Translations under genes and position numbers: made by a program | The notes under the pieces: generated by a model | What the model was told of the DNA's origin: nothing | What the model saw: the letters and a program-made list of their open reading frames with translations, nothing else | Database searches by the model: none | Shown: positions 1 to 64,000 of the stretch, in pieces | Numbering within the stretch: the stretch's first letter is position 1 | How the letters are laid out: each line of letters begins with the position of its first letter | Assembly: GCF_006345805.1 (NCBI RefSeq) | Contig: NC_043000.1 | Location: 90,210,001-90,274,000, forward strand | Direction of reading: 5' to 3' | DNA: 64,000 bases | DNA from: Octopus sinensis | Taxonomy: Eukaryota

Positions 1-38
1 CTTATATACATATGCATATATATATATATATATATATA

Positions 39-208
39 CTTTATTTAAAAGCAGCAGAAATTCAACAAAACCTGTTACTCGGAGTTTCACGTTCCCGTTC
101 GTTGTACAGTTTTGTTAAAATAGCTATTTTAACAAAACTGTCTGACGAACGGGAACGTGAAACTCCAAGTAACAGGTTTTGTTGAATTTCTGCTGCTTTT
201 AAATAAAG
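39..208. repeat. 170-bp near-perfect foldback palindrome (85-bp arms, no loop)
   Basis: CTTTATTTAAAAGCAGCAG... mirrors ...CTGCTGCTTTTAAATAAAG; the centre is between 123 and 124. Confidence 0.95.
131..183 (+). ncRNA. Minimal type-I hammerhead ribozyme motif (Penelope-like element associated)
   Basis: Stem I CTGT(138-141)/ACAG(172-175), extendable with AACAAAAC/GTTTTGTT. Core CTGACGA (142-148), stem II ACG-GGAA-CGT, GAAA (159-162), short stem III CTCCAAG, GTA cleavage triplet (169-171). Confidence 0.7.
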
Positions 209-269
209 CATATTACTCTACCCCTGGTATTTGAGTACTCTTTTTTCCACCTTGTTTCACATTTATGTG

Positions 270-277
270 TTTACTCC

Positions 278-341
<64 letters not shown>

Positions 342-438
342 ATATATATATGCACATATATATATATATGCACACATATATATATACACACACATACATA
401 CATACACACACACATACATACATACATACATACATACA

Positions 439-474
<36 letters not shown>

Positions 475-530
475 TATATACACACACATATATTATATAT
501 ATATATACATATACATATATATATATACAT
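270..530. repeat. (TA)n/(TACA)n compound microsatellite
   Basis: Seen directly; it produces the spurious YI-repeat ORFs. Confidence 0.95.
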
Positions 531-559
531 GGCTCCTATGCAGGTGGCACATAAAAAAC

Positions 560-806
560 ACCATTTGAACATGGCTGTTGCCAGTAGCGCCTGACTGGCC
601 CTCGTGCTGGTGGCATGTAAAAGCACCCACTACACTCTCGGAGTGGTTGGCATTAGGAAGGGCATCAAGCTGTAGAAACTCTGCCAGATCAGACTGGAGC
701 CTGGTGCAGCCATCTGGCTTTCCAGTCCTCAGTCAAACCATCCAACCAATGCAAGCATGGAAAGCGGACGTTAAACGATGATGATGATGATGATGATGAT
801 GATGAT
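560..806 (+). mobile_element. SINE or RTE-LINE 3' tail ending in (GAT)n
   Basis: The ...ttaggaagggcatc...catggaaagcggacgttaaacgatgatgat family recurs at about 11810-11990, 22680-22790, 28620-28960 (minus), 31550-31835 and 38340-38500. It directly follows RTE RT sequence at 22.7 kb. Confidence 0.75.
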
Positions 807-1008
807 ACATACACATATACACAGCAGAAAAAGATACAATAGAATTTAATGTTTCATGTGATAATTTTTACCAAAGAGAAGAAAAAGGATTAAGAGATAT
901 AAGAGAAAAAAGGTATATTTATATATGATTCTGAATTTAAGATGTCTGTTTGTATGAGACTAGCAAAAAGAAATTCAGATTAAAGAATAGGTACTGAATA
1001 TTTACTTA

Positions 1009-1164
<156 letters not shown>

Positions 1165-3087
1165 TCAGTTGTAAAATATTACGTATTAATTAGCTTATGT
1201 GACAATAATTATGTAATATACCATACAGCAAAAGTTTTAATTATGTACAAATGTAAAATGATTCCTGTATTAAAAGTCTCTGAAGAGAGTATATGGAGCT
1301 GGCAACAGAAATATCATAGTTTCAACTTTGCAAGGCTTCTTCAGTTTTAATGTGGATATGGTTCTACGGTTAAGAAATTTGCTTCGTTATAATGTGGTCC
1401 CAAGTTTGATCTTACTAAATAAGGCTTTGGAAAGTATTTTCTCTCGTATTATCCGGTTGACCAAAACCTTGCAAATGAAATCAGGTAATGGAAAATGTAT
1501 GGAAGCCTGTGATGCTGAATCTGTTTTTAGGTGGCAGACTTACTTAATCCCCCAATTTAACACCTCTATGTGCCTTTTGGGTTCCTTTAACAGAGTCCTC
1601 TCTATTGCATGGATTCTGATCAGGTATACAGTCCCTCAATAATTTTAGAGGTGATAAGCACTGCCCCTCCTTCTCTGACTAAACAATAAAAAAAAAATTT
1701 TTTTTAATAAAAATAAATCACTTGATCTGAGTCTAGATTGTACTCAATCTATAAATATTTACATTAAATGTCCTGAAAAGTAATGTCACATTCTCAAACA
1801 AATAGCCTGAAGTCACATTGCTAATTAATTACCAGTTTAAAGGTTGTAGTATGACAAACATTCTTCTTTATTTGAAATAAAGTTTTGTATTTGAAAACAC
1901 ATTTTATTAGTTCTGTTTTTCGGCAATTCATAAATAATCAGAACTTCAAGTAGTATCATATTTAACATTGCATGCTTTAAGACTTTTGCAAATGCAGCAA
2001 TGCAATTAAAAATATATGCATTGTGTATTCCAATGAAGTGAGTATCTGGATATACCAGAAGTGGTTTAACAAGTTTTAAAATGGGAGTTAGATTTTAATA
2101 TCTCTAATAAACATAAATCAAGATAACAAGTTGTTCTTGATAAGGACATAGTAAAAGTGGCAACTGAAAAGAATCCATGTCAAGGTATCAAAGGCTTATC
2201 TTAGAAACTTAATAAACTTTGGTTGGCTGTTCAAGATCATCTTTGAAAAATAATTGGAAAAGTGCATAGAGAAGGGTCTTGGATACCTCATAAATTGTTC
2301 CTCCCTAAGAATAAAGCTTTGCTTTCAATGAATTCAACAATTGGCTAACTAGGAACAAAAAATAATCTTTTCTTATATGAATTATGAAAGGCGATGAGAA
2401 AGAGGTTGTTTAAGTCAATAATAAACACAAGAAGTAGTGGCTATAACCAAATGAAACACCTGTTTCAATATATAAATCGATTTCATTCCTTCTATTCATT
2501 AACAATTCACAACTTTTATAAATGCTGGGCTTTGCATTTTCTGATATCTCATGGCAACCACATTACAGCAAAGCAGAGAATCCATCTCAAAGACTAGGCA
2601 ATGTCTCTAGGAGCGAGACTCAACTTCAACACTGAACAGTTAAAGACCTTACAAAAAGGTAGAAGTTTTCTCCAACTAATAACTACTACTCACATATCTA
2701 AACGAACATTCTAGACCATATTTTCCCTGTAAAAGTAACGAAATTGATTAGTAAATCTTTAATCATCAACATTCTAACACCAACATCCATTGCCTGATAT
2801 CTGTCACTTTTATGGGACAAGGAATTCAACCCAACACTGGTAAACTCTACTATATCTTATCCATGAAACCTCACACTAAATACTTTAGCAAAATTTTTAT
2901 CCCCTAAAATGAAGTCCACAATACTCCTCTCTAGTCTACATTTTACCCTATATGTATAAACCCGCAGAAATTAAAGCCAAACATCTATCATATCAACTTT
3001 GCTAGTCTAAGTAGGCTGCATACATCATGTGCCATTACTGAGGAACTCCAGACTAAAATGTAAGAAAAAAAGGCATGGAGTACTTAC

Positions 3088-3128
3088 ACATATATCCCCT
3101 TCTTGAAGTCTCATCCCAGCTAATGATG
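3088..3128 (-). CDS. XYLB: Xylulose kinase exon 11 (A-SLAGMRLQEGDIC), 41 nt
   Basis: TTTCAG acceptor and GTAAGT donor. Matches ASLAGMRLEEGDIA. Confidence 0.94.
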
Positions 3129-3569
3129 CTGAAATGGAAATATTACCATTATGTTAAAAATATGCATATACATAGACAGTAGACGTTCTGGGTAGAAGCA
3201 TTCACACACACACAAGCTTACACACTCAGCATGATATCTGTAAGGAATGTACATCTGAGAAAAGTTGATGTAGTTCTTGTTCATCAAAGCAACTGTGGTT
3301 TCTTCAAAGAAAAAGCTGATGATATAAAATCATATTTAGAGTTGTGGTGCTTAATATATTTGACTTTGATATGCACTTTGATTTTGAGGTGGATATCAAA
3401 CAAGCACAATGACCAGCTGACTTCAAATAACAGATTGAAATTTACTGGTTCATTTAATGTGAGATGTTAAAACAAAAATAACTATTTTATACGTCAAAAA
3501 CTTAGAGAAGTTATTGAGTACTTTCTTACAGTTGATTACTTTTTGTTATTAATCCTTCTTATTTCTTTA

Positions 3570-3790
3570 CTGCCCACAAGGGGCTAAACACAGAGGGGAC
3601 AAACAAGGACAGACAAATGGATTAAGTCGATTATATCGACACCAGTGCGTAACTGGTACTTATTTAATCGACCCCAAAAGAATGAAAGGCAAAGTTGACC
3701 TCGGCGGAATTTGAACTCAGAACGTAGCGGCAGACAAAATGCCGCTAAGTATTTCGCTCAGCGTGCTAACGTTTCTGCCAGCTCGCCGTC
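3570..3790 (-). mobile_element. tRNA-derived SINE (central GCCTTTCATCCTTTCGGGGTCGATAA-type motif)
   Basis: A B-box-like GAGTTCAAATTCC head; near-identical copy at 6710-6925, others at about 25660-25760, 43270-43440 and 57190-57300. Confidence 0.8.
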
Positions 3791-4325
3791 TGAAAACAAC
3801 AAAATTATGAATAACTCAGTTGTCATGATGCTTTAATGTAGTGGACATGTATTCTTAGTCAGTTGTTTACAATGTAAAACAAGTTCCATGTAAAGACAAT
3901 GACCATGCTAAAATTTGAGTTTTTATATATTTTGTCAACCTGCATCGTTTATATTTACAGGAGAACAGCCAATAAATTAATGGAACAATACTCAACAAAC
4001 ACAAAAGTTAGGCAACTTTTGTAATGCAATTTGCTGGATAATATTATGAAAGTAGAGCAAGGAATTTAAATCACTGCATATAATTAATGTACATTATTTG
4101 ACATTGACTGAGTTAACTTATGATCCAAGGTGTCCATGCTGTGGATCAACCTGTCAGTATGGTTAAGACATCCAATGCATCTTTCTATTTCTAAGATGGT
4201 CAAGTATGGTTCAAGAGAGTTTCATTGTTAATTCTAAAAGTTTTACAAAATACTGACAGTGGATTTGAACTTGATAGCTCAGGGTTGTTAGTCCAATACC
4301 TAATCCACTTAGCCATTTCACGTCA

Positions 4326-4526
<201 letters not shown>

Positions 4527-4989
4527 TTAGAAACACATGTTTTTATTTTGTTTTGGAGTATTTGTAATCAGTTCTTCCTTCCTTATTTATGCAAATGAAG
4601 TGAATGAAACAAGAAATTCTCAGAATGAAACAGTTGTGAATATTCTTCATTAAGAGCTTATTTATATTTTCACTCATATTAATCTATAATAATAAAAGTG
4701 AAATTCTGTCTGTCCATCTGGGACCCTTGTATCTCAGCCTAAATTTGCTCTACATAGACATATTATACTTTTTTGGAATCAGGATGATCCTGGGATTGAA
4801 TATCTGCCCTTCATTTAGTTTTTAGTAATGGAAGGCAAGGTTTATGATATCGAAGGAATATTATCTTTTATCCATCATCTTTTTCTTATTCTTTATGTAG
4901 TTCAGGCTTTCGGCAGGCGAAGAGAAAAGACTTAAAGTACAGCTGCTATTTATAACTGGTTTATTTACAGGAAAGGGGAAGTGTGCTGC

Positions 4990-5770
4990 TCTCAGCTACC
5001 ATCTTAAACTCCGATAGTGTGGGTGCATAGCCACTGGAGATAGACAGGCAGAAAACTGCCAGTGTTCATGTTCAGCCAATGCTGCTGTGTAAAATCGTGC
5101 CAAAAGACCATCACATTGATCATGACAGAGAAAGTTGTCAGAGGCCTGCACAAAGTCGCAGAAAGTGTATGGAGAGGAGTGTATCAGCTGCACACAAGTG
5201 TACAAGTGGTTCAGATGTTTCCAAGATGACATAAAAAATGTTGATATTGACAAACGTTCTGGGAGAGCCACAACCAGCAGAACTGAGAAAAACATAACAG
5301 ATGTGCATGCAGCTGTGAGGGAAAATCATCGAATCACCATCCATGAGTTATCAGAGGATGTGCAGATTATTTACAGTTCAGTTCATTTCCTTACCACTAA
5401 AGATTTGGGTATGGGATACATGTCTGCCAAGTTTGTGCCAAAACTGCTTTCAGCTAACCAAAAGGACACTTGGGTTTCAGTTGCACAAGATCTCCTTAAT
5501 TGTATTGAGATCAATGAAAACTTGTTGAAAACTTTGCATAGGCCTCTGGGCAGGTAGCACCAAGCTGATGGCAAGATTTGATGCAGATTCTCTGCTCAAC
5601 TTTCTCTGTCATGGTCAATGCTACACCCTCCTTCCAAGCAACAGTGGAAGTGAGCTAGAAGATTAAAACTTACTGCGCATGCACAGTAGAGTTCAATGCC
5701 AATCTGTGTCAATTGGCTTCACTCAGCATGCTTTAGTTTCAGTCCAGATACGTTTTTATCAGACTACGTA
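4990..5770 (+). mobile_element. Mariner-type transposase remnant (HTH region)
   Basis: ORF 5135..5557 has VYGEECISCTQVYKWF...KRSGRATTS...ITIHELSE...SAKFVPKLLS, typical of mariner N-termini. The catalytic domain is missing, and a mariner-like end (tacgtttttatcagactacgta) lies near 5750-5770. Confidence 0.85.
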
Positions 5771-6264
5771 CGTACGTACCATACGTACCATACATACGTA
5801 CATACATACATAGTTAAAACCCAACATCCAGATATTGTTGTATGGGGTTAACAAAAAAAGATATGCTCAGCTGTGGAAATTAGCTGCCATCTCAATATCA
5901 ATATAGTCAGAAAAATACAGGAGAGAGAGGACATCAATGGATCACTGACAAGGTTTTCGCATATCCTGTACCCAAGATACATATTCAGCTTCATACCTAT
6001 CATAATTGGAACAGCACAATGCATACCAACCTGACTGGAGCAAAGTATATCTGAACTTGGGTTCTTGGGAACAGACTGCAACTCCTTAATTCATATACTA
6101 CAAATGATCATGATATCTGGGACAATAAAAATCTGCAAGACCTTCTTGCTTTAAAGGATGATAAACAAAACAAGATGTTTTCTTTCACACCTTACTACCA
6201 AGCAGGGGGTTAGTCAAAATTAACTCTAAATTTAAAAAGGAAAAAGAATATATAACAGGCATAC

Positions 6265-6324
6265 CAGGATTTCAGTTGATTTCACCAAAGGTCCAAGTTT
6301 TGTTTCCAAATTCTCAGCACAAGC
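6265..6324 (-). CDS. XYLB: Xylulose kinase exon 9 (ACAENLETKLGPLVKSTEIL), 60 nt
   Basis: T-tract plus ATCCAG acceptor and GTATGC donor. Aligns to [20 protein letters not shown] and follows a 119-nt intron. Confidence 0.9.
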
Positions 6325-6422
6325 CTGGATTAAAAAAAAAAGTTATGCAGAAAACAGAAAATAATTCTAGAGAAAATAAGTCTTAATTTGTTGTTTTATA
6401 ATATATTTTTAAATATAATTTA

Positions 6423-6611
<189 letters not shown>

Positions 6612-6709
6612 TCATAAATCTTCACACAACATATTAATATCATTAGTTTTATAACTCTTTTCTACTACTCACCAACTCTGGACTACTACTACTACTACTA
6701 CCTATTTCT

Positions 6710-6925
6710 TTATTACCCACAAGGGGCTAAACATAGAGGGGACAAACAAGGACAGACATAGGTATTAAGTCGATTACATCGACCCCAGTGCGTAACTGGT
6801 GCTTAATTTATCGACCCCGAAAGGATGAAAGGCAAAGTCGACCTCGGCGAAATTTGAACTCACAATGTAACGGCAGACAAAATACCGCAAAGCATTTCGC
6901 CTGTCGTGCTAACACTTCTGCCAGC
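6710..6925 (-). mobile_element. tRNA-derived SINE, same family as 3570-3790
   Basis: Visible colinearity with the 3570-3790 copy. Confidence 0.8.
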
Positions 6926-7053
6926 TCTACTACTACTACCACCACCACCACCACCACCACTACTACTATCTCCACCACTATCACCAACACTACTACCACC
7001 AGCACTACTAGCACTACCACTGCTGCTACTACTACTACTACTACTACTACTTT

Positions 7054-7086
<33 letters not shown>

Positions 7087-7222
7087 AGCTACTACTGTTA
7101 CTACTACTACTACTGCTACTACAACTACTACTACTACCACTGCTGCTACAACTACTACTGCTGCTGCTACCACCACCACCACCACCACCACTACTACTAC
7201 TACTGCTACTACTACTACTACA
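6926..7222. repeat. (ACT)n/(ACC)n/(GCT) trinucleotide array
   Basis: Seen directly; it yields poly-T/V/S/L ORFs. Confidence 0.95.
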
Positions 7223-8577
7223 ATATTGATGGTACATTACAAGGATGAATACAAAAGCAGTGGGGCTTTTACTAAATCTTATGCAGAATATAAGAAAACA
7301 TGCATGAAAAAACAACAAAAGTACTACACAAAAATTAAGTGAAACATCCTAGAACAGCCACTAGCATCCAGTCAGGGAACCAACAGATCCTGGATTTACT
7401 AATATGGTTGAGTTCCCTTTCGCAGCTATCTGAGATGTGCAGATTAAAAGACCCATTTATCTGGCAATGCTCACTATTGTTATTGATTTTTCCGCAAAAA
7501 TATTTGAGCATAGTACCTTTAAGTGGTACTTAATAAAGTTGATGATGGCTAAAGAGGAAATTATCTACCCTCAATCCTTTCTATTTTCTTCATCTGTCAA
7601 CTTCTTTTGCCATTGCCTCCAGATACAATAAAACTAACTGCTCTTCTCAGCCAAATAAAAGCAGTCAGATGATGGTGGGTAATTTTCACTATGGCACAGG
7701 CAAGGGTGTGTGGTAAGAAGCTTGCTGCCCAACCACATGGTTTCAGGTTCAGCCCCATTGTGTGGCATCATGGGCAAGTGTCTTCTACTATAGCCTCAAG
7801 CCAACCAAAGTCTTATGAATGGATGTGGTAGAAGAAAACTGAAAGAAACACGTTGTATGCCAGCATGGAAGGTGAACGTTAAGCAATGATGATGGTGATG
7901 ATGATGATGATGATTATGATGATGATGATGACGGTGATGATGATGATGATGATGATGTGTGTGTGTGTGTTATTGCATCTGTGATTGTCCCACCACCACC
8001 ACCACCATCATCACTGCTTGACAACTGGGGCTGGTGAATTTACAGCCCCATAACTTAGCAGTTCAGCAAAAGTGACTGACAGAATAAGTACCAGAATTTA
8101 ATAAAAAATAAGTACTGGGGTTAACACATTTGACTAAAAATTCTTCAAGAACTGTGCCCCAGCATGGCCACAATCTAATGACTGAAACAACTAAAAGATA
8201 AAATACATAAAAGATAGTCTCAGTTGAATAATCATTGAATCACTGTATCAACCAGATTATTGACTGTTGTTATACACCACTGGTTACAATGTGCTTCATG
8301 GTATTATTGTAGCTTTCAAATTATGCCAACCTACTTTCTAGGCAGGCAGATCAGCATTATGCCTGTATGGAATGCTAGTCTATCACAGGGTTTCCCATTT
8401 ACTGCTGAGTGGATAGGAACAATGTGAAATTAAGTGTTTTGCTCAAGAACACAATGCACTGCTGGCCTGGGAATTGAAACCACAATCTTGCAATCATGAC
8501 TGCAACACCCTAACCATTAGGCTATATATATATATATACAGATTGAATAATATGGAGAACAAAGATAAGTGTCATCA

Positions 8578-8721
<144 letters not shown>

Positions 8722-9109
8722 TTAACAAAAGAAATGGTTTGCAGAGACTTTAAAGAGGAGTTCTAATTTAGTTTTATTATGTTAAGCAGCAGAAAGATAA
8801 GGGTCTCTCTTGATAGGAGACCAATCTACTGCAAGTAAGATTTAGAGAATCGATCATTCAAAGTGGATGGAGCTTGTAGAAGAAGGAGACCCAAGAAGAC
8901 ATGAGATGAAGTACTGAAGAATGATCTCAGGACACTGAGCCTTACAAAGGAGATGACAAAGGACTGAGATATCTGGTGCCTTGTTGTACTCAAGAAGACA
9001 TGTTCTCCACAGCAGAAGTGTTAATGCTGTTCCCCCTGATGAAGAGGATTGGCCTGCAAGAGCCCCTGTGTCAGTGTCACATAATAAGCACCCATGCCAG
9101 TACCATGTA

Positions 9110-9636
9110 TACCGTAAATCCTCGAGTATAGTCCATCCTTGAGTATAATATGCTGGGGATTTTTAGGGGCTGTACCTCTGAAAAACCTAAACCTTGTGTA
9201 TAATACGCACCCCTTCTCTAACTTGAGTTGTGCATAATTAAGCCAGCAGCACCTAGTAGAAAAAAAACACTTCCACGCATGCATAATACAATAATGGTGA
9301 TGTTCTTAACTGTTATATGGGAATGTAAATATGTTTGCAAATTGTTTTTGTTACATGTTATTCTGTGTTCTGAATACTTTTATTTTAATAAATGTTGCTT
9401 ACTGCAAGTTATGGATGATTCTTTTATGACTTCATTGCTTTCAGGCTTAGCTTAAGGTATTTTCGCGCCTGATATCACAAAATGTGTCTGAATAAACATT
9501 GCTGAACAGCAAATAGAGACTTGGACATTGCTTAGAAAATATTTTTCATTTTTAACCTCGTATATAGTATGCACTAGGGATTTTGACCTTTAAATTTTGG
9601 GGAAAAAATGCGGATTATACTCGAGGATTTACAGTA
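9110..9636. mobile_element. Tc1/pogo-type MITE with 25-bp TIRs
   Basis: TACCGTAAATCCTCGAGTATAGTCC (9110-9134) versus the reverse complement of GGATTATACTCGAGGATTTACAGTA (9612-9636): 2 mismatches, TA ends. Confidence 0.85.
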
Positions 9637-9750
9637 ATGCACTTGTGCTGGTGCCACATAAATAACATCCATGCTGGTGCTATGTAAGTAGCACCTGTGT
9701 TGGTACCATGTAAAAAGCACCCAGCACACACTGTAAAGTGGTTGGTGTTA

Positions 9751-10023
<273 letters not shown>

Positions 10024-10138
10024 TCATAATGATCTTTAAGATACTTGTTTAGAGAAATCAGCAAACAAATTATTTGCTGATATCTGCCAAACTGATGATG
10101 GGATGTCATATGCATGGAGAGCAGTGACAATCGATGTA

Positions 10139-10945
10139 CAGTGATCCCTCGTTTATCGCAGTAGATTGGTTCCGAGACTGGCTGCAATAACTGAATTTCC
10201 ACGAAGTAGGGACACCATATTTACAGTATTTATTTAATGTGTATTTGGACTTTTAAAACCCTCCCTGTACTGTTAACAACCCACCCATTACAGTAGTCTA
10301 TTAATAACAAGGACAACTGTTAAGCAATAACACTTTAGATTAAAAAAACATAAAGATTGTTACTGTACTCAACACAAAAGAAGTTGAAGTAAAATTTGAA
10401 TGATGATGGTGATGAATTTGCTGCGCAGTAGAAATGATGATGATGAAGCTGATGGCAGTGCCCTTTCCTGGGACACCTCTTCCACTCCTTCCAAAGGTGC
10501 AACCGTAGTAGTAGCAGCAGGAACTGGCTCTTTTTTGTGAGGCTGCAAAAACATTGTGATAGGAAGTTGCTGCCGCTGCTTCTTTTTCCGTTCAAGGAGC
10601 ATCTTGTAGGGATTCATGACTTCGTTGACCTTGTTGCAAAATTGCACAGAATGAACCATATCGTCATCCCATTCCTGTAACCCCTCTTTCAATTCTTTAG
10701 CTTGGCCAGCTGTTCCAAAGTCAAGCCAGTTTGGTCGACAACTTCTTCCGTTTCTTGTTGCATTTCTTCTTCTTCTTCTTCACTGGCCGACTTTGTCAAG
10801 TCTTCGAGGTCTGCATCGGTTAGTGGCTTGGAGTGGCAGTCTAATAATGCATTGATGTCTCTAGGTGTTCATATATATATATTTTAAAAATCCACGAAGT
10901 CATGAATCCGCGATAGTTGAACTGCGAAGTAGCGAGGGATCACTG
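10139..10945 (-). mobile_element. Tigger/pogo deletion derivative
   Basis: Perfect TIR CAGTGATCCCTCG at both ends with TA target duplications. The minus-strand remnant ...KKQRQQLPITMF resembles Tigger C-termini. Confidence 0.85.
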
Positions 10946-12506
10946 TACAGTCATTTTCCATATGTTCCAGCAGATTCAATCAAGAATATACTAATCACTG
11001 TTGTATTTTGCCTTCAGAGAAGAACTTCTTTGAGACAATCTATGTGTGTTCACAACACACTCGATTAATTGATATAAGTGGTCTTTGTGACACTGCAGTG
11101 TTTTATCTTGGTTGTTTCTCTTCATTTAAAGCTACCCCTGGATCAGTGAATCTAAACAAGAATATTTTACTTTTGTTTATAGAAATCAGTGAACAAATTA
11201 TTTGCTGATGCTCACTGATCTCTGTCAAACTGATAATAACATTGTGTAACAAAGTTTTTATTTATTATCTTTGATCAGTAAATATTATTTCCTATTTGCT
11301 TCTATCAAAGGAAATTACTATTATTCCCTTTAGACTTTGCTTTTGTGACCTGGACATCAATGTTTTCAAACTGACCTATTTTCCATTACATTTCAGACAG
11401 ATTCAGCGCTGAGTTGCTGAAGCAGAAATATTGTTATAGCAAATATTCTGCTCAATACCACCGATTTGCTTGTCAGTTGCTTGACCTTAACCACTTGAGC
11501 ATGTCCCTTAGTGGCTGACAATATGAGCATCTCTGATGATGAGCAGTATCATAGCCATGTGTTGAAAGGGATTCTTTGGTGTTTGAATAAACGTAACAAA
11601 GGCAAAATTTGAAGGAAATATTAATCATTTTACATACTTTCTAGGGGTAAGCAAACAGGAAACAACAGTTGCCCGCTGAGGCAAAAATCATGTTACACAG
11701 TAACATGGATATACTGTAGAAAGACACAACTCTGTGGTATTTGTCTTGAGAAAGTATCTTGTAAGGACATATTGTGCTAAAGAGCACAACCACTTATCAG
11801 TAGCAGACAAAAAGTGTCCAGCACCAAATTTTGGCGTTAGGAAGGGCATCCAGCTGTAGAAACTCTGCCAGATCAAGATTGGAGCCTGGTGCAGCCATCT
11901 GGTTTGCCAGTCCTCAGTCAAATCGTCCAACCCATGCTAACATGGAAAGCGGATGTTAAAAAATGATGATGATGATGATGATGATGACTGATACACTGCT
12001 GTGCTTTTTGGCATTATACATCTATAAGAAATGCTTTGTCAACATGAATACTACAGTGTTGTGGCTTTAAGGTTTTTTTAAGATTCCTGTTTATAGAATA
12101 CGGTATATCCTTGTTGAGTAAGATATATATAATGCTATAATGACAAACATATTCACTCTTAATATTTTCTGGCAGATTCAAACATTAATATGCAAACATG
12201 TTAACTGTTGTTGTATTTTGTCTTTGGAGAACAACTATTCCTTTCATATAATATGCGTTCCCAATACACTCAATTCATTGAGGTAAGGCTTGCCACCAAG
12301 TCTAGCTTGTGCACTCATAACACTCTTGTGTTAACTCTCTCTCTCTATCTCTATCTCTTTTACACTCTCTTCCCCTTCTCTTTATATCATGTAAAGCATG
12401 AACGGAGAAATCAACTAGCCAATCAACCAACCAAAATTTAAACTGACTATAATTATTATATAGAAATATAATAAATCTGAAAAATAATAAATATCTCCTT
12501 TCTTAC

Positions 12507-12593
12507 CTTTAACTGTTCACAGAGGGAAGAACCAGAGTGAAGACTTTTAAGCCCATTTTCAGCTCCCTTCTTCCAAAAGACACTTCCATGTTG
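12507..12593 (-). CDS. XYLB: Xylulose kinase exon 5 (QHGSVFWKKGAENGLKSLHSGSSLCEQLK), 87 nt
   Basis: AAG acceptor after a T-rich tract and GTAAGA donor. Completes the FGGY GQQHG motif. Confidence 0.95.
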
Positions 12594-13086
12594 CTTTTAA
12601 AAAGAAATAGAATGATTGAAGTAAGGTATTTGTTTAAACTATTTATAGATTGTTGTTTTTTAAATCTTGTGTTACATATTTTATTAAGTCCTCTGCCAAG
12701 ATACCTTACTCCATTTTGGTGAGGGGTGAAAGTTTATGAGGGTATTTAGTGGATGTGCCAGGTGCAGGCTTGGCTATTTGGTTAAGAAGCTTACTTTGCA
12801 ACCACATGGTTTTGGGTTCAGTTCCACCACACAAAACCTCGGACAAGTATCTTCTAGGGATTTTTGGAAGTTGTTCGTAGTCTTTGGATTGAAAGACCTC
12901 CAAAATAGGCCATTGAGTAAGCACTCAAAATTTCCTTGAATGCAACAATGCTCTTTCCCTCCACTAATCTTCCAAATTACCCAACTGGTAAAGGAATATA
13001 AGCACTTGACATTCTAGATACCTGATGGACAATTTTCGTTTACACTTGGTCCAAGGATATAGCTATGTCAAGGAGACAAGCTACAG

Positions 13087-13151
<65 letters not shown>

Positions 13152-13827
13152 GTGTCATGCCTTACAGGCATCAGAAAAAAGGACCTCCATATTAAAGTCT
13201 GAAAATTCATGATTCTTCCTGGGAAATATACAGCAGTGGTTTCTCATTGCTTTCTGTCAGTTTATTTACAGATTATTCTGCTATTCTCCTGCCCTCTTGA
13301 CCTTACCCTTAAAGTACAGGTCCTATTTAACCCTTAAGCAGTGGGGATGGTTCATGTGATATCAAGGCATGTTCACATACTGATGCTACTGTGTGAAGCA
13401 TATCTAGAGAGCCAGCCCTCCTTTGAGTCTTGTATGCCTTTGCTACAACTCTTCTGCTGTTTGACCCATAACTGGGGCCCTGGGTCAGAGCAGACTTGGA
13501 AGTAGTGGTGATTAAGTGGCAACTCCACATTCCTCCAAATTCCTGGGCTCCCAAGCTGGAGCTTCACCACTGGATGCAGCTTAATGTCAAACATGGGGCA
13601 AGACTATGATGTTTAGAAAGAAACACCTTGCAAACTAACCAGGAATCTCTGCAGATACCACAATCTCATCACATGACTGTATATCATCAATTACAGTATA
13701 CATAGTCCACAGGGAATTAGTAGTAAAGGAACTGTCCAGATAATAAAACACATCTCATCTACAAGCAAAATAGCAGATGTTCCAGTCTGATTGGACATAA
13801 ACCAGAGCATAACAGGGCAGTCAGACT

Positions 13828-14240
13828 CTCTTACTCTTTTTACTCTTTTACTTGTTTCAGTCATTTGACTGTGGCCATGCTGGGGCACCGCCTTTAGTCG
13901 AGCAAATCGACCCCAGGACTTATTCTTTGTAAGCCTAGTACTTATTCTATCAGTCTCTTTTGCCGAACCGCTAAGTTACGGGGACGTAAACACACCAGCA
14001 TCAGTTGTCAAGTGATGTTGACAACCAATGTTGGGGGGGACAAACACAGACACACAAACATATACACACACATACATATACAATGGGTTTCTTTCAGTTT
14101 CCGTCTACCAAATCCACTCACAAGGCTTTGGTCGGCCTGAGGCTATAGTAGAAGACACTTACCCAAGGTGCCATGCAGTGGGACTGAACCTGGAACCATG
14201 CAGTTCGTAAGCAAGCTACTTACCACACAGCCACTCTCAC
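13828..14240 (-). mobile_element. Abundant tRNA-head SINE (GGAGTGGCTGTGTGGTAAG family with internal microsatellite)
   Basis: Colinear copies at about 7695-8215, 22780-23132, 27630-27930, 30007-30395, 33105-33610, 37197-37568, 59621-60060, 61580-61710 and 63540-64000. Confidence 0.85.
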
Positions 14241-15215
14241 TACCTCTGCCTCAACTTTTTACATAGCTCTCTCACAGCTTGTTTCTGGGGAAGATTGTTC
14301 ATCCTGCTTATAACCTTGATCCAGTTTCTACCATCTGGAAGTCTGGCTTGGACCATAACACAAGAACATTTACAAAAATTTGGGTTCAATGACTCATACT
14401 GCTGACCAGTGTAGACTAAATAATAACAATAATTACAATTTCTATATTTTTGCCACAAGAGTGACTGAGGAAGAATCATTACAAGGACAGAGTATATTAT
14501 ACATTAACAGTTAATACATCACAATACAACATAATACATAATTCAATAATACATAATACATATTACAACATAAAACTATAATATATAATACATACATATT
14601 ATAACATAATGAAAGAAGCAGAAGAACACCAATTGAAGGAAACTCTGAAGAGTACTGGTACAAACCAAAATTCCTGGGAAATGAACAGCCAAGCAATGCA
14701 CTGTTTGGTGTAAGCAGGAATATCCCATTTTGGAGAGAACAGAATATCATAATGAAACGACATCATAGGAAAGATAGAGCAACTCAATGCCAACCAACAC
14801 CTAGAGCCCAATGCGATTCTTGCAATAGGCTGTTTAGAGCAAGAACTGAGGCTATTAGCAATTAGAAAGCCCATCATGTGCTGCAGCACAAATGAGCCAC
14901 CCATACACACTTTGGACTGAAATGTACTAAGTGCTTGAAAATAAGTCCTTGCTGATGGCTATGACATAATACAACTTAATATAAAATATATACATGATAC
15001 AACATAATACATACATATTACAGCATAATGCAAAAATAATGATGGTGCTTACGCCAATAAGAACTGTTTTTAATTTCATCACAAGGCTAGTAGTAGCTAT
15101 TTTTTAGAAGACCCCAGTACTTGACTGATACTTTATTTTGTCAAGTACTGGAATATTCAAATACTGGAATAAAAACAATATTAATAAGAGCAAAACAATA
15201 ACAAGTATCACAAAC

Positions 15216-15296
15216 CTGGCCAGATCCAGATATGGCAGCAACTTTTGAAAAGTCTAAATTATCTGCCTTCAGTTTGTCTAGAAGAAGGTCCAATGC
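15216..15296 (-). CDS. XYLB: Xylulose kinase exon 4 (ALDLLLDKLKADNLDFSKVAAISGSGQ), 81 nt
   Basis: TTATTAG acceptor and CAG|GTTTGT donor. Matches [27 protein letters not shown]. Confidence 0.95.
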
Positions 15297-16187
15297 CTAA
15301 TAAGGATACAAAGCAGAAATATACAGCTAAATATGATTGGTTTTTCTTTTTCCTGATGAGATAAGATATTATTTAATATATTTAATAAAGAGAAGATTAA
15401 AATTGATAGAATAGACCTTAGTATGTTCAATTCTAGCAAAATGGGTAAAAAGTAAAGCTGATTACAGTCAGTATTGAAATTAGTGCTCAGAAAGAAGAAC
15501 ATGAATGTTGTTGTATATTTATTCCGGTATTTTCCTGCATCAATTATTTGCCACTTTTAAATATATAAAATGATACCATTGTATTAAAAGTCAGTGTAGT
15601 TTATAAATATATATACATAACTGTGTAAAAAAGTGCTGATCTCTAACTGTGGAGGGAACCTGTGGAAGAGGTAGACCAAAGAAGACATGGGACAAGGTGG
15701 TGAAGCATGGTCTTCCAATGGTGGTGGTGGTGGTGATATATTTTCATTAATATTTAGCAGAAACAACAGAATCACTCAAGATTTTTATGCATTGACAGTT
15801 ACCATACTAGTTACAGATCAAAGAGTCGTGGATTTATAGAAATGGTGATATTAATATTTCCCTGGATTGTTCTAGAATAAATTTTAAAAACAATTACAAT
15901 GTCAGATGTTCCAGTTTGATCAAACATAAACTATGGCAGAACATGATAGTTAAGCAGTAATGATAAATAATAAAGGTGATCTATATGCTCACTACTTCTG
16001 TCCAAATGCTTTATATAGCTCCCTCTCAGCTTGTTTCTAGGGAAGACTAGCCATCGTGCTCATAACCATGACCCAGTTTCTATCCATCTAGCTTCTGCTA
16101 AATATTAATAAAAACATACATACACCTGTATTTTGAGTTCTATTTTTCCTGTTTGCATCACCATACCTGTATATGCATGTGTATACG

Positions 16188-16252
<65 letters not shown>

Positions 16253-16254
16253 TC

Positions 16255-16548
16255 CTTCTCGAGTCACACCTGGCTCATAGGGCCGGTTTCCCGGTTTCCT
16301 TGGCGTATAGGTTCCCCACCTGGACAGGACGCCGGTCCGTTGCAGGTGAGCTGTAAGATGCAGGAGGAAAGAGTAAGAGAAAGTTGTGGCAAAAGAATCA
16401 GCAGAAGTTCACCATTACCTTCTGCTGGAGCCGCGTGGAGCTTAGGTTTTTCACTCGTAAACACACATATCGCCCGGTCTGAGATTCAAACCCACGATCC
16501 CTTGACCACAAGTCCACTGTTCTAACCATTAGGCCATGTGCCTCCACA
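16255..16548 (-). mobile_element. tRNA-derived SINE (second family)
   Basis: Minus-strand head GTGGAGGCACATGGCCTAATGGTTAG...GGGTTTGAATC with A/B-box-like motifs. Confidence 0.65.
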
Positions 16549-16912
16549 TATATATATTACCAGTAACACTGAGGAAGAGGGCTAGATGCATTTTTTGCAT
16601 AACTGGGCATTAAGCTCATGTAATTGATGTTTTGCACATCTTCTGAAACACACGCACTATGTGTGTGTATATGTGTGTGTGTGTGTGTGGGGGGGGGGTG
16701 CGCGTGCACGCACATACATGTGTGTGTAGTGATAAACTAGATTATTTCCTCATACCTAAATGCTTCATGCAGTTGACATTAATCAATTGTATTTGTCAGA
16801 CTCTAAAAACGTCTAACATAGATGTCTCATGAACACTTTGCATCTTACCACAAAAACACAAATAGGAAATTAGAATGACAAAGGAATAAAAAATTATGTC
16901 ATGAACTTCATT

Positions 16913-16993
16913 AGCTTACAGCTGTTTCTGCTATAAGATGGAATGCACTCATAGTTGAATGCTTGAGTATCACCCTATAGCTTCATCAGAGCT
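16913..16993 (-). ncRNA. Minimal type-I hammerhead-like motif in XYLB intron 3, sense strand
   Basis: AGCT-CTGATGA-A-GCTATA...TATAGC-A-GAAA-CAGCTG-TA-AGCT, with palindromic stem III and an A/A apposition closing stem II. Confidence 0.6.
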
Positions 16994-17125
16994 TCAACTA
17001 TAAAGTGCAATTTGCACAAATTGCACTTAATCTTTGAAGCTCTTGCTGTAAAGTATTACATGGTTATTCACATTTTAGAAAAGAAAGTGGGAGGTGATCA
17101 GGGTCAAATGTTTGTTTATAATTAC

Positions 17126-17195
17126 CTGGATCCACATTAAAGTGGGTGCTGTCACAGTAACCCCATCTGAGTGGGAATGCACACCACCAGTTGTC
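17126..17195 (-). CDS. XYLB: Xylulose kinase exon 3 (TTGGVHSHSDGVTVTAPTLMWIQ), 70 nt
   Basis: TTACAG acceptor and GTAATT donor. Matches XYLB [23 protein letters not shown]. Confidence 0.95.
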
Positions 17196-18089
17196 CTGTA
17201 ATGAAAATTGTATAAGAATTACTGAGAGTGCCACAAAATATATTTATTCCATGTAAGTACTGTAATATAGCAGTTAGGATTCATAGAAACAGATGCAGAA
17301 TTTGGAATAACATAGCAGTTAGTGTCATAAACATAGGAGGAGAGTTAAGGGTGACTTATCTCACTTGTCCACGACTCTGAGGTGTTTTACACTCAGTGCT
17401 TAGAGAGTGTATACACTCTGACATGCTATTGCAGCCACCAGAAAATACACAAAGCATATACATTAAGTATATGTAGCTAATAATATCTATTATACTAGAA
17501 CTGTTTTTATTTTAAATGTAAACAGAAATTAGAGTTCCTAGTCACAGAGAGTTAAGGATAACATAGAAGTTAGGGCTTGCAGACATCATAGAGTTATGGG
17601 TAAGGTGAGAGTTAAGGTTCAAAGAAAACAGATTATTTCCAAAGATCTGCTGTTTTATTTCTCCAAACTAAAAACCAAGTTTAAAGAATAAGCATCTCTA
17701 AGGCAGCGAAAAGAAACCAATGAACCATGGACAATGAATAAAAAAGATCTAGAATGATTGATAATGATGATGAGGAGGAGGGGGAGGGGGAAGGATGGTG
17801 ATGGTGGTGGTGGTGGTGATGATGATGATGATGAAGAGGAGGGGGAAGGAGGGTGATGGTTTTTTTAAAGTTTAGTACTTATTCTATCATTCTCATTTGC
17901 CAAACCACTATGTCAAGGGGATATAAGCAAACCAACACCAGTTGCCAAGCAGTGGGAGAGACAAACACAAACATAGACATATATTCATACACACACACAC
18001 ACACAAATACACACAAATACACACACGTACATACACGCATATATGACAGCCTTCTGTCTACCAAATTTCACTGACAAGACATTGGTCCT

Positions 18090-19085
18090 TCACCTTGCAT
18101 CCGTTTCCATCAGCAAGAGACCTAATTGTGGCATCGTTGCCACGCTGGGTATCTATCGTATGGGCCCATCTGGCAATATTAATTCCCTCACGGCCCAATG
18201 CTCGCACTTTAGCCCAAACTCTACACCCCTCATGTTTGGTTTTGAGGTGACGGTCTAATGCCGTTCTCACCGCCAAAACGTGAGATGCAGAGCCCAACCT
18301 CAACGCCTCCTCTAAGTTCTTAGCTAATTGCCCTTCTATTCTAGCCCTGTCTAATCTTAGTTGCTTACTAAACCTAATGGACTCGAATCGAATGGCTCTT
18401 TTGAGGGCGAACCACCACCGGTTATTAACCACGGCTCTGGTTAACGCCCTCTGCACTAACTCCTTAATCTGACTACGGTATGCCTCACAAGTCAAAATAG
18501 ACTTGTTCAGCTTCCAGTAGCCGGGTCCTATCTTTAGTGTGCTACCTATGTCCAGTCTACACTTGACCATTCTATGGTCAGTATAGGGCACCTGGACAAG
18601 CTGTGAACAACTAAAACTAGACTTATCTCTAGTTCTTATCACTATCCTGTCTAGATAAGACTTGAACCTTCTGTTGCCACTCATCCAGGTCCACTCTGGG
18701 ACATTTGGATGGTCAAGTCTGTAACGTTCTGCCAGCTGAAACTGCTTAAGCAGATCCACGAGATGTGAGTTCACTTTCCTATGGATCGAGCCAACACTAT
18801 CGATGTGTACCTCAACGATAGCATTTAAAGTCCCCTAATACTACTAAAGTCTTCGATGTCACGAGAAAGTTCTCTAGGCACCGATAAAAATCAGTTTGGA
18901 AACCTCTAGCACAAGGTGCATAGAGTCCGATCAACCTGAAGGCCTTACTGCTGTATGTCACATCAAGGACGACCAGCCCACCTTCAGGGTCCACATAGAC
19001 TGTACTTGTCTGCAGAGCCAAGCCTTTACGGATCAGTACCACTACACCCCCTCGCCCTCCGGTCTGACCAGGAGACATGATTTTC
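18090..19085 (-). mobile_element. L1/Tx1-clade LINE ORF2 fragment (APE endonuclease region), frameshifted
   Basis: GGRGGVVVLIR, LIGLYAP and VLGDF motifs (18812..19108), then EWTW...SYLDRI...YTDH...GPGYWKLN (18058..18774). Confidence 0.85.
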
Positions 19086-19438
19086 TCGTAGCCATACCAC
19101 ACAGCCACTCCTGCACCTATGCTATATATAATAACTGTTAGTTATTATGTAAAAACATTGGTGAGAGAGAGAAGGAAAGAGAGAGAGATTCTTTATTATC
19201 AAAATACTCATCTGATGGTGGGTGGGGTGAATAAACATTTTAATTTTTTTGATAGGATAGCAGGGTGAATTGGGTATGTTAAATGATGACAATGATGATG
19301 AGAAGGAGGATGGTGGTGGCGGCGGTGGCGGCAGCGGTGGTGGTGGTAGTGATGGTGATGGTTGTGATGATGAAAATAAGGGGTTGGAGGAGGTGGACGG
19401 TGGTGATGATGATGATGTCATCATTGTAAATTACTTAC

Positions 19439-19521
19439 TTAAAATCAGGCAAGTCTTCATCAAATCGCACTGCATTTTCCTTGAGAATCACCAAATCTTC
19501 ATTAATGGCAATGACCTTCAG
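19439..19521 (-). CDS. XYLB: Xylulose kinase exon 2 (LKVIAINEDLVILKENAVRFDEDLPDF-K), 83 nt
   Basis: TTCCAG acceptor and GTAAGT donor. Similar to XYLB VKVVAVDAELNV...FDRDLPEFG. Phase 0/2 joins exons 1 and 3 in frame. Confidence 0.93.
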
Positions 19522-19541
19522 CTGGAATGATATTATTATTA

Positions 19542-19576
<35 letters not shown>

Positions 19577-20119
19577 GAGTGAGAGAGCAGCACATGCCAT
19601 CAAATTGACACTCAGGTGCAAATATAAGAAGCCTAATATACTCAGCATGACCACCCATCTGATAAGAGTACACCAGGCACATGCATCACAACCATATGTG
19701 CATGACATGGTGATCTCATATCTAGATAGTCTGCATATGACCTTGCAGGTGTAGCCCAATGATAATTTTCTTCAAGTACAGTAGCCCATCCCACTCAAAA
19801 GTTCCCTAAATAAAGTTTATTTAAGGATGATAAATGAAACATGTATGTTTCGAGAGGTTTGAATAATTCATTATTCAAACCTTGAAGAATTCCTCTCAAC
19901 ACACAGCTATGATGCTCCCCCATAACTTCTGCTTATCATCATAGATGCACATATCATCAGCCACTAAGGGACATTGTCAACTGGTTAAGGTCAAGCAAAT
20001 CGGTGGTAATGAGCAGAATATTTACTGCAGCCCATCTTTCATACCAAGGCAAAACATGTACATGATAACACTTCCAATCAGTTAAGATCAAAAACTATGA
20101 GAATCACTGCCTGGTACTG

Positions 20120-20612
20120 CATCAAGGCATTCCGGGAGGGCAAGGCAATTTTCTTTTGTCTAGTGGCTGTAGCGAAAGAGTGGTATGGTGGACCCGTTTG
20201 AAAGGGCTAACGTCAGACACTTTCCTCTTTGGCCAAGGCCTCATCAACTTTTTCAAGTTCCACTTGAAAAGGAAGATGAGAGAAGAGAGGGAAGTGCTGT
20301 CTCGTAGCAAATTTATTAAAAGGTGGGTGAATGTCGGAAAAATGGCCAGTATGAACCGACCAATTCTGAGATTACACCTGTAAAAACAAAGATAATATAA
20401 AAGGAGAAGGGGCTCTCCACCCTTTTATGGGTTTTTCCACGAGTAACCTTTTGAAGCACCTCCCCCTATTGGGAGTTTTATTTGTTATATTTTTCATTGT
20501 TATTTGAATGTTTACACGGACCTTTCTTTTTCACAAAACCCTTTGTACTTTTCGTCCTGTGTTTGTCCTTACATGTTTTTTGATGTATGTTAGCCTTTCT
20601 GGCCAATAAACT
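20120..20612 (+). mobile_element. 3' end of an L1/Tx1-like LINE
   Basis: ORF end ...FFKFHLKRKMREERE...FIKRW followed by a UTR and AATAAA near 20605. Confidence 0.6.
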
Positions 20613-21289
20613 AGAATTATTATTATTATTATTATTATTATTATCATTATCATCATTATGGCTGCCATATTGTGAAGTCATGGAAATTTGGTGCTCCATA
20701 AGCTGAAAAAGTATTTGTAATCTTTTTGGCCTTCTAAGGCCCCATATTTTCATTTTTATTGTTACTATTTCATTTTTATTATTGCAGGGGTTGCACATCA
20801 ATAATTTTTGAACGGCAAAAGCAAATATTTTACAATTTTCCGTAATTATTTAAAAATGGCTGATAAATAAACCATCTTAATGTTCAACAAAGGAACATGC
20901 CCCTTGGAAAAAATTGAGAATGAGGATAAAATTGAGAATAAGAACATCACAATAGCCTAAACTTAATGACATCACTGAGGTGAATAATGTTTGTATTGGT
21001 GCTTCTGGTGTGAATGCCAAGCAGTACAGCATGTCATTACCAAATTTCTGACAGAGCGAATTGCATCATGGTGCTGTTTTTTTCAAAAAAGGTACCTTAC
21101 TGGCCCTACTATACTGTGCAGCTGACAAAATCAAAAACAATGTGCATGTGCACATGCACAGAGCAGGGATAGAGAATATGTGTAGACGGTGAGGTGAATA
21201 AACTCTCATCTAAATTATTTAAAAATGAAGATAACACTGACATTTCATTTTAACAGATATTTTCTTTTATTCTTTTATTTTTTTTTTAC

Positions 21290-22790
21290 AAGGGAAAAGG
21301 TGATGCTTTAGATACAAATAATTACAGAGGTATCAAGTTGTTGGATCAGGTAATGAAGGTCACGGAGAGGGTCATGGTCCAACTAATTAGGGAGAGAGTC
21401 AGTTTGGGTTCATGCCAGGGAAAAGCACCACTGATGCTATATTTCTGGTAAGACAGCTGCAGGAGAAATACCTAGCCAAAGATAAACCTCTGTACCTGGC
21501 TTTCATTGACATGGAGAAAGCCTTTGACAGGGTCCCCCAATCCCTTATCTGGTGGTCAATGAAGAAACCAGTGATAGATGAATGGTTAGTGAGAGCTGTG
21601 CAAGCCATGTACAGGGACGCTGTCAGTAAGGTGAAGGTTGGCAATGAGAACAGTGAAGAATTCCGGGTGGAGGTAGGGGTCCACCAAGGTTCAGTCCTCA
21701 GCCCCCTCCTATTGTCCTCCAGACAATAACAGAGAAATTCAAGACAGGATGCCCCTGGGAGCTCCTCTATGCTCTATGATCTTGCTCTAATTGCTGGGTC
21801 ACTATCAGAACTAGACGAGAAGTTTCAAGTGTGGAAACAAGGATTAGAATCGGAGGGCCTTAGAGTCAACCTAGCTGAAACCAAAGTCCTAATAAGTAGG
21901 AAGGCAGGCAAACCACAAATCCCTTCAGGTTGATGGCCCTGCTCAATCTGTAGAAAAGGCATATGTAGAAACTCTATAAGATGTACCCAGTGTAAGCTAT
22001 GGACCCATAAGAGGTGCAGCAATATCAAAGGAAGGCTAACTGGGAAGATAGTTTTTGTATGTGACAGATGCTCAGGAGCAATAAACACTGAAAATGTGCA
22101 GAGAACAACTTCCACCACATTCCAAGGAGAAAAACTAGAAGTAGTTGATAGCTTCCATTACCTAGGTGACTAAGTCAGTAGTGGGGGAGGGTGTGCTGAA
22201 AGTGTAGCTGCTAGATTAAGAATAGCCTGGGCAAAGTTCAGAGAGCTCTTACTTCTGCTGGTGACAAAGGGCCTCTCGCTCAGAGTAAAAGGTAGACTGT
22301 ATGGTGCACGTGTACAAACAGCCATGCTGCATGGCAGTGAAACATGGGCTGTGACTGATGAGGACATGCATAAGCTCACAAGGAATGAAGCCAGTATGCT
22401 CCGATGGATGTGTAATGTCAGTGTGCATACTCGACAGAGTGTTAGTACCTTGAGAGAAAAGTTGGGCCTAAGAAGCATCAGATGTGGTGTGCAAGAGAGA
22501 TGACTGCACTTATATGGCCATGTGGTGAGAATAGATGTGGATAGCTGTGTGAAAAAGTGCCACACCCTAGCGGTTAAGAGAACCTGTGGAAGAGGTAGAC
22601 CCAGGAAGACTTGGAATGAGGTGGTAAAGCATGACCTTCGAACATTTGGCCTTTGGAAATATGCTGTGCTTGTGAAGACTCGGAAAGCCCAAGTGAGACC
22701 CCATCTGCTTCGCCAGACCTCAGTCAAATCGTCCAACCCATACTAGCATGGAAAGCAGACATTAAATGATGATGATGATGATGATGAAAT
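21290..22790 (+). mobile_element. 5'-truncated, decayed RTE-clade LINE (reverse transcriptase)
   Basis: GKSTTDAIFLVRQLQEK, AFIDMEKAFDRVP, GVHQGSVLSPLL, MLHGSETWA and GRGRPRKTW, with stops and frameshifts and a (GAT)n tail. Smaller fragments lie near 8860-9010, 15650-15720 and 38050-38200. Confidence 0.9.
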
Positions 22791-23139
22791 CGACCCCAGC
22801 GGACATTAAATGATGATGATGATGATGATGAAATCGACCCCAGGACTTATTCATGGTAAGCCTAGTACTTATTATATCAGTCTCTTTTGCAGAACCACTA
22901 AATTATAGGGACATAAACACACCAGCATTAGTTGTCAAGCGATGGTGGGAGGACAAATACAGACACACAAATACACACACGATGGACTTCTTTCAGTCTC
23001 TGTCTACCAAATCCACTCACAAGGCTTTGGTCGACCCGAAGCTTTAGCAGAAGGTAGTTGCCATGCAGTGGGACTGAACCTGGAACTATGTGGTTGGGAA
23101 GTAAGCTTCTTATCACACAGCCACTCCTGCACCTATGAT

Positions 23140-23930
23140 ATATTTACCAAAATTACATAAAAATATCTTGAAATACTAAAGAGTAAATTTATTCAATAAA
23201 ATTGCCAATGACTTCAACCACGGTCTCGAGATAACTCGAGATAACTCTTCTGGATGGTCTCCTTGTTTAAGTAGGTGAATGCTACCATAATCCTTACCTT
23301 CAGTTTATCTTTGGAGTTACAAAGAGTTTTGTTGGCCTCTCACTCAACTGTGCCCCACGCATAATAAAGAGAGTTGCAGTCTAGAGAGTTAGGTGGCCAG
23401 ATGTTAGGTGGCCAGATGTTAGGGGTGATGTGGTCACAGAAATTGTCTGACAGCCAAGACTGGGTTTTCCAGCTTGTGTACCATCATGCAAAGTTCTGTT
23501 GCCAGACATAGGGTCTTCTAGCAGACACCCAGGGTAGCACTATCTTCTCCAGGCACTTGATGTAGACCTCTGTGTTGAGTCTGAGGCCATGTGGGAAGAT
23601 GAATGGAGGCATAACATCACCATCACTAGTGATCATTCCAAACACTATGATATTGACTGGATGTTTGAGTTTTATCACTCTTGGTACATGTCTTCAGATT
23701 GACACTCAAACATTCTGAAATGTTTGTATTGGTGCTTCTGGTGTGAATGCCAAGCAGTACAGCATGTCATTTCAAAATTTCTGGCAGAGCAAATTGCATC
23801 ATGGTGCTATTTTTCTCATAGATGGTGCCTTACTGATCCTACTATACTGTGCAGTGGACAAAATCAAAAACAATGTGCATGTGCAAAATTAAAAATATAA
23901 AATGGCAACAATTTACCCATCATACCCTGT
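23140..23930 (-). mobile_element. Tc1-like (IS630-Tc1-mariner) transposon remnant
   Basis: KHPVNIIVFGMITSDGDVMPPFIF...YIKCLE...PYVWQQ, with a terminal CACCCTGTA. Its 5' region is repeated at about 20985-21160. Confidence 0.8.
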
Positions 23931-23934
23931 ATAT

Positions 23935-23971
<37 letters not shown>

Positions 23972-23974
<3 letters not shown>

Positions 23975-24615
23975 TAGACTACCCATGACCCATTGGGTTA
24001 TCAATATTTCAAGTTACCCCGCCAAAAAAAAACATGTATCTCAGGAACCCGTGGTTCAATTTATGCAAAACTTATTCTATTCTGTTTGTATTCACATTTC
24101 AATGCTACCTTACTTTCAAAATACTTTCTCATTATACACTGGTTAGCTGTATCAAATTACAGGTAAGCCGGCACGCAAACAAGCCTATAAGCAGACAATC
24201 ATAAAGGTACCCAAAAAAACCCCACATATCTTGGGAACCCATGGTCTAATTTATGTGAAACTTGTCTTATTCCATTTGTATTCCCATTTCAGGGACACCA
24301 TACTTCCAGAGTATTTACCCATTATGCTCCAACTTGGCTGTATTAAATCACAGGCAAGCATGCATGCAAGCAAGTCTGCAAACAAAACTACCCAGGTGTT
24401 CACAGTAAAAGACAATAACTCTAGGATTCACTGCATATCTTGGGAATCCGTGGTCTGATTTACACGAAACTTGTTTTATTCTTTTTGTATTCACATTTCA
24501 AGTGTACCTTACTTTCAGAGTATTTTCTCACAATGCACCAGTTTGGCTGTATGAAATTACAGATAAGCACACAAACAAGCAAACACAGACTTTTAGTATT
24601 ATATGAATATATATG
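23972..24615. mobile_element. Helitron/Helentron-like non-autonomous element with three diverged units of about 200 bp
   Basis: Starts TACTAGAC...; units beginning catatct...ggaa(c/t)cc occur near 24033, 24224 and 24434; ends gacttttagtatt. The family assignment is inferred. Confidence 0.5.
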
Positions 24616-26148
24616 TAGTTTTTTTTTGTACTGATTGATATATGACAATTTGTGTGTTGAATAAAGCCTGTTCACTCTTTGGGCTACCTAGTATCATCCA
24701 TGGTTGGGGTATATTTCTGCTGGATCTACATCAGGAATTCTGCAGTTTTAGTTGAGATAATAATAATTGATGAAGGAAATAGAAGCTAGTGCTAAATCTA
24801 TCTTCCATTTCCTTCATCAACTATTATTTCCTCCACCTTTGCTAAGGTGGAGGTATTGTTTTCAATCATGTTTGTTTGTCCATGGACAAGATATCACAAG
24901 AACCACTGGATGGATTCTGATGATGCTTTCAGTGATGTTTTGCCTTGTGACTGGTATGAACTGATTAGATTTTGGGACCAATCCAGTACCGAACAAGAAT
25001 TCTGGATTGTTTTTCATATTTTCTTTACATGTATATGCAAAATTTCACATAGTTCTCTCGTACATGCACACACATACACACATATATTCACACATTTTCA
25101 GTGTTGAACAAGACCATCTCATTTCCATTGTGCACACACATATGCATGCAAACATACCTCTCTTTTACACACACATATACTCACACTTCAAATGCTGTTT
25201 ATTTGCTTTTTTACTCCTTCCTTCATTATTCATCTATCATCCCTTCCTTTCTCATTCATACAATGCTCTCTTTGCCATTTATCTCCTCTACCTTTACCTC
25301 TCACTCCAGCTCTATTTTACACACAAATATATATGTGTGTATATATATAATATATATACACACACAATAAATAAAAAGACAACACTCATTAATATATTAG
25401 GAGTTTATACATACATTTTAACACTTTACAGTGTACTTTCATATATAGATAATTCTATACATCAATCAAAAACAACAGGATTACTAAAGGAAGAATGGAA
25501 TTTAAGAGAAGAGAAAACCACAATGTCTCATGATATTCATTGAAGGATTTTATTTCAGATATTTTCATTTTAAAAATCGTCTCCAGTTAATCGTTGAGAG
25601 GACGTTGGTGTTGCATTGGCAGAGGTTTGCATTCTTTGAGTGCTCTTGTTATTATTGCTGCTACATTCTGAGTTCAAATTCCGCCAAGGTCGACTTTGCT
25701 TTTCATCCTTTCATGGTCGATAAAAATAAGTACCAGTTGAAAACTGGCATCAATGCAACCGACTCATCCCCTCCCCACAAATTGCTGCCCTTGGGGCAAA
25801 ATTTGAAACTGTTATTATTATTATTATTAGTATACATATACACAATCACACATGCATGTGGTTTAGATACATACATACAGTGACAAACACTTTGGTGAAA
25901 GTTAGGTGGGGGAAAGGGCAAAACGTTTGTATGGTCATTATGACTGTTTCAGAGATAAGAGAGGAATTATAGAGCAATGGCCTATGCATTGGTCAGTTAA
26001 GTACATGAGTGTGTTTATGCATTTGTGTCTATAGGTAAGCGTCCTTGTGTGTCACTTTGTACAGACAGAAAAGAGGTTAATGACCACTGCAGCTGTTGTT
26101 TACATTTTTATACCCAAAATAATCAGAGGAGATAATAAGGAATTCAGG

Positions 26149-26179
<31 letters not shown>

Positions 26180-26297
26180 GGCATAGATCAGTGGCTCCCA
26201 ACCTAGGGTCTGCAAAGGTAGTACTGGGGGTCTGTGAACTAAATTTAAAATCCAGCATGACCGCGGCCTTCGGGCTAAAACATTTTTAAGGATTTAA

Positions 26298-26334
<37 letters not shown>

Positions 26335-26352
26335 TATGTATATATATATATC

Positions 26353-27191
26353 ACATACTGAATTTAGAAATAGGAGTTAAAATTCCTTTTCTGCTACTAT
26401 AAGAATTTCCATGACGGTAACTTACTTTCTTACGAAGTCAAAGAGAAAAGCAATGAATCAACATGACCAGGATTAACTATATACGCGTTTCGAGATTAAA
26501 GTGATTTAAATTTTACTTACTTCTCTCTTCAGTATAGTATTTCCAATTATAAAATTTAAAAGTGCTAGGGCTGAATATGCACACAATCGAGCGACATCAT
26601 GTAACAGATGTCCAACCAACAATTCCAAAATTTACAGAGCCAAATGTGAATACACTATTCAAACTCAATACTCACGTGTGTGCTACAAGCAATACCGCAG
26701 AAAACTGCAGTATTCTATCATGGAGTAAATAATAATTTTGAATTAATAATAAAAGGGTAAAAATTTATTAATTCAATTAATTAATTAATTAATCAATAAT
26801 TTTACCAAGTAGATCAGTACCTTAAAATAACCTTTATAGGTAAAATTATCCACATAATACTATACTGAAGAGAGAAGTAAGTAAAATTCAAATCACTTTA
26901 ATCTCGAAACGCGTATATAGTTAATCCCGGTCATGTTGATTCATTGTTTTTCTCTTTGACTTCGTAAGAAAGTATGTTACCGTCATGGAAATTCTTATAG
27001 TAGCAGAAAAGGAATTTTAACCCTATTTCTAAATTCGGTATGTAGTGAAGCAATTAGCTGAACCCTAATTATAAATTTGTGGATAATTTTACCTATAAAG
27101 GTTATTATAATGTAACGATATACTTGGTAAAATTATTGATTGATTAATTAATTAATTAATTCAATTAATAAATTTTACCCTTTTATTATTA

Positions 27192-27194
<3 letters not shown>
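26353..27194. repeat. Interleaved long inverted repeats A(26353-26541)/A'(26856-27043) and B(26741-26854)/B'(27078-27194)
   Basis: Direct reverse-complement comparison shows high identity in both pairs. Confidence 0.9.
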
Positions 27195-27226
<32 letters not shown>

Positions 27227-27458
27227 AGGATAAGCATATTAAAAGCAGTCTGTGAGAAAACTCATTTAAATAAAAGGGTCGGGAACTACTGTGAAAAGGA
27301 TAGGAACCACTGGCATAGATGTTATACACATACACTAACATATATATATACATACATACTCACACACGCATATATATACACACACTCACATATACATACA
27401 AATTATGCATATTTATACACACATTTATGTATAAACATAGATATATACACATACAAAT

Positions 27459-27491
<33 letters not shown>

Positions 27492-27932
27492 CATACATAA
27501 ATACATATACCCACATATAAATGTATATAGACACTGTTGTCGATAATATATGCACGCGTATATATATATATATATACACACATGCAAAACACTAACAAAA
27601 ATTTACTTCAATCAGTTCACTTTGAAGATGACCAAAGCCTTGTGAGTAGATTTGGTAGACAGAAACTGAAAGAAGCCTGTCATATATATATATATATATT
27701 TATTTATTTATTTGTGCATATGTATATATTTGTGTGTCTGTGTTTGTCCTCCCACCATTACTTGACAACTAATGTTGGTGTTTTTATGACCCCATAACTT
27801 AGTGGTTTGGCAAAAGTGACTGTTAAAATAAGTACTAAGCTTACAAAGAATAAGTCCTGGGGTTGATTTGTTTGACTAAAGGCGGTGCTTCAGCATGGCT
27901 GCAGTCAAATGACTGAAACAAATAAAAGAATA

Positions 27933-27972
<40 letters not shown>

Positions 27973-28007
27973 GAAATGAGGTAATCAGAAGATCGGATGG
28001 TTTGTAT

Positions 28008-28170
28008 TTACAGATATTTATTTACATATATATCATATCACTTAGTTCATTAGCGCTTTCTCCCATTCTAGTGGGGTTTTCATTTGAAAACCCCACTAGA
28101 ATGGGAGAAAGTGCTAATGAACTAAGTGATATATATGTAAAAAATGTAATATGTAAATAAATATCTGTAC
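28008..28170. repeat. Hairpin palindrome with 46-bp inner arms (28037-28082 / 28085-28130)
   Basis: One G-T mismatch and a 2-nt loop; the outer arms tacagatatttatttacata/tatgtaaataaatatctgta also pair. Confidence 0.9.
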
Positions 28171-28485
28171 GTAAATAAATGTAAATAAATATCTGGTTTC
28201 TACGGCTGGATGCCTTTCCTAATGCTAACCACTCTGAAAGTGTAATGGATGCTTTTACATGCCACCAGCATGTGTACCATATATCTATATGTATAAATAT
28301 ATGTATGTGTGTATATATGTATGCATAAATGTATGTATATATGAGTGTGTGTATATATGTATGCATAAATGTATGTATATATGTGTGTGTGCATGTATAT
28401 AGGCATATATGTATGTATAAATGTATGTATATATGTGTGTATGTATATATCTATATATATACATATATATGAGTATGTATATATA

Positions 28486-28591
<106 letters not shown>

Positions 28592-28992
28592 CATATACAC
28601 ACACACATATATATATATATATCATTATCATCGTTTAGCGTCCGCTTTCCATGCTAGCATGGGTTGGACAGTTCAACAGGGGTCTGGGAAGCCAGAAGGC
28701 TGCACCAGGCCCAATTTGATCTGGCAATGTTTCTACGGCTGGATGCCCTTCCTAACGCCAACCACTCCATGAGTGTAGTGGGTGCTTTTTACAGGTGCCA
28801 GACGAGTCTGGCAAACGGCCACGATCGGATGGTGCTTTTTATGTGCCACCGGCATGGGGGCCAGGCGAGGCTGGCAATGGCCATGAATGGATGGTGCTTT
28901 TTACGTACCACCAGCATGGGGGGCCAGGCGAGGCTGGCAACAGCCTCGAACGGATGGTGTGTATATATATATATATATACACACACACATAA

Positions 28993-29023
<31 letters not shown>

Positions 29024-29024
29024 A

Positions 29025-29055
<31 letters not shown>

Positions 29056-29074
29056 AATATATATATATATACAC

Positions 29075-29126
<52 letters not shown>

Positions 29127-29142
29127 CATATATATAAATATA

Positions 29143-29995
29143 CAGGGTGCTTCAAAAATGTTGATATCATTTCGCAACCTAATAACATTAACAGTGCTAC
29201 TTCAAATGACTTCAAATTTTAACAGCATGTGTAGAAACAGGTCAAAATTTTATGTTTAATGTTTGATATGTTTATCTTTTCAGGTATAGAAATGGCATTC
29301 ACTGGAAGAGAAAAGGTGTTTTGTGTGTTGGAATATGCTCAAACACAGTTGAATAAGACTGTGCAGCATGCATGAGAGAGTTCTCAAAAAGTTACCAATG
29401 TCAATGCAGATTTGGACATGGCACAAAAAATTCAAAGAGGAAGGCTGTCTGTGCAGAGCAAAAGGATCTGAATGACCACTAACATTGGAAGAGATGGTTG
29501 AGCAGGTTCACCAAAAACTCATGCGAAGCCCCAAGAAGTCCATAAGAAGAACAAGTCAGGAAACCCAGAATCCTCCCACGAAACCATATAAGCTGCAACT
29601 CATTCGAGCCATAATGGCAGATGACAAGTGAAAGAGTAAATATGGGGCTATGTGAAGGACCTGGTCTATGTCCCCCCTCTTCCTGCAAACTAAAAGGAAC
29701 TTGAGCAGAGAATTACAACCACACTGGAGACTGTTACCCAAGACATGCTGTAGTGTGTTTGAGAGGAGCTGGACTGCTGACTTGATGTATGCCATGCCAT
29801 GTCTCAGGCGGTGCGCATATTGAACATTTGTGAAATTGTTCATGGAATCCACATACCTTTGAATTTCTCATTCAAATTTGGAGGAATAACTCTTATGTTG
29901 CTCAACATTAAGACTGCTTAGTCTCATTTGTTTTGACCCTCTAGTTTCTGTGATATTTACATCTTAAATGATATCAAAGTTTTTGAAACACCCTG
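29143..29995 (+). mobile_element. Internally deleted Tc1/mariner element
   Basis: TIRs CAGGGTGCTTCAAAA.../...TTTTGAAACACCCTG with TA duplications; the decayed ORF start MAFTGREKVFCVLEYAQT is typical of Tc1-like HTH regions. Confidence 0.85.
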
Positions 29996-30006
29996 TAAAT
30001 ATATAT

Positions 30007-30395
30007 AGGAGTGGCTGTGTGGTAAGTAGTTTGCTAACCAACCACATGGTTCCAGGTTCAGTCCCACTGCGTGGCATCTTGGGCAAGTGTCTTCTGCTAT
30101 AGCCCCGGGCCGACCAATGCCTTGTGAGTGGATTTGGTAGACGGAAACTGAAAGAAGCCTGTCGTGTGTATATATATATATGTGTGTGTGTGTATGTGTG
30201 TGTTTGTGTGTGTCCCCTAGCATTGCTTGACAACCGATGCTGGTGTGTTTACGTCCCCGTCACTTAGCAGTTCGGCAAAAGAGACCGATGAATAAGTACT
30301 GGGCTTACAAAGAATAAGTCCCAGGGTCGATTTGCTCGACTAAAGGCGGTGCTCCAGCATGGCCGCAGTCAAATGACTGAAACAAGTAAAAGAGT
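30007..30395 (+). mobile_element. Near full-length copy of the abundant SINE
   Basis: Runs from the head ggagtggctgtgtggtaag to the tail gactgaaacaagtaaaagag. Confidence 0.85.
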
Positions 30396-33300
30396 ATATA
30401 TATATATATACATATACATGTGTATATTTAAAGTGCAAAACCACTAGGTGGTCAGCCGTATGCTAGAAGTAGATCACCTACGATCAAACTACAAAGAAAA
30501 GAATGTTCTCTAGAGGAAAATTCAGCGGACACCAGAGCACTATGCGGGCAAGACAGATGAAAATTATATAAAAAAATCAGAATTACTCACAGCGGTTTCG
30601 TCTATTAACAAATGAATCACTTATATAATCCAATTGTCCGTAGACTTGTCAGTGTGATCGTTCCACAGGTAATGTAATTTGTAAAACTAACCACCAGTTT
30701 TCCGTATATAAAAACAGACACGTGTTTAGTTTCACCGATTACATTGGGGTTAATTTCAAATGTCTTAGTTAGATAGATAGATAGATATAGATATATACAT
30801 AAAGAATAAATATTCAAATGTGAATATTTATATAGATATTATTATTATTGTTATTATCAACTGCGGTAAATATAAATAATTGATAATAATAACAGCAATA
30901 ATAACGGTGGTTGCAGGCATTAAATAGTGTTAGATAGCTATAGAATTAAAATTTGTAACTGTCAAAAGAGCACACAAGGCACCTACCTCCTATTTCTAGC
31001 AGGTAGACATCTCATGCGCCCTTTTAATAAATATATATACACACACACACATATATATATATATACATATACACATATATATGTGTATACACACACACAA
31101 ATATATATATATATATAGGAAATATGGTGGTACCTGGGTGTCTGTAGCTATAACACACTCTCTCAGATTGGTGGAGTTGATAAGATTAATGATTAGCTCT
31201 CAGAATAAAGGGTTTGACAAAGTGTTTTGGTATAGAATTTGATATGATAAGATACAGAAGAGATGACAAGAAGCACAGCAGTCAAGTAAGTGAATTAAAG
31301 GACTTAGATGAGAGTGAAATGAAGTACAAAAAATATAATGGTATCTCTAGAGTCAAAATAAATTTTAAATATAAAAAAACTGCACTTTTCTCATGAGACA
31401 ACCAATTCAACATTAAGACATTAGTCTTATAACCTCTCCATCAACTTTACCCACCAATTCAAAATGAGCCAACCAAGGAGGCATTTATGTGGTCACTCGA
31501 CTTGCTAGAAATAACAGCCAAATCTTTCTCTAATCATGGCTTACTTTCTTAGAAATTAACACATTACGATGTAGTTTCTACAGCTGGGTGCCCTTCCTAA
31601 TGCCAACCACTTTACAGTGTACTGGGTGGTAAAACCACCCATGCCAGTACCATGTAAAAAGCACCCAGTACACTCTGTAGAGTTGTTGACATTAGGAAGG
31701 GCATCCAGCCACAGAAGCCATGACAAAACAGACAAATAGAGCCAGGACAGTCTCCAGCTGACCAACTTCTTTCAAAGTGTCCAACCAATGCCAGCATGGA
31801 GAGTGGACATTAAAAGATGATGATGATGATGATATGTAATGTGGTCTAAAAGAACAGAGATGTCTTAGCATCACTCAGTAAGACCTTTGTTCCATTTATT
31901 AGTTATTTATATAAAACTATATATATCTATGGTACATCCACATTTAACAGTCTGCCTCCATCTTGTCCAGAATACCAATCTACTAGTTGCTGTCAAAAGA
32001 TGTGCAACCAGACAAAAGCCCTTAGTCAGTCACTTGCCATATCTTGAATGTCCTGCATCACTGAGCATAAGCACACAAAAGTTTCAGTGTCTAGCAGCTG
32101 CCATGGGAAAAATCCACAAGTTTATCCAATAACTTTAACCACATTTTTTAATTCAGTATCTCTACACATGGACATGATTATAAGATCAAAAAACTCCATA
32201 CACAAACATCTTTTTTATTGTTGAAGCATGGGATAAACTAGCCATGTCAGTTATTAGCTACATCCTTCAAAAATTTCATGCTTCTCATTTTGCCAAACTT
32301 CGTAGGAACATCATCATCATCATCATCATTTAACGTCCACTTTCCATGCTAACATGGGTTGGATGATTTGACTGAGGACTGGCAAAACCCATATATTTAT
32401 CCAACAACTTTAACCACATTTTTTAATTCAGTATTTCCACACATGGACATGCTTATAAGATGAAGAAACAGCATATAACCATTACTCCAGACACAAAATA
32501 TATTTCCCTTATTGAAGCATGGGATAAACTAACCATGTCGGTTGTTAGCTGTCTGTTCACTGCATCCTCCAAACATTTCATGCTTCTCATATTTTGCTAC
32601 AACTACTTCTAATGTACCCATACAGTCTTTCCTTTCTTATGGTCCTTTACTGTTCATTTATTTATCTTATTGTGTTTTATTCCGCACACTGTGTAAGTGC
32701 TTCTTGCTATCATTGTTAACTTTTCTTACTTGACTTATGATTGCTTTCTCTATCTTCTTTTAACCTTTTCTGACAAAATGTAGTGCACTTGAGCATTTGT
32801 TTCCAGACAAGGTAATATTTCCCCATGGCCTGACATGTTTTTCAAGGAAGGCTAGAAATGAATAACATCATTTGTATGACAGTGATGTTCATTTGCTATC
32901 AGTCTGGAAACTGCTCAAAAATAATTGTAGGTTAGTGACAGGAAGAGCATCCAACCATAAAACATCTGTGTCAACAAATTCCATCCGACCCATGAAAACA
33001 TGGAAAAATGGATGCAATGATGATGACAACAATGATAATATATATATATCCTTCTCTCTCTTTCGGAGAGGCACTGAGCAGCTATACGCACACATACACA
33101 CACAGCAGTAACTTCCGCCAACCGAATTCAATCACAAAGCTTCGGTCGGCTCGGGGCTATAGTGGAAGACACCTACCCAAAGTGCCACGCAATATATATA
33201 TATATATATACATACATATATATATATATATATATTCTTTTACTTGTTTCAGTCATTTGACTGTGGCCACACCGGAGCACTGCCGTAAAGGGTTATAGTC

Positions 33301-33463
33301 AAGGAAATTGACTCCAGGACTTATTCTTTGTAGGACAAGTACTTATTTTATCAGTCTCTTTTGCTGAACCACTAAGTTACAGGGACATAAAGACACTGGC
33401 ATTGGTTGTCAAGTGATAGTGGTAGGGACAAACAGACATGTACATAAATAAATACATATACAC

Positions 33464-33512
<49 letters not shown>

Positions 33513-34542
33513 GGGCTTCTTTCAGTTTCCGTCAACCTAATTCACTCACAAGGCTTTTGGTTAGCTTGAGGCAATGGCAGAAGACACTTGCCCAAGATGT
33601 CATGCAGTGGAAGAAGTTGAATGAATATTTAAACATAGCCTACACACAATCAACAGACTAGAGAAATGACATGAAATTGTATTGCTCATATTTATGTACT
33701 ATTCTTTTGTAGAGTGCAAAGTGTGATAGTTTGTGTATATCTCATCCTGTTTTCATGAATGTTGTGACTGAGACAAACTATAAATATTCAGATAGGGTAC
33801 TTGATAGTCTTGATTAGTTGTGGCTTATTAAAGTGCTGCTGCTGGGGTATCTTGTACTAAAATTGTTCTATATATGAAACTGATATCCCAGCTGTTATTG
33901 GGGGCCTACGTGTTGTTCTTTATCTTTTTTCCTGAAATCAGTGGGGTGACAGCAGGTAGAAAAGATAAGGTAACCAGGATGACTGGCTTTGTGCAGTTTA
34001 GAAAGAAGATAGAACATATATATATATATATTCCTCTTCATTTCTCTGGAAATTTACATCTACACCATTGGAAATTGTGCATCTATACAAAGGATTAATT
34101 CACCCTCTCTGTAATGCTAATAAGCAGGAATTGAGACCCACCTCGTTGTGATTAACAATGGATAAATTTGTCGTCTGTGAGTATGTAATCCCTCCTCATA
34201 TCTCTGGAAATTCATATGTGCACTATGGATTAGGTCACCTTCTCTGTGATGCTATTAAAACTTTTTTAAATTCTGTGATAAGACTGTACATCATCTTTAA
34301 AGAACTTTAATGAACTTTGGAAATCTGTTTATGTTACTTAATTATCTACATTACTTCATGAGTATAGCCTCAACCACTAGGATGTCTAGAGAACTCACAT
34401 GTATTTTAGCTGATGAGTACGGGACACGTTTATATGGTGTAATTTTTGCAACATTTAATAAAGCCTGTCCTTGTATGAAACGATTGTACTAAAAACCTAT
34501 CCATTCTTGTTGCTTCTTTCTCGCGTATATATATATATATAT

Positions 34543-34573
<31 letters not shown>

Positions 34574-35459
34574 AAGTAAAATGTATATATATATATATAT
34601 ATAATATATATATATAAAATAATATGTTACAATTACTCAATAGTCAAGATAAAACTCTGAGTTTCAGATGCCGAAGTGGAAATCCACAACACCATCTCTT
34701 CGGTTATCTGGCCATCAGAAAAATGCTATGAAAAAATACTGTTATATAAAGGGAAATTACTGTGTTATAATTCTGCTACTTATATAAAATAAGATTAAAA
34801 GTTCATAGTAAACACGTAAACATGGCTAGTCATACGCTCACATGTGCGCTTGCGGAGCCACGTGCGTACTTATACGTCACTATGAAAACGTACACATCTT
34901 CACTCGCATTTTTTGCCAAATGTATACGCATATATATACAAACTCATACACACACGCGCGCGCGTACCGTAAAAGTTCATACATACATCTATATACGCAC
35001 AAGCACAAGAAAAACCATGGTTAAAGGTAACAGAAAAAAAACATAAGGAAGTATACAAAGCATAAAAACCACGTTCATATACGGACATGCCCTTATGCAT
35101 TCATACACGCACACGCCCATATATGTACATACCCGCACATGTTTATATACGCATACACAAAAAATGAATATACATATGCCCCCCCCCCACCAAAATAAAC
35201 CTTAAAAAATTGTAAAAATACTAAGTAAAAATGTCTATATATATATGCATTCTTATGCTCACACAATCTAAAACTGCCCACTCATACATATTCACACACG
35301 TGTACAAATGAATCTATATACACGTCTATATAGGCACAGGAAAAAATGCAGGATAGAAGAGTACAGAAAAAATTATTATGTGTGAAAATATAAAAATATA
35401 TGAAATAATAAAAGGTATAATGAGATAAAAAACTTTTTGGGACATAATATAGAAAGCAA

Positions 35460-36360
35460 GTTCTATCTGTTTTCTTTAGGGAACCAAAAACATGACAAAA
35501 ATTTTGTCACATATGGGCATGATCCGAAAAGTTCTGTCCTTGAGTTTAGACATGTAGTAGGGTCTAAGCTGCTTTTCCAGATAAGCCATCTCTCCATGTC
35601 GCATAGACCACTTTCCACTGCCGTTGGTGTAGGGCTTACATTTGGCCAAAATCTTCCAATGGATGTTATAATCGACACCTTTATCTTTTAAAGACCAAAT
35701 ATGATTAGATAATTTTGTCGCTTTTCTTTTGTTCCAGTGCCTAAAACTCAAGGTGTGGTTATTGAACCTGGCCTTGAAATTACCCTCTGTAAGGCCCATG
35801 TATTTCTTCATCAAAACGGTGTCTTTAGTGGTTATAGAGTCCACGGTAGCTTCATAGATAATGGTCTCGGACATGCAAGCTCCATTTAGCGGGCACAATT
35901 TTTTATTCCTGCATGAACAGCTGTTTTCTTGTTATGGTTTTTGTATGTTATGTGTGATTATATTTTTAAAATTGGTAGTTGAACTAAAATTAATTTTTAA
36001 ATTGTGTTTATTGAAGAGTTTCCTATAAGTATGGTTAACTGGAAAATGTCTATCTATCAGCGTTAAGAAATATTTACCTATATTGAAGGTTACCTCGGGT
36101 GAGTAAGGGGGTGTAAACCAGATGACCTTCCTATTTCTATTTTTCCTCTTCTTTACTGTTGGGCTAGTAACAGGTGCATATTTTATTTTTTCGCTAAAAT
36201 CACTATCTTTTAAAGCCTTATTATAAACTGGGGCAACGCTATTAAAAATGTCCTTATCAGAGAAGAGGCTAGAAATTCTCTTACATATTATTTTATAGAT
36301 AAATTTCCTCTATTTACATAATATTGAGGTCTCTTTCTTTCTTTTGTTATCTTACCGTTT
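35460..36360 (-). mobile_element. Penelope-like element fragment (RT C-terminus plus GIY-YIG endonuclease)
   Basis: RNRKVIWFTPPYS...IGKYFLTLIDRHFP, then CPLNGAC...IIYEATV...YMGLTEGNFKARFNNH...LSNHIW; a frameshift moves the C-terminal LCDME...LNSRTELFGSC into another frame. Confidence 0.85.
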
Positions 36361-36404
36361 TTACCAATATATATATATATATATATATATACATATTTAT
36401 TTAA

Positions 36405-36742
36405 ATATAATTACAATGCTGTAATGCACCAGCTTCACTAGAAATAGGAGTCAAATGAACTCCTAAACCACATAGAGCTCACTTAAAACAAGAATGGTGA
36501 AAGACAGGTGGCAAATAAAAATTATGGGTCTTACCTCCGCAAAGATCGCAAAAAAAATGGCAGATTACTTAGAATCGATTTCTGGATTTGCGCCAGGGGG
36601 CACTTTCATGGAGGTAAGACCTATAATTTTTATTCAATGTCCACATTTCACCATGCTTGTTTTAGTGATCTCTATGTGGTTTAGGGGTTCATTTGACTCC
36701 TATTTCTAGTGAAGCTGGTGCTTTACAGCACTATAATTTATA
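36405..36742. mobile_element. MITE-like element with TIRs of about 135 bp
   Basis: gcaccagcttcactagaaataggagtcaaatgaac... mirrored by ...gttcatttgactcctatttctagtgaagctggtgc, with a spacer of about 70 bp. Confidence 0.8.
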
Positions 36743-37196
36743 TTATATATATATATTTTACTCAACTAGCCTGCATGGTTCATGCTTTCAAGCGCCACTA
36801 ATATTACAAGTTACTAGTAATACATATACGGGTCATCGTCAATTTACCACTGATTAACATTACGATGATTGGCACACCAGCTCCCGGCAGCAATAGTAAG
36901 TAGTCAAGTTGAAATCTCATAGGTTCAATTTCTTAAAAATTAACCCATCTACGGATGATGTCAGCAAACAAACGACATCAAAGATCCACAGCCAAGCACC
37001 AGTCTACAATGAATTTTTATCTAAGTTTTGCAACTGTTTCTTACACTACATTGTGTATTCCTTCTATTTGCATTCTATGGTACTTTTCTATGAACAAAGA
37101 ACACTGTTGTAGTATAATACAAAATGCTGTGTGACTTTACCGGAGATTGTAAAAATATAAAACTCTACACGAAGATCTGTTTTTCAGGTATCAATA

Positions 37197-37568
37197 TACT
37201 CTTTTACTTGTTTCAGTCATTTGACTGTGGCCATGCTGAAGCATCGCCTTTAGTTGAGCAAATCAACCCAAGAACTTATTCTTTGTAAGCCTAGTACTTA
37301 TTCTATCGTTTTCTTTTGCTGAACCGCCAAGTTACAGGGACGTAAACACATCAGCATCGGTTGTCAAGCGATGTTAGGGGGACAAACACACACATATATA
37401 CATATATACGACAGGCTTCTTTCAGTTTCCATCTACCAAGTCCACTCACAAGGCTTTGGTCGGCCCGAGGCTATAGTAGAAGACATTTGCCCAAGGTGCC
37501 ACGCAGTGGGAATGAACCCGGAACCATGTGGTTGGTAAGCAAGCTACTTACCACACAGCCACTCCTGC
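37197..37568 (-). mobile_element. Near full-length copy of the abundant SINE
   Basis: Reverse complement of the 30007-30395 family. Confidence 0.85.
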
Positions 37569-39006
37569 ATTTTTAGCAACTGTGAAACTTAGTGCCAGCA
37601 ATGTGAAGATGTTTATCATTTGGATGTATTTAACAAATAATATTTAAGAAAATTACTTTGTTCACATTCTTGAATGAGTGCAAATATGTCACTGCCTTCC
37701 TAAATTCACAACACACACTTTTTGTAAGTTTAAGCATTCAATGTCCTCCAGAAACTTCTATTTATGTTACCATCAGTCCATCTCCATGCCCCAAATGGTG
37801 ATGTGACTGCTGTGTTTGTTAGGGCATGGTTTCAGCTCATCAAAGGAGTCTTTGCATTGATTACAGGTTCAAGTATCAATAATAGCTGCTGATGAAATGA
37901 CTGTCTTTAAACTATGTCTGACCTAATATTAAAATAAAGAAATGGATGGCAGTTATTTAGAATGTGTTTAACTGGAACAATGACAATGCAAAATGATTAT
38001 TTACACTAATTAACTATTAACGTTTTATTAATTAAGAAAGCTGGTGATTTTATAGCTGGTGGATAGAACACGTAGAAGTGGGAGACCCAGGAAGACATGG
38101 GATGAAGTACTGAAGAATGACCTCAGGACGCTGAACCTTTCAAGTGAGATGACAAAGGACTGAGATACTGGGCACCTTGCCATACTCAAGAAGACCCATA
38201 CCCCACAGCAGAAGTATTAAGATTGGTCCTTCTGGTAGAATAAAGCACACATGGCAGTACCACATAAAAGTGTCCATGGGATGACATGTAAAAGCACCAG
38301 TGCAGTACCATGTAAAAGAGCTTGTGTGATGCCACATAAAAGAACTCACCACACTCTGTAAAATGGTTGGCATTAGGATAGGCATCTAGTCATAGAAACC
38401 ATGCCAAATCAGACTGGGGTCTGGTGCAGCTCCCCAGCTTTGGTCAAACCACCTAACCCATGCAAGCATGGACAACGGATGTTAAATAATAATGATAATG
38501 TTATAGTAGTACTTGTTTACAACCAAGCAGAAGAAACATGGCCTCGTGGTTAAAGTATTAAGAATCATGATCAAAAGGTTGTGGGTTCCATTTCTGGACA
38601 GGGTGGCATGGTATGTCCTTGAGCAATGCACTTCATTTCATGTTCTTCCAGTCAACTCAGCTATGAGTACCAGCCTAATGTTCTCTCTCTCTCTCTAGCT
38701 GTCACACACAATGTTCTGCTAGGTCGAGGATGGGAAGGCCCTGAGATGTCTCTGTCTATCCACAACTACATAAACATCTAAACCAATTAGCAAATGCATA
38801 ATACAAGCCAGTAGATCATGCTTGCTTGTGAGTAGTACTTAGGTATATATATATCCAATATTTGCATGTGGTTAGACCTTATTTGTAAGGCAAGTTTGAG
38901 TTGAAACGAGAATGATGATGATGATGAGGAGGAGTTAAGAATGAAGATAACTATTTAAATCAGAAATCAGGATTTTGATGTATCTGATAAAGGTTTCTCA
39001 GACTTT

Positions 39007-39046
<40 letters not shown>

Positions 39047-39807
39047 TCACAATCATCATCATCCTCTAATGCGTTTTCCATGCTGACATAGGTTAAACAG
39101 TTTGACAGAATTTGATTAGTTAGAAGGCTGTTTCAACATCTGCTTTGGTATGCTTTTTAAAGCTGAATGCTTTTCCCATACATACATACAATCACACACG
39201 CACACATGTATTACTGTTTGTCTTTATGTTAAGTTATATAAAAACAGTTTAACATTTAATTGTAGCATCACTCAATAATTTTCAGTAGAGTATCATTATT
39301 TTTACAAGGAAAAGGTTGACATACACACTAAGATACATATATCTATATACATTTGTATAAGTTGTATATATAACAAAAATATAACAATCAGCCTACATAT
39401 AGATTAGTTATATCTTAACAGAGATTCTAGGTTATGATTATTCATAGAAAGAAATTATCTATACTTGTGAATAAACTGGTGCTAAATTAATTGCTAAAAT
39501 ATGCAAACCCTGATTTGGGCCATAGAGATATATACCAGTGTTTTATGAGTAAAGTGTGTTGGTAGGAGAGTGATACTCGTTGTAGGAAGACAGCTGGAGT
39601 TAAAATAGTAGAGTACATTATGTTTTGGCTGTGTGTACTCCAGCCTTTTTCAGCTATCTTCTGAGTCACCTTAGTGCTTTCTCTGGGATTGAACTCAGAA
39701 TCACTAGATGAGTGCACTACATTTCAGCAATTACTAGCTGATTCTGATGCGCGAAAACAATTGTAGTGATTTGGAATAAAGCCTGTTCATTCCATCTTCT
39801 TGTATTC

Positions 39808-40323
39808 ATAATATCTATATATATAAAACTGTAGTTGAGTGAGTGTCTGTCCCCTTCGATTTAGATTCCTAACTACTCCCACATTTTGCGGTGCTGTTTA
39901 ACCAAAAGCGGGTATCTTATAGTCATGATTCATATCGAGCCCGTCTGAGTATTAGCGCGCATCTATGATGAGTCTACGATTTTAAAAATAATTTAACATC
40001 ATTTTTTATTCCATTTTAATGCATAATTTTTCGTGTGTCGATGGTGGCGGAGTTGGTGTCCATGGTCACACCTGCACCTGTTTGCTTCTCCCCCTTCTTC
40101 CCTCCCTCATGAAGCTGTGGGGAAGGGAGTGTAAGGAAATCAACGTCGTAAAGCGTTGTCAAGGAGACCAGCGTTCTTTTAGAACAACGACTTCATGGCT
40201 TGAAGACACCAAAACAGAAATGGCTAAGAAAGCCCGAATTGGCATCTATAAGGGAAGTAACTCTCTAAAAATGCTTATATAGTTATTTCCCTTACAAACC
40301 CGAGCAACACCGGGCGATACTGC

Positions 40324-40330
<7 letters not shown>
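39808..40330. mobile_element. Helitron-like non-autonomous element
   Basis: Starts ATCTATATATATAAAA and ends with a CCCGAGCAACACCGGG hairpin before CTAATT; CpG-rich, consistent with a young copy. Confidence 0.55.
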
Positions 40331-40372
<42 letters not shown>

Positions 40373-40468
40373 ATAAATATTTTATATATAAAGAACGTGA
40401 AATACAGGAAGGGACAAACACGGAACACAGACAAATCATTCGAAGCCTTCAATCTTCAGTCAGACACG

Positions 40469-40507
<39 letters not shown>

Positions 40508-40928
40508 ATGTAGATAGATAGATAGATATAAATGGATGAATGAATTATCCTTTGTTTACAGTTAACACGGAAAATTCAATAAACAGTTACCAGATTAGCA
40601 AGATTCATGCAAGAAACAAGTATGTAGCGACTTATATATATATATACACACGCACACAAGGGATGCTGAAAAGTTCCTGGATTTGGGTAAAAAAAATACA
40701 GGGGATCAGTTAATTATGATTTTATTCAACATATTCCCCTCTCAGATTACACACTTATTGCAGTGGTCATTCAGTTTTTCTAAGTCTGGTGAAAGATGGG
40801 CCTCTAACCAGGCCTTTCGCGATACCCTTCAAGCTAGGAACTTTTCAGTACCCTTTGTCTATATATGCATGTGTGTGTGCATGTGTATATACACACATTA
40901 TATACAATTTCATTTAAATATATATATA

Positions 40929-40961
<33 letters not shown>

Positions 40962-43457
40962 CATACATACACATCATATATCATTTTAGTTATTTACAAT
41001 ATAATATAATATAAACAGAATGTTCTACACTATTTAATTTCAACATAATTTGCTATAATACATGATCAGTGGTAGGGATGTAAACATCATATCTCATACT
41101 GTATAAAGCCCAATGTTTTAGCACAAAAAAAAGAGTATATTAAAAAACACCAATAAAATTGATCTCATTGGGACAACATTGACAAGAAAAAGATTCCATT
41201 AGAATTCTAATTATCATTATGATACTCAGCATTAAAGCAAATAGTTCATTCTCTGAGCTGTCACTAAACCATCAGAATTAACCATATGTACATTTTGACT
41301 TCAGTTTTGTCAATAAAAGATCTCACTACACCTCCTTTCTAACCTTTGCCAGCTTGGCAAAGTACAATGCAAGCAATGCCATGATCACTGTAGATACTAC
41401 TAACAGTACAACATGGCCATTCCTGAAAGTTACAGTATCATTATTTACACACCTTTGTACTTCAATAGTCCATCCCCTTGCAGAAAAAGCAGAACTGTTT
41501 TTGTATTGATATCTTTGATAAATCCATTTATAAAACCTGTTTCTTAGTTCTCAACAGAGACACTATACTGATAGTAGGAAAAGCAAAATTCATCTTTATT
41601 ATCTTTATATGTGAATATACTGATGCTAATTGCTAAAATCTCTTTTAAAAAATGCCCTGCTTTGGACCATGGAGACAGAAACCAGTACCCAGCCATTTAT
41701 GTGTGCCTACCCAGTCCGTAAAGTGCACTGGTTCAGGGTTGATTATCATCATAAGTTTATGGAGGATCAAGATGTCAGTGTGGAGAAATAGTGCTAGTAT
41801 TTACAATAAACACATCTGGTCCAATTATTGTTGTCTTGCTAATGAAAAGCTCAAGTCACAAGAGCATGTGAAAACAGAACCTGGAAATTTTGCAGTCTAC
41901 TGCTATAAAGGCAAGACAAATGTTTCCCTAGGTAGGAGAGTAGAGGACTGATCTATTCTCAGGGTGGAATTAAACTGAAGACCTGAGCAACAAAGTAGCT
42001 TGTTGATTTTACATTGTTGTTGTAAGCAACACTGGTTGTTCCTTGCCTGTGTTACAATTATCTCTCAAATTACCAAGTCCACCAAAGTGTTTGAAACACA
42101 GATACTACACAGAGCTATGATAACAGGATATGAACAATTTCCCAGCTCAACTGGTTGTCTGGTAATCTAGCAGTTTGAATATCCACATTTAATTCTCTAG
42201 TGTTGGTGTTTTACATTATATCATTTATGAAGGCTCAAGACAACATTAGTAGATAAGAGATAAAAGCTTGAAACTACAAAAATATTTTCCTTGATACTGA
42301 CCACATGACAAGCTGCTGGCATTATAGCTAATAACAGGAAAAATACATACCCCTGTCCTACAATCCTTGCTCAAACTTTGAGCAAAATACTGTTACTGTA
42401 ATAAGAAACATCAACATCAATGACAAAGTCCATAATTGCTTTGCAGCTGCATATCATTATAATGATGATGGTGGTGGCTGTGGTAGACAGAAGCAATATC
42501 TTAAATACAGAAAAATATGAATAATGCATCTATTTTGTTCAAAGTAGTTACCTGAGAAGAAAAACATAAAACAAAACAGCAAGCTGATATTTTCAACATT
42601 TCTTTTTAATGAAATATCATGAAATCAATGTAATTATTTAATGGAAAGTATCTTTTTTTTTAAAGTTTATTTATTAATTTAGAATTTCTCTCTTTATCTT
42701 TCTCTCATCCTTTCACTCATTCTTCCGTTCACTCTTTCTTTCTCTCACTCTTCATCTTACATAGCAAATGGAGAAAGACTCATAACAATGTCTACCTCTC
42801 TATTTTTTTTTTTAATAAAACAGTTTCTTTGTATTCAATTCTTGTCTTTATATTTGGTATGGGTATTTTTTTTTGGTTTTTTTTTGTCTTCTATTTTTCA
42901 TCTTTCTCTTGTTTGTCAATAGTTATACTTTCATTGAACACAATGTTTCACGAATAAACAAGAACACAAGAGAAAAGAAAATCAAACAAAAATATACATA
43001 TGGAATAAAATAAAAGAACTGGTATTTTTCAAATATTTTGGTATTTTTTTCCCTTTCTCTTTCTTTCTCTCTCTTTTTCTTAAACATGAATACTTGTTGC
43101 AAAAGGCATCCTATTCCACTAAATTCAATATAACAGTCTTAATTCTTTAACATTTTTTTTTTTTGCTATCTAATCGTTTAATAAAGCTGTGCAAATTATT
43201 TCCAGGTTGAAAATTAAGGTGCCATATACTGACAGATAAACATTGACTTCTAACAATGGTGGCAAAGCCAAAGATTATGGAAGAGGGACCGACTTACTCG
43301 AATTAACTGACTCCAGTTAATGACTGGAATCAATGCAAGAAGAATGAAAAGTCAACCTTGGTGGGATTCGAACTCAGAACCTAAAGGTAATATAACTAAG
43401 TACAAGAAATTTAATTCAGCACTCTACCAATTCTGCCACTTCACTGCCCTACTTTGA

Positions 43458-43722
43458 GATTATATACATACATACATATACATATATATATATACATATA
43501 TATATACATACATATACACACATATATATACATACATATATATATACATACATATATATATACACATACATATATATATACACATACATATACATATATA
43601 TATATACATATATATATATAATATATATATATACATATATATACATATATATATATATATATACATATATACATATATATACTATATATATATATATATA
43701 CATATATATACATATATATACA

Positions 43723-43760
<38 letters not shown>

Positions 43761-43771
43761 CATATATATAC

Positions 43772-43820
<49 letters not shown>

Positions 43821-43958
43821 CATATATTATGTGAAATAGAAAGATGAATAATCTTGTAGTAGATTAATCAATGTAGTAGATTAATCAATTAATCAGTAGA
43901 TTTCTTCAATTCACAAATAATGTTTTATATATACATATATATATATACATATATATAC

Positions 43959-44017
<59 letters not shown>

Positions 44018-44122
44018 CATATATATACATATATATACATATATATATACATATACATATATATTCACACACACATACACACATATATATACACACACAT
44101 ACACAAACACACACACACGTAT
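43458..44122. repeat. Large (TA)n/(TATACA)n microsatellite blocks
   Basis: Seen directly. Confidence 0.95.
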
Positions 44123-45272
44123 ATATGAAATTTTTTTAAATGACAAAATACAGTGAAATTATTTAAAGTAAAAGCTAAATTTTTTTTTTTAACGTTACCA
44201 AAATTATCAAATTTTCACTTGAAAGAAAATAAGATATGTAAAAAAAAATGCTAAACAACAAAGTTACCAAACCAGAAGAGGAGGGTGGATCTTTGGAACA
44301 AATTACACAAAAGCCTTAATTTTTTTTCTCTTTTTTTTTTGTCTCATCTAATTACATTCAACACCCAACTATCTGCAGGTAATGAAAGAACAAGATACAA
44401 TACTAATACTACCAATAATAATAATTCTAACAAGTTTCAATATGGTCAGGGCATTAATTGTCAAAGTTGCTGACTAATTCAACTAAATGAGTAGATGCTT
44501 TTTTGTTACTCTTTTAAAGCAAGAAAAAAAAATTATAACCAATTTTAAAATAGGTATAATAGAAAACATCTTTGCATATTTTTAATTTTGTAAAAAATAT
44601 CTCCATGAGGTTTTCCATCATCATTCTTCTACTACCTGTTTGTTCCTCTTTAAAATAAAACAATAGAATCGTGTTTATTCTTTTTTACTTGGTTGCAGTT
44701 CTAAATGAAAATCTGCTTTTTTTTTTCTTTCAGTTCCAGTCAATAAACTCTTCATTGAGTCATTGAATGAAAAATGTTTCCAGAAAATGAACTCAGAATT
44801 TATTCCGTCAGTTCGAACCCACAAGAGGCAGTGTCATTAGAAAAAAAAAAGGGAAAAAAAAAACAGCCCAAGTTATGTGCGCATGTGTGTATGTGTGTTG
44901 GCAAGGTTATCTTTTTTTTTTTTTCTGTTGTAGTTATTGTTTGCATTTTCTTTTTTTTTTTTTTACATTTTTTTTTCTTGTTAAAGATGGAGACTGAAGA
45001 GTGACTAATTATGCAATGATTGACGAAGTGAAGTGAGACTGATGTAAACAGAAAAAAAAAATGTGTATATAAAAAAAGAGAGAGAGAGTTAGTAAAAACA
45101 TTCAAGTATGATAGATATGTAGAAGGGAAAAAAACAGAGAGAAAGAGAAATAGAGAGAGAGAGAGAGAAGAATGGTAGTAATATATGTGGATTAAAGAAT
45201 GTAAATAAAATGTTAAGGAAGTCAAAGTAAAAAAGTGAGAAGGTGGTAGAGAAGAACCTAGCTAAATGTGTG

Positions 45273-48200
45273 TTACTTGAGGCCAAGAAATCCATACAAA
45301 TGTTCAATATGTTTTATAACAGTGTCTAAGAAATTGGGTTTTTCTCTGTGGATGGACCGTGCCCCAGAGAGAGCTGTGGAAGTGGTACTGGTAGTTGTGG
45401 TTGTCGATGTTGTTGTTCCTGATGTTGTGGCTGCTGTCCCTTTGTTAGGACTGTGCTGTTCACATTTTGTATCAGTTTCTTTGCCTTCTTCTGAAGACAG
45501 CCTACCACTACCAGTCTGGCCAGCACCACTACCAATTCCACCAGTTCCACTAAGAGAGCTTTCAGATGCTATCTGGAAACCAGGGGACACCTCTTCAGCA
45601 TTGTTGTCGGTTTCCATTTCATCAGGGTCGTTACTGAATCGCTGGCGCTTTGTAGGTGTCTCCATAGACTCATCTGGTTCCGAACTGTTTAAGTGTTCCG
45701 AACGAGTAAGCTTTTCGGCTGTTACTGGGACTTCAGTTAACGTCTCAGCAGTAGTAATAGGGTCGATGTTAATGCCTGGATTGATACTAGTTGTGGTGGG
45801 AGATGAAGTAACAGCTGATGAAGTTGGAAGAGGACTGGAAAGAGGTGATGATGAAGATGTCTTACTGCTGTTGGTAGCAACCGATACTGCAGTGGGAACG
45901 GTAGATGTAGCAGCAGTGGTAGTAATTGTAGGAGTATTCGTAGTAGCAGTAGTAGTAGTAGTCGTAGTAGATAAGCTAACAACACTGGTTGAACTAGCAG
46001 CAAGTGAAGAATCTTCATTTTCAGATCTCTGACGTTGTTGGTAATCACAACACACTCTGTGAATGTGTTGCAGGCTGTCTGTTAGTAAACTACTAAGTTG
46101 TTTTGGAGGTTGAACAGAAAATATTAAAAGCATGGCTCTAAGGTCACCATTAATACGTTGGCATATAGAAAAAAGTTCCTGATCAGTTTTTACATTTTCT
46201 GTTGCTGATTTTTCAGCGGTGATAGAAGCTACAAGACTATCAAGTAAACTTTGACCTTGATCATTGAGGACTTGTTGGTGAACCTTAGGAAAGAAATTGC
46301 AGAAAAATTGGTAGATTATAGGGCTGTTGAGAGACATGCGTTCATCCAATAGAACTGCATTGACATACTCAATGAAATAATAGCTGTTGCACAATACTTT
46401 GATGCAACTCTTATCAAACTGCTCTAAATGATAGATTTCATTCCACAATTTGGCAAAATAAAGTGAATGAAGAGGTACCCCTTCATAAGCAACCATTGCA
46501 CTCAGATTGATCAAGTCTTTAGTAAGGTTATGTTGATTGACAGCAACCCGGCATAGCAAGTCAATAAACAGGTGATATTGATTGAAGAAGTCAGACAGTG
46601 CAGCATCATAACAATCATCAACATTTCGGGAAGCTTCCAGTTGGTTGGAGTGTAGCAACATCTGAAACTGAGGCCTTGGTGGTCTGACATTAGATTTAGA
46701 GCAGATGGTCTTCTGACCCCTGCGTGGGAAATAAGGACCAACAGACACTGGTAGGTTGGTGTCCTGAAATGCTTTGTGGGAATCTCGCAGAATTGTAACA
46801 ATAGTAGGGATTATGTCCTTTTGGAAAGTGAGTACCATTTCTTTGAGGACTTCAAAACAACTCTGACGGATTTCAGGTGGAGTATAAGAATTCAAGAGAG
46901 TAAGAAGCTTGCGAACAAACTCTGCTCTTTCATTCCAGTTAAAGATGCATTCCTTTACATGTAAAGTACTTGGGTTCTTCCGTTCCAAGTAATGCCTGGC
47001 AACTTTGAGGACAGGCAATAGCAAGGCAAGGAGATCAACAATATCGCCAGTCACATGACACGCTGTAGCCTCGTGGTACATCACATGAAGAGTAAAGAAT
47101 GCTTCAGTTATCATTTGCAAACCTTGCTGGTAAATAATGAGTAGTCTGTCATCTGTACTATCAACTAGAATTTTGAAGCTGTTGATGAGTGTTTGCCAGC
47201 CAGATCGAGCATCCAAGTGCTGCAAGTACATCTGGATAGTAGTTCGCCTGAAGTTATTGATGGCCTTCAATTCTTCTTCAGAACTGTCTTGGTGCTTCAT
47301 TGACATGACTCGCATCATTTTGAAGAGTTCTTCAACAGCAGCAGTATACTGGGCAGGATAAGGAGAAATGTTCTTAAATGCCCACAGAATATTTTGGTGC
47401 TGAGCGAGCTGCCTTGTGAAAGAACGTGACTGTTGACAACAGATGCGCAGTAGGCCATAGTAGGCTGGCAACATACAACGATTGAACATGACAACTTCCT
47501 GATCATCGTGGTCAGCGAGGATATAATTAAAAGCAATATTTTTACAGACATGTGTGTTGGTGACAATAAGTTTTACATTCTCTGGGCAGTCTAGACACAC
47601 TTGATACCAGAACATAAGCATGGCTTGTTTGTTGTGGTGCATTGAGATCTGAGGTTCTGATAACTTGGGTTGAAATAGTTGCCATAAATCAGCAAAATAG
47701 CGACCAAACATTAACTTTTCCTTTTTAGAAATCAGACAGTATGTGACAACAGCAAAGTAACAAACTAGTTTGCTGGTGCCGTGAACCTGAGGGTCAACAT
47801 AGAGACGTGCACGCGACAGCAGTGATAACAAATGCTCGTAGATTTGATGTAGAACAGCTAGTGCATCTGAGGAGAGTAGTAGTTCTTTATGTGGACTCAG
47901 TATGCTTCTCGCTGTGCGGAATGCTTGTCGAAAATTTAGGCTGGGAACTAAGGAAACCAATAAGAAACTTGCTGCATTTCTTACCCGTACATTGCCATGA
48001 GCAATAAGATAACCTTCGACCCAATTGTCCATCTGCTGTAGTACCCATGCATTGGCAATTTTATTCCTAGTGACCAAATTCGAGAGCCATTCAAGACACT
48101 GATGAGGACAACATTCTGTGAGCTCCCAGAATCGCTGAAGAATATACTGTAAAAAGGGAGGCATTCCTGGTGGACCTCCAATGAATTCAACTAATAAAGA

Positions 48201-51200
48201 CATTAACTTAAAAAATGGTTGCGCCTGTTCTGCATTCAGTTTTTTGACAGCATTGAAAAGCATCTGAACAATTGCCAATGCCAAAGAGTCATTCCAGCGA
48301 CAGAGACTAAAAATTAAATTGCACGTCTGCCGTACATTAATATGGTCTTTAATTTGATTGTAAAGGAATGGAAATCCTTTGCCACCAATGATGCTGTTAT
48401 AATCTTTTTCACTCAGGCGTAACTGATTGTCTTCTCCTCGTGACCTCTCCACCAGCTGTGCAATCAGCGCTATCATTTTATCTAGTGCCAGAGGTCTGTG
48501 CTTATCTTCAGGCATTGCAATGACGTCATCTTCTTCATCATCATCTGACAATATTTCAACATAATTTTCTTGAGCTTTCTGACCCATGTAGAAATTAACA
48601 ATTGCTGATATAGCATTGTTATTGATTAGGAAAAAACATTCTTCATCGCCCATCTTGGCAAATTCTAGAAGAAAACTGAAATATTCTGTTAGATACTTGC
48701 TGTGGGGTCGGACACCTTGCTCAAGAATTGCTAACATACGTCTGATAAATTTGGTAGCACATGTCTGACCACTGAGGCTGTTGGATTTGGTTTGGTCATC
48801 ATTGGGATTCCCTGAGGTTAGAAGGTCATACTGGGCATTTTTGAGTTGTGTAATTACGTGAACTAATAACCTCTGGAACATCTGGCGCACCATTTGGTTA
48901 GGACATTTAATTAATATCTGCTGAGGCCACCAATCACATTCTGCCATATGCTCCAGAAACCATTCACATGCAGCTTGGCAGGAATTAAACTGCTTTGTCA
49001 GAAGTTCAATCCACTGAAGCATAGTAGGTTTTTCTTTGGCATGAATATGTGTTTCTAAGACAAAGGACGCACTCAGCTGTGCAACCATCAGAGGCACTTT
49101 TCTTGGGTCATCTCGAGGTAATGTCGTTTGAATGTAACCACATAACTGTAGCATGAATCCAAAATAAGTGTGCTCGAATATATTTTTATCTTGTAGAAAC
49201 TGCATGTTGTCTTGCCATATCCAGTCAGCAAGTTCCTTTGACAAATCAAAGTTGAATTTCTGTGGCGGCTCTGATGCAGCATCAGATTCTTCATTAGGCA
49301 CTTCTTTCTTCTTCGGAGAACACCGTTCATAAAATAACATATAGGCACTGTTGGTCTTCTCAAAAGAAAAATCCATGAATTTGTCAGTAACAGAATCATA
49401 CGTTTTACTTGTCATTTCACCCCCGAAACACTCTGCAGCTATTTGGCTAGGATCAAATGGTTTCACTTCAGCATCATTAAATAGGTACCACTTATCAAAT
49501 CCAGTCTTAGACTGACTAATGCGATCTCTGATGAAACTATAATAGTGTCCTCCATCAGCAGTTCCCGTGTGTACGGTTACTCCAATCAGTTCATATTCAT
49601 GGCAGTCAGATTCATCTTTCGTGAAGGTGTCATTCTTATCGTCATCATCTTGTAATTTATCTGGTCCCATCAAGTTCACTTCCATGTACTGAGACATATC
49701 CAAGCGTAATGGAAAAGAAAAATGTGTATTTACCTTTTCTTTCATCATAGTCACCATATTAAAAGTGTATCGCATCGTATTAAAACACAGGATCTTGGGA
49801 AGTTTTCTGAAGCATGCACGCTTTTCAGCACGGACTTTCTTTTGACATTTTGAGCAAGTATACATATTATCTCCTTCAAGCATATCCTTCACTGTAACCT
49901 CATCAAGCGAATCATATAGATTTTTCATGTCTGTAACTTGGCATCGGACAGTATAAAACTCTTCAACAGTGCGACTGACATGTGGACAATCAAGAGAAAC
50001 AACATTATTAGTTAGGACACCACCAAATAAACTTTTCACCAGCTTTTTCATGTCTGAAGACATTTCTTCAAGTTTTGTTATTAAATCTGTAAAGAACTCA
50101 GTCATATCTTTTTGTTCTCCTGTGTTCAGAGGTTGTTTGTCCATGGTGTAAGTCTTGCAGAAGCTCTTGGGGTTATAAGCTTTTCTCTCACTTTCTTGAA
50201 GGTAAGCAAATATCTTCTGAAGCTCAATCAGTGTGGCTTCATGCTTTGTCTGGTCTGTACACTTTGCTTGTAATACTGACTGCCTTGCCTGTGGAATCAT
50301 ATACAAATGCTGCATACATGTAGCCATATAGCAAGTAGCTCCGAGGTTAGTCAAACCTACATAGCCACATTTTGATCGTCCATCCTCATGTGGCCAATAA
50401 TCCCATGGGTAGGGTACATGAGAATCTTTACTGTGCTGTTTCATCATTTTTTCATGCAGTATAGCATAGTTTTCAACACTACCTTTTACCATTTCTACAA
50501 GCAAATCGTAAGCAGCAGCTCGAGATGCTTGACTTTTACACTTAGGCAGCTTTCTGTTGACTGGTGATGGCAACGCAAAGAGACACCAAAAAATGTCCTC
50601 AAGAAATACTCTACCATTTTCAGATGTTTTGAATGGTGGTTCATGTTTCAAAATAGCAGTACAAAGATTTAAAAGACCAATCAGGGCATCATCCTCCTCG
50701 TAACCATTCCTGGTTTCATAAAAAGAGCGAGAGATTATATGATTAGCAATTTCTTTACATAACATATCTAAATTCACGAGACTGTCAGATTTAGTGTTTG
50801 CATCTTCTTTTGAAATGTTATCAACAAATCTGCATACCAACCAGAAATAGTCACGGCAACCAGGGCCATATGTCTCTTTCTTCTCCTCTTGCAGGTAGGC
50901 ATCATTTACTCGGGGTTTTATTAATAGAGCTTCTGGTAGAAATGACAGCATACTAGATAGTATGGGTAACAGAAATGCATAACCATTTCTGTTTTCCGAA
51001 GTCTTTCCTAAGCATAATTGATAAAGTCCAGTACAAACTTCCTTGCGGACGCAGGGTTCTGGGGCTTCCAGGGTTAACCTTTTCAGCCAAGAATTGAAAT
51101 TTGGAGATGAACAAAATGCATCTTTTAGTTCTTCACATGAATATGCCCAAGATACAAGAAAATTTAAAGCATAATGAACAACTTCTGACCTCCCCCAAGT

Positions 51201-54200
51201 GCCTGTATTGCATAAATTGTTTTCTATTGGTATAGCAGCATCAAACAAGATTTGCATGATGATCTGTAAGTCTGTATTGACATTTAGCATTGACAGAATG
51301 GTTTGGTTGAGACGAGGTACAACAATTTTATCACAATTACTTTTTTGACGTTTCATTTTCTTACGGGGTAACTCATAATTTTCAAAGAGGTCATCATGGC
51401 CTGCTTCAGCATCTGACCTTTCCACAGAAAACTGACTTATTAGACGTAGCAAATAAGCCAAGCATTCTTGATTCCACTGGTTCCAAGTTTCATCTGCTTT
51501 GGCTTGCAAGGTACTTGATTTAAATATATCAACTAAATGACTGAGCCCTCCTTTTGAAATGAACTGCTTGGTCCAAACTTCTTCAGGAACTTCCAGACCT
51601 TCCAGAACTTGATCACTATCAGCATCTCCTCCTCCTCCAGATCGAGAAATTGATTTTTTCTTACATTTTGGATTTTTTGATAATGCTTCAACTATCTGTA
51701 AAGAATACATTAAACGGTGTGGTCTTTGTGGATCTAGTAGCCGATTCCAGTCAATAGGCTCTTCAGGTGGAGTCTCTTCTTTGTAGGGAGTTGATGGCAT
51801 AATACTTCGGAAGCCATATAACATTTCAGGACTTGTTGGTAATAACATCAACAATTCCCAAACCCGCCGAGAAAATATTTTGCCTTTACTTTGTAAATTC
51901 CATCTTTCTTTACTTTCTAAATCAGCTGTTGAGAAGCTTAGATTACTCAGTTGTTCCAACAAAGTAAGCAGACGTTCGAAGCTTGGCTCTTGCAAAAGTA
52001 TCATCATAGGTAATTGTTCAGGACTAGGAGATGGTAGGCATGATGATGGCAATGTTCCATCCATCTTTCTCTGTGGTCTACTTGCACCAACAGAAACAAA
52101 AACAAGTTGCAAGTCCTTAAACTGCATTTCACTCAAAGTTTTCTCATCGTTATCTACAGTAAGCTCCTGCCCAAGAGTAATCATCCGTATTGGCCCATCC
52201 CCCAGCATAGCGCCAAGGATAGGAGACAATATTGAATTACCATGGTTACTAGAGGACTGCTGGCGTTGAAGTTGTTGCTGTTTCTGGAGAGCTTCCCACC
52301 ACCGAGCAACTTCAGCCCGTAATTCTGCAATGAGATCAGTAGACAACATATCTAATGGAGTTTTTTCTGAGATACCAGCTGGCTGTAAGAGAATTCGAAT
52401 TGGGCTTGACTGTTTCTCGTGTACATTACATTGGTGACTCACAATGCCATGTCCATCGATTTGCCAGTTTCTGAGGTGGTAAGCATATCTTTTTCGAAAA
52501 CCTTCCAAGTGATTTTTTAATAAAATCAAACCTCTTTGAATAACAAGAAGATTCATGTCGGGATTTTCTTCAACTTTCTGAGAGGCAGTTAAAAGACTGT
52601 CCATGCATCGACGAATAAATTCATCTTCTTTTTCCAACAGTCCATTTCCATAATTGATGTAATAGTTATTCAAGAACTGGATGGCTGTGATACTGACGTC
52701 TGTATTCAAAGCCCGTAGAGCAATTTGCCACAGCTGGTCCATGCCGCACACTTGGTCCTCAGACAACTGATTATCTATAGAAGCATTTGCAATTCTTGCC
52801 AAGTGTGATAATTGTTGGAAAAGATTCAAACCGATCATACTCATTGATTCAGGTTTAAGCTGAGGCATTTTCTCAAGAAATATGTGCTTGAATGTTTCCA
52901 AACACATGGCATGGTGATGCTCTTTGCTCTTGGCTTGATTAAGAAACCAGCTCAAGCATTCATCAGAACATTCTGGATCTAAAGCAAGACAAGCCCACAA
53001 AGTATCCACCTGTTCTTGACTTAGACGGAAACTATCTGGTGATCCAGGAGCACTGAACACACCAGTTAAAAACAAAAGCCTCACCTTAATTTGTTCCTTG
53101 TGACTGTAGAGGGATGTACTTTTCTGTAGATCACATTTTCGGCTCTCAGTATAATGGATAAGATCACTAAAAAAATGAGACATCATATTCAGTTCTTTTT
53201 CTGCCCACATAGTCACAGCATGGTTGTCAGAGCCACTGCGGTACTGTTGAAAAGAGCTGAAGATTTTGGGCAGAAGACGCAGAGATACCACTACAGACCG
53301 GTGCGCAGCCACATTTTCAATGCATGCTTCAATGAACTTGATTTTAATGCGCCTATCTGTTGAAAAGCACACTAAAGTGTAAAGAGCTTTCTCTGCTTCA
53401 ACAACCAAGCCATCGGGTAGCAAACACGCCATGTCATCTTGCACAAGATCCCAGAGAAGCGTGTTCCCTTTCTTGCAGACATCATCAAATGTAAAATCGG
53501 TACAAGATGAAACTGAAAGTTCTTTCTGAGATGGTCTGGGATGAATGACATGTGGCATGTGAGTATGATACATTGATGCCATACTGGCGAGATGTTGTTG
53601 CATTTGGTGCGTATTGAAATGAGGATGTGCATTGATCTGAGCTAATTCCTCATCACTGAGAACTTCTTCCCCATCAAAATCTGCCATATTTTTTTCTGAT
53701 TTTGTACTCATTCTGGAACTGTGGCAGCTACCTTCAGGACTCAATATGTCTTCAATATAATCACTTTGGATATGTCCATGTGGGTGAGCTTGCATATGTT
53801 GGATATAATTAGCACAATCAAACATTTCGGCTTCATCAGCACGGTTCTCAAACTCCTGAGCAGATTGGGAGGAAGCCACACCTTGAATACTGCTGTCAGC
53901 ACTGTCGTGGTTGGCTAATGTGGACGGTCTGGCTTCAGAATCATGAGAATCTCGTGAATCCTGTGATAGGTTACCAGGATCTGAAATAGCCATTTTCTTT
54001 TCACTGTCCCCACCAACTTCCAAATCTTTACAGTGACCAGTAATACCATCACTATCACCACGAGCTTCAAGAGAAACTGAACCAGGATGCAAGCTTTGTT
54101 GAATTCTGTTCTGATTTTCAGACCTTTGCAACCCTGGCCGGATACGATAGCGTTTCTTGCCTTGTCGCTGAAGAACAAGACAAGCAGGTTGTTTAAGAAG

Positions 54201-56555
54201 TCCTTGCTGCTGGAGCTGTATATGATGTTCTTGCAGTGCATGTTGAGTCTCATAACGAAGTTTGGTCTCGTGCATTAGCTTTGCTCTTCTAGACTCGTTA
54301 GCATCAAAATCTGAACTGTCCTCACTCTCACCGTGACAAGAATGTTTCATATGTACCATTTTAGCATGCTTTAGAATCTCATCATCAGATTCTTCATATT
54401 CTGACTCCATTTCTTCCTCCTCCTCTTCTTCTTCCACTTCCTCCTCCTCTTCTTCTTCTTCTTCCTCCTCCTCTTCTTCTTCTTCCTCCTCTTCATCATC
54501 ATCGTCTTCATCAGAACATGTACCTTGCTCTGTATCACGATAAGCTTGAGCGTTTCGGTTTCTAGGGGGCCTTTGCTGACATTTTAATGGCACTGGCTGT
54601 CTTTTGACACCTCGGCGTTTTTGCATTCCATGTTTCAGTGATGTGCATATTTGACCTTCTCCAGCGCTAGAACCACTACATTCTACATCACTTTCGCTAC
54701 CACTACTGCCACCTCCCACCTGGTTAGGAGCCACAAACTCTTGACCAAGGCCAGTGAGCTGCCGATGAGTACCTTCATCCATGTCGCTTTCATCACTGTT
54801 GTCACTGTTGGCCGAAAACTGCTCGCAGCTTTTCTGTTGTTTCTCAGAACAATCATCGTGTTTCTTGGCATGAGAAATCTGTTGTCGTGTTGAGCCAGCT
54901 TTGTTTTCAGCCTTGTTCAACTCTTTTTGATCATCCTCTGAAGGCAATTCCTCATTTTTATTATCAACCATTCCAATTCTCTTGTTGCTGTCCATTTCAG
55001 GGACTTTGTCGGTCTCCCCTTCAGAAAGTTGTAGACTTTCGCTGCTGCTCATTTCTGGTTTGCTTGATTTACCATGTTCTAATTCTTCTTCCTCTTGTTC
55101 AATAGCAGCTACAATGCTCTGTGGCTGGTCAGCTGGCTGTTGTTGTTGGTGATGGACGGCAGCATTATGGCTCTGTGATGTAACACAAGTGCTCCAGATG
55201 CACTTGAGGAGAGCAGATGCTAAATATAAAGTAGACTCAGTGTGTGCAGAGGGATCAAGGGCAGATACTAAGTTAGACAAATGCTGAACCAATTGCAGTT
55301 CTAAATTTTTTATAAGGGGAATCAATATATCATAAACTTGCTTACTACAATGTTTCATTTGACTGGCAGTCCATATACAGTCGATATGTTCATTTGTGAT
55401 TTTTCCTTCAACGGCAAGAAAATTTAAAATAATCTGGCTTTGTTTGATGATTTCCACATGCAAATTAGGACCAAAAATATGCTCAATAATCTTATTTTCT
55501 AGAAGCCATTTAGCTAAATGATTACCAACATTTTCTGCATCTACTAAAGTATCGTTATTGCAGCATTCATTATACAAATCAATCTGACGGTTAATCTGAG
55601 CTATACCAGCCAGTCGAATTGTCAGAGTTGAACAAGTGAAATATTTAAAGGCTAAATCCAAACCTTCTTTGTCATATGTAAAATGTGTATCCAACGGTTC
55701 TTTCACAGCTGCCCACATGAGGTCTGTCATGTTCCGGGTGCCGGCCATTCGCAGGTCTTTATCGGATAATTTACACATATAACGAATTACAGCAGTTCGT
55801 AATGGCACAATACATTGCATCACAGTAGCGATATTCATCCAAAGACGAAGATTTGCAATAATGTTGATGAGAGTATGAGCCACTGTGAATGGAAGCGTGT
55901 CCGGTGTAGCTTTCTCGAAGCATTGTTGCAGTGCTTGGACACCGTTACTATCACAGAAAAAACAAACATTGCGCAAGAGATACAGAGGAACTTCAGAATC
56001 GGAGATTTCACAATAATTGTTCAAGGCTCGAGTTTCCTGCTGAGACAATTCTTCTAGAGATGAATGAACGACATGTTTGTAAGCCACATACGAGGGGAAG
56101 TTCATGAGAAAGACTTTCGTAACTACTTGAAGTAATTGGTCTTTTTCTTCCATGGCCCAAACTTCGGATTCATCGAGTTCTTCTGCATCATTTTTTTCCG
56201 TTTCTTCCGATGACAAGCCATCAATTGACGATTTGTTCTTGTCAGAAATATCAGAAACAGCATCTTCAGAACAATGATCACGCTTTTCTTGTTTTTCTTT
56301 TTCCTTGGCGTAGTCATCAGGCAGAGTCTGAATGTGCCGAATCGCAACAGTCAAAACGATTTGAACAATATTGTTCAATCGTTCAAAGTTCTTAAATTCT
56401 TTGTAGCAGCACATACATTGTTTCTGAGGCCATATATTTACGTATTGAATCACAGACAGAATCTCATTCTTTCCCAGACGAAGACCACCACCGCTGTGAA
56501 GCCGCTCATCGTGGCTATCGAATAAGGACAACAGGCCAGAGCATACATCACACAT
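45273..56555 (-). CDS. USP34: Ubiquitin carboxyl-terminal hydrolase 34, single-exon 3760-aa ORF
   Basis: Uninterrupted ORF. The ATG at 56555 gives MCDVCSGLL (human USP34 starts MCENCADLV); the track's start at 56576 is a GTG, and an in-frame TAA lies at 56601-56603. Cys box GYVGLTNLGATCY (Cys codon 50331-50333), His box VHTGTADGGHYYSFI (His 49545-49547) and WYLFNDAEV (Asp 49473-49475) are intact. USP34-specific blocks include KSEKNMADFDGEE, HIFGPNLHVEIIKQ and FMDFSFEKTNSAYMLFYER, with a ubiquitin-like segment near 52090-52410. Stop TAA at 45273-45275. Confidence 0.97.
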   Translation of the reverse strand: MCDVCSGLLSLFDSHDERLHSGGGLRLGKNEILSVIQYVNIWPQKQCMCCYKEFKNFERLNNIVQIVLTVAIRHIQTLPDDYAKEKEKQEKRDHCSEDAVSDISDKNKSSIDGLSSEETEKNDAEELDESEVWAMEEKDQLLQVVTKVFLMNFPSYVAYKHVVHSSLEELSQQETRALNNYCEISDSEVPLYLLRNVCFFCDSNGVQALQQCFEKATPDTLPFTVAHTLINIIANLRLWMNIATVMQCIVPLRTAVIRYMCKLSDKDLRMAGTRNMTDLMWAAVKEPLDTHFTYDKEGLDLAFKYFTCSTLTIRLAGIAQINRQIDLYNECCNNDTLVDAENVGNHLAKWLLENKIIEHIFGPNLHVEIIKQSQIILNFLAVEGKITNEHIDCIWTASQMKHCSKQVYDILIPLIKNLELQLVQHLSNLVSALDPSAHTESTLYLASALLKCIWSTCVTSQSHNAAVHHQQQQPADQPQSIVAAIEQEEEELEHGKSSKPEMSSSESLQLSEGETDKVPEMDSNKRIGMVDNKNEELPSEDDQKELNKAENKAGSTRQQISHAKKHDDCSEKQQKSCEQFSANSDNSDESDMDEGTHRQLTGLGQEFVAPNQVGGGSSGSESDVECSGSSAGEGQICTSLKHGMQKRRGVKRQPVPLKCQQRPPRNRNAQAYRDTEQGTCSDEDDDDEEEEEEEEEEEEEEEEEEEVEEEEEEEEMESEYEESDDEILKHAKMVHMKHSCHGESEDSSDFDANESRRAKLMHETKLRYETQHALQEHHIQLQQQGLLKQPACLVLQRQGKKRYRIRPGLQRSENQNRIQQSLHPGSVSLEARGDSDGITGHCKDLEVGGDSEKKMAISDPGNLSQDSRDSHDSEARPSTLANHDSADSSIQGVASSQSAQEFENRADEAEMFDCANYIQHMQAHPHGHIQSDYIEDILSPEGSCHSSRMSTKSEKNMADFDGEEVLSDEELAQINAHPHFNTHQMQQHLASMASMYHTHMPHVIHPRPSQKELSVSSCTDFTFDDVCKKGNTLLWDLVQDDMACLLPDGLVVEAEKALYTLVCFSTDRRIKIKFIEACIENVAAHRSVVVSLRLLPKIFSSFQQYRSGSDNHAVTMWAEKELNMMSHFFSDLIHYTESRKCDLQKSTSLYSHKEQIKVRLLFLTGVFSAPGSPDSFRLSQEQVDTLWACLALDPECSDECLSWFLNQAKSKEHHHAMCLETFKHIFLEKMPQLKPESMSMIGLNLFQQLSHLARIANASIDNQLSEDQVCGMDQLWQIALRALNTDVSITAIQFLNNYYINYGNGLLEKEDEFIRRCMDSLLTASQKVEENPDMNLLVIQRGLILLKNHLEGFRKRYAYHLRNWQIDGHGIVSHQCNVHEKQSSPIRILLQPAGISEKTPLDMLSTDLIAELRAEVARWWEALQKQQQLQRQQSSSNHGNSILSPILGAMLGDGPIRMITLGQELTVDNDEKTLSEMQFKDLQLVFVSVGASRPQRKMDGTLPSSCLPSPSPEQLPMMILLQEPSFERLLTLLEQLSNLSFSTADLESKERWNLQSKGKIFSRRVWELLMLLPTSPEMLYGFRSIMPSTPYKEETPPEEPIDWNRLLDPQRPHRLMYSLQIVEALSKNPKCKKKSISRSGGGGDADSDQVLEGLEVPEEVWTKQFISKGGLSHLVDIFKSSTLQAKADETWNQWNQECLAYLLRLISQFSVERSDAEAGHDDLFENYELPRKKMKRQKSNCDKIVVPRLNQTILSMLNVNTDLQIIMQILFDAAIPIENNLCNTGTWGRSEVVHYALNFLVSWAYSCEELKDAFCSSPNFNSWLKRLTLEAPEPCVRKEVCTGLYQLCLGKTSENRNGYAFLLPILSSMLSFLPEALLIKPRVNDAYLQEEKKETYGPGCRDYFWLVCRFVDNISKEDANTKSDSLVNLDMLCKEIANHIISRSFYETRNGYEEDDALIGLLNLCTAILKHEPPFKTSENGRVFLEDIFWCLFALPSPVNRKLPKCKSQASRAAAYDLLVEMVKGSVENYAILHEKMMKQHSKDSHVPYPWDYWPHEDGRSKCGYVGLTNLGATCYMATCMQHLYMIPQARQSVLQAKCTDQTKHEATLIELQKIFAYLQESERKAYNPKSFCKTYTMDKQPLNTGEQKDMTEFFTDLITKLEEMSSDMKKLVKSLFGGVLTNNVVSLDCPHVSRTVEEFYTVRCQVTDMKNLYDSLDEVTVKDMLEGDNMYTCSKCQKKVRAEKRACFRKLPKILCFNTMRYTFNMVTMMKEKVNTHFSFPLRLDMSQYMEVNLMGPDKLQDDDDKNDTFTKDESDCHEYELIGVTVHTGTADGGHYYSFIRDRISQSKTGFDKWYLFNDAEVKPFDPSQIAAECFGGEMTSKTYDSVTDKFMDFSFEKTNSAYMLFYERCSPKKKEVPNEESDAASEPPQKFNFDLSKELADWIWQDNMQFLQDKNIFEHTYFGFMLQLCGYIQTTLPRDDPRKVPLMVAQLSASFVLETHIHAKEKPTMLQWIELLTKQFNSCQAACEWFLEHMAECDWWPQQILIKCPNQMVRQMFQRLLVHVITQLKNAQYDLLTSGNPNDDQTKSNSLSGQTCATKFIRRMLAILEQGVRPHSKYLTEYFSFLLEFAKMGDEECFFLINNNAISAIVNFYMGQKAQENYVEILSDDDEEDDVIAMPEDKHRPLALDKMIALIAQLVERSRGEDNQLRLSEKDYNSIIGGKGFPFLYNQIKDHINVRQTCNLIFSLCRWNDSLALAIVQMLFNAVKKLNAEQAQPFFKLMSLLVEFIGGPPGMPPFLQYILQRFWELTECCPHQCLEWLSNLVTRNKIANAWVLQQMDNWVEGYLIAHGNVRVRNAASFLLVSLVPSLNFRQAFRTARSILSPHKELLLSSDALAVLHQIYEHLLSLLSRARLYVDPQVHGTSKLVCYFAVVTYCLISKKEKLMFGRYFADLWQLFQPKLSEPQISMHHNKQAMLMFWYQVCLDCPENVKLIVTNTHVCKNIAFNYILADHDDQEVVMFNRCMLPAYYGLLRICCQQSRSFTRQLAQHQNILWAFKNISPYPAQYTAAVEELFKMMRVMSMKHQDSSEEELKAINNFRRTTIQMYLQHLDARSGWQTLINSFKILVDSTDDRLLIIYQQGLQMITEAFFTLHVMYHEATACHVTGDIVDLLALLLPVLKVARHYLERKNPSTLHVKECIFNWNERAEFVRKLLTLLNSYTPPEIRQSCFEVLKEMVLTFQKDIIPTIVTILRDSHKAFQDTNLPVSVGPYFPRRGQKTICSKSNVRPPRPQFQMLLHSNQLEASRNVDDCYDAALSDFFNQYHLFIDLLCRVAVNQHNLTKDLINLSAMVAYEGVPLHSLYFAKLWNEIYHLEQFDKSCIKVLCNSYYFIEYVNAVLLDERMSLNSPIIYQFFCNFFPKVHQQVLNDQGQSLLDSLVASITAEKSATENVKTDQELFSICQRINGDLRAMLLIFSVQPPKQLSSLLTDSLQHIHRVCCDYQQRQRSENEDSSLAASSTSVVSLSTTTTTTTATTNTPTITTTAATSTVPTAVSVATNSSKTSSSSPLSSPLPTSSAVTSSPTTTSINPGINIDPITTAETLTEVPVTAEKLTRSEHLNSSEPDESMETPTKRQRFSNDPDEMETDNNAEEVSPGFQIASESSLSGTGGIGSGAGQTGSGRLSSEEGKETDTKCEQHSPNKGTAATTSGTTTSTTTTTSTTSTALSGARSIHREKPNFLDTVIKHIEHLYGFLGLK

Positions 56556-56600
56556 TCTCAGAATCTTGAGAAACACCGCAAGGAAATCTTGCTGAATAAA

Positions 56601-56618
56601 TTATAAGCGACTCGACAT
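56601..56618 (-). other. uORF3 (MSSRL*), in frame with USP34 and ending 45 nt before its ATG
   Basis: ATG TCG AGT CGC TTA TAA on the minus strand. Confidence 0.4.
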
Positions 56619-56625
56619 GACAGAA

Positions 56626-56670
56626 TCACAAAATCGAATCGAACGTGAGAAAAAGTTTTTTGTTTTCCAT
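56626..56670 (-). other. uORF2 (MENKKLFLTFDSIL*) upstream of USP34
   Basis: Hand translation with GGTATGG context. It overlaps a possible AAG|GTATGG donor. Confidence 0.4.
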
Positions 56671-56694
56671 ACCTTTTTTTTTTTTTTTAAGCAT

Positions 56695-56709
56695 TCAACA
56701 ATCCGCCAT
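56695..56709 (-). other. uORF1 (MADC*) upstream of USP34, strong Kozak context
   Basis: AATATGGCGGATTGTTGA read on the minus strand. Its presence in the mature mRNA is not established. Confidence 0.45.
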
Positions 56710-56712
56710 ATT
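56703..56712. promoter_or_regulatory. YY1/Pho-type motif CCGCCATATT in the USP34 leader or promoter
   Basis: Matches the YY1 consensus CCGCCATNTT, typical just downstream of housekeeping TSSs, in a relatively CpG-retaining zone. Confidence 0.45.
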
Positions 56713-57848
56713 TGTTTTTAGACGTTTTCTTTCACCGGGAAGAGAATTAAACTTAAACCAGAGTGACCTCCCTTGGCAGAAACAAATTTTCTTCAATTTC
56801 ATTTGTGCAAAATATGCCACAAACAACTTTATACACTAACTTTCTTCTTGACAGCGTTTAAGGAAAAAGACAACGTTTCAACATTAATCCAGTAAATGTT
56901 GAAGAAGTAAACTGAAACTATTACATCAGAACAAAAAATACAAACGGAAATTCGAATGTTTTTGTTTACCTCTGTTTCTCCTACCTCATCCACTCAATTT
57001 AAAGTTTTTTTAATCTCCGACAATAGAGAACGCACCCCCTGTCCTAAATCCATACGCGTTTATTTCCCCTTTATTCTATATTTACCGTATTTTTAATTTC
57101 TTTCGAAGTCTAGTCTTGGGGTCATTGTCGACAACATCGACCAATATAATGTATATTTAAATTATTATATATATTATATATTACTGATGGATCCTCATTT
57201 TATCGATCACGGAGGGAAGAAATGCAAAGACGGCACTGATTGTATTTGAACTAAATTTAACATTCAGTCCGAAGTCCAGTGCACTTATTTGCTACACGAA
57301 ATAATTTAACACCCACCATACCGTTAGGCTTTTTCACTATAAAAATATTATCGACTTCTGAAATTTTGTTACGAAAATAATAATAAAACGCCTTTATACC
57401 TAGATCAACTTTTATTCATTTTTAATGTTAGCTATATATTTTTAATAAAAAATTTTTTTTTCAATTAATCATTAGAAGGTTAGTTCATAAATTGCTTGCT
57501 TTCGGTACTTGATCGGAATTTTAAGAACATCATTGTTCTTTTAAAATTTTAAAACAACAACAATTTGAAGAATTGTTATAAATTAAGAATGTTAGTATGA
57601 GGTAACGTTTTTTTTTTTTTTTTGAAAGAGGGGGAAGTAGGAGTAGATATTGTTAAGGCGGTAAGAGGAACCTTGTTAAACACTTTATAAAACTCAGCAG
57701 AATCATTTCGAATACGTTTTGGGCTTCATTTTTTTTTTAATAAATAAAGCTTTATCATGTTTCAACTTTAACTGCGGATAAAACAAACGATAGAAAGACA
57801 AATAAAGGAAGCCAAAATAAAACTTTAAGAAATATTTTAGTGTCTTAC

Positions 57849-57911
57849 TTGTTGTGTACTGAAGTCAAATCCAAGATATATTCGGTCGCTGCAAATATTG
57901 GTGCTTGACAT
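57849..57911 (-). CDS. XYLB: Xylulose kinase exon 1 (MSSTNICSDRIYLGFDFSTQQ)
   Basis: Hand translation gives ATG at 57911 and the FGGY-kinase N-terminal motif YLGFDFSTQQ (human XYLB LGWDFSTQQ). A GTAAGA donor follows at 57848 (phase 0). Confidence 0.93.
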
Positions 57912-59075
57912 GATTGCAATGTCAAGGTTATGTTTTGCTGTCAAGGCTTCTATCTATACGGTTTAGTGTGTGTGTGTATATACATATATCTATATATGTA
58001 TGTATGTCTATTATGTTTTGTTATCTCAGGCGTTTTTATTATACATTTTTAGATTTGCCCCCTCCTTTATCCCTTTCAGAAACATAATAGTGGGTTCTGA
58101 GGAAAGTTTTCTTACTTTTGAGTTTATTTGGAAGGGAGGGGGATTTCACATTTAAAAAGAAATCAACTGCTTATCTTTGCATAATAATTTGAACTGAGTA
58201 TTTTTCGCGGTTCATTTTGAATTATCACGCTTATAAATGAACATATGTACAATAAGAAATATAAGATCCCTATGAACCTAGTTTCCAACACGGTTTTTAT
58301 TCTACGTTGTTGCTTACTCACTTTTTCAATATCTAATGTCTAAGGGTAAAAATAAAAATGATGCACTAATGTTCTATTAATTCTACAGGTTTTGGAGCTG
58401 CTCACCATTTAAACAGAATGAGTCAAAACATTTCTGGTTGGCCTAATGGATAGGGCACCGGACAAACAAGCGACAAATCAGGAGTTCGAGTCTTGCTACT
58501 GGCGTTATAATGTCTATGTGAACAAGGACACCTCCCCCCCCCCAGCTCATTCTTCTTAGTTGTCCATATGTATCACCTTTATCAGATATTGTTATCTTCA
58601 GCTGTAACAGATTTTGACATATATGTTGGTTTATAATGAAAATTTCAATTTTTGTTGGTTTTAGAGGTTACAACTAGTTAGTGCATATATCCAGAGATAT
58701 ATTTCAATGTCAATACTGTTACAAATATCAGAACCAGAATGTTTCAAATAACATAATTTTAGTTGTATGAATTAAAGATTAGTTCAATATTTGTTCCTAT
58801 TTTCACTCAAGTTTAAAAATCTGCTGGATCTCATTCATAAGGGAATCTTACATTGCTTATAAACTCTATATTTGGAAGGACTCATTTTAAACTCTGTTGG
58901 ACTTTCGGACTTTACTCATAGGATATTGGAATATTGTATATATACCATTATGCCTAAAAAATGGATTTACAACTTCAATACCCATACATATCTTGCATCT
59001 ATTTTCTTTCCTCCACCTCACTCTCTATTTTGTATCACATCTAAACTAACTATGACTTAACTATCCTCTCACACC

Positions 59076-59127
59076 GTCTCCGATGAAGGGATATAATTAA
59101 TAAATATCCTAGAAACAGCTGTAAGAC
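59076..59127 (+). ncRNA. Variant hammerhead-like motif (core CCGATGA)
   Basis: GTCT-CCGATGA-A-GGGATAT...ATATCCT-A-GAAA-CAGCTG-TA-AGAC; the same GAAACAGCTGTA module as the 16.9-kb copy. Confidence 0.5.
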
Positions 59128-59194
59128 CCTTTATCTATAAATGCTCTAATATCTACACAGCCTTGGTTTTTTTATCTTATTACGCAAAAAATTC

Positions 59195-59230
<36 letters not shown>

Positions 59231-59620
59231 ATATATATGTATTTATCTCCTTCATGAAGGCACTTGGTTTAGTGGTGAGGGGTATTCAGCACATGATTGT
59301 AAGGTTGTGAGTTTGATTCCCAGTGGCTCATTGTGTTCCTGAGCAAGACACTTTATTTCACGAAGCTCCAGTCGACTCAGCAGGCAAAAATCAGTAGTAT
59401 CTGTATTTCAAAGGGCCGGCCTTCACACATCCTGGGTTATGCTTAATCTCCCTGAGAACCATGTTCAGGGTATGCATGTCTGTAAAGTGCTCAGCCACTT
59501 GCACATTAATTCATGAGCAGGCTGTTCTGTTGAGCAGATCAACTGGAACCCTTATCATCATATCCAACAGAGTGCCAACAATATCTCCCCCCTCTCTCTC
59601 TCACTCTGTATATATATGTA

Positions 59621-59886
59621 TAGGCACAGGAGTGGCTGTGTGGTAAGTAGTTTACTAACCAACCACATGGTTCCAGATTTGGTCCCACTGCATGGCACCT
59701 TGGTCAAGTGTCTTCTACTATAGCCTCAGGCCGACCAAAGCCTTGTGAGTGGATTTGGTAGATGGAAATTGAAAGAAGCCTTTCGTGTATATGTATATAT
59801 GTATGTGTATGTGTGTGTATATGTTTGTGTGTCTGTGTTTGTCCCCCTAGGATTTGGTAGATGGAAATTGAAAGAAGCCTGTTGTG

Positions 59887-59917
<31 letters not shown>

Positions 59918-60060
59918 ATGTTTGTGTGTCTATGTTTGTCCCGCCACCATCGCTTGACAGCCAATGTTGGTGTGTTTATGTCCCTGTAATTTAGCGGGGC
60001 AAAAGAGACCGAAACAATAAGTACTAGGCTAAGAAATGACTCATACAAGTAAAAGTGTAA
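59621..60060 (+). mobile_element. Abundant SINE with an internal duplication of about 100 bp
   Basis: The unit ggatttggtagatggaaattgaaagaagcc...gtttgtccc occurs twice, at 59751 and 59850. Confidence 0.8.
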
Positions 60061-62407
60061 GAAAGTATATATATATATGAAGAGAGTGAGTGAAAAAGAG
60101 ACGTAGATAGATAAATAGATAGATAGATCGATAGACACACACAGTCTTATTATTCTTAGCCCAATGTATTTTGTGCACAATGTCTATGAGAAAAATTTTC
60201 TCAGGGGACTATTTCCAAGGTGAGAAATGTTCCCACATCCAGGTATACATGAACTTACTAAATATGGTTATAAATGATTGTACACACGCACACACACACA
60301 CATATAGTTATAGCGAGAGAGAGAGAGAGAGAAGAAATATTTGATGTACATAAGTCAATGAGAACAAGAGCACTCAGATAGCGCAAACCTCCACCAAGGC
60401 AACACAAATGTCCTCTCAACAATTAACCAGAGATGATTTTTAAAATGAGAATATCTGAAATAAACTCGACTGCTCTTACAAATGAGAATACAAAAAAATG
60501 AACCTGACCACTCTCAAAAATTAAGTAAAAAAAAAACAGAAAAATAATCTAGAATCCTTGTCTGGTACCAGATCGATCCCAATGGTAGCTATGGAACGTG
60601 AAGGTGACTGTAGAAAATTTAGTAACAGCAATAAATAGTTTATCCTTATCTAATACAAGCCAAAGTTAACAAATTCACCATTCAAAATAGTTTCAAAGGT
60701 GGATGTAATAATAATAAGTTCTACTCAGGAATTTTTAAATGAATAGCATGAGACCTTTTGATTTCCTCTTCTCTAAAATTCCGTCCTTCCTTTAGTATTC
60801 CCGTATAGATGTATGTATATATGTAAGTATACTGTAAAGTGTTAATATGTATGTATAATATATATATTATAAAAATATGTTAATGTTATTTAATTTCTGA
60901 ATGGTTTTGCTGCCGTTTATTTATGTAGTTTGATTTCTTTATTCATCAGTTTCTACTAAGATAGAGACATGAGTAAAATTAACAGAGAAGCGAAAATAAA
61001 ACTTTGGAAACAGCCTAAACGGAAATAATTGAGAAAGACTTGAAAGTCAACATAAGATCGTAATCATGTAAAGTAAAGTAAATATGACAAATAATCCAGA
61101 ATTATTGTCTGATACCGGGTTGATCCCAAATCTAATCAGTTTATGCTAGTGATGAGGCCAAACATACCTGAAAGTTTCATCCGAATCCACCTAACGGTTC
61201 TTGAGATATTTTGTCCATGGACAAACAAACAAACATCACTGAAAACAATACCTCCACCTTTACTAAGGTGGAGGTAATAATGAAGGATAATGAGGGGAGG
61301 TGAAAAAAGATGAACTGAAATATATAAACAAAATGAAATGCAAGTATATGGAGCCTCACTTGAAACAAAAACATTTTGCATTATGGAAAGGAAGTAGAAG
61401 TAAATCCTATCAGTTTTGACAGACAAGGCTATGTGGATTCCCTGTTACATGGTTTTGAGGTTTAGTCACACTGTGTTGCACATTGGGCAAATGTTTTCTA
61501 TGATAACCCAGGGTTGAACAAACACTGGGTAAATATAGACAGAAGCAGAGACTGCTCTGTGTGTGTGTATGTGTCAGAATTTTGCTTCCCAGCCACACGG
61601 CACTGGTTCAGTCCCACTGTGTGACACCTTGAGCAAGTATCTTGTATTATCACCTTGGATCTAACAAAGCCTTGTGAGTAGATTTGGTAAACAGAAACTA
61701 AATGAAGCCTCTCATATATATCTTATATATGTATGTATGTATATATGTATGTATGCATATATGTGTGTATATGCGTGTTATTATTCCTTTGTCTTGTTAT
61801 TGCATGGTAATAGTAAAATATTCTGTGGCATGTTTGGTGATGGGGAAATTCACCTTATTTGGAAACAGGTGAGAGCATGACAGCTAGGGCATCTGGTCAC
61901 AGAAAATCTCTCAACAAACTCTATCCAACTCATGCAAGCATGGAAAAGTAAACATTACAAACAGTGATGACTCTGTGTGTGTGTGAAACATTAAAATTGT
62001 TACATAATTTTACCATATACCTTGTTACAAGAAATTATTTGTCTACAAATGATTTTACAAAGCAAGGTGGATTCATCAGAAAATCAGGTGTATGAAAACT
62101 TATGTAACACTTTTAATGTTCCATGATATGGATCCCATACATTTTTTAACCATATGTAGTGCATAACTACTTCTTCCATTCCTTTCATTCACTTATTTAA
62201 TTATTGCATACTACGTAACATAAGTTGCTTTTGTACTGGAGTTGTATAGTACCTATCATCTTATTATTTTGATATGGAACAGAATGTATTTGATACATGG
62301 ATTAATAAATTTCATTGATCAATTATTGTTTTCTTGTTTTCTTTAAAGCCTTCTTATGCTAGAGGCTAACTAACTGTTGTGCCATCACTGATTGGATCTC
62401 ACTACAT

Positions 62408-62444
<37 letters not shown>

Positions 62445-63698
62445 TTTACAAGGAAATCAGTGATAGTGATTTTCTTCCTACCCTCCTCTATCTCAACCTT
62501 CTACACAACTACTTCCTCAATCTACCTAACCACATCTAATTATCATTTACATATTTCCATTGAATGCTCCCCACCAAAAAAATTTTTTTTAATTTGCCAA
62601 TGAATATGTAAAGCCAGAAAAATCCTAAGTAAAGCACAGTTTGATGGTAAGCAAGCAAACCTTCAAAGCCACTGCTGGCGTTATTTTCTTGTAAAAGTTA
62701 ATAAATATCTATTCTACAATAAATAATGAGTAATCCTTCAGTTTATTGTTAAAAGTGTTGTATATAAAATTTGACAGAGGAACAAACACACTCATTGCAT
62801 CACCTAAAAAGCTGACTATATATAAAGATGGATGCTTGGCAGACTAGTTTTAAAATTTTCTCAATCATGAGGCTCTTGTTGTGCAGCACATTGAGAAAAG
62901 TCCGCAAATAAAATTGAAAGAGAAATTGTATGGAAGCGCAAAAATGATCTGTACTTATTATTTGATGGCACAACTTTGTGATAATTGTATCGGCCTTAAA
63001 GTTACAAGTATTGTATAGATATATTTGTTGATTGGCCAGCCATTTATAGTATCATGCAATGAATAGTTCCATTGTTCAAACAACTAGAACCCTTGATTTT
63101 ATGAACTAAAGATTCGTTAATCATCTGAACAGTCTTTAGTCTTTAATAGTAAGGCAGTTGAAGCTGAGAAAATAAGAGAAATTCTGCAGTAAAAATGTTA
63201 TACAAATAATCCAAACAGTGGAAAAAACCTTTTACTGGAAGGCAGCAGAGAAGCCTAATGTTTTTGACAGAACTCTTCAATTGTCAGAGAAGTGTCAATC
63301 TTTCTCTCAGTAGAAGTATTATGACTCCCAAATTTTAGATTTCTCTTCTTCAAGATGGCATAAGAATTACTCTATTATTGAATTACTAAAGTGTTACCTG
63401 TCTCATGACTTGTGACCTTGGGAGTATACTCTTGTCACCATGGGTAATGTTAGGAAATATGACACACATACAATAATTATAATTTAACTTTTATCAGATC
63501 CATTGGTGCTTATACAAAATGATGAAACCTTTTTTTCCCTTTTATTGTTTACTTCATTCAGTAATTTGACTGTGGCCATGCAGGAGCACTGCCTTAAATA
63601 GTTTAGTTGAACAAATCAACCCCCAGGATTTATCTTTTTAAAGCCTAGTACTTATTCTATTGGTCTCTTTGCTGAATTGCTAAGTTACATGGACATAT

Positions 63699-64000
63699 AA
63701 GGAGTGGCTGTGTGGTAAGTAGCTTGCTTACCAACCACATGGTTCTGGGTTCAGTCCCATTGCATGGCATCTTGGGCAAGTGTCTTCTGCTATAGCCTCG
63801 GGCCGACCAATGCCTTGTGAGTGGATTTGGTAGACAGAAACTGAAAGAAGCCTTTCGTGTATATGTATATATGTATGTGTATGTGTGTGTATATGTTTGT
63901 GTGTCTGTGTTTGTCCCCCTAGCATTGCTTGACAACCGATGCTGGTGTGTTTACGTCCCCATCACTTAGCGGTTCGGCAAAAGAGACCGATAGAATAAGT
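63699..64000 (+). mobile_element. Abundant SINE, truncated by the window end
   Basis: Same head and body as 30007-30395. Confidence 0.85.

What the first reader, a model, noticed from the sequence alone, without database searches (positions are those of the whole stretch)
45273..56555. Full-length 3760-aa USP34 encoded by a single 11.3-kb exon (giant intronless, retrogene-like)
Seen: an open frame of 3761 codons with no intron, an intact Cys/His/Asp catalytic set and USP34 signature blocks from N- to C-terminus. Its host gene XYLB keeps a conventional intron-rich structure. Established: vertebrate USP34 is about 3546 aa and, as I recall, spread over about 80 exons. Inference: this copy arose by retrotransposition of an 11-kb-plus mRNA, or by wholesale RT-mediated intron loss, and is under purifying selection, possibly having replaced the parent. 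Functional retrocopies of this length are exceptional, and the window is full of RTE, L1 and Penelope-like RT sources.
Basis: partly seen in the sequence, partly recalled or inferred. Interest (0 to 1): 0.9.

Follow-up and report, generated by a model that had tools for sequence, protein, structure and literature searches.

The report
Ancient single-exon USP34 gene in cephalopods
Octopus USP34, a giant deubiquitinase gene with roughly 60-80 exons in other molluscs, is one uninterrupted 11.3-kb coding exon inside an intron of the xylulokinase gene, and a cuttlefish has the same layout, so it is an old, selected, probably mRNA-derived copy rather than a recent oddity.

Summary
Window 45273-56555 (-) is one 3760-codon ORF, the only ORF of 300 aa or more in 64 kb. 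It is a full-length USP34 orthologue with an intact catalytic set. It lies in the same orientation inside the ~40-kb first intron of an intron-rich XYLB gene.

USP34 is intron-rich in a bivalve (61 or more exons over 100 kb), a gastropod (108 kb) and a chiton, and in none of them is it nested in XYLB. An unlabelled genomic contig from a sepiid cuttlefish carries the same intronless USP34 behind the same XYLB exon 1. It is colinear with the octopus gene over 10.9 kb. Synonymous sites are saturated (pS 0.83) against pN 0.08, and omega is 0.036 between two sepiids. A Sepia esculenta poly(A)+ RNA-seq contig shows that the gene is transcribed.

The event therefore predates the octopus-cuttlefish split (Late Carboniferous-Permian), and the gene has been under strong purifying selection since. 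Retroposition of a 12-kb-class mRNA into XYLB intron 1 is the most economical origin. However, no poly(A) or target-site hallmarks survive, and loss of the parent gene could not be tested. The mobile elements now in the window are irrelevant. This looks like a very long case of retrogene replacement: notable, but not a new mechanism.

The parts
45273..56555 (-). USP34 coding sequence: one uninterrupted exon of 3760 codons plus a stop (TAA at 45275-45273). The catalytic residues are Cys2075, His2337 and Asn2360/Asp2361.
56556..56821 (-). 5' leader and proximal promoter block. It is conserved between octopus and cuttlefish (73% identity over 263 nt) although synonymous sites are saturated. The Sepia esculenta mRNA contig starts 156 nt upstream of the ATG, inside this block.
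56703..56709 (-). ATGGCGG heptamer in the context aaatATGGCGGa, which resembles a YY1 site. It is the only copy in the 64-kb window. It lies at -154 from the ATG; the same heptamer lies at -158 in cuttlefish, -134 in Solemya and -139 in Liolophura.
44674..45272 (-). Probable 3' UTR (inferred, no RNA evidence). AATAAA signals start at 44804 and 44679. A-runs of 9, 14 and 13 nt lie at 44976-44912.
54411..54509 (-). In-frame (GAA/GAG)n coding repeat, the poly-Glu tract within the disordered region at aa ~480-1000.
57849..57911 (-). XYLB (xylulokinase, FGGY family) exon 1. It encodes MSSTNICSDRIYLGFDFSTQQ and is followed by the donor gtaaga. The USP34 ATG lies 1.29 kb downstream, inside intron 1, on the same strand.
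1012..17203 (-). Downstream XYLB exons from tblastn hits, approximate: 17203-17120, 15278-15189 (weak), 12596-12507, 9963-~9860, 8685-8587, ~6560-6438, 4484-4395, 3129-3082, 1125-1012. The gene continues beyond the start of the window.
   Evidence: the query was human XYLB recalled from memory, so it counts only as a lead; the concatenated hits pass Pfam FGGY_N (E 3.3e-9; 37.1 bits against a cutoff of 28.8); the gene call is

Best explanation
This is the working USP34 deubiquitinase gene of coleoid cephalopods.

Proposed origin (inferred): before octopuses and cuttlefish/squids diverged, a complete processed USP34 mRNA was reverse-transcribed and inserted in sense orientation into intron 1 of the xylulokinase gene XYLB. 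The mRNA carried about 11 kb of CDS plus its 5' leader.

Proposed promoter (inferred): the copy kept the parental 5' leader, including a conserved YY1-like ATGGCGG element about 150 nt upstream of the ATG. It now has its own conserved proximal promoter and leader block.

Proposed role (inferred): it has been held under strong purifying selection along its whole length ever since, and it probably took over from the ~75-80-exon parent gene. This would be retrogene replacement, also called an orphan retrogene.

What is shown: completeness, absence of introns, nesting in XYLB, the same locus in two deeply diverged cephalopods, purifying selection, transcription in Sepia, and the intron-rich non-nested state in three other molluscan classes.

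What is inferred: the retroposition mechanism, promoter function of the conserved leader, and loss of the parent.
For: 1. Completeness and catalytic integrity.

2. The ancestral state is intron-rich and not nested in XYLB.
- Solemya velum USP34 spans 99,919 nt with at least 61 exon-sized HSPs. Its neighbour is a DEAD-box helicase, and no FGGY gene overlaps it.
- Aplysia USP34 spans 108,017 nt with no FGGY gene.
- The first 640 aa of Liolophura USP34 span 12.6 kb in at least 10 exons, and intron positions are shared with Solemya at octopus aa ~258, ~322 and ~442.
- The octopus protein maps to 66 separate segments on the Solemya locus.

3. The same derived state occurs in a sepiid.
- L003 is a 526-kb genomic contig, 94.3% identical at the nucleotide level to a Sepia esculenta mRNA contig.
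- It aligns to window 56821..46027 as one HSP of 10,864 nt at 76.9% identity.
- An XYLB exon 1 (..IYLGMDFSTQQ|GTAAGAC, the same donor context as in octopus) lies 3.4 kb upstream on the same strand.

4. Selection.
- Octopus versus L003 over 3698 codons gives pS 0.834 (saturated) and pN 0.081. There is no in-frame stop before aa 3734.
- L003 versus the S. esculenta contig gives dS 0.274, dN 0.010 and omega 0.036.

5. Transcription. L005 comes from poly(A)-selected Illumina RNA-seq of S. esculenta. It is colinear with the genomic contig from -156 to aa 576.

6. The 5' leader is conserved, with ATGGCGG at -154, -158, -134 and -139 in four molluscs.

7. Age. The crown-coleoid split is dated Late Carboniferous-Permian (PMC5360930).

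8. Losing every intron at once and landing inside another gene's intron are both explained by a single retroposition event.
Against: - No target-site duplication was found. Only generic A-runs lie downstream, and no AATAAA sits just before them. Neutral sequence is saturated, so these hallmarks could not have survived. The retroposition step therefore rests on parsimony.
- Absence of an intron-bearing parent in cephalopod genomes was not testable here. No whole-genome search was available, and labelled cephalopod proteins do not appear in the protein collection.
- Conservation of the 5' leader fits in-situ cDNA-mediated intron loss equally well.
- There are no expression data for Octopus itself.
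- The cuttlefish genomic contig has six small frameshifts, and the Sepia mRNA contig has one in-frame TAA. I read these as assembly or sequencing errors, because omega is 0.036 and the two frameshifts in the shared region are absent from the mRNA contig. Real decay in sepiids is not formally excluded.
- The taxon of L003 is inferred from similarity, not from a label.
Confidence: 0.65

Rival explanations
1. In-situ wholesale intron loss. A USP34 cDNA recombined with the ancestral locus and erased all introns while the gene stayed in place. The nesting inside XYLB arose separately through rearrangement.
For: The promoter-proximal leader with the ATGGCGG element is kept at nearly the ancestral distance from the ATG. 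No poly(A) or target-site hallmarks are present. From my own knowledge, cephalopod genomes are heavily rearranged, so lost synteny is weak evidence.
Against: This reading needs two independent rare events: complete conversion of about 75 introns across about 100 kb, and precise placement of the whole gene inside another gene's first intron. USP34 is not nested in or adjacent to an FGGY gene in Solemya or Aplysia (10-kb flanks) or in Liolophura (3-kb flanks). Upstream of the ATGGCGG element, cephalopods share no similarity with Solemya or Liolophura.
Confidence: 0.17
2. Retro-duplicate rather than replacement. The intronless gene is an old functional retrocopy, but an intron-bearing parental USP34 still exists elsewhere in cephalopod genomes.
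For: The presence of a parent could not be tested. A partial second copy (L004) shows that USP34 sequence can be duplicated in the cuttlefish genome.
Against: The intronless copy is conserved over its full length at omega of about 0.04, as expected of the sole orthologue. In the N-terminal search, the only unlabelled hits above 60% identity were the intronless copy, its L004 fragment and the Sepia mRNA. No second, more divergent molluscan-grade sequence appeared from the same assembly or from Sepia RNA-seq. L004 derives from the intronless copy (95.6-96.1% nucleotide identity, no introns, truncated) and not from a parent.
Confidence: 0.25
3. Recent, octopus-lineage retrocopy generated by the LINE or Penelope elements now present in the window.
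For: None beyond the intronless structure.
Against: The same gene sits at the same nested locus in a sepiid, with saturated synonymous divergence. No RT domain was found in the ten largest other ORFs of the window.
Confidence: 0.02
4. Assembly artefact or cDNA contamination, or a non-functional processed pseudogene.
For: The frameshifts in the cuttlefish contig and one stop codon in the Sepia RNA contig.
Against: The same structure, with genomic flanks that include XYLB exon 1, occurs in two independent assemblies of two distant species. The open frame of 3760 codons has a chance probability of about 1e-96. pN is 0.08 against saturated pS, and omega is 0.036.
Confidence: 0.01

Closest known systems
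Retrogene replacement, also called orphan retrogenes; for example amphioxus SYCP1 (PMC5803294)
   Same: A single coding exon stands in for a gene that is multi-exonic in most other animals. It lies at a locus unrelated to the ancestral one, is shared by related species, is transcribed, and carries conserved regulatory sequence near its start.
   Different: The coding exon here is 11,283 nt, against about 3,200 nt for AmphiSYCP1. The event is at least as old as crown Coleoidea. The copy is nested in sense orientation inside another gene's first intron. Loss of the parent is not yet demonstrated.
USP34 of vertebrates and other molluscs (peptidase family C19)
   Same: Same protein from the first Met to the C-terminal region, with the UCH catalytic domain, DUF3517 and ARM-repeat body. 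Identity is 60-67% to molluscan and about 51% to vertebrate orthologues.
   Different: The gene structure differs: one coding exon instead of at least 61 exons over about 100 kb. The disordered acidic region and the Thr/Ser-rich region are somewhat longer (3760 aa against about 3550-3740).
Long mammalian functional retrogenes such as TAF1L (from my own knowledge, not checked here)
   Same: An unusually long processed copy of a large housekeeping-type gene that remained functional.
   Different: As I recall, TAF1L has a CDS of roughly 5.5 kb, coexists with its parent, is testis-specific and is young. This gene is about twice as long, ancient, and apparently the main copy.
Nested host-guest gene pairs in which an intronic gene lies on the same strand as its host
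   Same: The whole guest gene lies within one host intron, and the arrangement is conserved across species.
   Different: The guest here is far larger than the host's entire coding sequence. Host transcription must read through a gene unit of 12 kb or more and its polyadenylation signals.

Membership tests
USP34 orthologue (peptidase C19, USP34/USP9X/USP24-type giant USPs) | USP/UCH catalytic domain with the Cys box, the His box and the FND motif | tested here: met
   Pfam UCH at aa 2066-2409, E 1.2e-48. Cys2075, His2337 and Asn2360/Asp2361 are present.
USP34 orthologue (peptidase C19, USP34/USP9X/USP24-type giant USPs) | Closer to USP34 than to the paralogues USP9X and USP24 | tested here: met
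   Human USP34 7w3r scores E 2.5e-186, against 1.8e-80 for USP9X. All top database hits are named USP34 or puf.
USP34 orthologue (peptidase C19, USP34/USP9X/USP24-type giant USPs) | Colinear with orthologues over the full length, starting at the ancestral Met | tested here: met
   BLASTP covers query residues 1-3757. The N-terminus MCDVCS is shared with Solemya and Liolophura. DUF3517 is present.
Processed retrogene (mRNA-derived copy) | Lacks all introns of the ancestral or parental gene | tested here: met
   A single ORF. The ancestral gene has at least 61 coding exons in Solemya, and the octopus protein maps to 66 segments there. Chiton and gastropod genes are also intron-rich.
Processed retrogene (mRNA-derived copy) | Sits at a new genomic location unrelated to the ancestral locus | tested here: met
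   It is nested in XYLB intron 1 in octopus and cuttlefish. No FGGY gene overlaps or flanks USP34 in Solemya, Liolophura or Aplysia. Limitation: the flanks examined were only 3-10 kb, and the ancestral neighbours were not traced in cephalopods.
Processed retrogene (mRNA-derived copy) | Poly(A) tract at the 3' end and flanking target-site duplications | tested here: inconclusive
   Only low-complexity A-run matches were found. The longest other repeat (16 nt, itself A-rich) barely exceeds the shuffled maximum of 15. Decay is expected because synonymous sites are saturated.
Retrogene replacement / orphan retrogene | The parental multi-exon gene is absent from the genome | not testable with these tools
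   No whole-genome search of cephalopod assemblies is available, and labelled cephalopod proteins are absent from the protein collection.
Retrogene replacement / orphan retrogene | The retrogene is maintained by purifying selection and is transcribed | tested here: met
   pN 0.081 against saturated pS. Omega is 0.036 between sepiids. A Sepia esculenta poly(A)+ RNA-seq contig matches the gene. Expression in Octopus was not tested.
Nested (intronic) gene in XYLB | The whole gene lies between two exons of the host, and the host is confirmed as an FGGY xylulokinase | tested here: met
   Exon 1 lies at 57911-57849 and the next exon hit at 17203-17120. Pfam FGGY_N matches the concatenated exon hits. 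A 531-aa FGGY_N/FGGY_C gene call spans the locus.

The most novel reading that the evidence does not exclude
A complete USP34 mRNA of about 12 kb was retroposed into XYLB intron 1 in the stem lineage of coleoid cephalopods, or earlier. It displaced the ~75-80-exon parent and has been the only USP34 for more than 250 million years. That would make it, to my knowledge, the longest functional retrogene replacement on record. It may have succeeded because the copied 5' leader carried a YY1-type initiator element (ATGGCGG at about -150, conserved across Mollusca) able to direct transcription at the new site.
Probability: 0.4. Interest if true: 0.7.

Novelty: new member of a known kind. Interest (0 to 1): 0.55.

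Why it matters
From general knowledge, reverse transcription of cellular mRNAs is usually short and 5'-truncated, and functional retrogenes are mostly 1-3 kb. A complete, selected coding exon of 11.3 kb that stands in for a gene of about 100 kb and about 75 introns stretches the known size range. The described amphioxus SYCP1 case is about 3.2 kb.

The locus also gives a clean synapomorphy-like genomic character, USP34 inside XYLB intron 1, for dating events on the cephalopod stem. Nautilus would decide between a coleoid and a cephalopod origin.

It offers a natural experiment in several respects:
- what a giant gene loses or gains without introns, such as alternative splicing, transcription time and intron-dependent expression;
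- how a same-strand host gene reads through a guest of 12 kb or more for over 250 million years;
- whether a leader-embedded initiator element can make a retrocopy self-sufficient.

It does not reveal a new mechanism.

Tried and rejected
1. Chimeric XYLB-exon-1/USP34 transcript. In octopus, an acceptor-like tttattcag|caag at about 56596 would join XYLB exon 1 (phase 0) in frame with the USP34 ATG. I rejected this as the main mode. In cuttlefish the equivalent stretch is 44 nt, which is out of frame, and the Sepia mRNA contig runs colinearly with genomic DNA through this point.

2. Target-site duplications and a poly(A) tail. Only A-run matches were found, and no AATAAA lies just upstream of the A-rich cluster at 44976-44912.

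3. The cuttlefish copy as a pseudogene. It has six frameshifts, and the Sepia RNA contig has one TAA. I rejected this. There are no in-frame stops over about 3,700 codons, and omega is 0.036. The two frameshifts in the region shared with L005 are absent from L005, and one of them is also absent from L004. Two of the six lie in T-runs.

4. Close cephalopod proteins. The full-length search returned no labelled cephalopod sequence, and the window's own protein is not in the collection. Only unlabelled ENA and Logan fragments were usable.

5. Failed look-ups. Exact look-ups failed for Haliotis, Mizuhopecten, Littorina and Pomacea proteins.

6. RT sources in the window. The ten largest non-USP34 ORFs gave no RT domain, only a weak mariner HTH match. 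ARAGORN found no tRNA. This was a limited check; degraded RT fragments were not searched.

7. Literature. No paper combines USP34 with octopus. No USP34 paper surfaced among those on cephalopods, squid or cuttlefish. None of the papers that combine 'intronless' with 'coleoid' is about USP34. No paper contains phrases such as 'longest retrogene'.

8. Searches not run. The third protein search and the representative search were not used. Neither could reveal gene structure in Nautilus or a parent gene, because short exon hits would fall below the 120-row list.
Full report
OBSERVATION

The window holds exactly one ORF of 300 aa or more: 45273..56576 on the minus strand, 3767 codons from a GTG. 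The stop-codon frequency in the rest of the window is 0.057 per codon, so the chance of 3760 open codons is about 1e-96. The two other frames of the same strand contain 179 and 351 stops.

The protein has a Pfam UCH domain at aa 2066-2409 (E 1.2e-48) and DUF3517 at aa 2546-2828. Its best solved-structure match is the human USP34 catalytic domain 7w3r (E 2.5e-186), well ahead of USP9X at 1.8e-80. Cys2075, His2337 and Asn2360-Asp2361 are in place.

The best database hits are USP34 proteins of bivalves, gastropods, nemerteans and annelids (3250-3860 aa, about 60-67% identity) and of vertebrates (about 3540-3560 aa, about 51%). Alignments run from residue 1 to about 3757. The start MCDVCS is identical to that of the Solemya and Liolophura proteins. 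The ORF is therefore a complete USP34 coding sequence, not a fragment.

SOURCE AND CONTEXT

An exact look-up places the window at Octopus sinensis GCA_006345805.1, CM016862.1:90200001-90264000. There the gene is called with a range of exactly 11,283 nt, that is, one CDS exon. A 531-aa FGGY_N/FGGY_C gene is called on the same strand, starting 1,356 nt upstream and running past the locus.

In the sequence, XYLB exon 1 is at 57911-57849 (-). It encodes MSSTNICSDRIYLGFDFSTQQ and is followed by gtaaga. The remaining exon hits lie at 17203-1012 (-), and concatenated they pass the Pfam FGGY_N threshold.

USP34 therefore lies wholly inside the ~40-kb first intron of XYLB, in sense orientation, 1.29 kb downstream of exon 1. 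The host gene is conventionally intron-rich, with at least 9-10 exons in the window.

ANCESTRAL STATE

- In the protobranch bivalve Solemya velum, the USP34 gene spans 99,919 nt. Its own protein maps to 61 exon-sized segments covering 3028 of 3632 aa, with 17 uncovered gaps that imply more exons. The octopus protein maps to 66 segments on that locus.
- In Aplysia californica the gene spans 108,017 nt.
- In the chiton Liolophura sinensis the first 640 aa span 12.6 kb in at least 10 exons. Intron positions are shared with Solemya at octopus aa ~258, ~322 and ~442.
- In none of the three is an FGGY gene listed overlapping or flanking USP34.

The molluscan ancestor thus had an intron-rich USP34 that was not nested in XYLB.

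A SECOND CEPHALOPOD

A search with the N-terminal 480 aa returned three unlabelled close hits.

P0139 lies on L003, the end of a 526-kb contig of ENA assembly ERZ21867824. L003 aligns to window 56821..46027 as a single 10,864-nt HSP at 76.9% identity. It covers aa 1-3512 colinearly, with no intron-sized gap.

An XYLB exon 1 lies 3.4 kb upstream of its USP34 start on the same strand. It reads ATG CAA CAA GAT CAA CAT ATA TAC CTG GGA ATG GAT TTC AGC ACT CAA CAA | GTAAGAC, with the same donor context as in octopus.

P0142 lies on L005, a 1,890-nt Logan contig from SRR20545806. That run is poly(A)-selected Illumina RNA-seq of juvenile Sepia esculenta (PMC9538352). L005 is 94.3% identical to L003 and 76.7% identical to the window.

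It follows that L003 is genomic DNA of a sepiid cuttlefish, that the gene is transcribed in Sepia, and that the transcript is colinear with genomic DNA from -156 to aa 576. The crown-coleoid split between Octobrachia and Decabrachia is dated to the Late Carboniferous or Permian (PMC5360930). The intronless, XYLB-nested USP34 is at least that old.

SELECTION

Using Nei-Gojobori counts in my own script, octopus versus L003 over 3698 codons gives pS 0.834 (saturated) and pN 0.081. Within the catalytic domain pN is 0.03. L003 has no in-frame stop before aa 3734. L003 versus the S. esculenta mRNA gives dS 0.274, dN 0.010 and omega 0.036 over 567 codons. The gene has therefore been under strong purifying selection in both lineages.

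L003 has six small frameshifts, at aa 89, 419, 1101, 1421, 1506 and 2397. The two that fall in the region shared with L005 are absent from L005, and the one at aa 419 is also absent from L004. Two others are T-run length changes. With no stops and a low omega, I read them as assembly errors. L005 has one in-frame TAA at aa 286, where octopus and L003 have GAA. This remains unexplained.

REGULATORY REGION

Although synonymous sites are saturated, the 266 nt upstream of the ATG are 73% identical between octopus and cuttlefish. Within this block the heptamer ATGGCGG (aaatATGGCGGa) lies at -154 from the ATG and is the only copy in the 64-kb window.

The same heptamer lies at -158 in cuttlefish, -134 in Solemya and -139 in Liolophura. 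Cuttlefish and Solemya share a 16-nt exact match, AAAAACAATATGGCGG. From my own knowledge, the motif resembles the YY1 core AAnATGGCG that sits just downstream of many transcription start sites. The Sepia mRNA contig begins within it.

The intronless gene thus retains the ancestral 5' leader. Upstream of the motif, cephalopods share nothing with the bivalve or the chiton. I infer that the copied leader helped the copy to be transcribed. This fits retroposition of a full-length mRNA, but it would also be expected under in-situ intron loss.

ORIGIN

Two derived features co-occur on the cephalopod stem: loss of every one of about 60-78 coding introns, and relocation into another gene's first intron. 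One retroposition of a processed full-length mRNA explains both.

The alternative is cDNA-mediated conversion at the old locus plus an independent rearrangement that nests the gene, which needs two rare events. Classical hallmarks could not be recovered. There is no target-site duplication, and only generic A-runs lie downstream. They are not expected to survive at this age.

Whether the intron-bearing parent has been lost could not be tested. The only hint is negative and weak: apart from the intronless gene, its 1.5-kb truncated duplicate L004 and the Sepia mRNA, no other unlabelled molluscan-grade N-terminal hit appeared.

The retroelements now in the window cannot be the source of an event more than 250 million years old. 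In addition, the ten largest other ORFs show no RT domain.

COMPARISON AND NOVELTY

The closest described phenomenon is retrogene replacement, also called orphan retrogenes. One example is amphioxus SYCP1, a ~3.2-kb single coding exon that replaced a multi-exon parent (PMC5803294).

The present case is the same kind of thing but about 3.5 times longer, much older, and nested in sense orientation in a host intron. The gene model exists in the public annotation. I found no paper that mentions USP34 together with octopus, none on USP34 among the cephalopod, squid and cuttlefish papers returned, and none of the few papers that pair 'intronless' with 'coleoid' concerns this gene.

I rate it a new member of a known kind. 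It is of real interest to people who study retrogenes, intron evolution and cephalopod genomes, but it is not a new mechanism.

VERDICT

Intronless structure, completeness, selection and a probable RT-mediated origin stand. The recent, octopus-specific framing and the link to local retroelements do not. Replacement of the parent remains open.

Interest 0.55. Confidence in the composite best explanation 0.65.

Noticed in passing
L004 10360-11832 (ENA ERZ21867824 ctg123041l): A second, partial USP34 copy in the cuttlefish assembly. It covers only aa ~131-681 and is 95.6-96.1% identical at the nucleotide level to the intronless gene on L003. It has an internal deletion of about 213 nt and stop codons, and omega versus L003 is about 0.77. 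It lies next to an LTR-retrotransposon pol (rve, RT, protease). It looks like a truncated duplicate or pseudogene fragment derived from the intronless copy.
   Followed up: partly
L005 ~1012-1014 (Sepia esculenta RNA-seq contig), equivalent to window aa 286: An in-frame TAA where octopus and the cuttlefish genomic contig have GAA (VK[E]PLD). It splits the called ORF into 288 + 288 aa. This could be a sequencing or assembly error or a polymorphism; it is unexplained.
   Followed up: partly
L003 7911, 8910, 10945, 11902, 12159, 14836: Six small frameshifting indels in the cuttlefish genomic USP34 relative to octopus. Two are T-run length changes. The two that can be checked against the Sepia mRNA are absent there. 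They are probably assembly errors.
   Followed up: partly
window 56703-56709 (-); L003 ~7489-7495; L002 ~9867-9873; L006 ~2862-2868: A YY1-like ATGGCGG element lies 134-158 nt upstream of the USP34 ATG in octopus, cuttlefish, a bivalve and a chiton. It appears to be an ancient leader or core-promoter element of USP34 in molluscs.
   Followed up: partly
window 43461-44095: A (TA)n/(TATAC)n-type microsatellite of about 600 nt lies about 1.2 kb downstream of the USP34 stop. It accounts for the GC dip to 0.26 in the window 42001-44000.
   Followed up: no
window 43350-43470 (-) and 58440-58560 (-): Stretches with tRNA-like box-B motifs (for example gttcgaatccc) that suggest tRNA-derived SINE copies. 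ARAGORN reports no tRNA gene anywhere in the window.
   Followed up: partly
window 5135-5557 (+): A 140-aa ORF with a weak match to the Mos1/mariner transposase HTH domain (E 0.0014, below the Pfam cutoff).
   Followed up: partly
window 45268-46032 (+): A 254-aa antisense ORF overlaps the Thr/Ser-rich 3' end of USP34. It is most likely a by-product of the low-complexity coding sequence and not a gene.
   Followed up: no
protein collection: No labelled cephalopod USP34 appears in the protein search, and the window's own protein is not in the collection even though its gene position is indexed. Absence of cephalopod hits there is therefore not biological evidence.
   Followed up: yes
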